A DNA stretch of 64,000 nt from an uncultured Chloroflexia bacterium. Its GTDB lineage: Bacteria; Chloroflexota; Limnocylindria; Limnocylindrales; CSP1-4. The stretch covers positions 114,081-178,080 of the forward strand of contig CAWKLT010000004.1 of the NCBI GenBank assembly GCA_963850555.1. Reading direction: 5' to 3'. The position numbers and the translations under genes were made by a program. This document shows, piece after piece, positions 1 through 64,000 of this stretch; within the stretch, counting starts at the first letter, position 1, and the number at the start of each line of letters is the position of its first letter. The notes under the pieces were generated by a model, which was not told where the DNA came from, made no database searches, and worked only from the letters and a program-made list of their open reading frames with translations.

Positions 1-217
1 GGCCAGGAGGCGCGGGTGGCCGTCGAGGATCTCGGATCAGGGCCTGGTCCACCGCGCGGAAGAGCGCGTCGATCGCGCCGTTGCCCTCGGCGGAGGCGCG
101 CCAGTGGTGGTCACCGGCATCGATGATCACCGCCCCCCGGCTGCGCGCGTTGGAGCCGGACTGGACGGTCCAGCGAGCCAGGTGCAGGGTGGGTGTTTCG
201 GTCGTTGGCTCGGGCAT
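1..217 (-). pseudogene. Stand-alone LeuA allosteric/dimerisation-domain protein. N-terminal part only (runs off the window), with an apparent +1 frameshift near 34-35.
   Basis: ATG at 217 lies 8 nt after the cimA stop, with GGAGG upstream. Translation: MPEPTTETPTLHLARWTVQSGSNARSRGAVIIDAGDHHWRASAEGNGAIDALFRAVDQALI, then EILDGHPRLLA only after dropping one base (plus-strand GG 34-35). The GNG(A/P)(I/V)DALF(R/K)AVD..L....HP.L motif matches the C-terminal regulatory domain of the leuA in this window ([26 protein letters not shown]). Confidence 0.45.
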
Positions 218-224
218 GTCCGGC

Positions 225-1917
225 CTACCTCCGGGTCGCTGCGGCGGGATCGTCCGCGGGGCGTTCGCTTGCGGTCTCCGTCGTGAAGTGTCGCTCATCG
301 CGCCGGCGCAACTCCGCGCCGGACTTCCAGATCGCGTACTCGAGCGAGTCGGCCAGGGCCGACGCCGACGCCGCGATGATGTTCGTGTCGCTACCCATCG
401 TTGACCACGTTCGCGCGCCGTCCTGCGAATCGATGATCACGCGGGTCCGCGCGGCCGTGGCCGCATCACCGTCGAGGATGCGCACCTTGTAATCGACGAG
501 GTGGACGTCGTCGATCGCCGGATAGAACGCGCGGAGCGCTTTGCGCAGCGCGGCGTCCAGCGCGTTGACCGGGCCGTTGCCGTCGGCGGCCGTGTGCAGG
601 ACCTCGCCGTCGACGGCCACCTTGACCGTCGCCTCGGCGAGCAGCTCACGGCCGTCCCGCTGCTCGACGAGGCACGTGTAGTCGACGATCCGGAACGGCG
701 CCGCATAGTCCGCCGCATGACGGCGGATGAGGAGCTCGAACGAGGCTTCGGCGCCCTCGAACGCCAGGCCGTCGGCCTCGAGCTGCTTGATGAGCCGGGA
801 CAGCTCGCGCGGGTCGATGCCCTCGAGGTCGTGCCCCAGCTGGCGGGCCCGGATGGACGTGTTCGCCCGGCCGCCGAGCTCGGAGACGACGAGCCGGCCG
901 ATGTTCCCGACGGCGGTCGGCTCGACGTGCTGGTAGGAGCGCTCGACCTTCGCGACGGCCGCACCGTGGACCCCGCCCTTGTGGGCGAACGCCGACCGGC
1001 CGACGTAGGGCTGGTAGTCATTGGGCGTGAGGTTCGCGATCTCCGCGACGCTCCGTGACAGCTCGGTCAGGCCCTCGAGGCGGCCACCACCCGCGGGCAC
1101 GAGCGTGTGGGGCGTCTTGAGCGCGAGGTTCGCGAGGATCGAGACCATGTTGGCGTTGCCGGCGCGCTCGCCGTAGCCGTTGATCGTCGCCTGGACGTGA
1201 CGGATGCCGGCCGCGACCGCCGCCATGGAGTTGGCCACGGCGAGCTCGGCGTCGTTGTGCGTGTGGATGCCCCAGGTCACGGCCGGCGCGTCCTTGTCGC
1301 CGTCGAGGGATGTCCGGACGTCGCCGATGATCCGGGTCAGCTCGTCGGTCAGCGTCCCGCCGTTCGTGTCGCACAGGACCAGCGTGCGCGCGCCCGCCCC
1401 CCGGGCTGCGCGCAGCGTGGCCAGCGCGTACTCGGCGTCGTCCTGGTAGCCGTCGAAGAAGTGTTCCGCGTCGTAGACGGCTTCCCGGCCACGGTCGACG
1501 ATGAAGCCGATCGAAATCGGCGACCATGTCGAGGTTCTCCTGCGGCGACGCGCCGAGGACCTCCGTCACGTGCAGGAGCCACGACTTCCCGAAGATCGTG
1601 ACGACCGGGGTCTCGGCCGCGACGAGCTCCCGGAGGTTGGGGTCGTCGTTCGCGGTGTTCGAACGATGGCGCGTGGACCCGAACGCCGCGAGCTTCGCGG
1701 TCTCCCAGCGCACGGTCCGGGCGGCCGCGAAGAATTCGATGTCCTTGGGGTTGGAGCCCGGCCAGCCGCCCTCGATGTAGGGCATCCCGAACTCGTCGAG
1801 CATGCGCGCGACCCGCAGCTTGTCGGCGAGCGAGAGCGTCACGTTCTCGCCCTGGGTCCCGTCGCGCAGGGTCGTGTCGTACAGGATCACGGGGGCGTCG
1901 CCAGGGCCAGGGCTCAC
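225..1917 (-). pseudogene. cimA: (R)-citramalate synthase (CimA / LeuA-family), reading frame broken by one extra base near 1514-1516
   Basis: The N-terminal ~135 aa (VILYDTTLRDGTQGENVTLS...IEGGWPGSNPKD) are in the frame of ORF 1018..1917. The rest (EAVYDAEHFFDGYQDD...WGIHTHNDAELAVANS...[16 protein letters not shown]) is in the frame of ORF 225..1280. The junction MVAD|SIGFIVDRGRE is restored by deleting one T of a TTT run. Total length is 1693 nt = 3n+1. Confidence 0.85.
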
Positions 1918-3050
1918 GCCGGCACCCCCGCTTCGAGAGCGTCGATCACGGCTGTCGCCATGCCGGTCGTTCCGACGACGACCAACCCGTCATCAGCGTC
2001 CCCGGGATCCGCGAGGTCCCCGGTGCGCCACCCCTCGTCGAGCGCCCTGCTGACGGCGGCCTCGATGGCTTCCGAGACGTCCTTTCGGTCGAACGACGAG
2101 AACATCATCATCGCCGCCGAGAGGATCGTGCCGATCGGGTTCGCCTGGTCCTGTCCGGCGATGTCGGGGGCCGAGCCATGGATCGGCTCATAGAGCCCGA
2201 ACGTGCCATGGGCGGTCTGCCGATCCGAGAGCGAGGCGGACGGCAACATGCCGAGGCTCCCGGCAAGCACGGCCGCCTCATCCGAGAGGATGTCGCCGAA
2301 CAGGTTCTCGGTCACGATGACGTCGAAGTCGGCTGGCCGGCGGATGAGCAGCATCGCGCACGAATCGACGAGCTGGTGATTCACCTCGAGGTCCGGCAGG
2401 TTTCGGTGCTCCTCGTCCACGACCCGCCGCCAGAGACGCGACGTCGCGAGGACGTTGGCCTTGTCGACGCTGGTCAGGCGCCGACGCCGCCCGAGCGCGT
2501 GCGCCGCGGCCACGAGGAAGATCCGCCGGATCTCGTCCTCGCCGTACGGCATGGTGTCCACGGCGAATCGGTCGCCCGGTTCCTCCCCGGCTTCCTGGCG
2601 TTCCCCGAAATACACGCCGCCGGTCAGCTCGCGGACGATCAGGAGGTCGACGCCATCGAGGAGCTCCGGTCGGAGTGGGGACGACGCGATCAGCGCCGGG
2701 TGGATCTTGACGGGGCGAAGGTTCGCGAAGAGCCCGAGCCCGCCGCGCAGCGCGAACAGGGCCTGCTCCGGGCGGACGGGCGCGGCCGGATCGGACCACT
2801 TCGGTCCGCCGACGGCACCGAGGAGGACCGCGTCGGCGTCGCGGCAGGTCTCGACATCCTCGGGCCGGATCGCGACGTCGTACGTGTCGATCGCGATACC
2901 GCCGGCCACGATCTCCGTCCAGTCCACCGCGAACCCGAACCGCTTTCCGGCGGCATCGACGACGCGCCGCGCGGCGTCGACGACCTCGGGTCCGACCCCG
3001 TCGCCTGGAATGGTGACGATTCGGTAGGTGGGAAGGCCATCCTCCGTCAT
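1914..3050 (-). CDS. leuB: 3-isopropylmalate dehydrogenase
   Basis: 378-aa ORF with IVTIPGDGVGPEV...LLGAVGGPKWD-like and NLFGDILSDEAA motifs. 4-nt overlaps with leuA (upstream) and cimA (downstream). Confidence 0.93.
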   Translation of the reverse strand: MTEDGLPTYRIVTIPGDGVGPEVVDAARRVVDAAGKRFGFAVDWTEIVAGGIAIDTYDVAIRPEDVETCRDADAVLLGAVGGPKWSDPAAPVRPEQALFALRGGLGLFANLRPVKIHPALIASSPLRPELLDGVDLLIVRELTGGVYFGERQEAGEEPGDRFAVDTMPYGEDEIRRIFLVAAAHALGRRRRLTSVDKANVLATSRLWRRVVDEEHRNLPDLEVNHQLVDSCAMLLIRRPADFDVIVTENLFGDILSDEAAVLAGSLGMLPSASLSDRQTAHGTFGLYEPIHGSAPDIAGQDQANPIGTILSAAMMMFSSFDRKDVSEAIEAAVSRALDEGWRTGDLADPGDADDGLVVVGTTGMATAVIDALEAGVPA

Positions 3051-4683
3051 GGGAGGCCCTCGCCGGCGCGGAGGTTCGCGAATGCCACGTCGACCCCGTT
3101 GATCTCGGCCCCGTGGAGCTTGTTGGTCGCCACGAGGTAGGCGTCGAGCGACGCTTCGATGATGTTCGTGGATAACCCGTGACCGGAGACGACGAGCGCA
3201 CCCGGACCCTCGTCGGACGAGCGGCGGCAGCGGACCAGGACCTGGCCCTGCGCGTCCTCGCCGGCGGAGACCGCCTTGATCTCGTATTCCGTCAGGGTCG
3301 GGTGCCAGCCGAGCAGCGGCTGGAGCGTGTCGTCCACGGCCTTGAAAAGCGCGTTGACGGGGCCGTTCCCGGTCGATTCGGAGCTTCGCTCATCGCCATT
3401 GATGCTGAGCGTGACGGTCCCGACAGCGTTGCCGCCATGCGATGAGGTCACGCTCCAGCCAACGAGCGCGATGCTCGCCTCGACCTCGGACGTCCGCTGC
3501 TCCACGAGCGCGAGGAGGTCGGCATCGGTGACTTCCTTCTTCGCGTCCGCGAGCTCGATGGCCTGGCGGTAGATGCTGTCGAGGACGTCACCCTCGAGCT
3601 CATGACCGAGCTCGCGCAGCTTGCCCTGCAGGCCCCGTCGCCCGGACAGTTTGCCGATCGTCAGCTGGCTCCCGGACAGGCCGATCGATTGCGGGGTCAT
3701 GATCTCGTAGGTGAGCGGGTTCTTGATGACGCCGTCCTGGTGGATCCCGGACTCGTGGGCGAAGGCGTTCCCGCCGACGATCGCCTTGTTGGGCTGGACC
3801 GCGAAGCCCGTCAGGTAGGACACGAGCCGGGACGCGGCGGTGATGTGCTCCGTTTGGACACCGGATCCGAGATCCGGGAACTGCGTCGGCCGCGTCCGGA
3901 GGGCCATCACGACCTCCTCGAGCGACGCGTTGCCGGCGCGCTCGCCGAGGCCGTTGATCGTGACCTCGACCTGCCGAGCGCCGGCCTGGACGGCTGCAAG
4001 CGTGTTGGCCGTCGCAAGGCCCAGGTCGTTGTGGCAGTGCACGCTGACCGTGGCCTGATCGCCCACGAGATCGACGACGCGGCCGACGAGCTTCCCGAAT
4101 TCGGCCGGGATCGCGTACCCGACGGTGTCGGGGATGTTGACCGTCGACGCACCCGCCTCGACGACCGCCTCGTAGACCTGGAGCAGGTAGTCGATGTCGG
4201 TCCGCGACGCGTCCTCGGCGCTGAACTCGATCTCGGCGTCGCGGCCGAGCTGCTCGCGGCCGTGGCGGACCCAGCGGACCGCCTCGGCGAGCGCGGTGTC
4301 CCGATCGACTCGCAGCTTGTGCTTGAGGTGGATATCGCTCGTGGCGATGAAGACGTGGAGATGGGGCTTGTGCGCGACCTTGATCGCCTCGATCGCCCGT
4401 TGCGGGTCGCCGTCGCGGCAGCGGGCGAGCGCCGCGACCGCGATGTCCTGCGGGGTCTCCTGGGCGATCCTCCGCACGGCCTCGAAGTCGCCCGGCGAAG
4501 CCGCCGGGAAGCCTGCCTCGATGACGTCCACCTTGAGGCGCGCCAGCTGGCGGGCCACCTCCAGCTTCTCGGCGGCGGTCAGGCCCGCGCCCGGTGCCTG
4601 CTCGCCGTCGCGCAGCGTCGTGTCGAAGATGCGGACTGTGCCCGGGGCGACGAACGGGCCGTCCGGCCGCGGTACTGGCGCGC

Positions 4684-4687
<4 letters not shown>
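3047..4687 (-). CDS. leuA: 2-isopropylmalate synthase (short form, with C-terminal regulatory domain)
   Basis: 546-aa ORF with [29 protein letters not shown] and [13 protein letters not shown]. Start overlaps the ilvC stop by 4 nt. Confidence 0.93.
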
Positions 4688-5732
<1,045 letters not shown>

Positions 5733-5736
<4 letters not shown>

Positions 5737-6368
5737 CGCTTTATGGCCTCCTCGATGGACCCCGAACCCCTCGCCATCACGACGGCGCCGGTGCGGACCA
5801 ACTCCTTGATGCCGTACGTCCGCACGAGCGACACGAAGGTGTCGATCTCGGACTCGGTGCCCGTCACCTCCACGATGACCGAGCCATCGGCCAGGTCCAC
5901 GACCCGGCCGCGCGAGAGCTCGACGAGCCGGAGCACCTCGTCGCGGTTCGAATCGGTCGCCCGGATCTTCACGAACGCGAGCTCGTGCTCCACGGTCGGG
6001 TCCGAGGTGACGTCCTGGACCTTGAGCACGTCGATCAGCCGGTAGAGCTGCTTGGCGGCCTGCTCGACCGCGACATCGTCCCCGTGGAGCGTGATCGTCA
6101 TCCGGCTGGTGTCCTCGCGGTCGGTCTTGCTGACGGCCAGCGAGTCGATGTTGAAGTTGCGAGCGCGCATGAGGCTCGAGACCCGGTTGAGGACGCCCGG
6201 CCGGTTCATGACGATGGCAACGAGGACATGCCGACGCGTCTCGCCGCCGCCCGGCAGCGAGCGAGGCGGCGGGGCTACGTGCGCGGGGGCGGGCGGCGGC
6301 GGCTCCGCCGGGGTCACACCCGGGGTCGGACCTGGCCCCGTTCCGTTCGACTCCGGATCGGCGCTCAT
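5733..6368 (-). CDS. ilvN: acetolactate synthase small (regulatory) subunit with a ~45-aa Pro-rich N-terminal extension
   Basis: ACT-domain core [33 protein letters not shown]... The ATG at 6368 forms an ATGA overlap with the ilvB stop. The ORF track start at 6386 is an alternative. Confidence 0.88.
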
Positions 6369-8227
6369 TCGTCCGCCCCGCCCCACTTCTCGATCAGGTC
6401 CGACAGGCCCTTGCCGGCCGGCATCATCGGGAAGACGTTCTGCTCCTCGGCGATCTCGAACCAGATCAGCGCCGGGCCGTCGACGGCCTGCGCGGCGCGG
6501 ATCGCGTCATCGACCTCGCCCGGGGTGCGGGCGCGGAACGCCGGGATCCCGAACGCGTCCGCGAGCTTCGCGAAGTCCGGCCCGGGCAGGTTCGCCGAGT
6601 GGTAGTTCCCGCCGTAGATGATCTCCTGCCACTGGCGGATCATCCCGAGCTTCTTGTTGTCGAGCAGGGCGATCTTGACCGGGATGTCGTCGGCGACCAG
6701 GGTCATCAGCTCCTGGAACGTCATCTGGAACCCGCCGTCGCCCGTGATCGCCCAGGTCTCGCGATCCGGCCGCCCGAGCGCGGCGCCCATCGCGGCCGGG
6801 ACCGAGAAGCCCATCGTCCCGAGGCCACCGGAGCTCACGTGCGAGTTCGGGTTGCGGAAGCCCGTGTAGCGGGCGAGCCACATCTGGTTCTGCCCGACGT
6901 CGGCCACGTACGTCGCCTGGTGGTCGGTCAGCTCGCCGATCCGCTCGACGACGTAGTCGGCGGACAGCACGCCGTCGCGCCAGGCACCGGAGCCGTGCCA
7001 CGAGGACGCCTCCGCGTCGCGTCGCCAATCGGCCAGCTGGTCGAGATACTCGCGGCGCTCATCGGCGCTCGTCGCGGGCACCATCGGCGTCAGGGCCTGG
7101 AGCACGCGCTTCGCGTCCCCGACGATCGGCACCTCGACCGCCACGTTCTTGCCGATCTCGGCGGGGTCGATATCGACGTGGATGATGCGGGCATACGGTG
7201 CGTAGGTCCGGACGTTGCCGGTGACCCGGTCGTCGAAGCGCATGCCGATGGCGATCAGCAGGTCGGCGCTCTGGATGGCGCGGTTGACGTGCTTCCAGCC
7301 GTGCATGCCCATGAAGCCGTAGGCGAGCGGATGCGTCTCGTCCATCGCGCCGATGCCGAGCAGCGTCCAGGCCACCGGGATGGACGTCTTCTCGGCGAAG
7401 GTCCGCAGGTCGTCCCACGCCTCCGCGTGGAGGACGCCATGGCCGGCGAGGATGACGGGCCGCTTCGCGTTGGCGATCTCGGTCGCGGCCGTCTTGAGCT
7501 GGCGGCCGTGGCCATCGAGGTTCGGACGGAAGCCCGGGAGGCCGGCCACGATCTCATCTTCGGTCGGGTGCTCGGCGCGGGTCTCCTGCTGGAGCGCGTC
7601 CTTCGTGATGTCGATGTGGACAGGACCCGGGCGACCGGTCCGGGCGATGTGGAAGGCCTCCGCCACGACCCGCGGCAGCTCGTCGGCGTCGCGCACCAGG
7701 TAGTTGTGCTTCGTCATCGGCAAGGTGATGCCGTTGATGTCGATCTCCTGGAAGGCGTCCTTGCCGATGAGCGCGGATGGCACGTTGCCCGTGATCGCGA
7801 CCATCGGCACCGAATCGAGCATCGCGGTCCCGATGCCCGTGACGAGGTTCGTGGCACCGGGGCCGGAGGTGCCCATGCAGACCCCGACCGTCCCGGTGAC
7901 CCGGGCGTACCCGTCGGCCGCGTGGGCGCCGCCCTGCTCGTGGCGGACCAGGATGTGGCGAAGCTCCGGGTAGTCGCCCAGGACGTCGTAGAGCGGCAGG
8001 ATCACGCCGCCCGGGTAGCTGAAGAAGATGTCGACGCCCTGGCGAAGGAGGGCCTCGCACAGGACGTCCGCCCCGATGCGCGTCCGCTTGAGGTCGCGTG
8101 CCTCATGGAGCATGCCCTTCCGGGCGCGCTCGATCGCCGCCGCGCCCGCCGAGCCGTCGGCCGGCACGTGACTGCGTCGGCCCGTGGCGGGACCCGGCGG
8201 CTTCGCGGGATCGGTCTTCATCGTCAT
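6365..8227 (-). CDS. ilvB: acetolactate synthase large (catalytic) subunit, ThDP-dependent
   Basis: 620-aa ORF with [27 protein letters not shown] and [16 protein letters not shown]. First gene of the ilv/leu operon. Confidence 0.95.
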
Positions 8228-8254
8228 TGGGGGCCCTCGTAGTGACGGACATAC

Positions 8255-8282
8255 AAAAGACCCTCGCCTACCGGCGAGGGTC
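8255..8282 (-). terminator. Intrinsic terminator/attenuator in the ilvB leader
   Basis: Minus-strand RNA GACCCUCGCC-GGUA-GGCGAGGGUC (perfect 10-bp stem) followed by UUUUGU. It ends 27 nt before the ilvB ATG. Confidence 0.7.
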
Positions 8283-8310
8283 CCTTCGGGTGATGCGGGT
8301 TCGTGGCGCC

Positions 8311-8490
8311 TTAGCGTCCGTTCCTCCGCGTCCCTCCGTTCTCCCGCCGGGAGCCGGTAATGAGGCCAAGAAGGCCATCAAGCCCCAGAAGCGAGCGAAG
8401 AAGCGCGAGGATCGATACGTCGGAGAGCGGGTTCGGCTCGACGGGCACATGGACGCGGCGACCGTCCGTCGTCATCACGACGGCGACCAT
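8311..8490 (-). CDS. Candidate Leu/Ile/Val-rich ilvB leader ORF. The alternative GTG start at 8535 gives 74 codons.
   Basis: MVAVVMTTDGRRVHVPVEPNPLSDVSILALLRSLLGLDGLLGLITGSRRENGGTRRNGR. There are 9 Leu and 2 Ile within 19 consecutive codons. The stop lies 28 nt before the terminator stem. The ORF is unusually long for a leader peptide and its SD is weak. Confidence 0.25.
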   Translation of the reverse strand: MVAVVMTTDGRRVHVPVEPNPLSDVSILALLRSLLGLDGLLGLITGSRRENGGTRRNGR

Positions 8491-8571
8491 CCGGCGATCC
8501 TGCCGATCGAATTGGCCCAAGCTGGCCTCCAACACGCTGTATTCCGCCCGGTGGGGCCGTGCGGTCCGCGC

Positions 8572-8599
8572 AGTCTAGCAGGGATCGATGGTGCGTCAA
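8572..8599 (-). promoter_or_regulatory. Sigma-A-type promoter candidate for the ilvB leader/operon
   Basis: The minus strand reads TTGACG - 16 nt - TAGACT (-35 at 8599-8594, -10 at 8577-8572). Confidence 0.5.
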
Positions 8600-8683
8600 C
8601 GCCCCCCTGATGGTCCTGTCCGCCGCGGACGGCGATCAGACCGATCGGTCCGGCCGCCTTCCAGCGGGTCGTACCCTGCTCTC

Positions 8684-11497
8684 GTGGATCTGCCACCGCT
8701 CGTCGGACGGGAACGGGAGCTGTCAACGATCCTGCGTCTCGCGCCGCACGCGCGGAGGCGCAAGGGGCCCGCCGTGGCCCTCGTCACGGGAGACCCGGGG
8801 CAAGGCAAGACCAGGCTGCTCACCGAGGTCGCGGCCCGAGTCGAACGGATCGATCGATTGCGGGCACAGGGCTTCGAGCCCGAGCGGAACGTGCCCCTCG
8901 CAGCGGCGGGTGACCTGCTTCGGCGCCTGGCCCCGCTCGAATCAGCCGCAGTGAGCCCCGATCCTGAGCGTCTCGGCTCATCCATCGAGCCGATCCGCAT
9001 CTTCGAGCGAGCCGCGCAGGCGATGGGCGGAATGGGGCCGACCCTCCTCACGCTCGACGATGTCCAGTGGGCCGACGACCTCAGCGTCGCTCTGTGTCAC
9101 TACTTGCTGCGGGCCGCCGCCAGCGGTTCGCAGGCGCTGCTCCTCGTCGTCGCGGGCCGGGACACCCCAGCGATCGCGGCCTTCGAGGAAGCGGCCCGTC
9201 ATGTCCTCGACGACGGCCACGTCGCCTCGATCACGCTCCAACCACTGAGCGAGGAGGCTGGGCTCAGGTTGCTTCGGGAGGCCGCTCCCGACCTGACGTC
9301 CGCCGACGCGACCGAGGTCTGGCGCCGCGCGGCTGGATCGCCGTTCTGGTTGCACGCACTCGCCGCAGGCACCGACCGGCACGCCCGCGATGTCGTGGCA
9401 ACACGGCTTCGAGGCCTCACTGACGACGCCGGAACGATGCTCGGGGCGATCGCGGTGGTCGGCCGGCCGATCGGCGCTCTCGACCTCGCCGATCTCCTCG
9501 GCTGGCCCGCCGAGCGAGCGGCTGATGCAGCGAGCGGCCTCGCCGCCCGAGGCCTGGTGGTCGAACGCGACGCGGGGCTACAGGTCGTCCACGACCTCCT
9601 GCGGGAAGCCGCCGTCGGGCGCCTCCGTCCCGAGGCGCGACGCGAGCTCCACCGGGCCCTCTCGGAGCGCCTCGAACGAACCGCCGGCGACGACGTCGCG
9701 CAACTGCGCGAGGCACTCGATCACCGGCGACTCGGTGGTCTGGCCGCCCGCGACCTTGCGGAGCGGCTCCTCCGCTCGTCGCGCCGACGCTGGTTGGGGC
9801 GCGACGGACTCCGCGACCTGGCCAAGATCGTGGATGACGACGAAGTCGGCACGCCGGCCTGGGCCGAGCTGGCCGTTGATGTCGCGAGCCTGGCGGTGGA
9901 GCTGAACGACCACGCCTTCGCGCTCGAGCGCTGGGGCGACCTCGCCGATCGGAGCGTCGCCGCGTCGATGGAGGCTACCGCGTCGCTCGGGGCGGCGAAG
10001 GCCGCCTTCGAGCTGGAGCGGGGCGCGGTAGCCCGTGCGTGGATCGAACGCGCCCGGGAGCGATCAGATCGAGCGGCCACGCCTGCCCAGGAGGCCGCGC
10101 TCGACGCCGTCGATGCTCTCGTCCTGATCTGGCTCGAACATCGCCTGGCCGAGGGCGAGATCGTCGCCGACCGGGCGGTGCGGGCGGTGCGAGCGCTCAT
10201 CCACGACGCGGGCGGAGCGCAGCATCTCCCTCCCGAGGCATGGCGGGCCACGCTTGACGCCTTGCGCGCTCGTTGGGACGCGTCCGTCCAGCGCGATGAC
10301 CGCGTTCCTGCTTCCCTGACCCAGGAACTGCTGGCCGTCACCGCGCACGATGCTTCCGCCCACCTCTCGGCCATCGTGCTGGCGGGCCATGCGGCAGCAG
10401 CGGACACGCACCTCGACATCGCGGAGGAGCGGTTCCGGCTGGCCTGGGACGAGGCCCGACGGCTCATCGTCCCGGCGGCGGCGGTGGAGGCCGGATTCTG
10501 GCTCGCTGTGACCCTGTTCGACAATGGTCGCCTGGTCGAAGCCGAGGCGATGATCTCCGACGTCCAGGCGCTGGTTGCCCGGGCCGGCGATCACGGCAAG
10601 ATCCGCGCCCGATCGCGGAGCCTGCCGGACGAGCTACGCCTGTTGCGTGGCGACTGGTCCGACGCCACCGCCTCGCTGCTTCGTGGAGTGGAAGCAGCGC
10701 CCGATGCCCACCGCCGGATCCCCTATCACCAGGTGCTGGCGCGCTGGTCTGCCCGGGTCCGGCCGACCGAACGGGTAGCGTCGTATCTCGAAGCTGGGAT
10801 CGCCGACGCCAAGGCCGGCGGTTGCCCGCGTTGCGCGGCGGAATTCCATCTCGCAGCCGCGCAGGTGGCTGCTCGGATCGGCCAACCCGGCCTGGGACGG
10901 CGGCTCCTGGCCGACTGGACAGCGGAGCGCCCGTCCCCGGATGCCTGGTCGACCATGCAGCGGCGCTGGACAGAGGCGCTATTGGAGGACGACCCGGCGC
11001 GAACCGCAAATACGGTCGAGGTCCTTGCGCAGCTGGTCGATGAGGCGGATGGCGTCGGCCGTCACCTCGAGGCGACCGTCATCCGGCTCGACCATGCCCG
11101 GATCATTGCGACGCTCGACCGCGGAGGGGCTGCGGAATCCTACCGAGAGGCCGCGCGCATCGCCGCGGACCAGGGCGCCATGGTCCTCGAGCGGCTCGCC
11201 GAGCGTGAGCTGCGCACGCTCGGGGTACGCACGTGGCGGCGCGGTGCGGCGGGCGGCGCCGTCGACGAGCTGACCGCGCGGGAGCTGGAAGTCGCGCGGC
11301 TCGTGGCTCGTGGCGACACGAACCCGGAGATCGCCGCGCGACTGTTCCTGTCGCGCAAGACCGTCGAGCGTCACGTTTCCAACATCCTGGGCAAGGTGGG
11401 TGTCCGAAACCGGGCTGAGCTATCCGCGGTCCTGGCGGCCCGAGATGACGGGGGGCTCGGGCCGGACATCGATCGCAATGAGGGAGTTCCCCGATGA
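8684..11497 (+). CDS. LAL-family (large ATP-binding LuxR) transcriptional regulator: P-loop NTPase, TPR-like middle region, C-terminal LuxR HTH
   Basis: [12 protein letters not shown]...[13 protein letters not shown] (Walker A) and the C-terminal [45 protein letters not shown]. Start uncertain: GTG 8684 is preferred because ATG 8588 sits inside the divergent promoter. Confidence 0.85.
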
Positions 11498-11574
11498 GCC
11501 AGCCATCCCTGCCGGCGCATCGTCCGTCCAGGTCGCCAGACGGCGCCAAGCGGACCGAAAGGCAGGGATCGAGA

Positions 11575-11851
11575 TGGCAGCAGGAAAGTGGACCGGCTCA
11601 ACGACAACGGCTCTGGCGGCGGTGCTGGTGCTCTCCACCATGACGGCGCTCGCGGCCTGCTCCGTTCAGCGGCCCGGGGCCGCCGAAGACCACTCTTCGA
11701 CACGGTCGAGCAGAACCGTGCGGCGATGGGCGTCGCGCCCGCCGACAGCAGCTACGACCAGGCGGAACGCAACCGCCTGACCGTCGGTACGCACGTCGAC
11801 ACGAGCTACGACGACGTCGAACGGTTGCGGGCCGGGCGTGTGGGCCCCTGA
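11575..11851 (+). pseudogene. Small lipoprotein candidate, frame switch somewhere in 11660-11695
   Basis: MAAGKWTGSTTTALAAVLVLSTMTALAAC (signal peptide plus lipobox) in one frame. LFDTVEQNRAAMGVAPADSSYDQAERNRLTVGTHVDTSYDDVERLRAGR follows in the +1 frame up to 11851. Length is 277 nt = 3n+1. Confidence 0.35.
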
Positions 11852-11884
11852 TCGCGCGGCATCAACGCCCTGACAAACGTGAAA

Positions 11885-11907
11885 GGCCGCCGGCGGAGCC
11901 GGCGGCC
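11885..11907. terminator. Bidirectional intrinsic terminator
   Basis: GGCCGCCGG-CGGAG-CCGGCGGCC (9-bp GC stem). On the minus strand it is followed by UUUCACGUUUGU. On the plus strand it lies 34 nt after the 11851 stop. Confidence 0.7.
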
Positions 11908-11973
11908 TGATCTGTCTGGTGTACGCCTAGAGCGTAGTGATGAGTTCCCAGCGGTGACCGGACTCGATAGTCA

Positions 11974-12066
11974 TCACCAATCCCACCGCATACCTGCGCC
12001 CACCGTGAGGGCCAGTGACGCGAGGACCGTGAGTGCCCACGAGAGGCGGGCCAGAGTGCTTTTCAC
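11974..12066 (-). CDS. 30-codon hydrophobic micro-ORF downstream of the c-di-GMP riboswitch
   Basis: GTG at 12066 is preceded by GAAGGGGA (SD) with a 6-nt spacer. Peptide: VKSTLARLSWALTVLASLALTVGAGMRWDW (one predicted TM helix). It is followed by the terminator at 11907-11885. Confidence 0.45.
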   Translation of the reverse strand: MKSTLARLSWALTVLASLALTVGAGMRWDW

Positions 12067-12097
12067 GATCGATCCCCTTCGAGCGAAGAGTGGATCA

Positions 12098-12182
12098 CGC
12101 CGGATCGGCGGCCGGGCGGTCTCTTGCGAGATCCCTGGCTTTGCGTCCCCGCCTCGCGACGGGTTTGCCCTGAGCGATCGTG
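12098..12182 (-). promoter_or_regulatory. c-di-GMP-I (GEMM-I) riboswitch aptamer
   Basis: Minus-strand RNA: CGAUCGCUCAGGGCAAACC-CGUC[GCGA]GGCG-GGGACGCAAAGCC-AGGGAUCUC[GCAA]GAGACCGCCC-GGCCGCCGAUCC. It reproduces the conserved CAGGGCAAACC / GNRA hairpin / GGGACGCAAAGCC / second hairpin / CCGAU layout of the Vibrio Vc2 class-I aptamer. A downstream hairpin can occlude the SD of the micro-ORF. Confidence 0.85.
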
Positions 12183-12331
12183 GTGTGCAGGACGAAAGTC
12201 CGTTGTGGTCGCACTGTCGCTCATCCATCCCCGAGTGCCGATACCCCAGTAGTACCAGTACCCCGCGGCCGTTGGGGGGAGTTGTCGGCCCGCACCGGGC
12301 GGCCTGGGAGCCCCGAACCGCGCCGGGCCGT

Positions 12332-12895
12332 TCAGGCGCCGACGGGCGGCGCTGCTGCGACCGTCGACGGTCGATCCCACGCGCGCATGGCGGTGACGAT
12401 CACGATGCCGACGCCGACACCGATCAGCACGTCGCCGATGCTGAAGACATTGGAGAACGGGACCCACGTCGGGAGCGCGAAGATGTCGGTCAGTGGCGCC
12501 AGCACGGGATCGGGGACGATCGTGCTGTTGGAGTAGGCCGTCGGATGCGCCGCACCCAACGCGGTCAGCGCCGCGGGATCCGCCGGCATGTAGCCACCGT
12601 TCGCGACGATCGCGACGAGGTTGCTGATCGCGCCGAGGGCCACGATCGGCATCCCCGTGATGGCGCGATTGGCCAGGACGGCCGCGATGACGGCCGCGGT
12701 CGAGGCCACATAGACCGGCGGCCCGAACCCGCCGATCCGAGCACTGACCGGCTCCGAGAACAGGACGACCTGGGTGAGGAGCCCGGCCACGATGACCCAC
12801 GACCAGCGCAGCTGGAGCGCGGCCAGGCCGGACAGACGCCCGCCGGTGACGAAACCGACGACGAGTCCGATCAGGACGGCATAGAGGATGAACAA
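12332..12895 (-). CDS. DUF5317-family integral membrane protein
   Basis: 187-aa multi-TM ORF (MFILYAVLIGLVVGFVTGGRLSGLAALQLRWSW...VANGGYMP...). It begins 20 nt after the GGDEF-EAL gene. This family is typically linked to c-di-GMP enzymes. Confidence 0.75.
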   Translation of the reverse strand: MFILYAVLIGLVVGFVTGGRLSGLAALQLRWSWVIVAGLLTQVVLFSEPVSARIGGFGPPVYVASTAAVIAAVLANRAITGMPIVALGAISNLVAIVANGGYMPADPAALTALGAAHPTAYSNSTIVPDPVLAPLTDIFALPTWVPFSNVFSIGDVLIGVGVGIVIVTAMRAWDRPSTVAAAPPVGA

Positions 12896-12914
12896 CGCGA
12901 CGCTCCCGGGCTGC

Positions 12915-15464
12915 TCAGCTGGCCAGGTGGTCGATGGTCAGGGCCGACGACGCGGCTCGGATCCCCGACGCGGGGCGGCGCGGCTCCCGCAGCGGCCGTT
13001 GGGCCATCAGCATCTCGGTCATGGCATCCGCTTCCTGCGGCCTCGAGAAGAGGTAGCCCTGGCCGTATTCGCAGCCGAGCTCGTGGAGCCGCCGATACTG
13101 CCCCGGTTCCTCGATGCCTTCGGCGATGATGCTCAGCCCGAGCGTCCGGCCGAGGGCCACGATCGCGCCGGCGAATGCCCACTCCTCTTCGCTCTCCGCG
13201 GGCCCGATGAACTCACGCGCGATCTTGAGGATGTCGACCCGGAAGCGGCGCAGGTAGCCGAGCGATGAGTATCCGGTGCCGAAGTCGTCGATCGCGATCC
13301 GGACACCAAGGTCGCGGATGGCCTCGAGGCGCGAGATCGTCGTCGTCGTGTCGTGGAACATCACGGTCTCGGTCATCTCGAGGACCAGCTGCCACGGCGT
13401 CAGCCCGCTCTCTTCGAGGATGGACTTGAGATCGCTGACGAAGGTGGGTTCCTGGAGCTGCTGGGCGGACAGGTTCACCGACATCGTCAGGGGCGGGTCG
13501 GTCGGCCCGAGCCTGGACCATGCCGCGGCCTGACGGCACGCTTCCGACAGGACCCAACGCCCGAGCGGCAGGATCATCCCGTTCTCCTCGGCGAGGTGGA
13601 CGAACTCGCCGGGCCCGATCAGGCCACGGACCGGATGGCGCCAGCGGACGAGGGCCTCCATGCCGGTGACTTCCGCGTTCGAAAGCGTCACGATCGGCTG
13701 GTAGTAGACCGCGAGCTCCCCCTGGCCGAGGCTCCGGGAGAGCTCGGCGCTGAGCGCGTGCCGTTCGACGATGGCGGCGTGCATCGTGGGCTCGAAGACG
13801 GACACGCGGTTCTTGCCGGATGCCTTGGCCGTGTACATCGCGACGTCGGCGTTGCGCAGGAGCTCGTCGGCCCGCTCCGTCCCCAGACGCGCGGCGGCGA
13901 TGCCGATGCTCGCCCCGATGGTCGTGTCGTGCCCGTCGATGGAGAACGCCACGCGCATCGCCTCGATGATCCGGTGGGCGACGGCCTCCGATTCGGACAG
14001 GCCCGGGTCGTCTTCGAGGAGGACCGCGAACTCGTCGCCGCCCAGGCGCGCGGCGACGTCCTCGGTGCGCAGCACGGTCCGCAGGCGCGCCGCCACGTCG
14101 AACAGCAGTCGGTCGCCGGCGGCGTGCCCAAGCGTGTCGTTGACGACCTTGAAGTCGTCGAGGTCCATGAACAGCACGACCGGCATCTTGTCGGTGGGAC
14201 GACTGATCCGGTCCACGACCTTCTCGAGGAACAGGGTCCGGTTCGGGAGGCCGGTCAACGGGTCGTGGTAGGCCTGATGACGGAGCTGCTCCTTGAGCCG
14301 CGACAGCTCGGCCAGGGACTGCTCGAGATGGCCGTTCTCCAGCGCGACCGCGGCCTGGTTGGCCAGGGTCTCGAGCAACCGGAGGTCGTCCTCGCTGAAC
14401 ATCGTGCCCTCGGTCAGGCGGTTGCTGATGATCAGCGAGCCGATCATCTCCGACTCGCCGCGGAGCGCACTCACCATGTGCTGCGACACACGCCCATCCG
14501 GGTCGCGGGTCTCCTCGAAGAACGGCGCCGTCGAGTTGGCGAGACGCAGGTGGATCGGGTCCTCGACGTAGTCCCGGTCCGGGACCATCACGTCGGCCTC
14601 GCGTTCGTGCCAGGAGCGGGTCCGCAGGCCGGCCTCCCCGATGGTTCGCGGGTACAGGACGACCTCCGCCAGCTCGGCGCGGAACATCGTGCGAGCGTGG
14701 CTCAGCAGCGACACCAGGGTCGAGTCGATCTCGGGGGAGTGCTGCAGGATCCGCGACGACTGGTAGAGGAGTTCCAGGCGCTCGTGCTTCTCGCGCTCCG
14801 AGACGTAGGCCTGATAGGCCAGGAAGACCATCGCGACCGGCAGGATCAGCAACCAGAGCATGGCCGGGCTCAACCAAAGCGCGGCGACGGCGAGGAGCGC
14901 GAGGCTCGTGTTCGCCAATGCCACCATCAGACCGAACTGGATCATCTCGGGAAGCTTCCGGAACTGCGGGGCGCCGCCCGAGAGCGTGATGACCGTCGCG
15001 ATCGTGATGGAGCTGATGATCGTCGACGCCGATGTCGCGGCGAACGCCGCGAGCCACTCGCGCAAGCCGGGCATCCCGTCACGGACGACGAGGGCCGACA
15101 CGATGCTGTAGGAGACCACCGCGATCAATCCGAAGTTCGCGAGGTTGAATGCCACCTTGATGGGGCGTTGTCCGGAGGCGAACAGCATCGCGGCGGCCGA
15201 GCCGGTCAGGACGGCCAGGACGTAGTCGGGGGGCGAGAGGAAGAACAGGCCGACGACGGCCGGGAACTCGCTCAGCGAGAACGAGTGGGTCTCGCGCCGG
15301 AAGTGGACCTCGACGACCTTCAGCTCGGCAGCCGCGAAGGCGATGGCGAGGAGGGGCCACGGGATCTGGATCGGGACTTGAGGCGCGGGGAGGCCGTGCA
15401 GCCGTGCGACGTAGATCGCGACCGCGACGAGGATGAGGGTCACGGTCAGACCCCAGACGCGCAC
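12915..15464 (-). CDS. Membrane-anchored GAF-GGDEF-EAL c-di-GMP turnover protein
   Basis: N-terminal ~8 TM helices, a GAF-like region, the GGDEF domain (RLGGDEFAVLL) and the EAL domain (MEALVRWRHP...DDFGTGYSSL). The ORF is open to 15704, but the first 80 codons are Arg-rich and look non-coding, so GTG 15464 is preferred. Confidence 0.88.
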   Translation of the reverse strand: MRVWGLTVTLILVAVAIYVARLHGLPAPQVPIQIPWPLLAIAFAAAELKVVEVHFRRETHSFSLSEFPAVVGLFFLSPPDYVLAVLTGSAAAMLFASGQRPIKVAFNLANFGLIAVVSYSIVSALVVRDGMPGLREWLAAFAATSASTIISSITIATVITLSGGAPQFRKLPEMIQFGLMVALANTSLALLAVAALWLSPAMLWLLILPVAMVFLAYQAYVSEREKHERLELLYQSSRILQHSPEIDSTLVSLLSHARTMFRAELAEVVLYPRTIGEAGLRTRSWHEREADVMVPDRDYVEDPIHLRLANSTAPFFEETRDPDGRVSQHMVSALRGESEMIGSLIISNRLTEGTMFSEDDLRLLETLANQAAVALENGHLEQSLAELSRLKEQLRHQAYHDPLTGLPNRTLFLEKVVDRISRPTDKMPVVLFMDLDDFKVVNDTLGHAAGDRLLFDVAARLRTVLRTEDVAARLGGDEFAVLLEDDPGLSESEAVAHRIIEAMRVAFSIDGHDTTIGASIGIAAARLGTERADELLRNADVAMYTAKASGKNRVSVFEPTMHAAIVERHALSAELSRSLGQGELAVYYQPIVTLSNAEVTGMEALVRWRHPVRGLIGPGEFVHLAEENGMILPLGRWVLSEACRQAAAWSRLGPTDPPLTMSVNLSAQQLQEPTFVSDLKSILEESGLTPWQLVLEMTETVMFHDTTTTISRLEAIRDLGVRIAIDDFGTGYSSLGYLRRFRVDILKIAREFIGPAESEEEWAFAGAIVALGRTLGLSIIAEGIEEPGQYRRLHELGCEYGQGYLFSRPQEADAMTEMLMAQRPLREPRRPASGIRAASSALTIDHLAS

Positions 15465-15801
15465 GACGGCCGGGATCGGGCTCCCGTCCGACTGCAGCCG
15501 TCGTGTGGCCGGTCGGTGGCGCAGGCGCTGCGCGAGTCGCGTCCGCTGGTACGTGGCCCGGCCTCGGTCCGTCAGTCCCCGGATCCGAGTCGACAAAAGA
15601 TGCCGCCCCCTCTTGGTGTGGTTGCGGGAGGGATGGTGATGACTAGGACGGTTGTACCCCTTGGACGGCCCTTGTGCAGCACACCAGGGGTACCGCCCAG
15701 GCATAGGACTATCGGTGCCTCGCAGGCTGATTCGCGGACGCCTGAGCCGTCCGCTGGTAGTCTGCAGCCGTCCCGTCCGAACCCCGTGGAGCTCTCACAG
15801 C

Positions 15802-17253
15802 ATGGCCGCCACCTCGCCCCGACCGCGCACCATCGTCGACAAGATCTGGACCGACCACGTGGTCAGCCAGGATCCGGGCGCCCCGGCCGTGCTCGCCGTG
15901 GACCTCCACCTCGTCCACGAGGTCACCTCGCCGCAGGCCTTCACGGGGCTCCGCCAGCGCGGCCTCACGGTCCGCCGGCCGTCGCAGACCGTCGCGACCG
16001 CGGACCACTCGATCCCGACCACGCCGCGGGACCTCCCCATGCTCGACATGGCGGCCGCCGCCCAGATCTCGAGGCTCGAAGACAACTGCCGGGAGTTCGG
16101 GGTGCCGCTCCACGGGATCGGCTCGCCATCACAGGGGATCGTCCACGTGATCGGCCCGCAGATGGGGCTGACCCAGCCCGGGATGACCATCGTCTGCGGC
16201 GACTCGCATACGAGCACGCACGGCGCGTTCGGAGCGCTGGCGTTCGGGATCGGGACGAGCGAGGTCGAGATGGTGCTCGCCACCCAGACCCTCCTCCAGC
16301 GCGACCCGAAGACGTACGAGGTCCGGATCGACGGCCGCCTGGCGCCCGGCGTCAGCAGCAAGGACATCATCCTCGCGCTGATCGCCCGGATCGGCGTCGG
16401 CGGCGGGACGGGCCATGTGTTCGAGTACCGCGGCGAGGCCATCCGCGCGCTGACCATGGAACAGCGGATGACCATCTGCAACATGAGCATCGAGGGCGGC
16501 GCACGAGCCGGGCTCATCGCCCCGGACGACACGACCTACGAGTACGTGCACGGCCGCGAATACGCGCCGCAGGGTGCGGCATGGGATGCCGCGGTCGAGC
16601 GCTGGCGGCGGCTGCCCACGGACGACGGGGCGACGTACGACAAGTCGATCACGATCGACGCGAACGCCCTCGAGCCGATGGTCACCTACGGGACCAACCC
16701 CGGGATGGGCATCCCGATCACGTCGCGCGTCCCCTCGCCGGCCGACGAGCCGGATCCGGCCGCGAAGCGAGCCCTCGAACGCGCGCTCGAATACATGGAC
16801 CTGCAGCCCGGACAGGCGATCATCGGCCAGAAGGTCGACGTGGTCTTCGTCGGTTCGTGCACGAACGGCCGGATCAGCGACCTGCGTCTGGCCGCCGCCG
16901 CGCTCAAGGACCGCCACGTGGCGGACGGCGTCCGGCTCATGGTCACCCCCGGCAGTGACGAGGTGAAGCGCGAGGCCGAGGCCGAAGGGCTGTCCGAGAT
17001 CTTCAAGGCCGCGGGCGCCGACTGGCGCGAATCCGGCTGCTCGATGTGCATCGCCATGAACGGCGACCAGCTGGCGCCCGGCCAGTACGCGGTCAGCACG
17101 AGCAACCGCAACTTCGAGGGTCGCCAGGGCAAGGGCGGCCGGACGTTCCTGGCCTCTCCCCTGACCGCGGCGGCCTCCGCCATCGCGGGCGTCGTGACCG
17201 ATCCGCGGACGCTGCCCGGGATCGAGACGCTGGCCGCGGTCGGCGGTCGCTGA
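15802..17253 (+). CDS. leuC: 3-isopropylmalate dehydratase large subunit
   Basis: [21 protein letters not shown]...[22 protein letters not shown]...[10 protein letters not shown]. The ORF is open from 15652, but ATG 15802 fits the family N-terminus. Confidence 0.93.
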
Positions 17254-17256
17254 CCG

Positions 17257-17880
17257 GTGGCCGAACCGTTCCGCATCTTCACGAGCAAGGTCGTCCCCCT
17301 CAACGCCGAGAACGTCGACACCGACCAGATCGTCCCCGCGCGCTACCTGAAGGTCACCGACAAGGACGGCCTCGCCGAGGCGCTGTTCCGCGACTGGCGG
17401 TTCGAGGAGGATGGCTCCCTCAAGGACCCGCCCTTCGTGCTCGACGAGCCCGGCATGGCAGGCCGCCAGATCCTGCTCGTCGGCGACAACTTCGGGGCGG
17501 GTTCGTCGCGCGAACACGCGCCGTGGGCCCTGACGGCGTGGGGCATCCGCGCGATCCTCTCGACCGGCTTCGCCGACATCTTTCGAAGTAACAGCCTCAA
17601 GAACGGCGTGCTGCCGATCGTGGTCAGCCCGGAGACCCACGGACGCCTGTGGGATCTCGTCGAGCACGACCCCGACGCGCAGCTGACGGTCGATCTCGCG
17701 GAGGAGGGCGTGATGCTGCCCGACGGCTCCACGATCGACTTCACGATCGACCCGTTCGCGAAGCGGATGCTCCTGGCCGGCACGGACGAGCTGGGGTACC
17801 TGCTCTCGAAGGACGACGACATCGCGGTCTGGGAGGCCGCGCATCCACCCCGCATCGACACGCTCGCCGGAACGCGTTAG
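17257..17880 (+). CDS. leuD: 3-isopropylmalate dehydratase small subunit
   Basis: 207-aa ORF 4 nt after leuC: DTDQIVPARYLK...GDNFGAGSSREHAPWAL. Confidence 0.93.
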   Translation: MAEPFRIFTSKVVPLNAENVDTDQIVPARYLKVTDKDGLAEALFRDWRFEEDGSLKDPPFVLDEPGMAGRQILLVGDNFGAGSSREHAPWALTAWGIRAILSTGFADIFRSNSLKNGVLPIVVSPETHGRLWDLVEHDPDAQLTVDLAEEGVMLPDGSTIDFTIDPFAKRMLLAGTDELGYLLSKDDDIAVWEAAHPPRIDTLAGTR

Positions 17881-17946
17881 ACCCTCACGTAGGGCCGACG
17901 ACCAGCCGCTCGGGAACCCGATGCCGCCGTCGGTCGTCTCCGCGGC

Positions 17947-18474
17947 ATGAACGAACTTCGCCGCTCCACGCGCCTTGGCGCCGGCCTCCTGTCCTTGTCC
18001 TTCCTGCTGGTCGCCTGCTCGGCGGCCGCGGGACCGTCGGCTTCGGAGCCGCCGGTCAGCGCCGCACCGGACGTGCCGGTCACGGCGCCGCCCAGCGATC
18101 CCGCGGACCCCAGCCAGGACCCCGGCATCGTCGACGGCGCGAAGGTCGTCGTCCCAAAGCCCGGCCAGCTCGACGTCCACGACGTGTCCGCGGACAGCCT
18201 CACGGCTCGCGTGGACGGTTCGACGATCGTGGTGACGGCGAGTTGGTTCAGCGGCGTCGAGCCCTGCAACATCCTCGACACGGTCATCGTCGCCAAGGGC
18301 CAGGGTTCCTACTCCATCACCCTGCGCGAGGGCCGCGGTCCGGAGGACGTGGCGTGCATCGCCATCGCCGAGCTCCACAAGACCGAGATCGCCATCCCGG
18401 ACGTCGCGCCCGGCACGTACCAGATCACCGATGGCACCGGCGGCGCCGCCCCGATCGAGGTCACGGTCGGCTAG
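17947..18474 (+). CDS. Lipoprotein of unknown function
   Basis: MNELRRSTRLGAGLLSLSFLLVAC (signal peptide plus lipobox), then a Pro/Ser-rich linker and a ~110-aa domain. Confidence 0.7.
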   Translation: MNELRRSTRLGAGLLSLSFLLVACSAAAGPSASEPPVSAAPDVPVTAPPSDPADPSQDPGIVDGAKVVVPKPGQLDVHDVSADSLTARVDGSTIVVTASWFSGVEPCNILDTVIVAKGQGSYSITLREGRGPEDVACIAIAELHKTEIAIPDVAPGTYQITDGTGGAAPIEVTVG

Positions 18475-18595
18475 CCGCTCACCCTGCTTCGCTCGTCGTA
18501 ACGCCCCGGGCGATCGCGTCCGGGGCGTTTCGCGCGTCCCGGCGCATCCGCGTGGCACGGCGCGTCCCCGCCCGACCTGTGCGACCATCCCGCCA

Positions 18596-19777
18596 GTGAA
18601 TCCACTCGACCTCGTCGCCATCGTCCTGGTGGTGCTGGCCGTCTTGCTCGGGTACCGATCGGGGGCGCTCCCCCAGGTCGGTGGCCTGCTCGGCGCCATC
18701 GGTGGCGGCGCGATCGTCGTCCTGACCCTCCCCCTCCTCGTCGAACCGCTGGACAGCGTCCCGGCCGATCTGCGGCCGTACGCGGTCCTGACCGTTCTCC
18801 TCCTCGCGGTCGGGATCGGCGAATCGGTGGGATCCACCCTGGGGCGCATGATGGCGGGGGCCTTGGGGACCGGCGTCCTCAGCGCGGCGGACCGCGTCGC
18901 GGGCGGGTTCACCGGGGCGGCCCAGGCCCTGCTGATCGTCTGGCTTGCCGGCGGCCTCCTGGCGATCGGGCCGATCCCGCGCCTGACCGAGGCCGCCCAG
19001 ACCTCCACCGCCATCCGGACGCTGAACGCCGCCCTGCCGCCACCGGCCGAGATCGCGACGGAGCTCGGGTCGCTCCTGGACGAGTCCGGTCTGCCGGAGG
19101 TCTTCGTCGGCCTGGAGCCACTGCCCCAGCCGCCCGTCGACCCGCCGACCGACGCCACGGCCCGGAAGATCGCCGAGCTCGCCGAGGCGAGCACGGTCCG
19201 GGTCTCGGCCGCGACGTGCGGATTCGAATCCTCGGGGAGCGGGGTCGTCGTCGCGGACGGCTACGTCGTCACGAACGCGCACGTCGTCGCCGGCGCGCGC
19301 CCCCGGGGTATCCGGGTCACCGGCATCGCCGGGAAGGTGGACGCCATCGTCGTCCTGTTCGATCCCGCGTTGGACGTCGCGGTCCTGTACGCACCGGACC
19401 TGCAGGCGGCGCCGCTACGGTTTGCGGCGACCGACCCCACCCGCCGTGCGGTCGGCGCGGCCCTCGGGTATCCGGGCGGTGGCAGCCTCACGATCGTGCC
19501 TGCCGCCGTGACCGGCGCCTACGCCGCGACCGGCCGCGACATCTACGACCAGGCGACCGTGACCCGCCGGGTCCTGGAGCTCCGGGCGCAGATCGACCGC
19601 GGCGACAGCGGCGGCCCGTTCGTGCTCGAAGACGGGACGGTCGGCGGCCTGATCTTCGCGGAGGCGCGCACGGACCCCGATGTCGGGTACGCGCTCAGCC
19701 CGACCGCGGTCTCCGTCCGGGTCGCGCCGGCGCTCGGTCGGACCGGGCCGGTCGAGACGGGGCCCTGTCTGCGCTAG
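18596..19777 (+). CDS. MarP-like membrane serine protease (CvpA-family TM domain plus S1/trypsin-like domain)
   Basis: From GTG 18596: VNPLDLVAIVLVVLAVLLGYRSGALPQVGGLLG (CvpA-like, 4 TM). Catalytic motifs TNAHVV, DVAVLY and GDSGGPF are present. Same architecture as M. tuberculosis Rv3671c. Confidence 0.85.
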   Translation: MNPLDLVAIVLVVLAVLLGYRSGALPQVGGLLGAIGGGAIVVLTLPLLVEPLDSVPADLRPYAVLTVLLLAVGIGESVGSTLGRMMAGALGTGVLSAADRVAGGFTGAAQALLIVWLAGGLLAIGPIPRLTEAAQTSTAIRTLNAALPPPAEIATELGSLLDESGLPEVFVGLEPLPQPPVDPPTDATARKIAELAEASTVRVSAATCGFESSGSGVVVADGYVVTNAHVVAGARPRGIRVTGIAGKVDAIVVLFDPALDVAVLYAPDLQAAPLRFAATDPTRRAVGAALGYPGGGSLTIVPAAVTGAYAATGRDIYDQATVTRRVLELRAQIDRGDSGGPFVLEDGTVGGLIFAEARTDPDVGYALSPTAVSVRVAPALGRTGPVETGPCLR

Positions 19778-19790
19778 GGCCGCCGACGAC

Positions 19791-20228
19791 TCAGCTCGGC
19801 CCCGTGGAACCGCCGCTGTGCGAGGGCTCCTCGAGGCGCGAGATCCGCGTGGCGACGGTCTTGAGGACCGCGCCCTGGATGGTCGGGAACTGGGTCAGCA
19901 GCTGGTGGAACTCGCGATGACCGACGACCATCAGCCGGCATGCCGTCAGGCAGGTGGCCGTCGCCGTCCGTCCCGTGTGGCCGAGCAGGGCCAGCTCCCC
20001 GAAGAAGTCGCCCGGGCCCAGGTCGCGCAGGAGCTGCCCGTCGCGCTCGATCCGCACGGTGCCGTCGAGGATCAGGAAGAACTCATCGCCTGACGTGCCT
20101 TGACGGGCTGCGACGCGACCGGCGGGCAGATCCACCTCGTCGGCGAGGCGGCCGACCTCTTCGAGGGCATGGCGGTCGAGTCCAGCGAGGAGCGGGACCT
20201 TCGACAGCAGCTCGAGTTTTTCGTCCAT
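19791..20228 (-). CDS. Stand-alone cyclic-nucleotide-binding domain protein
   Basis: From ATG 20228: MDEKLELLSKVPLLAGLDRHALEEV...GDEFFLILDGTV...GDFFGELALL...RTATATC (CAP/cNMP fold). No HTH or other output domain. Confidence 0.8.
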   Translation of the reverse strand: MDEKLELLSKVPLLAGLDRHALEEVGRLADEVDLPAGRVAARQGTSGDEFFLILDGTVRIERDGQLLRDLGPGDFFGELALLGHTGRTATATCLTACRLMVVGHREFHQLLTQFPTIQGAVLKTVATRISRLEEPSHSGGSTGPS

Positions 20229-20367
20229 CGTCTCGATCTCGCCTCCACCTGTCGCGTCCAGCGGCCGGCCCGATATCGCGTCGCGTCGCGGCAGCATACG
20301 CGTCGCGCGTCCGCCCGGGAAGACGGACGCGGCCTGTACGGGCACGGCGGGCATCTATGCTCCAGGG

Positions 20368-22034
20368 ATGGCAGGACCTGCGGCTGGACCGAAGGCAGCC
20401 GTCACCGCGCTCCGGACGACGCTCGAGGACCCCCAGCTTCGAGGGCTGACGGTCGCGTGGTTCGCGATCTGCGCAGGCAAATGGGCGTTCCTCGTCACGA
20501 CGCTCCTCGCGGCGTATGAGGCCGGTGGGACGGTCGCCGTGGGCATCCTCGGGCTCGCCCGCTTCCTGGTGCCCACGTTGATCGCGCCGTTCGCCGGCCT
20601 GCCGACGGTGCGCTGGCGGCCGGAGGTCGTGCTGCGGGCGGTGAACGCGATCCGGACCGTGGCCATCGGCCTGGCGATCGTCGTGGTGGGGCTGGACCTG
20701 CCGATCCCGCTCCTGTTCGCCGTCGTCGCCCTCGAAGCCGGCGTCGGAGCGTTCACGCGTCCACTGCACATGGCCCTGCTGCCCGCCGTCGCCACGTCGC
20801 CGGCCCAACTCGTGGCGGCCAACGTCACCTCCAGTGCCGCCGAGGGCCTCGGCACCTTCCTCGGCCCGGCGGTGGCCGGGATCCTGCTCGTCGCCACCGG
20901 GCCGCTGGGCGCGACCGTCGCCGACCTTCTTCGATCTACGCGGCGAGCGTGGTGGCGATCGCCCGTCTCCACGTCCCGGCGGTCGGGCGGTCCGACACCT
21001 CGGCACGAGCCGTCCTCGATCAGCTCTCCGCCGGGATCGGGGCGTTGGTCGAGTTGCCGGGGCCGCGGATCATCGTCTTCGCGCTCGGGCTGCAGACCCT
21101 CGTTCGCGGGTTGCTCACGGTCCTCGTGGTCGTCGCGGCGATCGAGTTGCTTGGACTTGGCGAACCGGGCGTCGGAGCGCTCAACGCGGCCCTGGGTCTT
21201 GGTGGGCTCATCGGAGCGGTCGCGGCGATCACCCTCGCCGGACGGGAGCGTCTCTCCCCGGCATTCGGCCTCGCCCTGGCCGGCTGGGGTGCGCCGATCG
21301 CCGTGATCGGCATCGTCGTGCATCCGGCGGTCGCGCTCATCGCCATGGCCGCCGTCGGCGTGAGCAACGCCTTCATCGATGTCTCCGGCTTCACGCTCAT
21401 CCAGCGGATGACCCCGAATTCCAGGCGCATCGCCGTCCTGGGGCTCATCGACAGCGTCGCCAACGGGGGCGTGGCTCTCGGCGGCGTCATCGCTCCGATC
21501 CTCATCGAGACGATGGGGATCCGCGGAGCGCTCGTGGCGAGCGGGCTGATCCTGCCCGTCGCCGCCGTCCTGCTCACGCCGGCCCTGCGCCGGATGGACG
21601 AAGGCGGGGTCGGCGGGGCACGGCGGGTGGAGCTCATCCGCGGCGAGCCGTTGTTCGCGCCGCTCTCGCTGGCGACGGTCGAGCACCTCGCTGGGGCACT
21701 CATCCCCGTCGCCTTCGCCGACGGTGACTGGCTCATGCGCGAAGGAGAGCCCGGCGTGGATTACGTCCTCATCGACACGGGCAACGTCGAGGTCTCGCAG
21801 GAAGGAACCGTCGTCCGGACGATGGGACCCGGTGGCGGCGTCGGGGAGATCGCGCTGATGCGCCACGTGCCGCGAACCGCGTCGGTCCGCGCGGTCGGGC
21901 CGGTGACGGCGTTCAGCCTGGACCAGGCCGACTTCCTGGAGGCCGTGACCGGTCACGCCGTGAGTCGGGCCGTGGCCACGTCGCGGGTCGAGGAACGGCT
22001 GGCGGCGGACACCCAGCGGCCCGTCCTACACTGA
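20368..22034 (+). pseudogene. MFS transporter fused to a C-terminal cNMP-binding domain, frame broken near 20921-20936
   Basis: TM1-6 are in the frame of ORF 20368..21306 (to ...GPLGATVA). The remainder (IYAASVVAIARL... 6 more TM helices, then LFAPLSLATVEHLAGAL...GEPGVDYVLIDTGNVEV...GEIALMRHVPRTASV) is in the frame of ORF 20949..22034. Length is 1667 nt = 3n+2. Confidence 0.8.
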
Positions 22035-22116
22035 GGCGGCCTCTCCCACCGCGAGGGGCGCTCACCGGTCCTGGCCCCAGACCTCCCCAGAGTCCCGACC
22101 CGGAGACGCCGTCCAG

Positions 22117-23878
22117 ATGTCCGACTCCAGCGCCCAGCACCCGTACGACCGACCGAGCGACCCGGCCAAGCGCCATTCCGCGGCGCTGACCGACGGGCCG
22201 GATCGTGCGGCTGCGCGCGCGATGCTCAAGGCGGTCGGCTTCACGGACGAGGACCTGGCCAAGCCGCTGGTCGGCGTGGGCACGACGTGGATCGAGACCA
22301 TGCCCTGCAACTACAACCAGCGCCGACTGGCGGAACACGTCAAGGACGGCATCCGTGCGGCCGGCGGGACGCCCATGGAGTTCAACACCGTGTCGGTCAG
22401 CGACGGCGTGTCGATGGGCACCGAGGGCATGAAGGCCTCGCTGATCAGCCGCGAGGTCATCGCCGACTCGATCGAGCTCGTCGTGCGCGGCCACCTGCTC
22501 GACGGCGTCGTCTGCCTGGTCGGCTGCGACAAGACGATCCCGGGCGCGGCGATGGCCCTGGGCCGCCTCGACCGGCCGGGCGTGATCCTCTACAACGGCA
22601 CGATCTATCCGGGCACGTACAAGGGCGTCCGCAACGCGACCGTGGTCACGGTCTTCGAAGCCATCGGCGCCTATCGCGCGGGCAAGATCACGCTCGACGA
22701 GCTGTACGAGGTGGAGCAGGTCGCGTGCCCGGGGCCCGGCGCGTGCGGCGGCCAGTACACCGCTAACACGATGTCGATCGGTCATGGAGTTCATGGGCCT
22801 CTCACCCGCGGGGCTCAACGGCATCCCGGCCGAGGATCCGGCCAAGGACGAGGCGGCGCGCAAGACGGGCGAGCTGGTCATGGACCTCGTCCGCCGCGAC
22901 GTCCGGCCCTCCAGGTTCGTCACGCGCGAGTCGCTCGAGAACGGCATCGCCTCGGTGGCCGCGATGGGCGGCTCCACCAACGGCGTGCTGCACCTCCTCG
23001 CCATCGCGCACGAGTTCGGCGTGCCGCTCGACATCGACGAGTTCGGCGCCATCGCCGACCGAACGCCGATCGTGGCCGACATGCATCCGGGCGGCCGCTA
23101 CCAGGCGGCCGACCTGTACGACGCCGGCGGGATGGAGCTGGTCATGCGCGAGCTCCTCAAGCGCGACGGCCTGCTCCACGGGGACGCGCCGACCATCGAC
23201 GGCCGGACGATCGCCGAGATCGCGGCCGGGGCGCAGGAGACCGAGGGCCAGAAGGTCGTCCTCCCGATCGAAACGCCCCTGAAGACGAGCGGTGGCCTGG
23301 CGATCCTCCACGGGACGCTGGCCCCGGACGGCTGCGTGGTCAAGCTGGCCGGCCACGAACGGCGGCAGCACCGCGGCCCGGCCCGCGTGTTCGACTCGGA
23401 GGCGGAATGCTTCGAGGCCGTCAAGGAACGCCGGATCGTGGCGGGCGACGTCGTCGTCATCCGCTGGGAGGGCCCGGTCGGTGGACCCGGCATGCAGGAG
23501 ATGCTGAGCGTCACGGGCGCGCTGGTCGGTGAGGGCCTGGGCGACAGCGTCGCGCTCATCACCGACGGCCGGTTCTCCGGCGGGACCCACGGGCTGATGA
23601 TCGGGCACATCGCGCCGGAGGCCGCACTGGGCGGCCCGATCGCCGTCGTCGAGGAGGGCGACGAGATCGTCATCGACGTGGATCGCAAGGCACTCGACCT
23701 GGATGTCCCCGCGGACGAGATCGCGCGCCGCCTCGCCGCCTGGACGCCGCGCCCGCCCAACTACCCGACGGGCGTGCTGGCCAAGTACGCGGCGCTCGTC
23801 GGGTCGGCGTCGCAGGGAGCGGTCACGACCGGGCCGCGGATGACGGCGAACCTGTCCGCCGGCGGGCCCGGCCGTTGA
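22117..23878 (+). pseudogene. ilvD: dihydroxy-acid dehydratase, frame broken by one extra base near 22777-22781
   Basis: The N-terminal 220 aa (...CDKTIPGAAMA...[16 protein letters not shown]) are in the frame of ORF 22117. (V)[10 protein letters not shown]...[14 protein letters not shown]...[20 protein letters not shown] follows in the frame of ORF 22784..23878. Length is 1762 nt = 3n+1. Confidence 0.88.
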
Positions 23879-23916
23879 GCCGGTGACGGCCTCGGAGTCA
23901 ACCGGATGAGCGCAAC

Positions 23917-25782
23917 GTGACGGCCCGGCACGTCCCCCTGGGGATCAAGACCTCGCCGCAAGCCGTCGACTGGTCGACCCTCGACGCCGCGTGGGCTCGC
24001 ATCGGCGAGCACGAGGTCTTCGAGTCGGTGTGGATGAACGACCACCTCACCGACGTGTCGCATGAACGCCACGGCGCGAGCTTCGAAGCACTGACCGCGA
24101 TGGCGGCCCTCGTCCACCGCGTGCCCGGCAGATGGCTCGGACACGCCGTGCTGTCTGCCACGTTCCGCCACCCGGTGGTCCTCGCGAAGGCGGCCACGGT
24201 GATGGACCACGCCACCGGCGGTCGATTCATCCTTGGTCTGGGTGCCGGCTGGCACGAGGGCGAGCACCTCCCGTTCGGCATCCCGATGCCGCCGATGCCG
24301 GAGCGTTTCGATCGGTTCGAATCGGCGGTGCACGTGCTGCGCGCGCTCTGGTCGGAGGCGGCGGCCGCGCCGCCCGGCGTCACGCGACCCGACCCGTTCT
24401 ACCCACTCAGCGACGCGACGAACGAGCCGCCACCGCTGACGCCCGGCGGGCCGCCGATCTGGCTGGGGGGCCAGAAGCGGCGCGGCATCGCGCTGGCCGC
24501 CGCGGTGGCCGACGGCTGGGCGCTCCCGGCGGTCGTCGCCCTCGGGAGCCCGACCGACCTCGACTATTTCAGCGAGAAGCGCGACGCGATCCTCGCCGCG
24601 CTCGAGGCGGCCGGCCGGGATCCATCGACGTTCGAGCTCAGCGCGCAGGTCCCGACCGGGACGACCGCCGACGATCGCCGCTGGGCGCTCGGCCAGGCGC
24701 GCGAGGCGGTCGAGCGCGGAGCGACCCACGTCATCCTCGGCATGCCGGCGCGACTCGGTGCGGCCGGGGTCGACGACGTGGTCCGCGAGGTCGCCGGAGC
24801 CGTTCCGCGAGTCGGTCGCGTGACCGGACCGGCCGGCCTGACGATCCGGACGATCACCGCCGAGGCCGATCTGGAACGACTCGTTCCGATCCTCAACGCC
24901 ACCAACCCCGAGTCGCCGACGTCGCTCGACGAGATCCGCTGGAGCAACGCGACCTTTCCGGGCACCGTGCGCTTCCTGGCCGAAGTCGATGGAGACCCTG
25001 TGGGCGCCGCCACGGTGGGCCGGATCTACGTGTTCGCCCCCGACCACCCGGCGCTGTGGGCGATCATCGGCGTGCTGCCCGCGGCGCGTCGGGCCGGCAT
25101 CGGCGAGCGCCTGCTGGGCGACGTCTCGGCGGTCGCGGGATCGCGCGGCAAGACCCAGCTCTATCTCCGCTGCGCCGAAGATCGCCCGGAAGCCATCGAG
25201 TTCCTGGCCCATCGCGGCTTCGCCGAACTCGAGCGTTCCAAGACGGTCCGCCTCGACCTGGCCGGCCGAGCCGTGCCGGCCGTCACGCCGCCGCCCGGGA
25301 TCGAGTTGACGACGCTCGCCGCGCGGCCCGACCTCGTCGAGGGCGTCCACGCCGTGGCGATCGAGACCTTCCCGGACGTCCCCGGCGGCGACGAGCCCAT
25401 GGATGTCGGCGACCTCGAGGAGTTCCGGGCACGTGACGTCGACCGGCCGTCGGTCCCGAACGACGCCTTCTTCGTGGCGGTCGACACGGAGAGCGGCCGC
25501 GTCATCGGCTACGCGTGCCTCCTCATGCAGCCGGGGTCCACCACGGTCGCGTATCACGACATGACGGCGGTGCTCCGCGCCTACCGCGGGCGCGGCATCG
25601 CCCGCGAGCTCAAGCACGCGACGATCGCGTGGGCGATCGAGAACGGCCTCACCGCCCTGGAGACCGGCAACGACGAGGCCAACGCACCGATGCGGGCGGT
25701 CAATGCCCGCCTTGGGTACGAGCCCATGCCCGACGAGGTCCTGATGCGCGGTCCGCTGTTCGGCGGCATGATGAACCGGTGA
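23917..25782 (+). CDS. Fusion protein: LLM-class (luciferase-like, probably F420-dependent) oxidoreductase plus two GNAT acetyltransferase domains
   Basis: aa 1-~300: VWMNDHLTD...FILGLGAGWHEGEH...GATHVILG (LLM/TIM barrel). aa ~310-620: two GNAT repeats (VLPAARRAGIGERLL; VLRAYRGRGIARELK). One uninterrupted 621-codon ORF. Confidence 0.8.
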   Translation: MTARHVPLGIKTSPQAVDWSTLDAAWARIGEHEVFESVWMNDHLTDVSHERHGASFEALTAMAALVHRVPGRWLGHAVLSATFRHPVVLAKAATVMDHATGGRFILGLGAGWHEGEHLPFGIPMPPMPERFDRFESAVHVLRALWSEAAAAPPGVTRPDPFYPLSDATNEPPPLTPGGPPIWLGGQKRRGIALAAAVADGWALPAVVALGSPTDLDYFSEKRDAILAALEAAGRDPSTFELSAQVPTGTTADDRRWALGQAREAVERGATHVILGMPARLGAAGVDDVVREVAGAVPRVGRVTGPAGLTIRTITAEADLERLVPILNATNPESPTSLDEIRWSNATFPGTVRFLAEVDGDPVGAATVGRIYVFAPDHPALWAIIGVLPAARRAGIGERLLGDVSAVAGSRGKTQLYLRCAEDRPEAIEFLAHRGFAELERSKTVRLDLAGRAVPAVTPPPGIELTTLAARPDLVEGVHAVAIETFPDVPGGDEPMDVGDLEEFRARDVDRPSVPNDAFFVAVDTESGRVIGYACLLMQPGSTTVAYHDMTAVLRAYRGRGIARELKHATIAWAIENGLTALETGNDEANAPMRAVNARLGYEPMPDEVLMRGPLFGGMMNR

Positions 25783-26063
25783 CCGAGACGCAGACCGAGA
25801 GCGAGCCCTCCCCGTCGCCGGCGGAGCCCCCGACCCTCCCGCCCGACCCGGTGGCCTATGACTCGCCGCGCGCGGTCCGGGCCCGTGCGAAGGGGCTGCA
25901 GGCCCCGTACATCGCCGGCGGCAACGATCCCGACCCCGCCGCCGGCCTGGCCGAAGAACGCCATTACACCCGGCTGCTGCTGTGGATGGCGATCGCGATC
26001 GTCGCCTCGGGGTTCGTCATCGGGACCGTGATCGCCCTGATCGGGCCGGCTGGGGGCCGATGA
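25779..26063 (+). CDS. Small membrane protein (one C-terminal TM helix)
   Basis: GTG 25779 overlaps the upstream stop (GTGA). 94 aa: an acidic Pro-rich N-terminus, then RLLLWMAIAIVASGFVIGTVIALIG. Confidence 0.5.
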   Translation: MTETQTESEPSPSPAEPPTLPPDPVAYDSPRAVRARAKGLQAPYIAGGNDPDPAAGLAEERHYTRLLLWMAIAIVASGFVIGTVIALIGPAGGR

Positions 26064-26079
26064 CCGCCGTCGCGGTCCC

Positions 26080-27507
26080 GTGACACCGGCGGCGGCGATC
26101 CCCGCGACGACCTGGGCGAGCGCGCATGAGGCGCTGGTGGCGACCCTGCGCGACCTCATCCGGATCCCCTCGATCAACCCGCCGCCGGCTGAAGCACCCG
26201 ATGGCGAGACCCGGGTCGCCCGATATCTCGCCGAGCGACTGACCGCCCTGGGCCTGGCACCGGAGGTCGTCGAACCCGTCCCGGGTCGCGGCTCGGTCCA
26301 CGCCCGCCTGCGCGGCGACGGCACGGGTGGCGAGCCGTTCCTCCTCCTGTCGCACCTCGATGTCGTGCCGGCCGGCGCGGATCGCTGGAGCCACGACCCG
26401 TTCGCGGCGGACGTCGCCGACGGGTACGTCTACGGACGCGGTGCGGTCGACATGAAGGGGATGATCGCGCTCGAGCTCGGGGTCATCGAGCGGCTGGTCG
26501 AGGAGGCGCGCGCCGCCGGGCTCGATCCGGCCACCGATCCCATCCCCGGCCTGCGGCGCGACGTCCTGTTCACCTGCACGGCCGACGAGGAGGCGGGGTC
26601 GATCGACGGCGCTCGATGGATCGCCGCGCACCGGCCGGACTGGCTGCAGGCGGCGGGCGCCGTCAACGAGTGCGGCGGGGTGTCGGTCACGGTCGGGGGC
26701 AAGCGCCTGTATCCGATCCAGGTCGCGGAGAAAGGCTTCGCCCCGTACCGGATCCACATCACGGGCACGTGGGGCCACGGTTCGATGCCGCGCGCCGACA
26801 ACGCCGCCGTGCTGGCCGCTCGTGCGATCGAGCGCCTGGCCGCGCCAGGGGCGATCCGGATCACGCCGGTCATGACCCGGTTCCTCGAGGCGGCCGCCGA
26901 AGCGCTCCCCGGGGAGGCGGCCACGGTCCTGCGGCGCATCGCGGCGGGCGAGCTGGACGGCGTCTCGGCCGATGCCGCCATCGACGGCCTGTGCGAACCG
27001 ATGTACGCCCGCGCCCTGCGAGCCTTGATCCGCGACACGCTCAGCCCGGACATCGTCCATGCGGGCGTGAAGTACAACGTCATCCCGGGCGACGCCGTCA
27101 TCGAGGTGGACTGCCGGGTGCTGCCGGGCACGACCGAGCCCCAGATGCGCGCCGAGGTGGAGCGCCGCCTCGGGCCGGATCTCCTGCCCGCCTGTGACAT
27201 CGAATTGCTCGTATGGGGCGAGCCGGTCGAATCGCCGGCCGACGGCCCGCTCTGGGACATCCTCGTCGCGACCCTGCTCGATCACGACCCGGACGCGATC
27301 CCGCTCCCGGTCATGGCGCCGTTCGCGACGGACGCCAAGGCGACCGCGACGCTGGGGGTGCCGACCTACGGGTTCTCCCCGCTCCGCCTCGATCCGGGCG
27401 AGCGGTTCCTCGAGCGCTTCCACGGCGTGGACGAGCGCGTGTCGCTCGAGGCCCTCAGGTTCGGGCTACCCGTCCTGTACGACGTGGTCCGCCGCTTCTG
27501 CGGGTAG
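26080..27507 (+). CDS. M20-family metallopeptidase/deacylase (ArgE/DapE/CPG2-like)
   Basis: 475-aa ORF: LIRIPSINPP..., LLLSHLDVVP, GRGAVDMKG, ADEEAG, plus a dimerisation-domain insert. Confidence 0.88.
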   Translation: MTPAAAIPATTWASAHEALVATLRDLIRIPSINPPPAEAPDGETRVARYLAERLTALGLAPEVVEPVPGRGSVHARLRGDGTGGEPFLLLSHLDVVPAGADRWSHDPFAADVADGYVYGRGAVDMKGMIALELGVIERLVEEARAAGLDPATDPIPGLRRDVLFTCTADEEAGSIDGARWIAAHRPDWLQAAGAVNECGGVSVTVGGKRLYPIQVAEKGFAPYRIHITGTWGHGSMPRADNAAVLAARAIERLAAPGAIRITPVMTRFLEAAAEALPGEAATVLRRIAAGELDGVSADAAIDGLCEPMYARALRALIRDTLSPDIVHAGVKYNVIPGDAVIEVDCRVLPGTTEPQMRAEVERRLGPDLLPACDIELLVWGEPVESPADGPLWDILVATLLDHDPDAIPLPVMAPFATDAKATATLGVPTYGFSPLRLDPGERFLERFHGVDERVSLEALRFGLPVLYDVVRRFCG

Positions 27508-27520
27508 GTCGGCTCCGGCG

Positions 27521-27733
27521 TCAGCGACCGGTGGTGCCAGGCGGGTCGTGTGCGACCCGGACGAGCTCGTCGCACGTCGTGCAGGCGTACGTCACCCCGT
27601 TGGCCCACTCCCTCTCCGGGTCGTGCTCGGCCGGCGTGTGGTGACCGGGCCGTGGCTCGAGCGTCCTCCACTCCCCGTCGTTGTGCTGGTGCTGCATCCG
27701 CAGTTGCAGGTCCGCCCTGCCGATGAGGTCCAT
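27521..27733 (-). CDS. 70-aa His/Cys-containing small protein of unknown function
   Basis: ATG 27733 is preceded by GGGAGGG with a 7-nt spacer. Sequence: MDLIGRADLQLRMQHQHNDGEWRTLEPRPGHHTPAEHDPEREWANGVTYACTTCDELVRVAHDPPGTTGR. It begins 35 nt after the MarR stop. Confidence 0.55.
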   Translation of the reverse strand: MDLIGRADLQLRMQHQHNDGEWRTLEPRPGHHTPAEHDPEREWANGVTYACTTCDELVRVAHDPPGTTGR

Positions 27734-27768
27734 GCGTGATCCCTCCCTTCGAGCCCGAAGCCTACTCC

Positions 27769-28347
27769 CTACTCCTCCTGCGGCGTCCTGATCAGGCGCC
27801 CACGCCGGCTGATGGCGTGGGTGGCGAGGGCGGCCACGCCCATCGCGACGATCGCCCGCTCCGCGGTAGGCAACGGGCGGACCGCAGACAGGAACTGCTC
27901 CGCCCGAGCCCGATCCACGACCCGCAGCACGGCCTGGCCACGCGGCGTCAGGCGAAGGATCTTCTGCCGGCGGTCCTCTTCCTCGACCTGGCGCTCCACG
28001 AGCCGGCGCTTGACGAGGCCATCGATGAGCCGGCTCGTCGCGGACGGTGACCGGTTGATCGATTCGGCGAGCTCTCCAACGGTCAGCGTGCTGCCATCGG
28101 CGAGCACGTAGAGCGCCGCGAGCTGCGTGAACCCGAGACGCAGCTCCCCGAGCTGGCTGGCGAACCCGATCACGAGCTCGCGCCACAGCGCACGGCCCAT
28201 CGCCACGCGCTCGCTGATCTGGCGAACGTTCCGGATCCGGCTCCCGGCGGCGAGGACCGGGGCCGAGAGGTCCTGCTCGAAGCGGCGCGCGATCGTGCGC
28301 GCGGGTGCGGGACGGTTGATCGGGCGGGCTGGGCGGTCGTCGGGCAT
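27769..28347 (-). CDS. MarR-family transcriptional regulator, divergent from fabD
   Basis: From ATG 28347: 192 aa with LTVGELAESINRSPSATSRLIDGLVKRRLVERQVEEEDRRQKILRLTPRG (winged HTH). The rest of ORF 27769..29430 is antisense to fabD. Confidence 0.85.
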   Translation of the reverse strand: MPDDRPARPINRPAPARTIARRFEQDLSAPVLAAGSRIRNVRQISERVAMGRALWRELVIGFASQLGELRLGFTQLAALYVLADGSTLTVGELAESINRSPSATSRLIDGLVKRRLVERQVEEEDRRQKILRLTPRGQAVLRVVDRARAEQFLSAVRPLPTAERAIVAMGVAALATHAISRRGRLIRTPQEE

Positions 28348-28378
28348 GACCCGAGCAGCGTACGGCGCTCGGCGGAAC

Positions 28379-28388
28379 GCTTGCAAGC
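28379..28388. promoter_or_regulatory. Perfect 10-bp palindrome in the MarR/fabD divergent intergenic region (operator candidate)
   Basis: GCTTGCAAGC at 28379-28388, between the MarR ATG (28347) and the fabD ATG (28439). Confidence 0.3.
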
Positions 28389-28438
28389 CTGCACGGGAAT
28401 CGGGCCGGCGCAGCGACGTTCCGACTACCCTTCGCCCG

Positions 28439-29401
28439 ATGACCGATTTCGCCTTCGTCTTCCCCGGCCAGGGCTCGCAGACCGTGGGCATGGGCCGGGA
28501 TCTTGCCGTGTCCTCGCCCGCCGCCGCCGCCGTCTTCGCCGCGGCCGATGCCGCCCTCGGCGAGCCGCTCAGCGCGCTCGCCTGGGAGGGTCCCGCGGAG
28601 CGGCTGGACCTCACGGAGAACGCCCAGCCCGCGTTGCTGGCGGCTTCCATCGCCATCCTCGAGGCGCTGCGCGAGCGCTGGACCACCGATGGCCGCGCCG
28701 CCCCGAACCCGGCATTCGCGGCCGGGCATTCGATGGGCCAGTACTCGGCGCTCGTGGCGGCCGGTTCGCTCTCGCTGGAGGACGGCGTGCGGCTCGTACG
28801 GGAGCGCGGACGCCTCATGCAGGCGTCCGGGCAGGGCCGGGACGGGGCGATGGCCGCGCTCATCGGCCTCGATGACGCGAGACTTCCCGAGCTCGTCGCC
28901 GCGGCCGCCGCACACGGCACGTTCGTCGTGGCCAACCGCAACTCCCCGGGCCAGGTCGTCGTGTCGGGTGACCGGGCCGCCGTCGAAGCCGGTGCGGAGC
29001 TCGCTCGCGAGCTTGGGGCCAAGCGCGCCATCGTCCTTCCGGTCAGCGTGGCCGCCCATTCTCCGCTCATGGCCGAGGCCGCCGCCGCGATGCGCGAGAC
29101 CCTCGCCGGCATCGAATTCAAGGACCCGACGACGACCCTCCTCGCCAACGCCGACGGTCGCCCGATCACGACCGCGGCCGGCGCACGGGACGAGCTCGTC
29201 GAGCACCTGACCGCCGGGGTCGACTGGGTCGGCGCCGTCCAGCACATGGTCGATGCCGGCGTCACCACCTTCGTCGAGATCGGGCCGGGAAAGGTCCTCA
29301 CCGGACTCATCAAGCGCATCGCCCCCGACGCCGAGATCGTCCCCGCCGACGACCCGGCCTCGTCCGATCGACTCATCACCCTCGCCGCCCGCGCGGCCTG
29401 A
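28439..29401 (+). CDS. fabD: malonyl CoA-ACP transacylase
   Basis: MTDFAFVFPGQGSQTVGMG...AGHSMGQYSALVAAG...VSVAAHSPLM; 320 aa. Confidence 0.92.
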   Translation: MTDFAFVFPGQGSQTVGMGRDLAVSSPAAAAVFAAADAALGEPLSALAWEGPAERLDLTENAQPALLAASIAILEALRERWTTDGRAAPNPAFAAGHSMGQYSALVAAGSLSLEDGVRLVRERGRLMQASGQGRDGAMAALIGLDDARLPELVAAAAAHGTFVVANRNSPGQVVVSGDRAAVEAGAELARELGAKRAIVLPVSVAAHSPLMAEAAAAMRETLAGIEFKDPTTTLLANADGRPITTAAGARDELVEHLTAGVDWVGAVQHMVDAGVTTFVEIGPGKVLTGLIKRIAPDAEIVPADDPASSDRLITLAARAA

Positions 29402-29428
29402 CAAGCCCACCTGGAGGAACGTTCACCC

Positions 29429-30703
29429 ATGCGTCGACCCGACTACGACCGCCGCGTCGTCGTCACCGGTCTTGGGGTCATCAGCCCCGTCGGCAACGAC
29501 AAGGACACCGCCTGGTCCAACCTCGTCAACGGGGTTTCCGGCCTGAAGCCCATCACGTACTTCGATACGACGCCGTACGAGGCCAAGGTCGCGGGCGAGG
29601 TCCTCGGATTCTCGGCCGGCGACTGGATGGACCCCAAGGCCGCCCGCCGCAGTGAATCGAGCATGCACTTCGGCGTGGCCGCGGGGAAGCAGGCACTCGC
29701 GGATTCCGGCTTCGAGCTGACCGACGAGAACCGCACCGAGGTCGGCGTCGTGTTCGGGTCCGGCGCCGGCGGCCAGCAGCTCATGATCGACAACTACGTC
29801 TCCCTCCACGACCGCGGCAACCGCACCGTCGCCCCGACGTTCATCGCCAACGCGCTCGTCGACAGCTGCTCGGGGATGATCGCCATCGAGACGGGCGCCA
29901 TCGGGCACAACGTCTGCATGGTGTCGGCCTGTGCGACCGGCACCCACAACGTCGGCGAGGCCGCCGAGGCGATCCGCCGTGGCGACTGCATCGCGGTCAT
30001 CAGCGGGTCGACCGAGGCACCGCTGCTCGAGGTGGCGCACGCGGGCTTCTCGAACATGCGCGGCATGGGCCTGCCCCGCCCCGGCGAACCGCTGGAGACC
30101 GTTTCGCGGCCGTTCGATGCGACCCGCGATGGGTTCGTGCTGGGCGAGGGCGCGGGGTCCCTGTTCCTCGAGGACCTGGAGTTCGCGAAAGCGCGCGGAG
30201 CGCACATCTACGCCGAGGTCGTAGGCTACGGATCGGCCGCAGACGGCTGGGACATGGTCCAGCCGATCGATGCCGGCGTCGGGTCGGCGCGGGCGATGCA
30301 GATGGCCCTCGATCGCCGCGGCGTCCCGGCCGACGAGGTCGACCTGATCAACCCGCACGGCACGTCCACGCCACTCGGCGACAAGCGCGAGGCCGAGGCG
30401 CTCCACACGGTCTTCGGGCCGCGGGCGGCGCGCGACGCGCGCTCGCTGGCGATCAGCGCGACGAAGTCGATGACCGGTCACATGATGGGCGCCGCCGGCG
30501 CGTTCGAGGCCTTCGCGACGGTCATGTCGGTCGCCGAGCAATGCGTGCCCGGGACCCTGAACTTCCGCGACGTGGACCCGGACTGCGACCTGTGGGTCGA
30601 GGCAGAGACCCACTCGTTCCCGATCCGCAACGCCCTTTCGAACAACATCGGGCTGGGCGGCCACAACGGCGCCGTCATCTTCGGGCGCTACGACGGGGAC
30701 TGA
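29429..30703 (+). CDS. fabF: beta-ketoacyl-ACP synthase II (KAS II), copy 1
   Basis: 424 aa with the Cys-His-His triad motifs VSACATGTH, NPHGTSTPLGD and KSMTGHMMGAAG. Confidence 0.9.
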   Translation: MRRPDYDRRVVVTGLGVISPVGNDKDTAWSNLVNGVSGLKPITYFDTTPYEAKVAGEVLGFSAGDWMDPKAARRSESSMHFGVAAGKQALADSGFELTDENRTEVGVVFGSGAGGQQLMIDNYVSLHDRGNRTVAPTFIANALVDSCSGMIAIETGAIGHNVCMVSACATGTHNVGEAAEAIRRGDCIAVISGSTEAPLLEVAHAGFSNMRGMGLPRPGEPLETVSRPFDATRDGFVLGEGAGSLFLEDLEFAKARGAHIYAEVVGYGSAADGWDMVQPIDAGVGSARAMQMALDRRGVPADEVDLINPHGTSTPLGDKREAEALHTVFGPRAARDARSLAISATKSMTGHMMGAAGAFEAFATVMSVAEQCVPGTLNFRDVDPDCDLWVEAETHSFPIRNALSNNIGLGGHNGAVIFGRYDGD

Positions 30704-30763
30704 CGGGTCGGCCGGCTGACGCCACTCACTACAATCGGGCATGAAGCCCAGCTGAGGTAACCC

Positions 30764-32029
30764 GTGCCCGAACAGGATCCCGCCCGGCGGGCGGTCATCA
30801 CCGGCCTCGGCGCCGTCATGCCGATCGGCAACGACTTTCCGACCTACTGGTCGAATCTCGTCGCCGGCGTGACCGGGACCCGGACGATCCAGAGCTTCGA
30901 TGCGTCCGCCCACGAGGTCCGCATCGCGGCCGAGGTCCTGGACTTCGACCCCCGCGAGCACATGGACCCGAAGATGGCCCGACGGATGAGCCGGTTCATC
31001 CACTTCGCGATGGCCGCGGGCAAGGAAGCCGTCGCCGACTCGGGCATCGACTTCGCGGCGATGAGCCAGGAGCAGCGCGACCGGGTGGGCGTCGTCGTCA
31101 ACACCGGTGGTGGTGGCATCGAGCAGGTCATCGACGGGACGCACGTCCACGACGAGAAGGGGCCCCGGTTCGTCTCGCCGTTCGCGGTCCCCGCCTTGTC
31201 GGGCTCGATGGGCGCAGCCATGCTGTCGATGGAGTGGGGTTTGACCGGCCCCGTCATCACCCAGGTGGCGGCCTGCGCCACGTCGGTCATCGCGTTCCAC
31301 GACGCCCTGCGGCTGATCCAGACCGGCGAGTGCGACGTCGTCGTGACCGGCGGCACCGAAGCGCCCATCTGGCCGATGGGCGTGGCCGCGCTGGCCAACA
31401 TGACGGCGCTGTCCAAGCGCAACGACTCCCCGGAGACCGCGTCCCGGCCGTTCGATGGGACGCGCGACGGCTTCGTCCTGGGCGAGGGCGCCGGTGTCGT
31501 CGTCGTCGAGTCGCTGGCGCACGCCCGGGAGCGTGGCGCGACGCCGATCGCGGAGATCCTGGGCGGTGCCCTGACCGCCGACGCATTCCACATCAGCGCA
31601 CCCGAACCCACCGGACGCGGCCAGGCCCGCGCGATGACGAACGCCCTGCGCAACAGCGGCGTCGCGCCCGACGAGGTCGACTACATCGTCGCGCACGGCA
31701 CCGCGACGCCCCTGAACGATGTCACCGAGACCCGCGCGATCAAGGCCGCCTACGGCGAGCACGCCTACAAGGTCGCCATCAGCTCCCCGAAGTCGATGAT
31801 CGGACATCTCGTGGGCGCCGCGGGGATCGCCAGCGCGCTGGCCGCGATCGGGGCGATCCGCGACGGGATCATCCCGCCGACCGCGAACCTTCGAACGCCG
31901 GACCCGGAGTGCGACCTCGACTACGTGCCGCTGACCGCTCGCAAGGCCAAGGTCGAGACCGTCGCGGTCGACGGGTTCGGCTTCGGCGGCCAGAACGCGG
32001 TGGCGATCTTCCGAAGCGTCGTCGACTAG
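30764..32029 (+). CDS. fabF: beta-ketoacyl-ACP synthase II (KAS II), copy 2
   Basis: GTG start, 421 aa, with QVAACATSV, AHGTATPLND and KSMIGHLVGAAG. Tandem paralogue of copy 1 (KasA/KasB-like arrangement). Confidence 0.9.
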   Translation: MPEQDPARRAVITGLGAVMPIGNDFPTYWSNLVAGVTGTRTIQSFDASAHEVRIAAEVLDFDPREHMDPKMARRMSRFIHFAMAAGKEAVADSGIDFAAMSQEQRDRVGVVVNTGGGGIEQVIDGTHVHDEKGPRFVSPFAVPALSGSMGAAMLSMEWGLTGPVITQVAACATSVIAFHDALRLIQTGECDVVVTGGTEAPIWPMGVAALANMTALSKRNDSPETASRPFDGTRDGFVLGEGAGVVVVESLAHARERGATPIAEILGGALTADAFHISAPEPTGRGQARAMTNALRNSGVAPDEVDYIVAHGTATPLNDVTETRAIKAAYGEHAYKVAISSPKSMIGHLVGAAGIASALAAIGAIRDGIIPPTANLRTPDPECDLDYVPLTARKAKVETVAVDGFGFGGQNAVAIFRSVVD

Positions 32030-32033
32030 GCCG

Positions 32034-32960
32034 CTAGTCCTTCGTCGCGGCCCGAAGCTCCTCGAGGACGGCCGGGTCGATCCAGCCCGCGGCCGCCGTC
32101 CGCTCTTCCAGGTTGGCGACGCCCATCCACGTCAGGAGGGCGCCGTCCCAGGCCGCATCCCAGTCCGGGCCGGCGTCCCGCGGCGACCCGATGCGCGTGA
32201 CCCCGGCCACCGCGCCACGGACGCTCGCGGCGAACGCATCGTCACGCCCGGGCGCCCATCCGGCGCGGGTCAGCCGATCGCGCAGCTCCGCGGCCAGAGC
32301 CGGGTCGATCGCCACGAGGTCCTCGGGCTCTGGACGCTCGGACAGCAGCCGCCAGATGTCGAACAGGCGACGGAGCTCGGGCACCGGGTCGGCGTGGTCG
32401 TCCACACGCAGGTCGATCCAGCGGTCGGTCGTCCCGCCATACCCACCGCCGGCTCGAACCACCAACAGGGCGGCCGACTCGCGCCCGCGCGCGTCACCAC
32501 CAGCACGGTCGCCGGCCAGGAGGGCCGCCAGCAGCCGATCCGGCAGCGAGCCCACGGACGTCCCGAACGCGTCGAACATCGCGTCCACGACCGCCGGGCC
32601 GACGAGGATGTTGCCCTGGATGGCCAGTCCGTCCGCGACGCGGCCACCGGCCCAGGCGAGACACCCCTCGCCCGTGTAGCTGGCCGACCCGCCGTCCGCA
32701 TCGACGATGCCCAGCTGCCGTTCCGAGCGTCCATCGTCCGCCTCGGTCAGGCGCGCCAGGACGGCCTTCGCGTCGGCGCCGGACTCCAGCGCGGCCAGCC
32801 CGTCCGGCCCGTAGGTCACGTTCGCGAGGGCCTGCGTCGCGATCGCCCCGGCGCCCGCCTGCGCCCACGGGACGACGGACCCGACGGCGAGGAACTTCGA
32901 CGCCACCGCCACGCCAAGGTCGCCATTCGCCGGATCGCGGGCGACGATCGAGAACGTCAC
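32034..32960 (-). CDS. DUF1028-family (Ntn-hydrolase fold) protein with a C-terminal helical extension
   Basis: From GTG 32960 (GTGA overlap with the thioesterase stop): VTFSIVARDPANGDLGVAVASKFLAVGSVVPWAQAGAGAIATQA... The N-terminal 200 codons of ORF 32034..33563 are Arg-rich read-through and not coding. Confidence 0.75.
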   Translation of the reverse strand: MTFSIVARDPANGDLGVAVASKFLAVGSVVPWAQAGAGAIATQALANVTYGPDGLAALESGADAKAVLARLTEADDGRSERQLGIVDADGGSASYTGEGCLAWAGGRVADGLAIQGNILVGPAVVDAMFDAFGTSVGSLPDRLLAALLAGDRAGGDARGRESAALLVVRAGGGYGGTTDRWIDLRVDDHADPVPELRRLFDIWRLLSERPEPEDLVAIDPALAAELRDRLTRAGWAPGRDDAFAASVRGAVAGVTRIGSPRDAGPDWDAAWDGALLTWMGVANLEERTAAAGWIDPAVLEELRAATKD

Positions 32961-33463
32961 GCCAGCGCCCGACCCTCGTATCGCTCGATGGCCGCCACGA
33001 AGGCGGGGCCCAGAGGCGTCGGTCGCTCGGTCGCGTAGTCGTAGCGGACCATCACGGATTCGCTGGTCGCCACCAGGCGAGGGGTCTCGTCCGGCATCCG
33101 GGCCGTCAGCCGGTGCTCCAGCACGAAGCTCGAGCGACCCAGGCGGATCGCGCGGGTCTCGACCGTCACCCGTTCCCCGTGGAAGACCGGGGCCCGGTAG
33201 GTGATCCGGGCTTCGGCGAGGATCAGGCTCTCGGCGCCCTCGTGGCCCGGGGCGATCGGCTCGCCGGTCACATCGGTCCAGTACCGGATGCGCGCCATCT
33301 CGCAGTAGGTCAGGTACTTGGCGTTGTTGACGTGGCCCATCGCGTCGGTATCCGCGAACCGGACGTCGATCTCGACCTTGTGGGCGAAATCGCCCGCGAG
33401 GTCGCGCGGATCGTCGGGTGTCGCGATGCGTGCTCGGCTGGGCGTCGAGGCCGGGTCCGTCAT
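32957..33463 (-). CDS. acyl-CoA thioesterase, 4HBT/YbgC-like hotdog fold
   Basis: From ATG 33463: ...HKVEIDVRFADTDAMGHVNNAKYLTYCEMARIRYW...; 168 aa. It begins 8 nt after the copA stop. Confidence 0.82.
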   Translation of the reverse strand: MTDPASTPSRARIATPDDPRDLAGDFAHKVEIDVRFADTDAMGHVNNAKYLTYCEMARIRYWTDVTGEPIAPGHEGAESLILAEARITYRAPVFHGERVTVETRAIRLGRSSFVLEHRLTARMPDETPRLVATSESVMVRYDYATERPTPLGPAFVAAIERYEGRALA

Positions 33464-33471
33464 GTCGAGCG

Positions 33472-36194
33472 TCAGTCTGCGACCTCGACGACGAGGCTGC
33501 CGACCATGCCCGCTTCCGCGTGGCCCTCGACCGTGCATTCGACGAGGTAGGTTCCGGGCTCATCGATCGTGAACCGGATCTGCTGCGTCTGCCCCGGGCG
33601 CGCCCCGGCGTCCACGTTGGCGAGACCGGTCACCTCCCAGTCGTGGAAGATCGGGTCGTCGTTCGTGAATTCGAGGACGACCGTCTCGCCGGCACGGACG
33701 CGGAGGTCGGCCGGCGTGAAGGCGACGCGCTGGGCCGTGACTTCGAGCTTCGTCGCATTCGCGTCGATGAACCGGTCGGCCGCCAGGACGCCGCCGGCGA
33801 GGACGAGCGATGCGAGCGCGATCGCGCCAAGGAACCACGCTTCGCGCAGGTGCCCCAGCGGTCCTCGCCGGCCGACCCGGTGGACGGCGTCGGGACGGGC
33901 GTCGTACCCGCGCAGCCGGAGCGAGTTGGCGACCACCGACACCGACGAGAGCGCCATCGCGCCAGCGGCGAGCGCGGGCGAGAGCGTGATCCCGAACATC
34001 GGGTAGAGGGCGCCCATCGCGACCGGGATCAGCAGGATGTTGTAGGCGAATGCCCAGAACAGGTTCTGGCGGATGACCGTCATCGTCGCCCGGGACAACC
34101 CGATGGCGGCTGGGACACCGCGCGGGTCACCGCCGATGAGCGTCACGTCGGACGCTTCGATCGCCACGTCCGCGCCCGTGCCGATCGCGATGCCAAGGTC
34201 CGCCTGGGCGAGCGCGGGGGCGTCGTTGATGCCGTCGCCGACCATCGCGACCGTCCGGCCGCGAGCCTGGAGCCGCTGCACGATGGCCGCCTTGTCGGCG
34301 GGTAATGTCTCGGGGACGACGTTGTGGATCGGGATGCCGACCTGCTTGGCCACGGACTCGGCAGTGGCGCGGGCGTCGCCGGTCACGAGCCAGACCTCGA
34401 TCTTCGCGGCGGCCAGCTCGCGAACCGCAGCCTGGGCTTCGACCTTGACGGGGTCGCTGACCGCCAGCAACCCGGCCGCCACGCCGTCCACGGCGACGAT
34501 CGCGGTCGTCCGGCCCGCGCTCGCCGCGGACTCGATCGCGTCTGCCAGCGGCGCCAGGTCGATCCCACCACCCTCGAGCAGCCGACGATTGCCGACGAGG
34601 ACGATGCGAGGCCCGGCGGTCGAATGGACCGTTCCTTGTACGCCGCCACCGATGACCGCTTCGAAGTCCGTGACCCGCCCGAACCCGGCCTCGTCCTGAT
34701 TCGCTCGGGCGACGATCGCCGCTCCGAGCGGGTGCTCGCTCGCGCGCTCGACGGCGCCGGCGAGATCGAGCAGGTCGTGGGTCGTGAATCCGGGAGCGAC
34801 GACGACCTCGGCGACGGTCGGACGCCCGAGGGTCAACGTGCCCGTCTTGTCGAGCACGACGGTGTCCACGCGATGGGCGATCTCGAGCGCCGCACCGCCG
34901 CGGATGAGGATTCCCGCCTCCGCCCCGCGTCCCGTCCCGACCATGATGGCGGTCGGGGTGGCGAGGCCCATCGCGCACGGACACGCGATGACGACCACGC
35001 CGATGAAGGCCGTCAGCGCAAGCGTGATCCGTGGCTCCGGCCCGAACGCCAGCCACGCGAGGAACGTGCCCGCGGCGACGACGAGGACGATCGGGACGAA
35101 GACCTCGGCGATCCGATCGGCGAGTCGCTGGATGGGCGCCTTGCTGCCCTGGGCCCGACTCACGAGGTCCACGATCCGGGCGAGCGCGGTATCGCGTCCG
35201 ACCCGGGTCGCCCGCATCACGAACGTGCCGGTCGTGTTGAGGGTCGCTCCGATGACCTCGGAGCCCGCCGTCACCTCGACCGGCATGGCCTCGCCGGTCA
35301 GCATGCTGGCGTCGACCGCGGAGCCACCCTCGACGACGACACCGTCGACGGGCACCCGCTCCCCCGGCCGGACGCGCAGCAGGTCACCGACCGCCACCGA
35401 CTCGAGCGCCACGTCCTCTTCGCGCCCGTCGGTCACGCGCCGGGCGGTCTTGGCCCCGAGACTCAAGAGCCGCCGGATCGCCCCGGTCGTGCTGGTCTTG
35501 GCGCGATGCTCGAGCCACCGACCGAGCAGGACGAGCCCGACGATGATCGTCGACGAGTCGAAGTAGGTCTCCGGGTGGAGCCCGGCCTCGTGGATGACGT
35601 CGGGGAAGAGCGTCACGACCACGCTGTACAGCCAGGCCGCGCTCGTGCCGACCGCCACGAGCGTGTCCATGTTGGCCGTGCCATGCCGGGCGGCCCGCCA
35701 CGCTGCGCGGTAGAACCGGCGCCCCGCCCAGGCCTGGATGATCGTGGCCGGCACGAGCGCGAGCCAGTTGATGGTCTCCATCGCGACGCTGGTCTGCGGC
35801 ACGAACATCGCGACCATGATCGCGAGGGCGACCGCGATGGAGACGAGCGCCTCGCGAAGCAGCGAGCGTTCCTCGCGCGCGCGGTCGGCGTCGTCCGCGG
35901 ACAGCTCCTCGAGCAGGGAGACCGGGGCCGCGCCGGCGTCGGCGTCGCGCGTGCCGCGACCTCACGGACGTCGTACCCGGCGGCCTCCACGGCCCCGACG
36001 AGGTCGGCGCGACCGGCGACGTCCGGGAGGTAGCGGATCGTGGCCATCTCCGTGGCCAGGTTCACGCTCGCCGTCTGGACGCCTTCGGTCCGGCTCAGGA
36101 AGCGCTCGATGCGATTGACGCACGATGCGCACGTCATGCCCTCGATGGGCAGTTCGATCTCGGTGGAGGCGGCGTCCGCCCGGTCGGTCGTCAT
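33472..36194 (-). pseudogene. copA: Copper-translocating P1B-type ATPase with an extra C-terminal TM helix and cupredoxin domain, frame broken near 35941-35960
   Basis: HMA domain (GMTCASCVNRIE) in the frame of ORF 35613..36248 from ATG 36194. Body in ORF 33472..35817 ([25 protein letters not shown]). C-terminal tail: [21 protein letters not shown] (TM helix), then [32 protein letters not shown]...[21 protein letters not shown]. Length is 2723 nt = 3n+2. Confidence 0.85.
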
Positions 36195-36209
36195 ACTCCA
36201 GGGGAGTAT
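36193..36209. promoter_or_regulatory. CsoR-like inverted repeat overlapping the copA start codon
   Basis: ATACTCC-AGG-GGAGTAT (7-bp arms). On the copA strand it reads TATACTCCCCTGGAGTATG, with the ATG as the copA start. It has the ATAC/GTAT-flanked C/G-tract shape of CsoR operators. Confidence 0.4.
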
Positions 36210-36257
36210 ACCAGACGCGTGCCCGGCGGTCCCCCGACGAGGTGGCACACTAGGCCC

Positions 36258-36821
36258 ATGCCGCCCGTCGAGATCGCGCTGGTGACCCTCGCCGGACCGT
36301 GGGGCCCGTACCTCGTCGCCGCCACGGAACGTGGTGTGGTCGCGGCCGGTTGGGCGACGACCGAGGAGGGCATCCTGGCGGACCTCCGTCGCCGTCTCGG
36401 GCCGGTGGAGATCGTCGCCGAGGGCCCGGCCGCCGATGTGCTCGCGGCCGCCTTGCCATCCCTCAAGGCGATCCTTGCCGGCGAGCCGGTGCCAACGGCC
36501 GCGATCCCGATCGATCTCGACGACCGTCCGCGCTTCGACCAGGTCGTGCTCGGCGCGGTTCGCGGGATCGGCTGGGGCGAGACGGCGAGTTACGGGGAGA
36601 TCGCTCGACGGGTCGGCGCGCCGCGGGCGTCACGCGCGGTCGGCGGGGCACTCGGGCGCAACCCGATCTCGCTCGTCATCCCGTGCCACCGGGTGATCGC
36701 CGCGGACGGCACGCTCGGGGGCTACGGGGGTGACGGCTGGATCGACCGCGACCGGGAGCTGTCACGCAAGGAGGCGATGCTGCGGCGCGAAGGCGTCACG
36801 GTGGCCCGCCGCGCCCAGTAG
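36258..36821 (+). CDS. ogt: methylated-DNA--protein-cysteine methyltransferase
   Basis: From ATG 36258: 187 aa, with ...GETASYGEIARRVGAPRASRAVGGALGRNPISLVIPCHRVI (PCHR active site). Confidence 0.88.
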   Translation: MPPVEIALVTLAGPWGPYLVAATERGVVAAGWATTEEGILADLRRRLGPVEIVAEGPAADVLAAALPSLKAILAGEPVPTAAIPIDLDDRPRFDQVVLGAVRGIGWGETASYGEIARRVGAPRASRAVGGALGRNPISLVIPCHRVIAADGTLGGYGGDGWIDRDRELSRKEAMLRREGVTVARRAQ

Positions 36822-36910
36822 ACTCCGCCCGAGCCGGTGTCGTCATGCGAGCCGGACCGCCGGGAACGTGGTGAGGGACGGGCGCCATCGCCGGCGCCGG
36901 TGGAGGTTCG

Positions 36911-38742
36911 ATGAGCGTCGCGAGCGCGCCTGCCCCATCCATGTTCGCCGTGTTCCGGCGGCGGGACTTCTCCCTGCTGTGGCTGGCGCAGCTCATCTCG
37001 ACCGCCGGCTCCGCGCTCACGGACCTCGCTGCCGGGATCTACGTCTACCGCGAGACCGAGTCGGCCCTGGCGGTCGGCTTGACCCTGATGGTCACGGCTA
37101 TCCCCAGCCTGATCATCGGGCTGCTCGCCGGCGTCTTCGTCGATCGCCACGACCGCAAGAAGATCCTCATCGCGACCTGCCTCATCCAGGCGGTGATCGT
37201 CGCCGCGCTCGCCTTCGTCATCGGCATCGAGGCGATCGCCCTCCCGGGCCTGTACGTCCTGCTGTTCCTCAATGCCGGCGTGAAGCAGTTCTTCGATCCC
37301 GCCCACGACAGCCTGATCCCCGAGATGGCGAGCGACGAGGAGCTCGCGGGGGCGAACTCGTTCCTGTCCATCGCGTCGTTCGGCTCGACCGCCATCGGCT
37401 TCGCCGCAGCCGGCCTTCTGGCGAGCACGGTCGACCTGACCTGGGCGTTCATCATCGATGCGGGGTCCTTCGTCGTGTGCGCCGGGCTGATCGCGCTGAT
37501 GGGCCGGTACCCCATGCCGAAACCGGAGGACGAGGCCAGCGTCGCCGTGATCGTCGCGAACCTGCGATCCGGTATGGGAACGCTGTGGGGGACACCCATC
37601 ATTCGCTCCCTGTTCCTGGTCAGCCGCGTTCATGTTCTTCTCGTTCGGCCTGTGGAACGTCCTGCTGCTGCCCTTCTCGATCCGTGAGCTCGGGGCCACG
37701 GAGTTCGAGTACGGCCTGCAGGAGGGGCTGACGTCCGTCGGCTTCGTCGTGGGCTCGTTCTTCATGGCGCGCTTCTCGAGCCGCCTGCCGGAGCCGCTCT
37801 GGATCGTCATCGGCCTCACGGGCATGGGAGCGGCCGGCATCCTCTACGGCCTGGCCACCTCGATCCCCTTCGCGATCGTCCTCGTCATGATCACCGGGTT
37901 CTTCAACTCGCCGGCGTCGGTGGCGCGGTCGACGCTGATGCAGCGGCACACGCCGCGCGAGATGCGCGGCCGCGTGTTCTCGGCCTTCTATGTCATGCGC
38001 GACATCATCTTCCTGTTCGGCATGGCCGGTGCGGGCCTCGCCGACGTGCTCGACATCCGGCTGCTCATCATCTTCTCCTCGACGCTGCTGTTCGTGTCGG
38101 CCGCATTCGCCCTCGTGGCGCCCGGTCTCGGGCTGGCCTCCATCCGGGCAGCGAGCGACCGACTGCGCGATGCGGAAGCCGCTCCGGACGTCGACGCGAC
38201 GCCGCTCCGCCCGGCGACGGTGCCCGACTTCGGCCGGGTGGCCCTCCACCTCCCGTCCTTCTCGCGGCTGTCCCCGGAGCAGCGCGACGCGTTCCTGCGT
38301 GACGCGCAGATCCGCCAGGTGCCGGCCGGGAACCCGCGTCGTCGAGCACGGCGACGTTGCGAGCTCGGCGTACTTCATCCTCGAGGGCAATGCGACCGCC
38401 GGGATCCCCGATGAGGGCGGATATCGTGGCCTTTCGACGATGGGGGCCGGCGACTTCTTCGGGGAGATCGCGGCGCTGACCGGGAGTCCGCGCACCGCCG
38501 ACGTCGTGGCCGATACCGACCTGACCGTGATGGAGGTGCCGGCCGAGGCGCTGCGCACGGTCATGACCGTGCCGGAGATCCGCAAGCTCGTCCTCTCCAC
38601 GCTGACCTCCCGGCTGCTCAAGACCGAGGCGGCCGACCTGCCGCGGCTGGCCGGCATCGACCAGGAGTCGCTGCGCGACCTGCGCACGCCCCGACGGATC
38701 GTGGTCGCTTCGGCCGGAACCGTTGAGGGCGATGCTTCGTAG
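36911..38742 (+). pseudogene. MFS transporter fused to a C-terminal cNMP-binding domain (paralogue of 20368..22034), two frame breaks (~37619-37626 and ~38331-38332)
   Basis: Three consecutive ORFs carry one protein. 36911.. covers TM1-6 and ends ...IIRSLFLV. 37632.. is (AA)FMFFSFGLWNV... and covers TM7-12, then ...SFSRLSPEQRDAFLRDAQIRQVPAG. The frame of 37990..38742 gives TRVVEHGDVASSAYFILEGNA...GDFFGEIAALTGSPRTADV. Length is 1832 nt = 3n+2. Confidence 0.82.
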
Positions 38743-38744
38743 GG

Positions 38745-38760
38745 TGTGTCACAGCTGACA
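38745..38760. promoter_or_regulatory. CRP/FNR-type palindrome upstream of the small acidic ORF
   Basis: TGTGT-CACAGC-TGACA (compare TGTGA-N6-TCACA). A TACAGT -10-like hexamer lies at 38806-38811, and the ORF ATG is at 38855. Confidence 0.35.
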
Positions 38761-38854
38761 GGCGCCACGTCGCGCGCTGGCCTTGGCTCGCTGCTGGCCC
38801 GGGCGTACAGTCGGCACATCAAGACCGCCTGAAGAGGGACGAAAGGGGCCAGTC

Positions 38855-39067
38855 ATGGTGCGACAGAGGATGAAGCTCCCCAAGGATCAGGCCGTGGAGC
38901 CCGCGGACGTTCGGCCGAGCGCGACCGGCACCGACGACGACGTCGAGGGGCACGGTTTTCCGGTGACGGCACCTCCGAACCCGGTCATCGGCCGCGGCAC
39001 CGGACATGGCGGGGAGGCGACCCCGGCCGTGGACGACGCGGACGACGTCAAGGGCAACCTACGCTAG
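38855..39067 (+). CDS. 70-aa acidic small protein with two DD(x)DDV(E/K)G motifs
   Basis: ATG 38855 follows AAAGGGG with a 7-nt spacer. Sequence: MVRQRMKLPKDQAVEPADVRPSATGTDDDVEGHGFPVTAPPNPVIGRGTGHGGEATPAVDDADDVKGNLR. Convergent with the S8 protease gene. Confidence 0.5.
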   Translation: MVRQRMKLPKDQAVEPADVRPSATGTDDDVEGHGFPVTAPPNPVIGRGTGHGGEATPAVDDADDVKGNLR

Positions 39068-39098
39068 TAACGATCTGTCGCTGCACCGACGTCGTTGC

Positions 39099-39120
39099 GA
39101 CCGCCCAGGCCCGGGCGGTC
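39099..39120. terminator. Hairpin between convergent genes (possible bidirectional terminator)
   Basis: GACCGCCC-AGGCCC-GGGCGGTC followed by GUUUCGAUU. It lies between the stops at 39067 (+) and 39129 (-). Confidence 0.45.
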
Positions 39121-39128
39121 GTTTCGAT

Positions 39129-39938
39129 TCAGGCCGGCGTGCTGGCCGTCGCCGCGAGGAGTGCCTTGATCTCGAACGGCGTGGCCGCCGCATAGCGCGA
39201 CCGCAGGCGCGCGGCCTGGGCAGCCAGATGGGGCGCCGCGAACGAGTTGCCGGTCGCCCGGATCCGCCCGCCATCGCGCCACGGCACGTCCACGTCGACC
39301 CCGAAGGCACCGAACTCCACCGGTGGCGAGGGGTTGTAGAACCAGGCGTCCGGATCGGGGATGTCGTGCGCGGCGACCGACACGACGGCGGCGAAGAGCG
39401 ACGGGTACGAGGGTCCCGGGACGTTGTTCGCGGCACAAACGAGCAGGACGTTGGCGAAATACGCCTGATCCGCGAGCTCATGGAACACGCTGAACATCGC
39501 CTCGCTCCGCGACGACAGGCTCAGGTTCACGACCCCGATCCGCTGCTCGATCGCCCACTCGACGGCGGCCGCGACGGCCCGGCCCTTGCCGCGATTGTCG
39601 GCGCCGAGGACCCGGATCGACACCAGCTCGGCCGCCGGCGCGATGCCGGCGATGATCCCGGCGCACGCGGTCCCGTGCCCGACGAGGTCGGCGCCATGCG
39701 GGTCGTCGACGACGGCGGCATCCTCACCGTCGATGTCGACGCGCATGCGTCGCGTGACGCGGCCCGCGACGCCCGGGTGATCCGCATCGACGCCCGAATC
39801 GACGATGGCCACGACGACCCCGGCACCATCGGCCTCACCGAAGACGGCCTCGCGATCCAGCCGGCCGAACGGCCCTTCCCGCGTGAGCCCGGCTCGCGCG
39901 TCCGCGGCGAAGGCCTCGCTCCACGCCGGCAGGGTCAC
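39129..39938 (-). CDS. S8 (subtilisin-like) serine peptidase without a signal peptide (predicted cytoplasmic)
   Basis: 269 aa. Asp (VVAIVDSGVD), His (GHGTACAGIIAG), Asn (CAANNVPG) and Ser (TGNSFAAPHLAA). The N-terminus MTLPAWSEAFAADARAGL... is not hydrophobic. GTGA overlap with the GAF gene stop. Confidence 0.82.
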   Translation of the reverse strand: MTLPAWSEAFAADARAGLTREGPFGRLDREAVFGEADGAGVVVAIVDSGVDADHPGVAGRVTRRMRVDIDGEDAAVVDDPHGADLVGHGTACAGIIAGIAPAAELVSIRVLGADNRGKGRAVAAAVEWAIEQRIGVVNLSLSSRSEAMFSVFHELADQAYFANVLLVCAANNVPGPSYPSLFAAVVSVAAHDIPDPDAWFYNPSPPVEFGAFGVDVDVPWRDGGRIRATGNSFAAPHLAAQAARLRSRYAAATPFEIKALLAATASTPA

Positions 39939-40750
39939 CGACGGGGCCCCGATCCTGAGCCGCGGTGGACGGCGCCGCGCCGGCGAAGCAACGCCTCGAG
40001 CCAGTCCGCCGCGAGCTCGATCGAATCGGGATCGACGCCGCGCAGCCGGGCGATCTGGTCGGCCAGCCGCCAGGTCGGGTCCTCGGGGTCCGTCGAGAGG
40101 GCCAGCGTCGCGTCGCTCACGAGCGCATCGATCGCCCCCTCGTCGAGCGCTTTGTCACGGGTCTCCCCGCCGTCCCCCGCGGCGAGCGCGACCAGGGCCG
40201 CGCGCAGGAGCGAGACCGCGTCACCGGCCGACCGGCGGCGTCGAACGATCGTCGTCGCCGCGGACGCGAGGGCGCCGGCGATCTCGAGGTCGCGCAGGGT
40301 GAACGTCCCGCCACGCCGATCGAGGACCTCCAGCACGCCGATCGTGCCCTCGGCGTCGGTGAGCGGTGTCGCGAGGATGGACGCCGGGACATAGCCGGTG
40401 GCCTCGGCGATGGTGCGGTCGAACCGGGGATCGGTCGTCACGTCGGCGATCGCGAGTTGCTGGCCGGTCGTGAACGCGTAGCCCGCGATCCCCGCGGCCG
40501 GATCGATCTGCATCCCGATGACGTCGCCGCCGGCCGAACCCGCGCTGGCGAGGAACACCAGCCGGTCGGCGCTCGGGTCGTGGACCGCGACGGAGGCCGC
40601 CTGGGCGTCGAGCACGACCGTCGCCGTCGTCACGATCGTGGCGAGGAGGTCGTCATCGGCGACGGGGGTGATCCGCTGGGCCGCGTCCAGGCGTCGCGCC
40701 ACTGCCGCGATCGCCAGCAGCGTCTCGTCGGCCGCTCGGCGATCGGTCAC
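39935..40750 (-). CDS. GAF-domain protein with a ~100-aa helical C-terminal region
   Basis: 271 aa: ...ATVVLDAQAASVAVHDPSADRLVFLASAG...GIAGYAFTTGQQLAIADV..DPRF...ILATPL...GTIGVLEVLDRR. GTGA overlaps at both ends (Crp upstream, S8 downstream). Confidence 0.8.
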   Translation of the reverse strand: MTDRRAADETLLAIAAVARRLDAAQRITPVADDDLLATIVTTATVVLDAQAASVAVHDPSADRLVFLASAGSAGGDVIGMQIDPAAGIAGYAFTTGQQLAIADVTTDPRFDRTIAEATGYVPASILATPLTDAEGTIGVLEVLDRRGGTFTLRDLEIAGALASAATTIVRRRRSAGDAVSLLRAALVALAAGDGGETRDKALDEGAIDALVSDATLALSTDPEDPTWRLADQIARLRGVDPDSIELAADWLEALLRRRGAVHRGSGSGPRR

Positions 40751-41487
40751 CGGCGCGCAGCAGCGGCCAGCCGAGCCGCGTCCGGGATCACGAGGTCGTC
40801 GCCCTCGAAGCGCAGCAGGCCCTGCGCCACGAAGTCCGCGAGCAGGCGATTCACCGATTGACGGGAGCCGCCGATCATCCCGGCGAGCTCGCCCTGCGTG
40901 TACGGCCAGGGCAGACGCTGCTCGCCCGTCTCGAGCGGCGGCGGCCAGGACCCGCCATCGTCACCGCCGGGCAACGCGCGCAGCAGGTGGCGCGCCAGGC
41001 GCCCGGGCAGGTCCAGGAAGTGGAGATCCCCGAATTGGGCCGTGAGGCGGCGGATCTCGGTCGCCAGGGCCGCCAGCAACTCGCGTCGAAGGACCGGCTG
41101 CTCGTCCACGAGTCGGTCGAAGGCGTCGCGCCGCAGGACCTGGGTCTCCACGGCACCGACCGCGACCGCCGTCGCGGACCGGGCTGCCCCATCGAGCAGG
41201 GCCAGCTCCCCGAAGAACCCACCCGGCGCGATCGTCGTCAGGATGGCGGGGTCCGATCCGTCGCCCGGCGGGATCGTGATCTTCACCCGCCCCGAGGTCA
41301 CGATGAACAAGGCATCCCCGGGATCGTCCACGTGGAAGATCGTCTCCCCGCGTCGAAAGCGGCGCGGGCCGAGCGCCGCGGCCACGATGCCGAGGATCGG
41401 CTCGTCGAGGCCGGAGAACAGCCGACATTCGCGCAGCGCGTCATGCGCCAGCGCGGTGTCTCCGGATCGAGCGACCATGCCGCCCAT
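40747..41487 (-). CDS. Crp/Fnr-family transcriptional regulator (cNMP-binding domain plus HTH)
   Basis: 246 aa: LFSGLDEPILGIVAAAL...GDALFIVTSGRVKI...GGFFGELALLDGAARSATAVA...YTQGELAGMIGGSRQSVNRLLADF. Confidence 0.88.
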   Translation of the reverse strand: MGGMVARSGDTALAHDALRECRLFSGLDEPILGIVAAALGPRRFRRGETIFHVDDPGDALFIVTSGRVKITIPPGDGSDPAILTTIAPGGFFGELALLDGAARSATAVAVGAVETQVLRRDAFDRLVDEQPVLRRELLAALATEIRRLTAQFGDLHFLDLPGRLARHLLRALPGGDDGGSWPPPLETGEQRLPWPYTQGELAGMIGGSRQSVNRLLADFVAQGLLRFEGDDLVIPDAARLAAAARR

Positions 41488-41550
41488 CGTACGCGGGCGG
41501 GCATTCCCACGCGGGCCGCGCGGCTGTGGCGGGTCGAGGTCCCGGCCGCT

Positions 41551-41955
41551 TCAGGATCGGGGGATGGGCCGCATCGGGTAGACGCCCACGACGACCGGCG
41601 TCCGTGGATCGAGCGACAGCTCGTAGCCGATCTCGCCGCCGCGTAGCAATTCGCCCAGGAGCGAGCCTTCCCGCGATGGCAGGCCGACGTACACGTTGCC
41701 CTGCTCGATGGAGACCTGGGTGACGTCGTCGTCGTCGCCGTCGATCGCGAAGCGGCGTCGCAGCTCGTGCATCGGCACATAGGGGCGGCTCTTGATGAAG
41801 CGCCGGAGCTGTGGCGCGGTACAGCCGTTCGAGCGCTCCTGGCCGTTGGGCCCACCGGGACCGTGCCCGTTGGTCGGCCCGGGACCGTGGCCGTTGGGGC
41901 GGCCGTTCGCGCCGGCGGGCGGCGGTGCCGATCGGTCCCGTCCCATGCTTGCCAT
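41551..41955 (-). CDS. Hypothetical protein: Gly/Pro/Asn-rich N-terminus plus a conserved-looking ~90-aa C-terminal domain
   Basis: 134 aa: ...NGRPNGHGPGPTNGHGPGGPNG...CTAPQLRRFIKSRPYVPMHELRRRFAIDGDDDDVTQVSIEQGNVYVGLPSREGSLLGELLRGGEIGYELSLDPRTPVVVGVYPMRP. It ends 63 nt upstream of crp on the same strand. The start is uncertain (the frame is open upstream to ~42100). Confidence 0.55.
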   Translation of the reverse strand: MASMGRDRSAPPPAGANGRPNGHGPGPTNGHGPGGPNGQERSNGCTAPQLRRFIKSRPYVPMHELRRRFAIDGDDDDVTQVSIEQGNVYVGLPSREGSLLGELLRGGEIGYELSLDPRTPVVVGVYPMRPIPRS

Positions 41956-42021
41956 CCGCGGTTGTCCGCCCGGCGCGGCGGGCGGTGGGAGGGCCGTCTG
42001 CGCGCTGGCCGCGGCCTCGGG

Positions 42022-42049
42022 TCGCAGGTCCGCGATCGCAGGTCCGCGG
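42022..42049. repeat. 14-nt tandem duplication in the untranslated gap
   Basis: TCGCAGGTCCGCGA / TCGCAGGTCCGCGG, adjacent copies. Confidence 0.6.
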
Positions 42050-42414
42050 GTCGCGCGTGCGCGGATCGCGGCGGGGCGTCGTCGGGTGACGTTCGTGGTC
42101 CTGCCTCAGCGGACGCATCGACGGGCGGCGGTGGCGCTCCGTTCGAGGTGTCGACGGGCGCGGGCGGCACGGCAGGACCGGTCCCCGGCGCATGGCGCGC
42201 GGGGTCATGACGGTACCGGCCGCCCCCGTGCGATCGGCCGTGGTGGCGTCGACTCATCGGTCGGCGCACCCGGGATGGGCATCCCGGGCGAGTAGCTCGG
42301 CGACGGTGACGTCGCCGTAGGTTGGTGGGCATCGGATCTCAGGTGCTGGGCGGGCCGCTTGGATACGGCACTGCCCCGATGATACCGCACGAGCCCGCCG
42401 CTGCCGTCGTACGG

Positions 42415-43939
42415 TCAGCCCTCGACGATGTACAGCTCGCGAGGCGCCTCGTTGAGCACGATCGGCCCATCCTCGCCGCAGACGACGATGTCCTCGATGC
42501 GGGCACCGTATTCGCCCGGGAAGTAGATGCCCGGCTCCACGCTGAAGGCCATGCCGGGTCGCAGGGGCAGGTCGTTGCCGGCGACGAGGTACGGATCCTC
42601 GTGCCCCTCCAGGCCGATGCCGTGCCCGGTCCGATGGAAGAAGGCCTCGCCGTAGCCCTCGGCCTCGATCCGGGTGCGCGCCGCGGCGTCCACGGCGGCA
42701 CAGGCGATCCCCGATCGAGCGGCACGCGTGGCCGCCTCCTGGGCGCCGTGGAGGACCGAGAACAGGTGGCGGAATCGCTCGTCCGGGCCCTTGTCCGGGT
42801 CGCCGCCGGTCACCCACAACGTCCGGGTGATGTCCGAGCCGTAGCCGCCCAGCGTGCCGCCGATATCGAGCACGATCGGCTCACCCGCCTCGATGACCCG
42901 CTCCGATGCCTCGTGGTGCGGCGAGGCCGAGTTCGGGCCGGAGCCCACGATCGCGAAATGGGCCTCCTCGTGGCCTTCGGCGACGAGTCGCTCGCGGACC
43001 TCCCGCGCAACGTCGGCCTCCGTTCGTCCGATCAGCCGCCCGCTCGCGATCTGGCCGACCACGCGGTCGGCCGCCTGCGCGGCGAGCCGCAGGAGCGCGA
43101 TCTCGTCGGCGTCCTTGATCATGCGCAGCTCGCGCAGGACGGACGACGCCGAGTCGTAGGTCGCCGTCGTGGCGATGGCGGCCTGGAGCCGGAGGACGTG
43201 GAGCGCGATCATCGTGTCCGATAGGCCGATCCGCACTGACGGCCGCTGCGTGGCGTCGACGACCTCGGCCACCATCGCGTACGGATCGTCCGTCTCGTCC
43301 CAGGTCCGGATGTCGATCGCCGTCCGCAGGCCGGATTCCGCGGCGCCGCGCTCCAACCGCGGGACGACGATGAACGGGTCCTGACCGCTGACCAGCACGA
43401 GCACGGTCAGCCGTTCCAGCGGCATCGCCTCGTACCCGGTCAGATAGCGCAGGTCCGAGCCTACGCCGATGAGTAGCGCGTCCAGGCCGGAGGCCGCGGT
43501 TCCCGCGGCTGCGCGCTCCAGCCGCTCCGCGAAGCGCGTGCCCGGGATGAGCGGGCGAGCGGCCAGCGTCATGCCTCCGATCTCGGCCGGCCGCGCGAGC
43601 CACGCCGCGATCGTTGCCGGCCCGTCTTCGAACAGCTTTCGGTAGGCGTAGACCCGATCGGCGCCCGCGGTCAGGGCCCGTTTGCGGAGCTCGTGATCGT
43701 CGTGCTGCCCTACGGCGAGCACGCGGACCGCCGGCGGTGCGCGCCCGTTCGATCGCCGTCACGCCGTCGTACGCGAGCGCGGTCAGGTCGACGATCGCGG
43801 CATCGCTCCCCGGCAGGGCTGCCTCGAATCGCTCCAGCGAGGCCACGCGCACCGGCTCCGCGCCGGCCGCCTCGACCGCCCGGGCCAGGCGGTCCGCCCA
43901 GATGAGGTCCTGGGCGAGGACGACCACCCGGGCCGTCAC
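42415..43939 (-). pseudogene. REC-like (receiver-fold) domain continuous with an M24 Xaa-Pro peptidase, frame broken near 43727-43736. The M24 part alone is 42415..43572.
   Basis: From ATG 43939: MTARVVVLAQDLIWADRLARAVEAAGAEPVRVASLERFEAALPGSDAAIVDLTALAYDGVTAIERARTAG. After removing one G this continues VRVLAVGQHDDHELRKRALTAGADRVYAYRKLF...AEIGG and runs without a stop into MTLAARPLIPG... The M24 region includes DIGGTLGGYGSDITRT, HRTGHGIGLEGHE and FSVEPGIY. Length is 1525 nt = 3n+1. Confidence 0.75.
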
Positions 43940-44514
43940 GACGAGGCGCGGTCCATCGAGGACGCCAGGTGGTGGAACACGTCACGCGCGGTGACGACGC
44001 CGGTCGGGCGACCGTCCTCCACGATCGGGATGTGGCGGAATCCCCCGACGGCCATCTTGTGGATGGCCACCGCGATCGGGTCGTCATGGCGGAGGACGAC
44101 GGGATCCGGGGTCATGAAATCGCGGACGTGGAATGACTCCAGCCGCTTGCCGGCGGCCTTCACCACGGCGTCACGGTCGGTGAAGATGCCGACCAGGCGA
44201 TCGTCCGTCATGACGAGGACGCAGTCGGTCTCGGCTTCGTGCATCCGCGCGATCGCCACGTCGAGCGGCGTGTCGGGCGTGACCGTGATCGGCGGCGGTG
44301 CGCCCAGCCGATCGAGGTGCTCGCCCATGAGCTCGCCCTTGAACGCGGGCGCCTGCCCGGGGGTGTCGTGGCCGAAGATGTCCGCCCCGCAGTTGTCGCA
44401 GATATCGGCGCCGATCAGGTTCTCGTAGCCGCACGACGGGCAGCGCATGCCGTCGCCGCCGGCTTCCTGCCCCGCGACGATGCCGTCGGCGCCGCCGTCT
44501 ACTCGACTGTCCAT
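43936..44514 (-). CDS. Zinc-ribbon plus CBS-pair protein
   Basis: 192 aa: MRCPSCGYENLIGADICDNCGADI (CxxC...CxxC), then two CBS motifs (...VLVMTDDRLVGIFTDRD...; ...HIPIVEDGRPTGVVTARD...). The start overlaps the korB 3' end. ATGA-type overlap with the next gene. Confidence 0.8.
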   Translation of the reverse strand: MDSRVDGGADGIVAGQEAGGDGMRCPSCGYENLIGADICDNCGADIFGHDTPGQAPAFKGELMGEHLDRLGAPPPITVTPDTPLDVAIARMHEAETDCVLVMTDDRLVGIFTDRDAVVKAAGKRLESFHVRDFMTPDPVVLRHDDPIAVAIHKMAVGGFRHIPIVEDGRPTGVVTARDVFHHLASSMDRASS

Positions 44515-45578
44515 GTCTCTCCACCGGCCAGGACGCGCTCGAGGTCACCGGGCCCTGACCGCGCGATCGCCGCCGACACCTGATCTTCGAGCAGGCGGTC
44601 ATGCGTCGGCCGGGTCGTTGCGCGCAGGACGCCGACCGGGACCGGGAAGTCAGGCCAGAACATGCGCGAGAGGACGAGGGCGAGGTACGGGTCTTCGGCG
44701 GTCTCGTCGTGGACCAGCAGGTCGGCCTCCGTGACGCCGTTCTCTCCGATCGTCACGACCTCGGGCTTGAGGCCGTTGAGCCGGATGCCCTTGTCGCGAT
44801 CCTTGCCGAAGATCATCGGCTTGCCGTGCTCGAGCACCAGCATCCGGTCCTCGCGGACCTCGCGGTCGGTGAAGTCGCGCCACGCACCGTCGTTGAAGAT
44901 GTTGCAGTTCTGGAGGACCTCGATGAACGAGGATCCCTTGTGGCGACCGCCGCGTTCGAGCGTCCGCTGCAGATGCTCGGTGTGCGTGTCGACCGTGCGA
45001 GCCACGAACGAGGCCTCGGCCGCGAGCGCGATCGTGAGCGGGATGATCGGCGTGTCGATCGAGCCGACCGGGGTCGACTTCGTCTTCTTCCCGAACTCGG
45101 ACGTCGGTGAGGCCTGGCCCTTGGTCAGCCCGTAGATGCGGTTGTTGAACATCACCATGTTGATGTCGACGTTGCGCCGCATCGAGTGGATGACGTGGTT
45201 GCCGCCGATGCTGAGGGCATCGCCGTCACCGGTGATGACCCAGACCATCAGGTCCGGGCGCGCGGCCTTCAGCCCGGTTGCCAGCGTCGGGGCGCGGCCG
45301 TGGATCGTGTGGAAGCCGTACGTGTTCATGTAGTACGGCAGGCGCCCCGAGCAGCCGATGCCGCTGATGAAGACGATGTCCTCCCGCTTGTACCCGAAGT
45401 CGGGCATGACCTTCTGGGTCTGGGCGAGGATCGAGTAGTCCCCGCAGCCCGGGCACCAGCGGACCTCCTGGTCGGACACGAAGTCCTTGCGCGTGAGCGC
45501 GATGACCTGGGCGTTCTCCGCGCTCAGGGCGGGCTGCGGCGGGACGGGCGCGGCGGCGTCGGTGGCGTCGGTGGTCAT
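44499..45578 (-). CDS. korB: 2-oxoacid:ferredoxin oxidoreductase beta subunit (ThDP-binding)
   Basis: 359 aa: WCPGCGDYSIL...GIGCSGRLPYYMNTYGFHTIHGRA...TGDGDALSIGGNH. Confidence 0.9.
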   Translation of the reverse strand: MTTDATDAAAPVPPQPALSAENAQVIALTRKDFVSDQEVRWCPGCGDYSILAQTQKVMPDFGYKREDIVFISGIGCSGRLPYYMNTYGFHTIHGRAPTLATGLKAARPDLMVWVITGDGDALSIGGNHVIHSMRRNVDINMVMFNNRIYGLTKGQASPTSEFGKKTKSTPVGSIDTPIIPLTIALAAEASFVARTVDTHTEHLQRTLERGGRHKGSSFIEVLQNCNIFNDGAWRDFTDREVREDRMLVLEHGKPMIFGKDRDKGIRLNGLKPEVVTIGENGVTEADLLVHDETAEDPYLALVLSRMFWPDFPVPVGVLRATTRPTHDRLLEDQVSAAIARSGPGDLERVLAGGETWTVE

Positions 45579-47440
45579 ATGGGTTGGTTCTCCGCGAGCA
45601 CTCGCTCGGCCTCTTCGACGATCTCGGCGATGCGGAACGGCTTGCCACGAACGCGGTCGTAGCCGACGGCATCGATCAGGTACTTCGCCCGGACGAGCAA
45701 CAGGAGCTGGCCCAGGTTGACCTCCGGGATGAGGACCCGGCGGTAGTTGCGCAGCACCGCCTCGGTGTTGGCCGGGAACGGGTTGAGGTGGCGCAGGTGC
45801 GCGTGTGCGACCGACCGGCCCTCCGCCTGCAGGCGCTCGGCCGCCGAGCGGATCGCGCCGTAGGTCGAGCCCCAGCCGAGCATCAGCAGCTCACCGCTTT
45901 CCGGTCCCATGACCTCGAGCGGGGCGATGTCGCTGGCGATGCCCGCGACCTTCTGCTGGCGCAGCATCTGCATCTTGTGGTGGTTGTCCGGGTCGTAGCT
46001 GACGTTGCCGGTGCCGTCCGCCTTCTCGAGACCGCCGATGCGGTGCTCGAGGCCGGCCGTGCCCGGCACGGCCCACGGTCGCGCGAGCGTCTCGGGATCG
46101 CGCAGGTACGGCTGGAAGATCCCGCCATCGGCGGCCGCGTTCGGGACCGCGATGCTCTGGAGCGACGCGAGGTCCGGGATCGGCCAGGGCTCGGAGCCGG
46201 TCGCGAGGAACGCATCGGAGAGGTAGACGACCGGGGTCATGTACTTGAGCGCGATGCGGGCGGCCTCGATCGCGAGATCGAAGCATTCGCCCGGCGTCGC
46301 CGGCGCGACGATCGGGATGGGCGAGTCGGAGTTGCGCCCGAACATCACCTGCAGCAGGTCGGCCTGCTCGTTCTTCGTCGGCATCCCGGTGGACGGGCCG
46401 GCGCGCTGGACATCGATGACGACGAGCGGCAGCTCCACCATGACCGCGAGGCCCATCGCCTCCGTCTTGAGCGCGATGCCGGGGCCGGACGAGGCGGTCA
46501 GCCCGAGCGCGCCGCCGTAGCTCGCCCCGATCGCGGCCCCGATCGCGGCGATCTCGTCCTCTGCCTGGAACGTCTTTACCCCGAAGGTCTTGTATCCGGA
46601 GAGCTGGTGCAGGATGTCGCTCGCCGGCGTGATCGGGTACGAGCCGTAGAACAGCGGGCGGTCGGCGAGCCTGCTCGCGGTGAGGAAGCCCAGCGCGGTC
46701 GCCTCGTTGCCCGTGATGTTGCGGTAGGTCCCGGGCGCAAGCTTGGCCGGCCGGACGCGGTAGTGCGTGTGGAACATCTCGGTCGTCTCGCCGAACGCGT
46801 AGCCGGCGCGCAGGGCACGCTTGTTGGCCTCGGCGACGACCGGGCGGGCGGAGAACTTGGAGTCGATCCACCCGAGCGTCGGGTCCATGCTTCGCTCGTA
46901 CAGCCAGAACATGATCCCGAGCGCGAAGAAGTTCTTCGTCAGGTCCTTCTGCTTGGTCGTCATGTCGAGCCCGTCGAGCGAGCGCTCGTTGAGCGACGAG
47001 ATCGGGATCTCGAAGGTCGTGTACGCCTTCAGCGAGCCATCTGTGAGTGGGTTCGCCGCGTAGGCCGCCTTGTTGAGGTTGGCCTGCGTGAACGCGTCGC
47101 TGTTGACGATGAGCGCGCCGCCCGCCGGCAGGTCGCCGATGTTCGTCTTGAGCGCCGCCGGATTCATGGCCACGAGGACGTCGGGCGCATCGCCCGGGGT
47201 GTGGATCTCGGTCGAGCTGAAGCTGATCTGGAACCCGCTGACGCCGGGCAAGGAGCCCGCCGGCGCGCGGATCTCGGCCGGGAAATCGGGGAGCGTGCTG
47301 ATGTCGTTGCCGAAGACCGCGGCGGTCCGGGTGAACTGGGTCCCGGTCAACTGCATCCCGTCGCCGGAATCGCCGGCGAAGCGGATCGTGACCCGCTCGA
47401 GCTCCTGGGTCGGGAGCTCCGGCTCCCTCGTGATCGTCAC
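45575..47440 (-). CDS. korA: 2-oxoacid:ferredoxin oxidoreductase alpha subunit
   Basis: From GTG 47440 (GTGA overlap with the upstream CBS gene stop): VTITREPELPTQELERVTIRFAGDSGDGMQLTGTQFT...YPITPASDILH...; 621 aa. The remainder of ORF 45575..48175 is non-coding read-through. Confidence 0.9.
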   Translation of the reverse strand: MTITREPELPTQELERVTIRFAGDSGDGMQLTGTQFTRTAAVFGNDISTLPDFPAEIRAPAGSLPGVSGFQISFSSTEIHTPGDAPDVLVAMNPAALKTNIGDLPAGGALIVNSDAFTQANLNKAAYAANPLTDGSLKAYTTFEIPISSLNERSLDGLDMTTKQKDLTKNFFALGIMFWLYERSMDPTLGWIDSKFSARPVVAEANKRALRAGYAFGETTEMFHTHYRVRPAKLAPGTYRNITGNEATALGFLTASRLADRPLFYGSYPITPASDILHQLSGYKTFGVKTFQAEDEIAAIGAAIGASYGGALGLTASSGPGIALKTEAMGLAVMVELPLVVIDVQRAGPSTGMPTKNEQADLLQVMFGRNSDSPIPIVAPATPGECFDLAIEAARIALKYMTPVVYLSDAFLATGSEPWPIPDLASLQSIAVPNAAADGGIFQPYLRDPETLARPWAVPGTAGLEHRIGGLEKADGTGNVSYDPDNHHKMQMLRQQKVAGIASDIAPLEVMGPESGELLMLGWGSTYGAIRSAAERLQAEGRSVAHAHLRHLNPFPANTEAVLRNYRRVLIPEVNLGQLLLLVRAKYLIDAVGYDRVRGKPFRIAEIVEEAERVLAENQPI

Positions 47441-47937
47441 GCCCCTTCCGGCTCCTTCATGCGCTGATGCGGCCGCGGCGGCAGGTTCAGCAGCTCCTCG
47501 GGGAAGGACTCGGCCAGGTACTTGATGATGTCGTTCTGGCGAACCACCCCGACGAGGTGACCCGTGCCATCGACGAGCGGGATGTTGCGGTACTGCCCGG
47601 TCTGCATGAGCTCGAGCGCGTCGCGGATCGTCTGGTCCAGGTCGAGCGTGCGTGGCTCGGTGGTCATCAGCGACTCGACCGGCTGGTGGAGGTCGACGTG
47701 GCCACCGACGATGCGCCCGAAGACGTCGCGCTCCGTCAGCACGCCGCGCAGGCGCCCGTCGTTGTCGCACACGAAGACCGAATCGCCGGTCCCGGTCCGC
47801 TGGATGGCGCGCAGGCAATCGGCGAGGCTCGTGCCCGGCGGAACGGTCACCGGGTGGCGGCGGCTGAGGACGCGCAGTCGCTCGTCGGTCAGGGATGGGA
47901 CGCGACTGGCGACCACGCCTTCGGAGAGGTCGGTCAC
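47437..47937 (-). CDS. CBS-pair domain protein, first gene of the kor operon
   Basis: ...HPVTVPPGTSLADCLRAIQRTGTGDSVFVCDNDGRLRGVLTERDV...TEPRTLDLDQTIRDALELMQTGQYRNIPLVDGTGHLVGVVRQNDI. Start uncertain (GTG 47937, ATG 47997 or 48021). Confidence 0.75.
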   Translation of the reverse strand: MTDLSEGVVASRVPSLTDERLRVLSRRHPVTVPPGTSLADCLRAIQRTGTGDSVFVCDNDGRLRGVLTERDVFGRIVGGHVDLHQPVESLMTTEPRTLDLDQTIRDALELMQTGQYRNIPLVDGTGHLVGVVRQNDIIKYLAESFPEELLNLPPRPHQRMKEPEGA

Positions 47938-47995
47938 GCTCGAAGTGTAGTCCGTCCCTGCGCACGATGGTTGCGCGCTGGTAGCCTCGCGGCGC

Positions 47996-48984
47996 ATGGA
48001 TCGACGGTCGGCCGTGGGCATCGGCCTGGTGGTGATCTCGGCGGCCGGCTACGGATCGGGCTCGATCCTTGCCGCGCCGATCTACTCGACCGGGGTCGAC
48101 TGGCTGACGCTCGTGAGCTGGCGGTTCCTGGTCGGGGCCGTGCTCGGCTGGCTGTGGGTCCTGGCCTCGTCGCATCGGAGGGCGGCCCTGCGCCGGCTGG
48201 GCCGCCGCCAGCTCGCGGTGGCGCTGGCGTCTGGGTGCGCTGTTCGTGGGGAACTCCGGGACCTACTACGCGAGCCTCGAGACGGTCCCCGCGGCGTTGG
48301 CGGGCGTCATCGTCTACACCTATCCCGTCATGGTCGCGGTCCTGTCGCTGCGCTTCGCGACCCGCCTGCCGGGCAAGCGCCCGTGGATCGCGGCCGGGCT
48401 CGCGGTCGCCGGGTCGGCGCTCGCGCTGGGCGGCATCGACGTCGCCGAGGCGCCACCGGTCAGCGGGCTCCTGCTCGTGTTCGCCTCGGCCATGATCTAC
48501 TCGGTCTGGATCATCCTCTCGGCGCGCCTGTCGGGCGAGCGCCGCGACCGCCTGGGAAGCGAGTCGACCGCGGATGGGTCGCCGGCCGGCGATGCCGCCG
48601 TGACGACGACGCTTGATGATGAGCGCCACCGCGGTCGTCTACGCCGCGGGCGGGTTCGTGGCGGGCCGGCCGCTGGATCCGACGACCGTGCCCCAGAGCG
48701 CGTGGCCGGCGATCCTGGCCGTCGCGTTCGTGGCGTCGTTCCTGGCGATCCAGACGTTCTACGCCGGAGCCCGGCGGATCGGTGCGGCCAGGGCGGCGCT
48801 GACCGCGACCGTCGAGCCGTTGATCATCGTCGTGCTGGCGTGGATCTTCCTCGACCAGATGCTGGCACCGATCCAGCTCGTCGGGGCGGGCCTGATCCTC
48901 GTCGCGGTCGTCGTCGCGCAGACGGCCCCGCGCCCGAGCGGGGCGCCGGAACCGGCCACGCCCCTGGAAGCCGAGGTCGGCTGA
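47996..48984 (+). pseudogene. EamA/DMT-family transporter, two frame breaks (~48228-48231 and ~48609-48613)
   Basis: Three consecutive frames carry one 10-TM protein: MDRRSAVGIGLVVISAAGYGSGSI...RRQLAVALA | LGALFVGNSGTYYASLETVPAALAGVIVYTYP...GDAAVTTT | LMMSATAVVYAAGG...TFYAGARRIGAARAALTATVEPL... Length is 989 nt = 3n+2. Confidence 0.8.
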
Positions 48985-49032
48985 TCGGGGTCGGCTGACC
49001 GGGCTGTGGCGGCTGCCCGGCCGCCAGGGCGC

Positions 49033-50475
49033 CTAGGGCGTGTTGACGAGGCCGGTCGTGTTGACGACCTCCAGGTCGCGGCCCGTGATGTCGTCGAGCT
49101 CGTGGAGCACGTCATCGTCGAAATGCGGGTCGCTCATGCCGCTGACGTACCAGGGCGATCCGTTGTCGGCGAGGATCATCCCGTAGCGCTTGAGCGCAAC
49201 GGCGATCACTTTCGCCTGCTGGGAGAGGCCGGCCGTGCTGTAGCTCGACTTCAGGCGGACGCGCAGACCCATGGGCGGCAGGGACGCCGACGTGGATTGG
49301 CCGGCCTGGTGGCGAGCCGGGTAGATGTAGGACTGCCGGGTCCGGTTGGTCGTGAACCGAAGCGCGTGGCGAATGACACCGGCTGCGACCTCGTCGTAGC
49401 GGACGAGCCCCGGCAGGATCGGCAGGCCGGCCGCATCGGCGCTCGTCCAGCCGGCCGGACGGAGGGCGTTCGAGCGCAGGTCCCACGTCGCCCCGCTACC
49501 GGCACGCCAGGCACCGCCCACGCGGGTCGCCGCGAACAGCTCGAACAGGCGGCAGCTGTCCTTGTCCAGCATCAGGATGTGGCGGTCGCCGCCGGCGTTG
49601 GGACCGCCCTCGATGAGCGGCGAGGCCGGGATCGGATAGCCGACGTGGTCCGACTCGTCGTCGTACTCGAAGGTCACGGTGGACCGGGCCGTCGATGCCG
49701 AGACGACCTGGTACGGGATGCCATAGCCCGCGTACGAGCCGAAGTCCATGTGGAGGCCACGGTCGAGCCCGATCGCCCCGATCATCGTCGAGGAGTTCGA
49801 GGCGACTGCGCGTTCGTCGATGCGCGTGTTCCAGACGTTGCCGGCGGGGAGGATCGGGCAGGACGGTGCTCCCGGTAGGGACGGGGACGCGTCGACGCGC
49901 CCGGTCGGGTGGCTGGCGGCCTTGAGCGGATCTTTCCCTGCGCTGACCTCCGTGCGGTCACGGTATCCGTCGTTGTCGGTGTCGGTCCGGGCGGGGTGCG
50001 TGCCGCGCGTCTGCTCGTCGAGGTTGGTGAGCCCGTCGCCGTCGCGATCCTCGCTCGGGTCGGCGACGCCATCGCCGTCGGTGTCCGTCACGCGGGGATG
50101 GAGGACCGCCCGGAACTCGCTCCAGTTCCACAGGCCGTCGGCGTCGGCGTCCTCGCGATCGTCGCGCGTCCCATCCCCGTCGGAGTCCGCGGTTCGGGGC
50201 CGCGTCCGGCTCGTCTGCTCCTGCAGGTTCGTCAGACGGTCCGCGTCGAGATCCTCGGTGCCATCCACGACCCCATCGCCGTCGGAGTCCCGTCGCGTTG
50301 GGCTGGTCTTCGTCCATTCCCGCTCGTAGGCGTCCGTCAGCGAGTCGCCATCCGTGTCAGAGGTGGCTGCCGAGGCCGCTCCGGCGCTCCACGCAGCCGT
50401 CGAAACGACGAGCGCCGTCAGGGCGACCAGGCGGTGGGCGAAGCGGGACCTCGGCATCTGCCGAGGGTCGGCCAC
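49033..50475 (-). CDS. Secreted protein with N-terminal thrombospondin-type-3-like Ca-binding repeats and a ~290-aa C-terminal domain of unknown function
   Basis: Signal peptide RLVALTALVVSTAAWSAGAASA. About 8 DxDxDG-type repeats follow (SDTDGDSLTD, DSDGDGVVD, DSDGDGTRD, DTDGDGVAD, DRDGDGLTN, DTDNDGYRD). The C-terminal domain is ...GDRHILMLDKDSCRLFELF... Confidence 0.75.
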   Translation of the reverse strand: MADPRQMPRSRFAHRLVALTALVVSTAAWSAGAASAATSDTDGDSLTDAYEREWTKTSPTRRDSDGDGVVDGTEDLDADRLTNLQEQTSRTRPRTADSDGDGTRDDREDADADGLWNWSEFRAVLHPRVTDTDGDGVADPSEDRDGDGLTNLDEQTRGTHPARTDTDNDGYRDRTEVSAGKDPLKAASHPTGRVDASPSLPGAPSCPILPAGNVWNTRIDERAVASNSSTMIGAIGLDRGLHMDFGSYAGYGIPYQVVSASTARSTVTFEYDDESDHVGYPIPASPLIEGGPNAGGDRHILMLDKDSCRLFELFAATRVGGAWRAGSGATWDLRSNALRPAGWTSADAAGLPILPGLVRYDEVAAGVIRHALRFTTNRTRQSYIYPARHQAGQSTSASLPPMGLRVRLKSSYSTAGLSQQAKVIAVALKRYGMILADNGSPWYVSGMSDPHFDDDVLHELDDITGRDLEVVNTTGLVNTP

Positions 50476-50560
50476 GAGGCCTACCGTGGCCCCTCATCCA
50501 AGGTCCCGATCGGTCCGGACGATAGGCCGGTTCCGGGGCGCACCGTGGCGAGTCGCGGGA

Positions 50561-51323
50561 CTACGCGCGGGCGGTCGCCGCCAGCATCGCCTTCGCCCCC
50601 GCGCTGACGAACGAGCCCTCGGAGCCCAGGCCGATGAACCGGAACCCGAGCTCCTGGTGGCGGGCCAGCACCGTCGTATCGTAGAGCAGGATCCCGGCGG
50701 CCTTGCCATGCCGCTCGCACGCGTCCGCGACCGTCCGCAACGCGGCGAGGTAGGTCTCGTCGTCGAATCGGCCCGGGACGCCCAGCGCGTGCGAGAGGTC
50801 CGCCGGGCCGACGAACAACACGTCCACCTCGTCCATCGACGCGATCTCGTCGGCGGCGGCGAGCGCCCCGCGAGATTCGATCTGGACGATGCCGACCACG
50901 CGCTCGTTCACGACCCGCGCGACGTCCGCGTGGGCTGAGCGCGCCCATGTCGGCGCCGCGGGTCCGCAGCGCCAGGCCGCGGGAACCCGCCGGCGGATAG
51001 CGCAGGTACGCGACGGCCTGCCGTACCTCGTCCGCGGACTGCAGCTGGGGCAGCATGACCCCGGCTGCGCCCAGGTCCAGCGCCCGCCCGATCCGAAGCC
51101 GCTCGGCCGACTGCGCACGGACGATCGGGGCCATCGGCGTCGTCCCCACCGCATAGAGCAGCGCCAGGAGATCCGCCTCGGTCGCCGTGCCGTGCTCGAG
51201 GTCCAGGACGGTCCAGTCGAAGCCGGCGTTGCCACACAGCTCCGCGGCGAGTGGGGACGCGAGATCGGAGAAGACGCCGATCAGCGTCTCGCCGGCGCGG
51301 ATGCGGGTTCGAAGGTCGGTCAT
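50561..51323 (-). pseudogene. HpcH/HpaI-family aldolase, frame broken near 50935-50955
   Basis: From ATG 51323: MTDLRTRIRAGETLIGVFSDLASPLAAELCGNAGFDWTVLDLEHG...RYPPAGSRGLALRTRGAD. It then continues in the frame of ORF 50561..1235-style C-terminus, i.e. ORF 50561..51235: AHADVARVVNERVVGIVQIESRGALAAADEIASMDEVDVLFVGPADLSHALG... Length is 763 nt = 3n+1. Confidence 0.8.
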
Positions 51324-51483
51324 CGGGAGATGATGCCGTGTCGGCCGGCGCTCCGTTGGCCTCGGACGACGGGTCATCGGGCGGCTGCCACGAGACGGCC
51401 CCAGTGCATACTCCGCCGCGAATGAACCTTGTTCCGGGTACGACCATCTGTTGAGGTGAAGCGCCCGTTCGGGCGTCGCTGGG

Positions 51484-52044
51484 GTGCCGCGCATGCGGAC
51501 GAGACTGGTCGAACGCGCGAGGGAGGGCGACGACGGCGCCTTCACGGAGCTCGTCGACCTCGATGGCAACATGTGCTACGCGATCGCGTTCCGCATCCTG
51601 CGCGATGCGGAACGGGCACAGGACGCCGTCCAGCAGGCATTCCTCCTCGCCTGGCGCGAGCTTCCGCAGCTTCGCGACCCGGAACGGTTCGGACCCTGGC
51701 TCCACCGCCTGCTGGTGAACGCCTGCTACGACGAGCTGCGTCGCCACCGGCGTTGGAGCACGCGCATCCGCGCACTGCCGATGGAGGGACCCGGTGGGCC
51801 GGACCAGATGCTGACCGTCGAGGATCGGGACCTGTTGGACCGGGCCTTCTCGCGCCTCACGCCGCAGCATCGCGCGGTCTTCGTCCTCCACCACCACGCC
51901 GGCCTCCCATTGGCGGAGATCGCCGACGCGGTCGGCGTGCCGGTCGGCACCGTCAAGTCACGACTCCATCACGCAACGAGAGCCTTGCGCGCGGCCATCG
52001 AGGCCGATAGTCGCGTCGACACCGGGGAGGTACGACTCGCATGA
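51484..52044 (+). CDS. ECF (group 4) RNA polymerase sigma factor
   Basis: 186 aa. Region 2: AQDAVQQAFLLAWREL...FGPWLHRLLVNACYDELRR. Region 4: LTPQHRAVFVLHHHAGLPLAEIADAVGVPVGTVKSRLHHA. Confidence 0.88.
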   Translation: MPRMRTRLVERAREGDDGAFTELVDLDGNMCYAIAFRILRDAERAQDAVQQAFLLAWRELPQLRDPERFGPWLHRLLVNACYDELRRHRRWSTRIRALPMEGPGGPDQMLTVEDRDLLDRAFSRLTPQHRAVFVLHHHAGLPLAEIADAVGVPVGTVKSRLHHATRALRAAIEADSRVDTGEVRLA

Positions 52045-52928
52045 ATCCGCCGCGCGAGAGAAGCGCGATCGTCGCTGCCTGGCTCGAGGAAGGACCGAAC
52101 GAACTGCCCGAGTCCACCAGACGCGCGATCGCGGTCGACGTCCGAACGACCCACCAGTCGCGTCGGTCGGTCAGGGCGCCACGATGGTTCCCGCGGCTGG
52201 ATCGGCTGTCGCTGGTCGCCGTGGCCGCGGTGGCGGTGATGGCATTGGCCGTCGGTGGCTTGGTCGTGCGCCCTTTCGCATCAGGTGGTAACAACGTCGG
52301 CGGACTGCCCCCGTCACAGTCGGAGGCGCCACCGTCCCCCGCTGCGACGACCTTGGCCTTCCCGCCGATGCAGCGGACCTTCTTCTCCGAACGGTATGGC
52401 TATGCGATCTCGTATCCCGCCGACTGGACCGCGGCCAGCCCGACTGATCCAGGAGGGTGGTGGTCGCCACGCGATTGGAGGGACGGGAGTTCGACCATCG
52501 ACCCGTTCGACTACATCGAAGGCCCGACGATGGGTCCGCGGTTCCGGGCGGCCTCCGCGCTGCTGCCGGCTGAACTTGCGGATGTGGACGCCTGGATCGA
52601 CGACAACCTCACCTTTTCGAGCGTCCCCGGCTGCGCGCCGCCACGCGAGGATTGGGAACCGATCCAGATCGACGGAGCGGCGGGCCGCCTCCGGGACAGC
52701 TGCGGCGAGGTCGAGGCGACCGTCATCATCGACGGCCGCGTCTACCTGTTCACGCTGTTCCTTGGCGAGGAGCAGCTCACGAACGCGCGGGAGTTGTTCA
52801 ACGCCCTCGCGGCGACCATCGACCTGCGGCCGGAGGACGCCGTGCTCCCGACCCCGAGTTCGAGTCCGGCATCCCAGACCGTCGGGGCGCGTCTCAGTCG
52901 GGGAACGCCTCCGGCCCGCGCTCACTGA
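52041..52928 (+). CDS. Single-pass membrane partner of the ECF sigma (anti-sigma candidate) with an extracytoplasmic domain
   Basis: ATGA overlap with the sigma gene. N-terminal AWLEEGPNELPESTRRAI, TM helix LSLVAVAAVAVMALAVGGLVV, then ...FFSERYGYAISYPADWTA... Its 3' end overlaps the convergent hmgA by 35 nt. Confidence 0.7.
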   Translation: MNPPRERSAIVAAWLEEGPNELPESTRRAIAVDVRTTHQSRRSVRAPRWFPRLDRLSLVAVAAVAVMALAVGGLVVRPFASGGNNVGGLPPSQSEAPPSPAATTLAFPPMQRTFFSERYGYAISYPADWTAASPTDPGGWWSPRDWRDGSSTIDPFDYIEGPTMGPRFRAASALLPAELADVDAWIDDNLTFSSVPGCAPPREDWEPIQIDGAAGRLRDSCGEVEATVIIDGRVYLFTLFLGEEQLTNARELFNALAATIDLRPEDAVLPTPSSSPASQTVGARLSRGTPPARAH

Positions 52929-54138
52929 GCTCGGCCGCCTCGCCGGTGGCGTCCTCCGGGGGCAGCCATGAATAGGGATAGCGCTCGTCGTCGAGGTCCA
53001 TCGCTGCCTGCGTGACGTGCAGCGGATGGAACGTATCGACCATGACGGCCAGCTCCTCCGTGGCCTCCTTGCCGATCGACGCCTCCACCGTGCCCGGGTG
53101 CGGACCGTGCGGGATCCCTGCCGGATGCAGCGTGAAGGACGCGATCTCCACCCCGCGCCGGCTCATGAAGTTGCCGGCCACGTAGTAGATGACCTCGTCC
53201 GAGTTGATGTTCGAGTGGTTGTACGGCGCCGGGATGGCGAGCGGGTGGTAGTCGAACTTGCGCGGCACGAACGAGCACACGACGAAGTTGCGCGCCTGGA
53301 ACGTCTGGTGGACGGGTGGTGGCTGGTGCACCCGGCCGGTGATGGGCTGGAAATCGCCGATGTTGAAGCGGAACGGCCAGAGATACCCATCCCACCCGAT
53401 GACGTCGAACGGATGGTGCCGGTAGTGGTAGGCCGTGATCCGGTCGGACGATCGGACGTGGATGACGAAGTCGCCGTCCTCGTCCCGCGGCTCGACCTCG
53501 TCAGGGGCGTGGAGATCGCGCTGCGAGTACGGGGCGTGCTCGAGCAGCTGGCCGTAGTCGTTGCGATACCGCTTGGGCGGCTCGATGACCGACGGCGCCT
53601 CGAGGTAGAGCATCCGTTGCTCCGAGCCCGCGTCCGGGTCCAGCCGCCAGGTGGTTCCGATCGGGAGGACGAGGTAGTCGCCGGGTCCGTAGCGAAGCGG
53701 CCCGAAGACCGTGTCGCACACGCCGGTCCCTTCGTGGACGAACAGCATCTCATCGGCGATGCCGTTGCGGTAGAAGGTCCCCTCCGGCATCGATCCCGCG
53801 GGGCGCACCACACCGAACACGACGTCGTGATTGAAGTACAGCGGTACGCGACCCGTCACGACGTCGCCACTCAAGGGCACGTCGCCGGTCTTGGTCAATC
53901 GATGGCGATGGAGGTCGTCGTCCGCCGGCTCGAGGCGGATCCGGCTGACGGGTTCGATCTTGTGGGTCTGCGTCGGAGGGGTCCGGTGGTAGAGCAGCGA
54001 GCTGCGCCCCGTGAAGCCCTCCATGCCGAACAGCTCCTCGGCGTACAGGCTGCCGTCAGCGGCGCGGTGCTGCGTGTGGCGCTGTTGCGGGACGCTGCCA
54101 CGACGAACGTAGTACATCGAACGGACCTCCCTCGACAT
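52894..54138 (-). CDS. hmgA: homogentisate 1,2-dioxygenase
   Basis: 414 aa: ...YYVRRGSVPQQRHTQHR...EELFGMEGFTG..SLLYH...FRFNIGDFQPITGRVHQPPPVHQTF...HPAGIPHGPHPG. Confidence 0.88.
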   Translation of the reverse strand: MSREVRSMYYVRRGSVPQQRHTQHRAADGSLYAEELFGMEGFTGRSSLLYHRTPPTQTHKIEPVSRIRLEPADDDLHRHRLTKTGDVPLSGDVVTGRVPLYFNHDVVFGVVRPAGSMPEGTFYRNGIADEMLFVHEGTGVCDTVFGPLRYGPGDYLVLPIGTTWRLDPDAGSEQRMLYLEAPSVIEPPKRYRNDYGQLLEHAPYSQRDLHAPDEVEPRDEDGDFVIHVRSSDRITAYHYRHHPFDVIGWDGYLWPFRFNIGDFQPITGRVHQPPPVHQTFQARNFVVCSFVPRKFDYHPLAIPAPYNHSNINSDEVIYYVAGNFMSRRGVEIASFTLHPAGIPHGPHPGTVEASIGKEATEELAVMVDTFHPLHVTQAAMDLDDERYPYSWLPPEDATGEAAELSERGPEAFPD

Positions 54139-54321
54139 CGTACGCGAGCCCGCCGGTGCGGGCCGACCGCGTAAAGGCGTGCTCCTTCGTCGTGGTGCGA
54201 AATAAAGGTTGGCGCGGCGCGAATATCGCGAGGTCGCCCGATGGCACGGGCCGGTGCGCGCCCTACGTTAGGGACATCGCGAAGACCAACGACCGCGATA
54301 CACCGCAACGAGGGAACTCCG

Positions 54322-54504
54322 ATGACCGCCGAGATCACCATCCTGACCGCCGCTCACGACCACCACGCCGAGCTCCTGGCCGAGGCCGATGCCCGACGCC
54401 TGCTCCGCCGGTCGGACGCTCCGACTTCCGGGTCGCAGCCGGCCACCAAGCAACGCCTGAGCACGCTGATCCGCCGGCTCGCCGGCGCTACGTCCTTCGC
54501 CTGA
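54322..54504 (+). CDS. 60-aa small ORF upstream of the second LAL regulator
   Basis: ATG 54322 is preceded by GAGGGA with a 6-nt spacer. Sequence: MTAEITILTAAHDHHAELLAEADARRLLRRSDAPTSGSQPATKQRLSTLIRRLAGATSFA. It lies in a locally lower-GC intergenic stretch. Confidence 0.3.
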   Translation: MTAEITILTAAHDHHAELLAEADARRLLRRSDAPTSGSQPATKQRLSTLIRRLAGATSFA

Positions 54505-54548
54505 TCGTGCCGGTCGCCGCTCCGGGAGGGGAGCGTGGCTCCCGTACC

Positions 54549-57500
54549 ATGAGCCGCGTGACGACACGCGTCTCGAGCCCCCTCTTCATCGGACGTCAGC
54601 CGGACCTCCTGGCCCTGATGGAGGCCGTCGATCGGGCCAGCGCCGGTGAGGCGGCCGTCATCCTCATCGGCGGCGAAGCCGGCATCGGCAAGACCCGGCT
54701 GATCGACGAAGTCGGCGCTCGCGCACGCGAGGGTGGCGCGCTCCTCCTCGAAGGCGGCTGCGTCAGCCTGGGAGATGGCGGCGGCCTTCCGTACGCACCG
54801 ATCGTCGAGGCCCTGCGGAGACTGCCGGCGACGCTCGCGGGCAGCCGATTCCGCGATATCGAGTTCGACGACCTGCGAACCCCCGCGACCGCCGAGCTCG
54901 GTCGACTCCTGCCCGAGTTCGGGGCCCCAGCGGTGGCGGACGCCGGAGGCACCGGGCGCCCGGAATGGGCGCAGGCGAGGATCTTCGAGGGCGTCCTCGC
55001 GCTCCTTCGCGACCTCGGGGATCGGGCGCCGGTCGTGTGCGTCCTCGAGGACCTGCACTGGGCGGACAGCTCGACTCGGGATCTCGTCGCCTTCCTGGCT
55101 CGCAACGTTCGAACCGAGCGCCTCGTCGTCGTCGGGACGTATCGAACGGACGAGCTGCATCGCCGGCATCCACTCCGGCCGTGGCTCGCGGAGATGGACC
55201 GCCTGCCGCGGGTCCGACGGATGGAGCTGGCGAGGTTCGGGCCTTCGGAGCTCAGCGCACAGGTCGAGGCGATCATCGGTCACGCGGCGGAGGCCGATCT
55301 GCTCGAGGCGATCGGGCGACGGGCGGAAGGCAATCCCTTCTTCATCGAGGAGCTCCTCGCGGCGCGCGGTGGCGGCCACGCCGAGTCGGGACTGCCGGAC
55401 ACCTTGCGCGAGGTGCTACTCGCGCGGGTCTCGGCCCTGTCCGAGGATGCCCAGCGCATCCTGGGCATGGCCGCCGTAGCCGGGCGCTCGGTGGACGCGG
55501 GCCTGCTCGGGGAGGTGGCCGCGCGGCCAGAACCGGAGCTCGAGGAGCCGCTCCGCGAGGCGCTCGCCGCGCAACTCCTGGTCAGCGACACGGACGATGG
55601 TCGCTACCGATTCCGCCACGCCCTGCTCGCCGAGGCCGTCTACGACGATCTCCTCCCGTCGGAACGACGCCGCCTCCATGCCGCCTACGCGTCGGCCCTC
55701 GATGCGCGGCCGGTGCCAGAGGGCGCGGAGGGCGCCAGCCTCCTCGCGGCCCTCGCCCACCACGCCACCGCGGCGCACGAACCCGTGCGCGCCCTGCGTG
55801 CCTGGATCGCGGCCGCACGCGCCGCCGCCGATGCCTATGCGTTCGCCGAGAGCGTCCGCTCGTACGAGCATGCGATCGGGCTGTGGGATGCCGTCCCGCC
55901 GGACGATCGGCCCGATGGCGTTGACGCGGCCACGCTCCACTACGAGGCGAGTCTGGGAGCGATGGTCGTCGGCCGACTGGATCTGGCCGTGGACCTGGCC
56001 CGTGTCTCGGTCGGACTGGTCGATCCGGTGCGCGAACCCGAACGGTGGGCAACCGCCAATGAGCGCCTCGCGCGGGCCGCATGGGTATCGGGCGCGACCC
56101 AGGAGGGCACCGATATCCTCGAAGCGACAGCGGCGGCGATGGAACGCGCCGGTCCATCGCCCGAACGCGCCCGGGTGCTCGCATCCCTGGCGAGCGCGTA
56201 CATGCTTCGCGGGGGTCACGCGCGGGCCATCCCGATCGCACAGGCCGCGATCGACCTCGCCCGTTCGACCGACGCCGCGCTGGCCGAGGCGCATGCCATG
56301 AGCACCCTCGGAACGAGCCTGACGCTCATCGGGCGGTGCGCCGACGGGACCTCGGTCTCTCGTGAAGCCTTCTCCCGCAATCTTGCGGATGGCGACGTCG
56401 ATTCCATCGGTCGGGCGCATGCCAACTACAGCTCGGTCCTGCTCATCTGCGGGGCGTTCGAGAAGAGCATCGAGGTCGCAGAAGCCGGGGTTGTCTGGGC
56501 CCGATCCGCCGGGGCGTACGAGCAGTACGGCCGATTCATCGGCGGGAACGTCGCCGACGCCCAGATCGAGCTGGGCCGCTGGGATGCCGCGGAGGCGACG
56601 ATCGACGACCTTCTCGCCGCGGACGTGTCCGGCGTGACTCGCGTCGGCACCCTCGCCGTTGCCGGCACGTTCCTCGTGCGGCGCGGTCGTGCGGCAGACG
56701 CCCGGCCGCTCCTGGCCGAGGGCCGCGTGCTCGTGGAGTCGATGCGGGATGCCCAGTTCACCGGGCCCATCCACCTCGGCCTCGTCGAGTTGGCGTTGAC
56801 CGACGAGGACGCCGTCATGGCGGCAGCCATCGCCGGAGAGGCCCTCGATCGACTGGCGAACACCGGGGACCGCTTCTACGCCCTCGAACTCGCGTCCGCG
56901 GCTGCTCGCGCGGAGGCCGACGCAGCGAACCTGGCCCGGGCCCTCCGCGACGACGCCGGAGCCGCGGGGGCGAGCGAGCGCGCCCGGAGCGCGGCCGCGA
57001 TGCTCGAGCGGATGCAAGGCGAGCTGGCGGGAGCCGACGCGTTCGGTGGTCGTCTGGACAGCACGACAGCCATCGCGCTCGCCGAAAGCCGTCGCGCCGA
57101 GGGCTCGGCCGAGCCGGACGCGTGGCGAGCGGCGATCGAGGCCGCGGATCGTGCCGGCAGTGCCTGGACGAAGGCCTATGTCCGCTTCCGCCTCGCCGAG
57201 TCGATGCTCGAGTCGCGGGCGTCGCGCCGGGATGCCGAGGCGGCGCTCGCCGAGGCCCACGCTGCCGCGGATCGTCTTGGTGCCGCTCCCCTTCGGGACT
57301 GGATCGAAGGACTCGCTCGGCGGGCACGGGTGCGGATGCCAGAACCCGCGGCGGTCGGCGTCGTGGCAACGGCCGATGACGGCGACGGCGTGGACCCGAA
57401 GCCATCCGCTGCGACCGTCGCGCTCGACCGCCTGGGCCTGACCCGGCGTGAGTTGGAGGTGCTCCCGCTCGTCGCCGCGGGTCATACGAACAAGCGCATC

Positions 57501-57620
57501 GCCGAGCTGCTGTTCATCAGCGAGAACACGGCCGGCGTCCACGTGTCGAACATCCTCGGCAAGCTCGGAGTCGCCACCCGAACGGAGGCTGCGGCCATCG
57601 CCGCGCGGCTTGGGCTCTGA
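54549..57620 (+). CDS. LAL-family (large ATP-binding LuxR) transcriptional regulator, paralogue of 8684..11497
   Basis: From ATG 54549: MSRVTTRVSSPLFIGRQPDLLALMEAVDRASAGEAAVILIGGEAGIGKTRLIDE..., a long helical/TPR-like middle region, and the C-terminal [45 protein letters not shown]. Confidence 0.87.
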   Translation: MSRVTTRVSSPLFIGRQPDLLALMEAVDRASAGEAAVILIGGEAGIGKTRLIDEVGARAREGGALLLEGGCVSLGDGGGLPYAPIVEALRRLPATLAGSRFRDIEFDDLRTPATAELGRLLPEFGAPAVADAGGTGRPEWAQARIFEGVLALLRDLGDRAPVVCVLEDLHWADSSTRDLVAFLARNVRTERLVVVGTYRTDELHRRHPLRPWLAEMDRLPRVRRMELARFGPSELSAQVEAIIGHAAEADLLEAIGRRAEGNPFFIEELLAARGGGHAESGLPDTLREVLLARVSALSEDAQRILGMAAVAGRSVDAGLLGEVAARPEPELEEPLREALAAQLLVSDTDDGRYRFRHALLAEAVYDDLLPSERRRLHAAYASALDARPVPEGAEGASLLAALAHHATAAHEPVRALRAWIAAARAAADAYAFAESVRSYEHAIGLWDAVPPDDRPDGVDAATLHYEASLGAMVVGRLDLAVDLARVSVGLVDPVREPERWATANERLARAAWVSGATQEGTDILEATAAAMERAGPSPERARVLASLASAYMLRGGHARAIPIAQAAIDLARSTDAALAEAHAMSTLGTSLTLIGRCADGTSVSREAFSRNLADGDVDSIGRAHANYSSVLLICGAFEKSIEVAEAGVVWARSAGAYEQYGRFIGGNVADAQIELGRWDAAEATIDDLLAADVSGVTRVGTLAVAGTFLVRRGRAADARPLLAEGRVLVESMRDAQFTGPIHLGLVELALTDEDAVMAAAIAGEALDRLANTGDRFYALELASAAARAEADAANLARALRDDAGAAGASERARSAAAMLERMQGELAGADAFGGRLDSTTAIALAESRRAEGSAEPDAWRAAIEAADRAGSAWTKAYVRFRLAESMLESRASRRDAEAALAEAHAAADRLGAAPLRDWIEGLARRARVRMPEPAAVGVVATADDGDGVDPKPSAATVALDRLGLTRRELEVLPLVAAGHTNKRIAELLFISENTAGVHVSNILGKLGVATRTEAAAIAARLGL

Positions 57621-57641
57621 CGAGGTGCCCTGACCGAGCGG

Positions 57642-58154
57642 TCAGTCCGACGGCGGGGTGCGGTGCTCCAACAGCACGACGTCCCGCCACCGCCCGCCTG
57701 GATCGCGTCCCATCGCCCGCTGGACCCCGACCCGCCGAAACCCGACCGCTTCGTGGAGCCGGAGACTGGCCGTGTTCTCGGCCATGACCCCGGCGAGCAG
57801 CGTCCAGAAGCCCGCCTGCTCCGCGGCCGGGATGACCGCCTCGAGGAGCGCCCGACCCACGCCCCGGCCGCGGGCCTCGGCCGCGACGTACACGCTTTCC
57901 CACGCGACGCCGCTGTACACGCGGCGCGACGAGTACGCCGTCAGGGCGACCCAGCCCAGGACCGGCGAGCGCGCCGACTCGCGCGCGACCAGCCGGCAAT
58001 CGGGACGGTGGGATCGATCGAAGTGGTCCCAGTCGGGCGCTTCGCGCTCCAGCGTGGCGTCGCCGGTCGCGATGCCCTCGACATAGATCCGGCGGACGAT
58101 CGGCCAGTCGGCCGGCGTCATGGGCTCGATCCGGAATGCGTGCACCGCCGCCAC
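57642..58154 (-). CDS. GNAT N-acetyltransferase, phosphinothricin-acetyltransferase-like
   Basis: 170 aa: IEPMTPADWPIVRRIYVEGIATGDATLE...VYVAAEARGRGVGRALLEAVIPAAEQAGFWTLLAGVMAENTASLRLHEAVGFR. Confidence 0.82.
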   Translation of the reverse strand: MAAVHAFRIEPMTPADWPIVRRIYVEGIATGDATLEREAPDWDHFDRSHRPDCRLVARESARSPVLGWVALTAYSSRRVYSGVAWESVYVAAEARGRGVGRALLEAVIPAAEQAGFWTLLAGVMAENTASLRLHEAVGFRRVGVQRAMGRDPGGRWRDVVLLEHRTPPSD

Positions 58155-58183
58155 GGCGGCATCATCACATGTCGGCGGCCGGC

Positions 58184-59173
58184 TCAGCCGGGGCGTTCGA
58201 TGACCGGCGTCACGAGCGCGCCGAGTCGCTCGACCTCGAGTCTGACTTCGTCACCGGGCTGGAGGTAGCGGCCAAGGGTGTCATCGCGCACCTCGAGCAG
58301 GCAGCCCGTACCCACCGTCCCCGACCCGATCAGGTCGCCGGGCCGGAGCAGCGCGTCAGAGGACGCGCGCGCGGTGATGTCCGCCAGCCCGTGGACCGCG
58401 TCGGACCAGCGGCCACGCGACGTCTCGACGCCGTTCACCGATGCCGTCATCGCGAGGTCGAAGCCACGTTCGGAGCGCGCGTCCTCGAGCTCGTCTGGCG
58501 TTACCAGCCACGGCCCGAACGAGCTCGCGAAGTCCTTGCCCTTCGCCGGCCCGAGCCGGACGGCCGTCTCGTCACGCTGGAGGTCGCGCGCCGACCAGTC
58601 GTTGAAGATCGTGTAGCCGCCGATCGCCTCCTCGGCACGTTCGGGTGACAGGTCGCGGACGGGCGTGTCGATGAGCGCCGCGACCTCCAGCTCGTAGTCC
58701 AGCTCCTGGGACCCGCGCGGCGCCCACACGGGATCGCCAGGCCCGCGGATCTCCGAGACGTTGGAGAAATAGAAGACGGCCAGGCGGTACCAGGCCTCGG
58801 GGACCTCGCCGCCGCGCCGCTCCCACATCGTGCGGACGTGACCCTCGAAGCCGTAGCCGTCCCGGACCGAGGGCGGGGCCAGCAGCGGTGCGCCGAACAC
58901 GAGGTCCGCCCCCTGCCCGATCGCCTCGTCGTCCTCTCCGCGGGCCTCGAACCCGTCGATCAGATCGGCGAGGGCCGCGACGCGCAGCCCGCGCGCGAGG
59001 TGATCGTCGAGCGTCGTGACCGGCTGGCGGAACATGACGGCGTCGTGGGCGCGTTCCGGTCGAGCGGCGACGATCCGGCGGCGCGCGACCTCCAGGTCGA
59101 GCCAGCGGGTCGGTGGGTCGTCGAGCGCCGCCGCGAGCCGCCACGGCCGCGCCCGCCGGGGCGTGACGTTCAC
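58184..59173 (-). CDS. fumarylacetoacetate hydrolase (FAH)-family protein
   Basis: From GTG 59173 (329 aa): ...LDYELEVAALI...IGGYTIFNDWSARDLQ...GPAKGKDFASSFGPWLVTPDE...GDLIGSGTVGTGCLLE. The upstream part of ORF 58184..59407 overlaps the META gene and is not coding. Confidence 0.8.
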   Translation of the reverse strand: MNVTPRRARPWRLAAALDDPPTRWLDLEVARRRIVAARPERAHDAVMFRQPVTTLDDHLARGLRVAALADLIDGFEARGEDDEAIGQGADLVFGAPLLAPPSVRDGYGFEGHVRTMWERRGGEVPEAWYRLAVFYFSNVSEIRGPGDPVWAPRGSQELDYELEVAALIDTPVRDLSPERAEEAIGGYTIFNDWSARDLQRDETAVRLGPAKGKDFASSFGPWLVTPDELEDARSERGFDLAMTASVNGVETSRGRWSDAVHGLADITARASSDALLRPGDLIGSGTVGTGCLLEVRDDTLGRYLQPGDEVRLEVERLGALVTPVIERPG

Positions 59174-59199
59174 GCACGTGGGCCAGGCGCACGAGTCGG

Positions 59200-59616
59200 T
59201 CAGGCCGGCGTGAAGGTCATCTTGGCAACGCCCTCGAGGGTGAGGAACAAGGCCTGGATCGACCAGGTCTTCGCGCCGGCGAGGCCCGCGAGGAACGCCG
59301 TTTCGACGGCCGTATCCGCCACCGGACAGGCCATCTTCGTCGTCGCGAGCGGGCCGAAGCTGATCGACGACCCGTCCACGGTGTACGTGCCGTTGTACGT
59401 GTTGCAACCCGCGGACCCCGACACGGTGCCATCCGCCCCGAAAGCGATCGTCGGGACCCCTGTCCCGAGCTCGGCCCCGGAGATGCCCTGGAGGACCCAG
59501 GACGTTCCGGGCAGCTCCGTGGGCGGGCCGGCGGCCGAGGGGGCCGCGGAGGCGGCCGGCTGCGAACAGCCGATGAGGGTGAGCGCCGCGACGAGGATGA
59601 CGACTGCAGTTCGCAC
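59200..59616 (-). CDS. META-domain (HslJ-like) lipoprotein, copy 1
   Basis: GTG 59616 follows AGGAGA with a 6-nt spacer. Sequence: VRTAVVILVAALTLIGC (lipobox) ...GTSWVLQGISG...TIAFGADGTVSGSAGCNTYNGTYTVDG. Confidence 0.8.
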   Translation of the reverse strand: MRTAVVILVAALTLIGCSQPAASAAPSAAGPPTELPGTSWVLQGISGAELGTGVPTIAFGADGTVSGSAGCNTYNGTYTVDGSSISFGPLATTKMACPVADTAVETAFLAGLAGAKTWSIQALFLTLEGVAKMTFTPA

Positions 59617-59716
59617 GATGGATCTCCTGGAGGTACGGGCACTCGGTCGGCCGAGCTCTTGGACGATCCGCGCAGGTGCAACAGTAGACCGTTGGTCCAC
59701 CTGCGGTCGCCTGATT

Positions 59717-59742
59717 TCAGCCGGGCTTGATGACCATCAGCC
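59717..59742. repeat. 26-nt exact direct repeat, copy A (the partner is at 60201..60226)
   Basis: TCAGCCGGGCTTGATGACCATCAGCC. In this copy it contains the stop codon of META copy 2. Confidence 0.9.
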
Positions 59743-60159
59743 CCCTTCAGCTGCCCGGGGCTCCGCGACGATCTCCCCGGCCCCCTCGAGCACCAGGTTC
59801 CCGTCCCCGGCCTGCCGCCACGTCGTCGCGCCCTGCAGCCCGGACAGGAAGGCTGCCTCCACCTGCCCGCGCTCGCCCTCGCACCCCATGAGCGTGGACG
59901 AAACCGGGCCGACGGTGATCCGGTCGCCGTCCGTGTGGAAGCTGCCGGTGTACTGGTTACAGCCGCCGCTGCCGCTGACGGTGCCGCCCGGGGCGAAGGT
60001 CATGGTCGGTCGCGCATCGGGTGGCGTTGGCTGGCCGGCGATCGAGACCACGGTCCACGACGTATTGCCGAGGCCGCCATTTGCGGTGTCATCGCCGATC
60101 AGCGAACACCCGGCCAGCATGGCGACCACACCGATGAGCAAGGGGACGTGACGTCGCAT
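59737..60159 (-). CDS. META-domain (HslJ-like) lipoprotein, copy 2
   Basis: ATG 60159 follows AGGAG. Sequence: MRRHVPLLIGVVAMLAGC (lipobox) ...NTSWTVVSIAG...TMTFAPGGTVSGSGGCNQYTGSFHTDG. Confidence 0.8.
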   Translation of the reverse strand: MRRHVPLLIGVVAMLAGCSLIGDDTANGGLGNTSWTVVSIAGQPTPPDARPTMTFAPGGTVSGSGGCNQYTGSFHTDGDRITVGPVSSTLMGCEGERGQVEAAFLSGLQGATTWRQAGDGNLVLEGAGEIVAEPRAAEGG

Positions 60160-60200
60160 GGAGGCGCTCCTGGGTTGATCGACGCTGACCAAGGCCGGCC

Positions 60201-60226
60201 TCAGCCGGGCTTGATGACCATCAGCC
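60201..60226. repeat. 26-nt exact direct repeat, copy B
   Basis: Same 26-mer as 59717..59742. Here it encodes the C-terminus (W)LMVIKPG* of the membrane protein 60201..60680. Confidence 0.9.
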
Positions 60227-60680
60227 AGACGAGCAGCACCAGCCCCACGGTTCCCACCAGGGCCAGGATCTCGGGCCGCCGCGTGTCCAGCATCGCGGCG
60301 AGTGCCGCAGGTTCCATCGTGGGACGGCCGTCGGGTCCGCGTTCCTCGAGCGCCTTGCGCAGGCCCATGTAGTACGGCGAAGCCACGGACCACATGACGA
60401 CGAGCACCACGACGAGGACGACGATCGACGCGATGATCCAGGGCTGTCCCCACAGGTTGGCCCCGGCGGCGGCCCCCAGGCCACCGACGATCAGGAGCAG
60501 CAGGCCGATATACATCGGCCCGACGGCAATCCCGCCGACCTTCAGGAGCGCGTCGACGACGACCGGGTCGCGCTCATTCCGGACGCGGAACGACATGAAC
60601 GCCGATGCGCCGTGGCTGATCGCGAACACCACGAGCCCGACGAGGTGGGCAACGACGAACCAGGAGTAGAACTCGGCCAC
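60201..60680 (-). CDS. Small integral membrane protein (4 TM, DUF2269-like)
   Basis: GTG 60680 follows GGAGAGGGA. Sequence: VAEFYSWFVVAHLVGLVVFAISHGASAFMSF...IGLLLLIVGGLGAAAG...IIASIVVLVVVLVVMW...ILALVGTVGLVLLVWLMVIKPG; 159 aa. Confidence 0.72.
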   Translation of the reverse strand: MAEFYSWFVVAHLVGLVVFAISHGASAFMSFRVRNERDPVVVDALLKVGGIAVGPMYIGLLLLIVGGLGAAAGANLWGQPWIIASIVVLVVVLVVMWSVASPYYMGLRKALEERGPDGRPTMEPAALAAMLDTRRPEILALVGTVGLVLLVWLMVIKPG

Positions 60681-60811
60681 GGTCCCTCTCCGCTGCGTGC
60701 GCTGGACGCCGTTGAGGATACTGGCTCGATCTGCAAGATTGAACGCCCGCGGCCCCGATACGGCCATAGAGAGCGGACGGCGTCCCCGACGGACGCCCCG
60801 AGGACGGATAC

Positions 60812-61363
60812 GTGGACCGCGACCTCGTCGAGTTGGCCCAGCACGGCGATCAGTCGGCATTCGTCGATCTGATCCGTGCACGCGTGGATCGGCTCTACGC
60901 GACCGCGCACCGGATCCTCCGCGACATCGATCGTTCCGAGGATGCTCTGCAGGACGCACTGGTGATCGCCTGGCGTGACCTGCGTGGCCTCCGCGATCCG
61001 GAGCGCTTCGACGCGTGGTTGCACCGGCTCGTCGTCCGCGAATGCATCGACCAGGCGACGCGTGAGCGCCGCCGGGTCGCGAATCTGCGGATGCTGCCGG
61101 TCGACGGACCGGCCGCCTCCGATGATCTGATGACCCTTGCCGACCGTGACCAGCTCGAACGCGGGTTCCGGCGGCTGTCGCCCGACCAGCGGGCGATCCT
61201 CGTCCTGCACCACTTCCACGGGTACGCCCCGTCCGAGATCGCCGAGACGCTCGGCATCGCGCCCGGGACGGCCCGATCCCGACTCCATCACGCCCATCGC
61301 GCCATGCGCGCCGCCCTGGACGCCGATGCCCGGGTCGCCTTCGAAGGAGGTCGTTCCGCATGA
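60812..61363 (+). CDS. ECF (group 4) RNA polymerase sigma factor
   Basis: 183 aa: SEDALQDALVIAWRDL...FDAWLHRLVVRECIDQ...LSPDQRAILVLHHFHGYAPSEIAETLGIAPGTARSRLHHA. Paralogue of 51484..52044. Confidence 0.88.
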   Translation: MDRDLVELAQHGDQSAFVDLIRARVDRLYATAHRILRDIDRSEDALQDALVIAWRDLRGLRDPERFDAWLHRLVVRECIDQATRERRRVANLRMLPVDGPAASDDLMTLADRDQLERGFRRLSPDQRAILVLHHFHGYAPSEIAETLGIAPGTARSRLHHAHRAMRAALDADARVAFEGGRSA

Positions 61364-62283
61364 CCCGCGAACGCGACATCGAGCATCTGCTCGACACCTG
61401 GTTCCGCGATGGCCCGACCGAAGCACCGGATCGCATCGTCGATGCGGTCGCGGATCGGATCGGCCGTCAGTCCCAGCGGCCTGCGTGGCGCCTCGAATGG
61501 AGGCACGTCCACATGACTTCGACCGTGAAACTCGCGACCGCCCTCGCGGCCGTCGCCATAGTCGCATTCCTCGGGTGGCGGTTCCTGCCGGGCTCCTCTG
61601 GGGGTGTCGGCGGCGATCCCGCGCCGAGTAGCTCGCCATCCGCATCGGCCTCCCCGAGCATCCTGTCCTCCTCGACCCCCGTCGCGTGCGAAGACGACCT
61701 GGCGGGGTGCGCCGGTCCCCTGGCGGCCGGCAACCATCGCTCCAACCGGCTCGTGCCGGCGATCTCGTTCGAGACGCCGGCGAACTGGAAGAACGTCATC
61801 GACCTGCCGGCGCTCTACAAGATCGATCCACCCGGCTTCGGCAGTCCGAACATCCTCGTATGGGCGGATGCGGCCATCAGCGACCAGGCGACGAACTGCA
61901 GTCCGGAGCCCGACCCCGACCTGGGTCGAACGGCCGCCGACTGGATCGCATTCGTAACGTCACATCCCGGGCTGGACGCGAGTGAGCCTGTCGACGTCGA
62001 TTTCGACGGACGGACCGGCCAGCAAGTGGAGGTCACCGTCGCCGCCGACTGGACCGCGACGTGTCCGAACCATGAAGGGCCGTATGTGATGTTCCTCACC
62101 CAGACCGTCGATGGGCAACGGGCCGAATACGGCGTCCCCTCGGACCAGCGGCTACTCCTGACGGTTGTCGACGTGGCCGGACGGACCCTCGTCATCGAAT
62201 CCTATGGTCCGATTGCGGCGGACGCCTTCGCCTCGAGCATCGGACCCGCGCGCGACATCATCGCCTCGTTCCGCTTCGACTGA
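61360..62283 (+). CDS. Single-pass membrane partner of the ECF sigma (anti-sigma candidate)
   Basis: ATGA overlap with the sigma gene. N-terminal LLDTWFRDGPTEAPDRIVDAV, TM helix VKLATALAAVAIVAFLGW, a Ser/Pro linker and a ~220-aa extracytoplasmic domain. Confidence 0.72.
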   Translation: MTRERDIEHLLDTWFRDGPTEAPDRIVDAVADRIGRQSQRPAWRLEWRHVHMTSTVKLATALAAVAIVAFLGWRFLPGSSGGVGGDPAPSSSPSASASPSILSSSTPVACEDDLAGCAGPLAAGNHRSNRLVPAISFETPANWKNVIDLPALYKIDPPGFGSPNILVWADAAISDQATNCSPEPDPDLGRTAADWIAFVTSHPGLDASEPVDVDFDGRTGQQVEVTVAADWTATCPNHEGPYVMFLTQTVDGQRAEYGVPSDQRLLLTVVDVAGRTLVIESYGPIAADAFASSIGPARDIIASFRFD

Positions 62284-62509
62284 GCGCGCGGGTGCGCATG
62301 CCCCTTGCCCAGTAACGGCGCGGGAGCCTTCCTAGAGGTTCCCGCGCTTCTCCTGCTCGCGTTCGATCGCCTCGAACGGGCCCTGAAGTTGCCGACGCCG
62401 AAGCCGCACCTGGCTGGCGCGATTCGTGCTCGAGGACGATTCGTCGTTGTACGTTTTGCTTGCCTGCAGCGTCTGTCCGTTGACAGAGTCCTGAGCCGGA
62501 GGCGAAATC

Positions 62510-62992
62510 ATGCGTCCAACGCGAAACGCCGTTCTCGTGTTGTGCGCGATCCTGGCCCTCGGTATCCGGGCCTCGGAGGTTTCGGCGACCTCGACACCAC
62601 ACCCGGTGCACATCCTCAAGGACTGCAGCACCTTCGACGGCACGCCGCCCTCGTTGTGCACCATCGCCGAGTCGGATCTCGGCGCCATCCCGGTGGGCAC
62701 CAAGGTCTGGTATCTGGGCCCGGTCCTCACGAACTCGTATTTCCTGAGCAGCGATGTGTCCCTGGAGGCCGTGGGAGGCACAGCCACCGGCTACTGCATC
62801 TTCGTGTCGAAGCCATCGACAGGCATCTGCACGTTCTGGACGGGGACCGGGACTCTCGCCCGGTTTACCGCCGTGCTTGACGTGACCCGCGATGCCGCCG
62901 GGCTGTGGCACTGGGATGGGATCTACTACTTCGCCGACCCATCTGACCCAGTAGGGGCGGCCGCGGGCGGGTCGGCAACAGCGTGGCACTGA
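62510..62992 (+). CDS. Secreted Cys-containing protein of unknown function
   Basis: Signal peptide MRPTRNAVLVLCAILALGIRASEVSA. The mature ~135 aa carry 4 Cys (KDCSTF..PSLCTI..GYCIFVSKPSTGICTFW). The region has visibly lower GC than its surroundings. Confidence 0.6.
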   Translation: MRPTRNAVLVLCAILALGIRASEVSATSTPHPVHILKDCSTFDGTPPSLCTIAESDLGAIPVGTKVWYLGPVLTNSYFLSSDVSLEAVGGTATGYCIFVSKPSTGICTFWTGTGTLARFTAVLDVTRDAAGLWHWDGIYYFADPSDPVGAAAGGSATAWH

Positions 62993-63531
62993 CGGCGTCT
63001 CGGACCCTTCACTCGCAGACGCCCCTTGTGGAAGCACATCCGCTCGGTTCCGCGACGGTCGCTGACGTCCACGTGCGGAGGGGCCGCGAGCTATTCGGCC
63101 TGTGCCGTCGGCTCGGACTCGACGAGGACGAGGCGAACGACGCTGTTCAAGAAGCCTTCGTGCGGATGCTGACAGAGTCGACGCGCGGGACCGTGATCAC
63201 CGATCCGGAGGCCTGGGCGTTCAGGGTCACGTATCGGCTTGCGATGGACCACCACCGGCTCGCTCGGACCGTGCGATCGCTGACCGACCGCCTTGCCGCG
63301 GTCGACCAACGAGAGGATGTCGATCCGACCGACCGCCTGGCCGTGTGGACCGCGGTGGACCAGCTCCCGCCTCGCCAGCGGGCCGTCATCTACCTCCGCT
63401 ATCGAGCGGACCTGTCGTACGACCGCATCGGGTCCGTCATGGGAATCACCGCGAACGGTGCTCGCAACGATGCGAGCGCGGCCACCGCCACCCTCCGCAA
63501 ACGCTGCCGCAGCGAGGAGGGTCCCCGATGA
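62983..63531 (+). CDS. ECF-type sigma factor (divergent), start uncertain
   Basis: EANDAVQEAFVRML...PEAWAFRVTYRLAMDHHR...LPPRQRAVIYLRYRADLSYDRIGSVMGITANGARNDA. The listed start overlaps the upstream gene by 10 nt, so a downstream GTG start is possible. Confidence 0.7.
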   Translation: MALTASRTLHSQTPLVEAHPLGSATVADVHVRRGRELFGLCRRLGLDEDEANDAVQEAFVRMLTESTRGTVITDPEAWAFRVTYRLAMDHHRLARTVRSLTDRLAAVDQREDVDPTDRLAVWTAVDQLPPRQRAVIYLRYRADLSYDRIGSVMGITANGARNDASAATATLRKRCRSEEGPR

Positions 63532-64000
63532 CCGGCCCGTTCGACGCATTGGACCGATCCCTTCGAGACGGACCGCCGGACGAGGTCGGGTATCGACCTC
63601 AGCCGCAGGTCACGTCGCGCGGCCTGGCGACAGACGCCGGGAGTGGGGTCGTCCCGCCCGGGCCGGTGGCTCCCGCCCTCCCGGTGTGGCGCACCCGAAC
63701 CGGCTCGCCATGGCGCTACGCGGTCACCATGCTGGTCCTTCTCGGGCTGGTGGGGACCGGGATCGCGATCTCGTCAAGCCGTGTCGGGTCCAACCCATGG
63801 ACGGCTCCGGCGCCAGATTTCGGGCCCCTTACGGAGACGTTCGCCTCGCCAAGGCACGGCTTCTCGGTGCGGTATCCGGCAGGTTGGACGGTCCGGCCGG
63901 CGACCTCGAGCTGGCCCCAGAACGACTTCTTGCCGATCCAAAGCCCCGGCTTCGATCGACTGCTGCGCCCAGGTGTGGCGCGGCTGCTCGTGGCCTCGCA
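63528..64000 (+). CDS. Membrane partner of the third ECF sigma (partial, runs off the window)
   Basis: ATGA overlap with the sigma stop. Sequence: MTGPFDALDRSLRDGPPDEVGY... TM helix YAVTMLVLLGLVGTGIAI ... FASPRHGFSVRYPAGWTVRP (same extracytoplasmic motif as 52041..52928). Confidence 0.65.
   Translation, partial: MTGPFDALDRSLRDGPPDEVGYRPQPQVTSRGLATDAGSGVVPPGPVAPALPVWRTRTGSPWRYAVTMLVLLGLVGTGIAISSSRVGSNPWTAPAPDFGPLTETFASPRHGFSVRYPAGWTVRPATSSWPQNDFLPIQSPGFDRLLRPGVARLLVAS

Follow-up and report, generated by a model that had tools for sequence, protein, structure and literature searches.

A micro-operon on the minus strand of the window, the 64,000-nt stretch of a Chloroflexota genome of the class Limnocylindria that was analyzed here, can be best understood as an autonomous unit in which a canonical c-di-GMP-I aptamer and a translational expression platform govern a micropeptide that most likely modulates the adjoining c-di-GMP module, a reading to which we assign a probability of roughly 0.8. 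The unit would span about 380 nt and comprise, in order, a promoter-like block, a 5' hairpin, the aptamer, the expression platform, a first open reading frame (ORF1), a vestigial second one (ORF2) and a terminator (Table 1). Its main interest is twofold, namely a new micropeptide family and the tight link of this family to c-di-GMP enzymes. An earlier, sequence-only reading of this DNA had described aptamer, micropeptide and terminator as a self-contained cassette, and this description is borne out by the model score, the covariation and the coding signature detailed below.

Table 1. Features of the micro-operon and its neighboring genes, in positions of the window
Feature	Position	Strand	Basis
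GAF-GGDEF-EAL enzyme, polytopic membrane protein (context gene)	12915..15704	-	Pfam domains GAF, GGDEF, EAL
DUF5317 membrane protein (context gene)	12332..12895	-	Pfam PF17248, 95 bits
Promoter-like block: GTACTACTGGGGTAT (12255-12241), 22-nt spacer, -10-like GACAGT (12218-12213)	12213..12255	-	conserved columns
Small 5' hairpin GGAC-UUUC-GUCC	12188..12202	-	compensatory changes
c-di-GMP-I-clan aptamer	12103..12179	-	RF03167 61.9 bits; R1 94.3 bits; covariation
Extended 5' strand of P1, CACGAUCG	12182-12175	-	perfectly complementary to CGAUCGUG
Expression platform	12040..12102	-	MFE folds; helix register; codon constraint
Anti-SD/SD hairpin	12095-12071	-	MFE fold
SD GAAGGGGA	12080-12073	-	part of expression platform
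CGAUCGUG, holding the start codon	12071-12064	-	complementary to CACGAUCG
CUCUGG, ORF1 codons 4-6	12056-12051	-	complementary to aptamer UCAGGG (12173-12168)
ORF1, 30-aa single-TM micropeptide VKSTLARLSWALTVLASLALTVGAGMRWDW, GTG start	11974..12066	-	translation, conservation, pN/pS
Vestigial ORF2 MTIESGHRWELITTL, 15 aa; ATG overlaps the ORF1 stop as UGAUGA	11927..11974	-	comparison with other cassettes
Terminator-like hairpin GGCCGCCGGC-UCC-GCCGGCGGCC, then UUUCACGUUUGU	11873..11907	-	fold z-score -3.3

A scan of the entire 64 kb with the Rfam models (cmscan) recovered a single RNA at the gathering level, a match to RF03167 (c-di-GMP-I-GGC, clan CL00126) at 12178-12103 of the minus strand with an E-value of 3e-12, its 61.9 bits standing against a gathering score of 59. 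One overlapping match of the same clan, lower in score and above its own threshold, is hidden behind it through clan competition. The same pattern is seen in 16 of the 20 orthologous aptamers tested, for which RF03167 is the best Rfam model and each of which hides one threshold-passing clan match; furthermore, in a scan of 14 orthologous loci, RF01051, with its gathering score of 35, returned 46-50 bits wherever RF03167 fell below 59. The hidden match and the orthologue scores together suggest that the aptamer in the window most probably also attains at least 35 bits on RF01051. In a 37-sequence alignment, P1 (12179-12175 paired with 12107-12103) and the two hairpins account for 21 base pairs, with 93.8% of the cells paired and 10 pairs changed on both sides. 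None of 500 shuffles reached the observed values, and partners that were slid out of register paired at 34-50%. The loop of the first hairpin, a GNRA tetraloop of sequence GCGA in the window, is GCGA, GUGA or GCAA in all 37 aligned aptamers.

The nucleotides of class-I aptamers that contact the ligand, which we take to be G20, A47 and C92 in the numbering of the Vibrio cholerae Vc2 RNA, have as their equivalents in the window G12169, A12142 and C12108, and at the matching columns of the alignment, 14 (G), 41 (A) and 96 (C), all of the 37 sequences agree. Thus, the pocket is canonical for class I. The adenine at position 47 of Vc2 intercalates between both guanines of c-di-GMP, and it is presumably the replacement of this A by G that gives the GGC variant its name. 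In the cmscan alignment, the RF03167 consensus GACGCGAAG places this G against A12142 of the window, which reads GACGCAAAG, and the consensus AAAGGC has an A where the CAGGGC of the window has G12170. The GGC-defining G is absent not just from the window but from all 37 aligned orthologues, which carry the canonical A even with RF03167 as the best model in the window. What the RNA has in common with the seed of that model, judging from the alignment, is only the compact GC-rich scaffold, in which the helix lengths and the internal loops of P2 are very similar. With RF01051 and Vc2, on the other hand, it shares the three-helix architecture, the GNRA loop on the first hairpin, the identities at positions 20, 47 and 92, the conserved blocks GGCAAACC and GACGCAAAGCC, and the placement in a 5' UTR together with an expression platform. 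It differs from them in its compact, high-GC scaffold that scores higher on RF03167, in a switching helix that takes in the opening codons of the ORF under its control and in a cargo that is a 30-aa peptide. The initial assignment to GEMM-I, or class I, made on minus-strand letters that we confirmed as read, is hence upheld by a score above the gathering threshold of RF03167, by the expected pass on RF01051, by covariation of P1 and both hairpins and by the canonical G, A and C at the ligand contacts. On this basis, the RNA can be added to the c-di-GMP-I class as a new member, for which binding of the ligand is predicted.

The aptamer sequence quoted in the earlier reading lies 150 nt beyond the stop codon of the DUF5317 gene, which itself lies 3' of the GAF-GGDEF-EAL gene on the minus strand; this order of neighbors (15704-12915, then 12895-12332), proposed earlier, is matched by Pfam for both genes. 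The enzyme retains its GGDEF, EAL and DDFGTG motifs intact and carries about 6-7 hydrophobic stretches within residues 75-300, ahead of the GAF domain, and the DUF5317 protein is likewise polytopic. With the latter protein as the anchor and one genome scanned per species, 79 orthologous loci were gathered, almost all of them from Chloroflexota assemblies labelled Limnocylindria or Limnocylindrales. A motif search followed by R1, a covariance model built locally for these aptamers, found 46 aptamers with their cassettes in 40 of the 79 DUF5317-bearing loci, and searching all 79 with R1 gave no further divergent copies beyond these 46. In 36 loci, the aptamer follows DUF5317 on the same strand at a distance of 150-250 nt; in four, each from a different species, it directly precedes the GGDEF-EAL gene. 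Five loci have tandem cassettes in two or three copies about 550 nt apart. Since the arrangement recurs 46 times across 40 other species, the cassette is more than a chance juxtaposition. Its contexts comprise positions after GGDEF-EAL plus DUF5317, after GGDEF-EAL without DUF5317, and before GGDEF-EAL. Members of the peptide family are also found far from any GGDEF-EAL or DUF5317 gene and without an aptamer, e.g., in a DinB_2/Pro_dh context; the link to the enzyme is therefore frequent and not obligatory. These patterns suggest a peptide family frequently tied to a membrane-bound GAF-GGDEF-EAL enzyme, usually with DUF5317 alongside.

Whether the cassette is transcribed by itself bears directly on its autonomy. 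Alignment of the 170 nt upstream of all aptamers brought out a conserved series that opens with a small GGUGC-looped hairpin and a C-rich box and continues with GTAC-N4-GGGTCAT, a spacer of 22-23 nt, the hexamer nAnnnT and, after about 7 nt, a covarying hairpin that abuts the aptamer. The promoter-like columns are conserved before 46/46 cassettes, A2 and T6 of the hexamer never varying, and the -10-like element stands at a fixed distance of 42-47 nt from the aptamer. A relaxed composite regular expression matches 26 of the 46 cassettes against 0.035 expected from shuffles. The conserved 15-mer would be centered near -42, the position of a class II activator site. The abutting hairpin occurs at its position in most cassettes with compensatory changes (GAGGACG/CGTCCTC, GAAGGC/GCCTTC, GGAGGCG/CGCCTCC), recurs in the riboswitch-less genes and probably sits at the very start of the transcript or close to it.

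The foremost rival reading holds that there is no such promoter and that sensor and enzyme share one mRNA of the GGDEF-EAL/DUF5317 operon, with the riboswitch acting through read-through or as a 3'-UTR element; the sequence-only reading had raised this possibility, having seen no convincing promoter and suggested that the RNA may be co-transcribed. It can draw on the same-strand placement of the cassette 150-250 nt after DUF5317 or directly after GGDEF-EAL, on a scan with the sigma-70 consensus that found no promoter, and on the failure to identify a strong terminator in the stretch from the DUF5317 stop to the aptamer. Against this stand the fixed-spacing block (GTAC-N4-GGGTCAT, N22, nAnnnT), which precedes every copy, including the second and third in tandem, the recurrence of that block before ORF2-type genes that have no riboswitch, some of them downstream of DUF5317 and one in the unrelated DinB_2/Pro_dh context, and the four species in which the cassette lies upstream of the enzyme gene. 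With the block and the 5' hairpin in front of every copy, co-transcription with the enzyme operon is not needed, and we consider it unlikely; instead, we infer that the cassette has a candidate promoter of its own. At its other end lies the terminator-like hairpin that had been noted earlier. Its stem (11907-11885) was confirmed, the fold of the 121-nt 3' segment reaching -53.1 kcal/mol (z = -3.3); an interruption in the U-tract explains why a generic terminator scan did not report it. In 45/46 cassettes, a comparable GC-rich hairpin with an energy of -12 kcal/mol or lower lies beyond ORF2.

The hydrophobic 30-codon frame that had been read from GTG 12066 does translate, up to a TGA at 11974, into the peptide given in Table 1. 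It is found in 46/46 cassettes, gap-free across 28 codons and with a GTG start in 43, under the consensus VKANLARFTWALxLLAxMALTLGAGMRW. The proposal that its conservation could be probed by comparing synonymous with non-synonymous sites gave a clear outcome, synonymous change being the more frequent: the pooled pN/pS is 0.44 in frame vs 1.0 and 2.5 out of frame, variability is highest at third codon positions, and the invariant Gly23-Ala24-Gly25 is written with 3-4 synonymous codons for each residue. By these signatures of selection, ORF1 is a coding gene. An 84-aa ATG-initiated ORF (12228-11974) also runs across the aptamer; we discounted it as an in-frame extension that arose by chance.

In most cassettes, ORF1 is followed right away by ORF2, which codes for a TM peptide of 32-34 aa with the consensus M+xx(F/L)+xQxFRxLLxLxxLASSALVLEAG(H/Q)RW+, ending in EAG(H/Q)RW. 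The gap between the two frames ranges from -10 to +8 nt, with the overlap often taking the form GUGAUGA or UGAUG. Profile-profile comparison (hhalign, probability 95.9%) identifies ORF1 and ORF2 as paralogues that have in common a K, four residues, an R, a TM helix and then A-G-x-R-W. In the clade of the window, ORF2 has lost the TM part and retained [DE][AS]GHRW; in a clade with loci L098-L100, ORF1 keeps just its first nine codons, continues as a non-hydrophobic stretch devoid of the TM part and is followed by an intact ORF2. Either paralogue can thus decay. The description of ORF1 as the only cargo holds insofar as it is the sole intact peptide in the window; for the family, it does not, as its cassette is bicistronic and a remnant of ORF2 is kept even here. 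Pairing at the RNA level between the MRW codons of ORF1 and the HRW codons of ORF2, considered as an explanation of the shared motif, fails in those cassettes whose ORF1 has IKW or LKW at its end.

Among 5.8 billion predicted proteins, a profile search (E <= 0.01) with the family alignment headed by a 40-aa member as the query recovered at least 792 homologues of 29-34 aa, all named 'hypothetical' and without a Pfam domain; within the window, ORF1 is the sole strong match to the family (E 3.7e-14). With the 30-aa peptide alone, phmmer returned 16 weak matches among 1.84 billion representatives, mostly over-extended ORF calls, and searches of Pfam and NCBIfam with the peptides matched no model. 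By these profile matches, the peptides, 29-34 aa in length and with the layout K..L.R, TM helix and AG-x-R-W, form a large family that lacks annotation and is found in many uncultured Chloroflexota.

As there is no U-rich terminator between the aptamer and ORF1 in the window, control is likely translational. The hairpin over the Shine-Dalgarno sequence (GAUCC..CUUC/GAAGGGGAUC) that had been predicted is present in the MFE fold, and an 8-bp helix between CACGAUCG and CGAUCGUG appears in the unconstrained MFE fold of the window. The anti-SD/SD hairpin (CCUUC/GAAGG) and a start-codon hairpin (GUGAAG/CUUCAC) recur in many cassettes. In addition, the 5' side of the aptamer, i.e., the last bases of the P1 5' strand and the junction with G19 and G20, is complementary to ORF1 codons 4-6, and this pairing covaries, its register being kept with compensatory changes in 18 of 22 distinct variants. 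The paired strands are CCAGG/CCUGG in most cassettes, UCAGGG/CUCUGG in the window, CCAGGG/CCCUGG in L003 and L004, and CUCAGG/CCUGAG in L048 and L060, where the change also swaps an amino acid from Ala to Arg; four cassettes (L008, L023, L053 and L075), changed on both sides, are without the long-range helix. ORF1 codons 1-9 (GUGAAGGCGAACCUGGCGCGCUUCAC) are almost invariant, including at synonymous sites, and the later codons vary freely. The helix between the aptamer 5' side and codons 4-6 probably performs the switching. Its sign is less apparent from the folding energies: in partition-function modelling, positions -13 to +6 are unpaired with a mean probability of 0.35 when the aptamer is enforced vs 0.40 when it is free, the SD hairpin of the window persists in both modelled states, and thermodynamic modelling gave no clear shift in the accessibility of the SD or the start codon between them. 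Because formation of P1 releases the start codon, there is a slight lean towards an ON switch in the window.

The constraint on the early codons also invites a reading of ORF1 as mainly a leader ORF or RNA element, the true product being ORF2 or the RNA itself. Its first nine codons are indeed held at the nucleotide level, and in L098-L100 they are all that is kept, the frame ending as GUGAUGA into an intact ORF2. The window presents the reverse, with an intact ORF1 next to a 15-codon stub of ORF2, and codons 10-28 of ORF1 are under selection at the amino-acid level with free synonymous change. We therefore regard a leader role as quite improbable and return to the micro-operon in which ORF1 is a product in its own right.

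In this proposed micro-operon, binding of c-di-GMP would lock P1 and the pocket, the nucleotides of which could otherwise pair with the start-codon region (CACGAUCG/CGAUCGUG) and with ORF1 codons 4-6 (UCAGGG/CUCUGG). A ligand-stabilized P1 would thus compete with both alternative helices, and since the P1 and pocket nucleotides are able to pair with the start region, occupancy by the ligand would alter the accessibility of the initiation region. Where ORF2 is intact, its translation would be coupled to that of ORF1. The peptides, in turn, would serve as membrane-embedded accessories or modulators of the c-di-GMP module, closing a feedback loop. Because of the synteny, it is most likely that they act within the membrane on the GGDEF-EAL module, with c-di-GMP feeding back on its own enzyme. 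A more elaborate form of this idea, which we put forward tentatively as a possibility with the odds against it, is a transmembrane feedback in which c-di-GMP gates AG-x-R-W peptides that bind to, or are processed by, the enzyme and DUF5317, thereby resetting c-di-GMP turnover. In its boldest version, DUF5317 would clip the peptide to yield x-R-W as an exported signal, which, if true, would tie a second messenger to communication between cells in a phylum of soil and freshwater that is still uncultured.

A parallel might also be struck with small membrane toxins. TisB-, Fst- and Ibs-type toxins are small peptides with a single hydrophobic helix, and the 29-34 aa size and single helix of the peptides described here resemble them, and the amplification of cassettes in tandem in some genomes would befit such a role; under this reading, they would be type-I-toxin-like or holin-like perturbers of the membrane, with the dose set by c-di-GMP for the control of dormancy or lysis. 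It is very unlikely, given that no antisense RNA feature was noticed, that the strict AG-x-R-W motif and the stable synteny with a signalling enzyme over 40 species are atypical of toxin loci, and that two coupled paralogues argue for the role of a structural or regulatory partner.

The DUF5317 protein, for which no publication was found in the literature, has two invariant Asp 18 positions apart in LTD and GD motifs. It gives a weak match to the NCBIfam LspA model (E 0.02, far below the cutoff), and a homologue goes under the name 'lipoprotein signal peptidase' in one JGI record. A profile search of the PDB sequences with DUF5317 found nothing, hhalign against Escherichia coli LspA aligned 18 columns at the second Asp motif with a probability of 5.8%, and Foldseek with its AF2 model (pLDDT 75, with low confidence at residues 110-150) recovered no LspA-like structure. 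Homology of DUF5317 to LspA is thus unsupported by all three. Accordingly, the least probable reading is that the peptides are precursors cut after the invariant A-G by an LspA-like DUF5317 to free an extracellular or periplasmic x-R-W signal: it would account for their layout (basic N-terminus, hydrophobic core, invariant A-G, x-R-W), for the survival of the C-terminal motif after loss of the TM part of ORF2 and for the Asp pair, but it meets the above failures to find LspA and the cassettes that lie beside GGDEF-EAL without DUF5317.

The modulator role preferred here has analogues among small membrane proteins that modulate sensors or transporters, such as MgrB with PhoQ, AcrZ with AcrB and KdpF with KdpABC. 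Such proteins have 30-50 aa and, like the Chloroflexota peptides, a single TM helix, and they are encoded beside a polytopic membrane partner or regulated together with it; their sequences are unrelated to those of the Chloroflexota peptides, and the analogy is one of function alone. A closer counterpart on the regulatory side comes from Clostridioides difficile, in which five class-I riboswitches (Cdi1_6 and Cdi1_8 to Cdi1_11) each control a 58-aa membrane-associated protein of the CD1980.2 family by premature transcription termination (OFF), with a link to sporulation; no homologues of this family were reported outside C. difficile, and some paralogues are without a riboswitch (bioRxiv 10.64898/2026.06.10.731418). 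The premise from which the sequence-only reading set out, that GEMM-I switches usually control full-length proteins and not bare small peptides, is hence dated by this preprint of June 2026; beyond the C. difficile case, our literature search found no other precedent for a c-di-GMP riboswitch with a micropeptide. Both systems combine a class-I switch with a small unannotated membrane protein as the sole cargo, and both are multicopy families with some riboswitch-less paralogues. By description, the families are set apart: the CD1980.2 proteins have 58 aa and are confined to C. difficile, whereas the Chloroflexota peptides have 29-34 aa; the former are under termination control and linked to sporulation, whereas the latter are encoded as a coupled pair of paralogues, are probably controlled at translation and lie in synteny with GGDEF-EAL. 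A further difference of the Chloroflexota cassette is its probable switch helix inside the coding region.

The cassette represents a second, phylogenetically remote case of a c-di-GMP riboswitch with a tiny membrane peptide as its whole regulon, and the two cases suggest that c-di-GMP signalling recurrently has micropeptides, which are under-annotated, as its output. It also defines a family that lacks a Pfam or NCBIfam model and offers a first functional context for DUF5317. With a 77-nt aptamer, a covarying switch helix in the coding region and a 30-aa product, the system is compact and testable, and it may help in understanding how second messengers regulate membrane enzymes in the Limnocylindria, a group seen here only as metagenome assemblies.

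Among the loci related to that of the window, entire cassettes occur in tandem duplication or triplication at a spacing of ~550 nt in L028, L037, L051, L058 and L062, where the duplicated unit comprises the promoter block, aptamer, ORF1, ORF2 and terminator. The block upstream is conserved before every cassette and also before the riboswitch-less paralogues. It is made up of a hairpin with a GGUGC loop, a box reading ACUCCCCC(G/A)A or CACUGACCCGA, and the element GTAC-N4-GGGTCAT, which a spacer of 22 nt separates from a -10-like hexamer, nAnnnT. The 15-mer GTAC-N4-GGGTCAT lies at what we take to be the position expected for class II activator binding.

Position and strand of the compared features in the window
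Feature	Position	Strand	Remark
Arg codon region of the ORF2 G-H-R-W motif	11951-11946	-	compared across ORF2 of 42 cassettes
Conserved upstream block, promoter-like	12213-12300	-	equivalent region of L001-L100 compared
DUF5317	12332-12895	-	invariant motifs NGGYMP, LTD, S-x-GD
5' part of GGDEF-EAL longest ORF	15460-15704	-	ATG start at 15704
Aconitase gene	15652-17253	+	divergent to GGDEF-EAL gene

The synteny of aconitase, GGDEF-EAL, DUF5317 and cassette is also found in the metagenome contigs L080-L085. In its longest ORF, the GGDEF-EAL gene has about 75 highly basic, non-hydrophobic residues ahead of the first TM segment, and the true start probably lies downstream of ATG 15704. The invariant motifs of DUF5317 contain two Asp residues, 18 positions apart, reminiscent of the catalytic dyad of LspA; searches by sequence and by fold failed to confirm that the two are related.

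In L008, L023, L053 and L075 (about 1710-2060), the cassette precedes the GGDEF-EAL gene, the equivalent of aptamer position G19 is C rather than G (ACGGC or CCGGC), and the long-range helix to ORF1 codons 4-6 is absent. In the clade of L098-L100, the cassette (at 3700-4110 in L098; also present in L099 and L100) lies directly 3' of the GGDEF-EAL gene without DUF5317, and its aptamer core has GCACACC for GCAAACC and GUCGC for GACGC. Here ORF1 retains only its first nine codons (VNANLARFT), the rest being non-hydrophobic, and ends in GUGAUGA, which runs into an intact ORF2.

The G-H-R-W motif of ORF2 is kept even where the remainder of that frame has decayed. Its Arg codon is CGC in 41 of the 42 cassettes, while the adjoining Gly and His codons vary freely; as judged by this comparison, the Arg codon is evidently constrained at the nucleotide level.

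Follow-up and report, generated by a model that had tools for sequence, protein, structure and literature searches.

A conserved locus linking a minimal subtilase, a GAF protein and DVEGH-motif proteins in Chloroflexota and Actinomycetota: a possible peptide-processing system

The stretch of DNA analysed here (the window, 64,000 nt from an uncultured Chloroflexia bacterium) carries a conserved set of five parts in one copy: a Crp regulator, an acidic disordered motif protein, a minimal subtilase, a GAF protein translationally coupled or fused to the subtilase, and an MFS_3–cNMP transporter. In the reading that we favour, to which we attach evenly balanced confidence, the motif protein would be a cleaved substrate and the products would be exported. 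A first-pass annotation had pointed to tightly coupled Crp, GAF and S8 protease genes facing a small acidic ORF preceded by a CRP-like site, and this observation is real. In the proposed mechanism, cAMP-bound Crp would bind a TGTC-N8-GACA operator and activate the motif-protein gene. A GAF–S8 complex, with GAF as an allosteric or substrate-recruiting subunit, would then cleave the motif-bearing protein at every motif, most probably on the C-terminal side of His/Gln (P4 = V/T, P3 = E, P2 = G/A, P1 = H/Q), and a cNMP-gated MFS pump would export the resulting short peptides or their products.

Gene linkage across two phyla

On the minus strand of the window, genes for a Crp/Fnr-family regulator of 246 aa (40747..41487), a GAF-domain protein of 271 aa (39935..40750) and an S8A-like subtilase of 269 aa (39129..39938) are joined, as first described, by GTGA stop/start overlaps, which read cGGTGAc at both the Crp/GAF and the GAF/S8 junctions. 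A 134-aa ORF (41551..41955) lies 63 nt upstream of the Crp gene on the same strand. The cNMP, GAF and S8 domains all have Pfam matches (cNMP_binding at 79.1 bits with HTH_Crp_2 at 51.9 bits, GAF_2 at 53.9 bits, Peptidase_S8 at 101.6 bits).

Comparison was made with 82 related loci from Limnocylindria, Anaerolineales and Actinomycetota, with S8 identities of 93–47%, and the GAF–S8 adjacency spans two phyla and this whole range. The GAF gene adjoins the S8 gene, upstream of it, in 77 of 78 testable loci; both orders, GAF→S8 and S8→GAF, are seen across loci, and natural GAF–S8 fusion proteins occur (P0146, P0149, P0164 and P0194). One fusion locus (L084) also has Crp, MFS-cNMP and DVEGH ORFs together with the palindrome. 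Among the 53 loci with at least 5 kb on both sides, about 47 have a Crp gene within 8 kb of S8, in four different positions or orientations, and 44 have an MFS-cNMP gene there. The co-occurrence of Crp, GAF and S8 is kept far outside this genome.

The interpretation first given is partly supported. The linkage, the GAF–S8 fusions, the small gene and the operator motif speak for it; gating by a nucleotide or other ligand, the part played by GAF, and a role of the peptide as substrate, inhibitor or co-factor are proposals. The 134-aa protein (a conserved C-terminal domain of ~85 aa behind an N-terminal part of low complexity, with no match in Pfam, NCBIfam or the PDB) is encoded only in Limnocylindria loci; its gene is a lineage-specific neighbour outside the cross-phylum core.

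The small acidic ORF and the DVEGH-motif family

The 70-aa acidic ORF (38855..39067, plus strand) is a genuine gene, conserved as orthologues in related loci; it starts at ATG 38855, with an AAGGGG Shine–Dalgarno sequence 6 nt before it. Both motifs ascribed to it are present, the first intact (DDDVEGH, aa 27–33, 38933–38953) and the second (DDVKGN; DVKGN at 39044–39058) degenerate. Its orthologues share KLPKDQ.VEP...DDVEGHG[FL]PVTAPP...GHGGE...DDVEGH and differ by synonymous third-base changes. The protein matches no Pfam or NCBIfam family, and its 10 database entries are all unnamed. What the first-pass annotation had missed is the uncurated family behind this ORF: tandem-repeat proteins, of which it is the minimal form.

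The family motif, D-D-[VT]-E-G-[HQ] or D-E-V-x-A-H, occurs in 1–19 copies separated by hypervariable spacers of low complexity and rapid evolution. ORFs with at least two motifs were found in 53 of the 82 loci versus 0 of 82 reversed or shuffled controls, and the remaining 55 kb of the window had none. The period of the motif-encoding tandem arrays is divisible by 3 in 125 of 127. About 30% of related loci lack a motif ORF by the patterns used, a figure that is partly a lower bound, some loci being short contigs; this counts against the preferred reading. In Anaerolineales and some actinobacterial members, a helical leader (..KKLSALRATLxNDERxxLDE..) precedes the first motif and a follower (VFDPxKEEY) is conserved.

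Linkage was also approached from the motif side: metagenome contigs were scanned for two 15-mers that code for DVEGH, S8 not being used as a criterion. This reverse test yielded 120 loci. Where at least 1.5 kb was available on both sides, S8 or GAF was found in 11 of 13 loci and some system gene in 12 of 13; with at least 3 kb on both sides, the same was true of all four.

Operator, promoter and regulator

The CRP-like site noted before the small ORF (TGTGT-N6-TGACA; TGTGTCACAGCTGACA, 38745..38760) is present, as is the TACAGT hexamer (38806–38811), and the site is an instance of an operator motif found family-wide upstream of such genes. The family consensus is TGTC(G/A)-N6-(C/T)GACA; the left half is degenerate in this window (TGTGT), and a palindrome stands at the same position in L001–L003. 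Within the window TGTGT-N6-TGACA has one match versus 2.1 expected by chance; the significance of the candidate operator comes from conservation across loci and not from chance statistics. In 1.13 Mb of related loci TGTC-N8-GACA has 73 sites, versus 4 in the reversed and 4 in the shuffled controls; a palindrome followed by a motif ORF makes up 62 pairs in 55 of 83 loci, and the reverse-test loci hold 82 palindromes in 443 kb versus ~1.6 expected.

Downstream, a promoter-like pair (TTGGCT at 38783–38788, a 17-nt spacer and TACAGT; 38783..38811, plus strand) was read from the sequence; a generic sigma-70 scan did not call it, and the -10 is kept as TACAGT or TAGAGT in L001 and L002. In Anaerolineales and Actinomycetota, the spacing from palindrome to TAtnnT -10 is fixed at 21 nt. 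The consensus of 46 Limnocylindria promoters contains a proximal half-site, here GTCGC (38769..38773, plus strand), 8 nt after the palindrome, which would put the centre of a second, degenerate site near -42; its GTC is invariant in these promoters, with information content at the level of the palindrome core. The operator's centre would fall at about -41.5 or, where the proximal half-site is added, at about -65. Such positions are those of CRP class I/II promoters of E. coli and actinobacteria, with a 16-bp TGT-N10-ACA repeat at about -41.5 or tandem upstream sites, and M. smegmatis cydA has tandem Crp sites, one of them centred at about -65.5 (PMC7739888). As in those systems, the linked Crp has an intact cNMP cassette, its phosphate-binding cassette being canonical (FFGELALLDGAARSATA); the half-site TGTC(G/A) here differs from the actinobacterial TGTGA-N6-TCACA, and binding is a prediction. 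The recognition helix (SRQSVNR) follows a pattern kept across loci, R-Q/E-[ST]-V-[NA]-[RK]; helix and operator variants show no covariation, which counts against the preferred reading. The regulator is a local, system-specific paralogue, scoring 66.5 bits against a CRP equivalog cut-off of 266 (NCBIfam).

A near-palindrome with one mismatch to the operator pattern (TGTCGCTGCACCGACG, 39076..39091) lies in the convergent intergenic region; over the window as a whole, degenerate matches of this kind number 59 versus 100 expected, with no enrichment. Next comes the reported hairpin (39097..39122), terminator-like and bidirectional, which separates the small ORF from the S8 gene. It has a 10-bp stem (dG -32.2 kcal/mol, z = -3.2, equalled by 0 of 200 shuffles) and then UUUCGAUU; L001 and L002 have a hairpin of different sequence at the equivalent place.

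The operator is demonstrable only upstream of motif genes and sometimes of the 134-aa gene (L023, L024 and L029), not upstream of GAF–S8. This distribution is what would be expected if the DVEGH proteins were Crp-regulon stress proteins independent of GAF–S8, either hydrophilin/LEA-like or His/acidic metal-binding disordered proteins, whose proximity reflects a shared cAMP regulon. The motif proteins are indeed acidic and very hydrophilic (GRAVY -0.75), and some variants are His-rich (DDDTEGHGHHHK in L065, GHGHKVK in L027). We nevertheless regard such mere co-regulation as improbable: GAF–S8 adjacency survives rearrangement over two phyla and several gene orders, and the association also holds in the direction from motif to S8, which exceeds usual regulon membership. 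Metal binding as the conserved function is countered by the motif His itself, which whole clades replace with Gln and L068 with Leu-Gln; the neighbouring Cu-ATPase gene is confined to Limnocylindria.

The subtilase, its GAF partner and the motif as a putative cleavage site

The S8 protein is a predicted cytoplasmic subtilase. The catalytic segments first reported (DSGVD, GHGTACAG, AANN and GNSFAAP) are all in the sequence, and the absence of a signal peptide agrees with the lack of any hydrophobic N-terminal stretch (maximum KD10 of 0.72 in the first 40 aa). A search for a hidden signal peptide or a longer N-terminus found neither, the homologues having the same length (269–271 aa) and the same N-terminus. 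In the alignment, the Asp, His, oxyanion Asn and Ser are kept in the homologues, apart from one with a Thr in place of the Ser and another that a frameshift has garbled, and an N-terminal LPAWS..F motif is conserved. The S8 profile matches subtilisin BPN' at 4e-51 and the ‘intracellular serine protease’ 7y6m at 3e-42; an AF2 model of moderate confidence (pLDDT 67.7) matched Ca-loop-deleted BPN' at TM ~0.65. The best NCBIfam matches, QhpE and mycosin, are both under cut-off. QhpE, the quinohemoprotein amine dehydrogenase leader peptidase, is likewise a small cytoplasmic subtilase trimming a specific peptide; here its model reaches 111.4 bits versus a cut-off of 165, and there are no qhp genes nearby.

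The GAF protein has an N-terminal helix, a GAF domain (aa 33–168) and a conserved helical C-terminal region of ~100 aa; in its AF2 model the core reaches pLDDT 70–84, and the C-terminal region is of low confidence.

The proposed cutting at the motif draws on its likeness to sites recognised by known S8 leader proteases. PatA cuts after G(L/V)E(A/P)S, which shares with the (V/T)-E-(G/A)-(H/Q) found here an aliphatic P4, a Glu at P3 and a small P2, and cytoplasmic ElxP requires Gln-1 and Leu-4 (PMC10885120). The cyanobactin system (PatA/PatG with PatE) is also alike in joining a cytoplasmic S8 protease to a precursor with a short conserved motif repeated between variable segments. It differs in that the present system lacks a heterocyclase, a macrocyclase insert and a DUF domain, has a GAF partner, a Crp operator and a cNMP-gated MFS, occurs in Chloroflexota and Actinomycetota, and cleaves its motif protein only by prediction; the PatA/PatG NCBIfam model gives 19 bits on the S8 protein versus a cut-off of 421. 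In the logic of the arrangement, an analogy is offered by yeast alpha-factor and Kex2 (an S8 kexin), where tandem peptides and recognition spacers turn one precursor into many products; that system differs in its eukaryotic secretory pathway, dibasic sites and P-domain protease. A single alignment column, corresponding to BPN' 154 in the S1-pocket wall, separates loci with P1 = Gln from those with P1 = His (P1 as in the putative cleavage-site assignment), and the adjoining loop has a 1-aa insertion; the covariation is based on one clade, and Ser stands at this column in one P1 = His locus too (L081, from the cultured carrier Phycicoccus flavus CMS6Z-2).

The same data could be read otherwise. 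The motif proteins might be multivalent GAF–S8 regulators (pseudo-substrate inhibitors, activators or scaffolds, each motif of which binds GAF or the active site), and the protease would then have its real targets elsewhere among the cytoplasmic proteins, as Bacillus intracellular subtilisins (ISPs) do in stationary phase. Genomic linkage is equally compatible with this regulatory role, and the spacers, in proteins of 1 to 19 motif copies, fit multivalent disordered-protein linkers as well as peptide cores, which counts against the substrate reading. The S8 protein resembles the ISPs of Bacillus and Planococcus (7y6m and B. clausii ISP 2xrm among its sequence/structure matches) in its minimal subtilisin domain without signal peptide or I9 pro-domain and in its short conserved N-terminal extension. 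Its LPAWS..F sits where ISPs have the inhibitory, ISP-defining LIPY/F pro-peptide, which is absent here (PMC6220982). S8 fusions with Ser/Thr kinases and with a LuxR HTH also occur and suggest a signalling protease. The S8 sequence is nearer to BPN' than to ISPs, which have no GAF partner, Crp/MFS linkage or dedicated motif proteins; in its P4/P2/P1 pattern the motif is like cleaved S8 sites and unlike known subtilisin inhibitors, and the exporter-type MFS linkage together with an ABC exporter–S8 fusion in the same subfamily is easier to explain by export. We take the regulatory role to be an unlikely alternative.

The transporter and the fate of the putative peptides

Directly upstream of the small ORF lies a gene that the first-pass annotation had missed, the fifth core component, encoding an MFS_3 transporter with a C-terminal cNMP-binding domain (36911..38742, plus strand; orthologues match MFS_3, MFS_1 and cNMP_binding in Pfam). 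The copy here is broken by 1-nt insertions at ~37624 and ~38331, defined against the intact 620-aa L003 orthologue (95% identical); in tblastn, matches to the intact 612-aa L002 orthologue are spread over three frames. Together with the degenerate operator half and the degenerate second motif, these two frameshifts count against the preferred reading. MFS pumps are, moreover, unusual exporters for peptides of 15–35 aa, which counts against the export step.

A further reading is a true RiPP pathway, in which an unrecognised or non-adjacent enzyme modifies spacers or motifs and S8 acts only as leader/follower peptidase. The conserved leader and follower described above would suit it, as would a LuxR–S8 relative that has a GAF gene and then two radical SAM genes behind it. 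Neither around 31 distant loci nor in the Limnocylindria loci is any modifying-enzyme family conserved, and the Cys/Ser/Thr patterns usual in modified cores are missing from the spacers, so that we consider a RiPP pathway quite unlikely.

Cleavage of the motif protein by GAF–S8 followed by export remains our preferred reading. As first suspected, neither Pfam nor NCBIfam nor the literature searched describes the gene combination. The linked set of protease, GAF, Crp, MFS-cNMP and DVEGH proteins is shared by hundreds of bacteria from soil and fresh water, which points to a peptide-processing system not yet described and not to a chance gene cluster.

The GAF–subtilase pair

The four minus-strand open reading frames (ORFs) proposed by the first-pass annotation can all be read from the window, namely an S8 subtilase (39129–39938), a GAF-domain protein (39935–40750), a Crp/Fnr regulator (40747–41487) and a 134-aa protein (41551–41955). 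Its description of this region was accurate, since the ORFs, overlaps, catalytic residues, CRP-like site, −10 box and hairpin were all found. The GTGA stop/start overlaps lie at both the GAF/S8 and Crp/GAF junctions, each reading GGTGA (4 nt), and Pfam bears out the domain assignments (Peptidase_S8, GAF/GAF_2, and cNMP_binding with HTH_Crp_2). The protease scores 101.6 bits against PF00082 (cut-off 21.8), and its triad and oxyanion Asn follow one another as in subtilases. The Asp/His/Asn/Ser set, claimed to be intact, consists of D47, H88, N172 and S232 in DSGVD, GHGTACAG, AANN and GNSFAAP, and the four residues are kept in the aligned homologues. The enzyme was said to be without a signal peptide, and a hydrophobic N-terminal stretch is indeed absent; a search for a hidden longer N-terminus found none, length and N-terminus being the same as in >100 homologues.

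Assignment to a described subtilase class fails in each case tried. An extracellular pre-pro-subtilisin was rejected since Pfam gives the S8 domain alone, with no I9, and the N-terminus is short and non-hydrophobic. QhpE was rejected on score (NF049966, 111.4 bits versus an equivalog cut-off of 165) and on neighbourhood, which holds GAF, Crp, transporter and small-ORF genes and no qhp context; a type VII secretion mycosin on score (TIGR03921, 106.8 bits versus 278.75) and on the lack of a hydrophobic terminus; and cyanobactin PatA/PatG on score (TIGR03895, 19.1 bits versus 421). Intracellular subtilisin proteases (ISPs) are characterized by an N-terminal pro-peptide with an inhibitory LIPY/F motif (PMC6220982); the present enzyme is, like them, cytoplasmic and minimal, but its conserved N-terminus reads LPAWS..F, not LIPY/F. 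The position of this motif, where ISPs have theirs, suggests an auto-inhibitory segment. In sequence and structure matches, the domain is nearest to Ca-loop-deleted variants of subtilisin BPN′ and to intracellular serine proteases.

The GAF protein exceeds the Pfam thresholds for GAF_2 (53.9 versus 28.6 bits) and GAF (51.1 versus 22.4 bits), and carries a conserved helical C-terminal region of ~100 aa, for which the AF2 model is of low confidence. It may act as a ligand sensor, a recruiter or an inhibitor. The single-chain AF2 models are moderate for the protease (pLDDT 67.7) and poor for the GAF protein (61.1 overall, 70–84 in the GAF core, <50 in the C-terminal region), and thus add little beyond fold assignment.

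Conservation of the locus

Relatives of the protease were collected by scanning GTDB, one genome per species, with a single peptide pattern; of at least 559 matches the best 80, with identities from 93% to 47%, were fetched. These 80 come from Limnocylindria, Anaerolineales and Actinomycetota, the last including Gaiellaceae, Nocardioides and Propionibacteriales metagenome-assembled genomes (MAGs) as well as the cultured Phycicoccus flavus CMS6Z-2 (NZ_SAYU02000012, locus L081). Linkage was assessed with phmmer, window proteins being compared with six-frame ORFs of all fetched loci, which belong to the best of the at least 559 relatives. Among them, 77 of the 78 loci with enough upstream DNA have a GAF gene directly upstream of the S8 gene and in the same orientation. 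The linkage of Crp, GAF and S8, noticed in this genome, is therefore kept in other genomes among these best relatives, with GAF–S8 as its core. Of the 53 loci with at least 5 kb on both sides, a crp gene is present by strict criteria in 41 and by inspection in six more. It has four placements, being co-directional or divergent where it lies upstream, and co-directional or convergent where it lies downstream.

An exhaustive search for S8 representatives gave 206 clusters at E ≤ 1e-30, including fusions of the GAF-S8, S8-Ser/Thr-kinase, LuxR-HTH-S8 and ABC-exporter-S8 types; the alternative order, S8 then GAF, also occurs. At the GAF-S8 fusion locus L084, Crp, the MFS transporter with a cNMP-binding domain (MFS-cNMP), two ORFs of the DVEGH repeat family and the palindrome described below are again present. 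Three relatives with other architectures (L087, 1467–5538; L083, 1317–4594; L086, 2301–5102) were also noted. In one, a LuxR-HTH-S8 gene precedes a GAF gene and two radical SAM genes; in another, an ABC-exporter-S8 fusion has behind it a 125-aa ORF that ends in ...AHAACCPWGHGVVGF; in a third, a degenerate GAF gene and a small ORF, which has EAEVAGF and a leader of the DER type, lie ahead of an S8-Ser/Thr-kinase fusion.

The small ORF and the DVEGH repeat proteins

The 70-aa acidic ORF (38855–39067, +) is a real gene, as had been supposed: its ATG at 38855 lies behind an AAGGGG ribosome-binding site, and its orthologues keep KLPKDQ.VEP...DDVEGHG[FL]PVTAPP...GHGGE...DDVEGH through synonymous DNA changes. 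In the window, the second motif reads DVKGN, a degenerate form. The hairpin reported after the gene spans 39097–39122, with a 10-bp stem (dG −32.2 kcal/mol, z = −3.2). A protein search retrieved 10 close relatives only, because short ORFs are seldom called. The gene product is the minimal member of a family of repeat proteins that is large and uncurated.

ORFs beside the system genes of other loci hold 2–19 motif copies, in versions D-D-[VT]-E-G-H, D-D-T-E-G-Q or, in Anaerolineales, (A/D)-E-V-[EAI]-A-H-[SK]-[ML]; a further version at locus L068, D-E-V-K-L-Q, has Leu-Gln in place of the otherwise conserved Gly/Ala-His. The spacers are of low complexity, 8–35 aa long and wholly different from species to species. 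Conserved ends are present in some lineages: Anaerolineales proteins carry a helical leader, KKLSALRATLxNDERxxLDE, with the follower VFDPxKEEY, and a related leader is found beside an S8-kinase fusion; in Limnocylindria a tail is added at the C-terminus, for example NPxLARxLARAKERDIQR or FGQLRSPSSRGE. Among loci of the best of the at least 559 S8 relatives, ORFs with at least two motifs occur in 53/82, versus 0/82 reversed or shuffled controls, and the rest of the window (55 kb) has no such ORF. The period of the tandem arrays encoding the motif is divisible by three in 125/127. The repeat gene of L068 (6000–7033) has 16.4 copies of a 63-nt unit encoding DEVKLQSMKTGQKLGQKLQDA, and their 97% identity indicates recent expansion. 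Compared with Pfam and NCBIfam, the small, repeat and 134-aa proteins belong to no family and give repeat artefacts only. An ATCUN-type N-terminus created by a V|EGH cut was considered and set aside since whole clades have Gln for His.

The association was also approached from the motif. Metagenome contigs were scanned for two DVEGH-coding 15-mers 21–51 nt apart, no system protein being used, which gave 120 loci. With at least 1.5 kb on both sides of the motif, S8 or GAF is found in 11/13 and at least one system gene in 12/13; with at least 3 kb on both sides, a system gene is found in 4/4, and with at least 1.5 kb on at least one side, in 52/64. The motif scan thus recovers the system genes, and the association is reciprocal. 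In the 443 kb that these loci make up there are 82 palindromes, versus ~1.6 expected at the control rate. Motif proteins could be independent stress or metal-binding disordered proteins of a Crp regulon, a reading for which the palindromes before the motif genes may speak and the reciprocal association with S8 and GAF genes does not; we consider it unlikely.

The Crp regulator and its putative operator

The regulator combines cNMP_binding (79.1 bits) and HTH_Crp_2 (51.9 bits) domains of Pfam with the phosphate-binding cassette FFGELALLDGAARSATA, of the pattern FGE...R[ST]A; its identification as an equivalog of E. coli CRP was rejected (66.5 bits versus 266). Common to the linked Crps are the recognition helix R-Q/E-[ST]-V-[NA]-[RK] and an intact FGE...RSA cassette. 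The CRP-like site noted upstream of the small ORF is present as TGTGT-N6-TGACA (38745–38760), followed by TACAGT (38806–38811), but taken alone it is unremarkable, with 1 match in the window versus 2.1 expected. Comparison of loci reveals it as a palindrome, TGTC-N8-GACA, whose left half is degenerate (TGTGT) in the window. Among loci of the best of the at least 559 S8 relatives, this palindrome occurs 73 times in 1.13 Mb, versus 4 times in reversed and 4 in shuffled sequence, and 55/83 loci have one upstream of a motif ORF, at a distance of up to 330 nt.

CRP-dependent promoters have an inverted repeat TGT-N10-ACA that the regulator binds at a fixed activating position. The present promoters may be of this kind, the palindrome and its spacing to the predicted −10 box being conserved. 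In Anaerolineales and Actinomycetota, 21 nt separate the palindrome from the TAtnnT box that follows it, and its centre would thus lie at ~−41.5, the class II position. A set of 46 Limnocylindria promoters, the window's included, shares an invariant GTC 8 nt after the palindrome; with TACAGT as −10 box, the window palindrome would be centred near −65 and the GTC half-site near −42. A tandem arrangement with a Crp site centred at −65.5 is known from cydA of M. smegmatis (PMC7739888). From their co-localization, the linked Crps are probably the proteins that bind the palindrome. Covariation of the recognition helix with operator variants was sought and none found; an explanation of TGTC by E181 → Q was dropped because TGTC sites persist where the helix reads RESVNR.

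A generic promoter and terminator scan of the region gave no useful match, and additional degenerate operators are not enriched in the window (59 versus 100 expected). One such sequence, TGTCGCTGCACCGACG at 39076–39091, between the stop of the small ORF and the hairpin, is one mismatch from the operator pattern; it may be due to chance, given this lack of enrichment. A second TGTC-N8-GACA lies between the M24 peptidase and 134-aa genes at three loci (L023, 4359; L024, 4429; L029, 4360), so that in some Limnocylindria the 134-aa protein may belong to the same regulon.

The MFS-cNMP transporter and other neighbours

Directly upstream of the small ORF, and absent from the first-pass annotation, is a gene for an MFS_3 transporter with a C-terminal cNMP-binding domain (36911–38742, +). 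In the window, insertions of 1 nt at two places (~37624, where CAGCCGCG has one C too many, and ~38331, where GGAACCC has one A too many) divide it among three frames, as seen against the intact 620-aa orthologue of locus L003 (95% identical). Either the assembly has errors of the homopolymer type or the gene is a true pseudogene. MFS-cNMP is present in 44/53 loci with at least 5 kb on both sides, among the best of the at least 559 S8 relatives.

The window has ~71% G+C, and the closest relatives of its proteins are found in MAGs labelled Chloroflexota or Candidatus Limnocylindrales. At the orthologous loci L001 and L002 the order is the same: the M24 peptidase, 134-aa, Crp, GAF and S8 genes follow one another on one strand, and the other strand carries the small ORF, the MFS-cNMP gene and ogt. 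Across related loci, the 134-aa gene, M24 peptidase, CBS protein, ogt and Cu-ATPase are neighbours in Limnocylindria only. The 134-aa protein itself has no family in Pfam or NCBIfam and no match in a PDB sequence search. A copper or metal link through the adjoining ATPase was rejected, this neighbour being limited to 21 Limnocylindria loci, all within L003–L048. The copper-type P-type ATPase (33472–35817, −) has a C-terminal cupredoxin-like domain; its HMA-type N-terminus (MTCASCVNRIERF) is in a separate overlapping ORF (35613–36248, −), which suggests another frameshift.

At L001, the system's crp has directly beside it a gene (987–4379, −) for a class III nucleotide cyclase (Guanylate_cyc) of 1130 aa, which also has AAA and TPR domains and is a possible local source of cyclic nucleotide. 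Elsewhere in the window are its sole Rfam match, a c-di-GMP-I-GGC riboswitch aptamer (12103–12178, −; 61.9 bits versus a gathering score of 59), with a GAF-GGDEF-EAL protein close by (12915–15704, −), and two large regulators that each combine AAA_16 with a LuxR-HTH (8588–11497, +, 969 aa; 54156–57620, +, 1154 aa).

A proposed model of substrate cleavage and export

The five components are co-inherited, GAF and S8 can be fused, the catalytic and cNMP-binding residues are intact, and the operator precedes the motif genes. In the model favoured here, cAMP-Crp would switch on the motif gene, the GAF–S8 pair would cut the motif protein at every motif, and the MFS-cNMP pump would export the fragments; as read from the genes, this model as a whole could equally well hold or fail. 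The motif would suit a subtilase if the cut follows His/Gln, with P4 = V/T, P3 = E, P2 = G/A and P1 = H/Q (residues N-terminal to the supposed cut). Among known enzymes, PatA cuts after G(L/V)E(A/P)S, and the cytoplasmic ElxP depends on Gln-1 and Leu-4 (PMC10885120). The sole alignment column splitting the six P1 = Gln loci from the P1 = His loci is the equivalent of BPN′ Gly154, in the wall of the S1 pocket, which is Asn in His loci and Ser in Gln loci, with a one-residue insertion in the adjoining loop. This hints weakly at covariation of pocket and P1, within one clade and with one exception (L081, Phycicoccus flavus).

Alternatively, the protease could be a regulatory one that has the motif proteins as its pseudo-substrates or multivalent regulators, with no release of peptides; motif multiplicity would suit this reading too and the cNMP-linked transporter less evidently, and we regard it as rather improbable. 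A RiPP cluster has, besides a precursor, at least one dedicated modifying enzyme. A true RiPP pathway with an unrecognized modifying enzyme would account for leaders and followers, but the neighbourhoods examined share no conserved family of such enzymes, and radical SAM genes lie beside one distant LuxR-S8/GAF relative only; this seems very doubtful.

Relation to known systems and significance

Subtilase-dependent maturation of multi-core precursors is familiar from Kex2/alpha-factor and from cyanobactins, to which the present system may be likened from its genes; with cyanobactins it shares motif-flanked repeated units, a likeness of logic and not of membership. Its promoters appear to be of the CRP type. 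Anti-phage defence was rejected: PADLOC gives weak single-domain matches only (a subtilase model at 56.5 bits, and cNMP domains to Pycsar effectors), and throughout a class the locus keeps its synteny with housekeeping genes. The gene combination had not been recognized as a described system, and this judgement stands: the GAF partner, the DVEGH-type family, the TGTC-N8-GACA operator and the cNMP-gated MFS are absent from Pfam, NCBIfam, PADLOC and the literature searched, where motif strings and GAF/subtilisin combined with Crp, MFS or RiPP returned nothing relevant. There is a substantial chance that the system is more distinct than the kinds compared here.

In its widest form, which we put forward tentatively and think clearly less probable than not, the proposal is that Chloroflexota and Actinomycetota of soil and freshwater have, widely distributed among them, an undescribed cAMP-gated system of ribosomal peptides. 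A dedicated Crp would switch on tandem-repeat pro-proteins, a GAF-regulated cytoplasmic subtilase would cut at each DVEGH-type motif and species-specific peptides would leave by the cNMP-gated MFS, a bacterial counterpart of Kex2/alpha-factor possibly used in cell–cell signalling. The cultured carrier Phycicoccus flavus makes this hypothesis testable. To our knowledge, MFS-cNMP fusions have no assigned role in Actinobacteria, mycobacteria included. If true, the proposal would give these transporters their first functional context, the cytoplasmic subtilase a new regulatory architecture in the form of a GAF partner or fusion, and the local Crp paralogue a defined operator. It would also establish a new family of precursors of ribosomal peptides, a widespread one, since a single S8 pattern matched at least 559 species-level genomes, and a candidate cAMP-controlled peptide output for Limnocylindria and related uncultured Chloroflexota.
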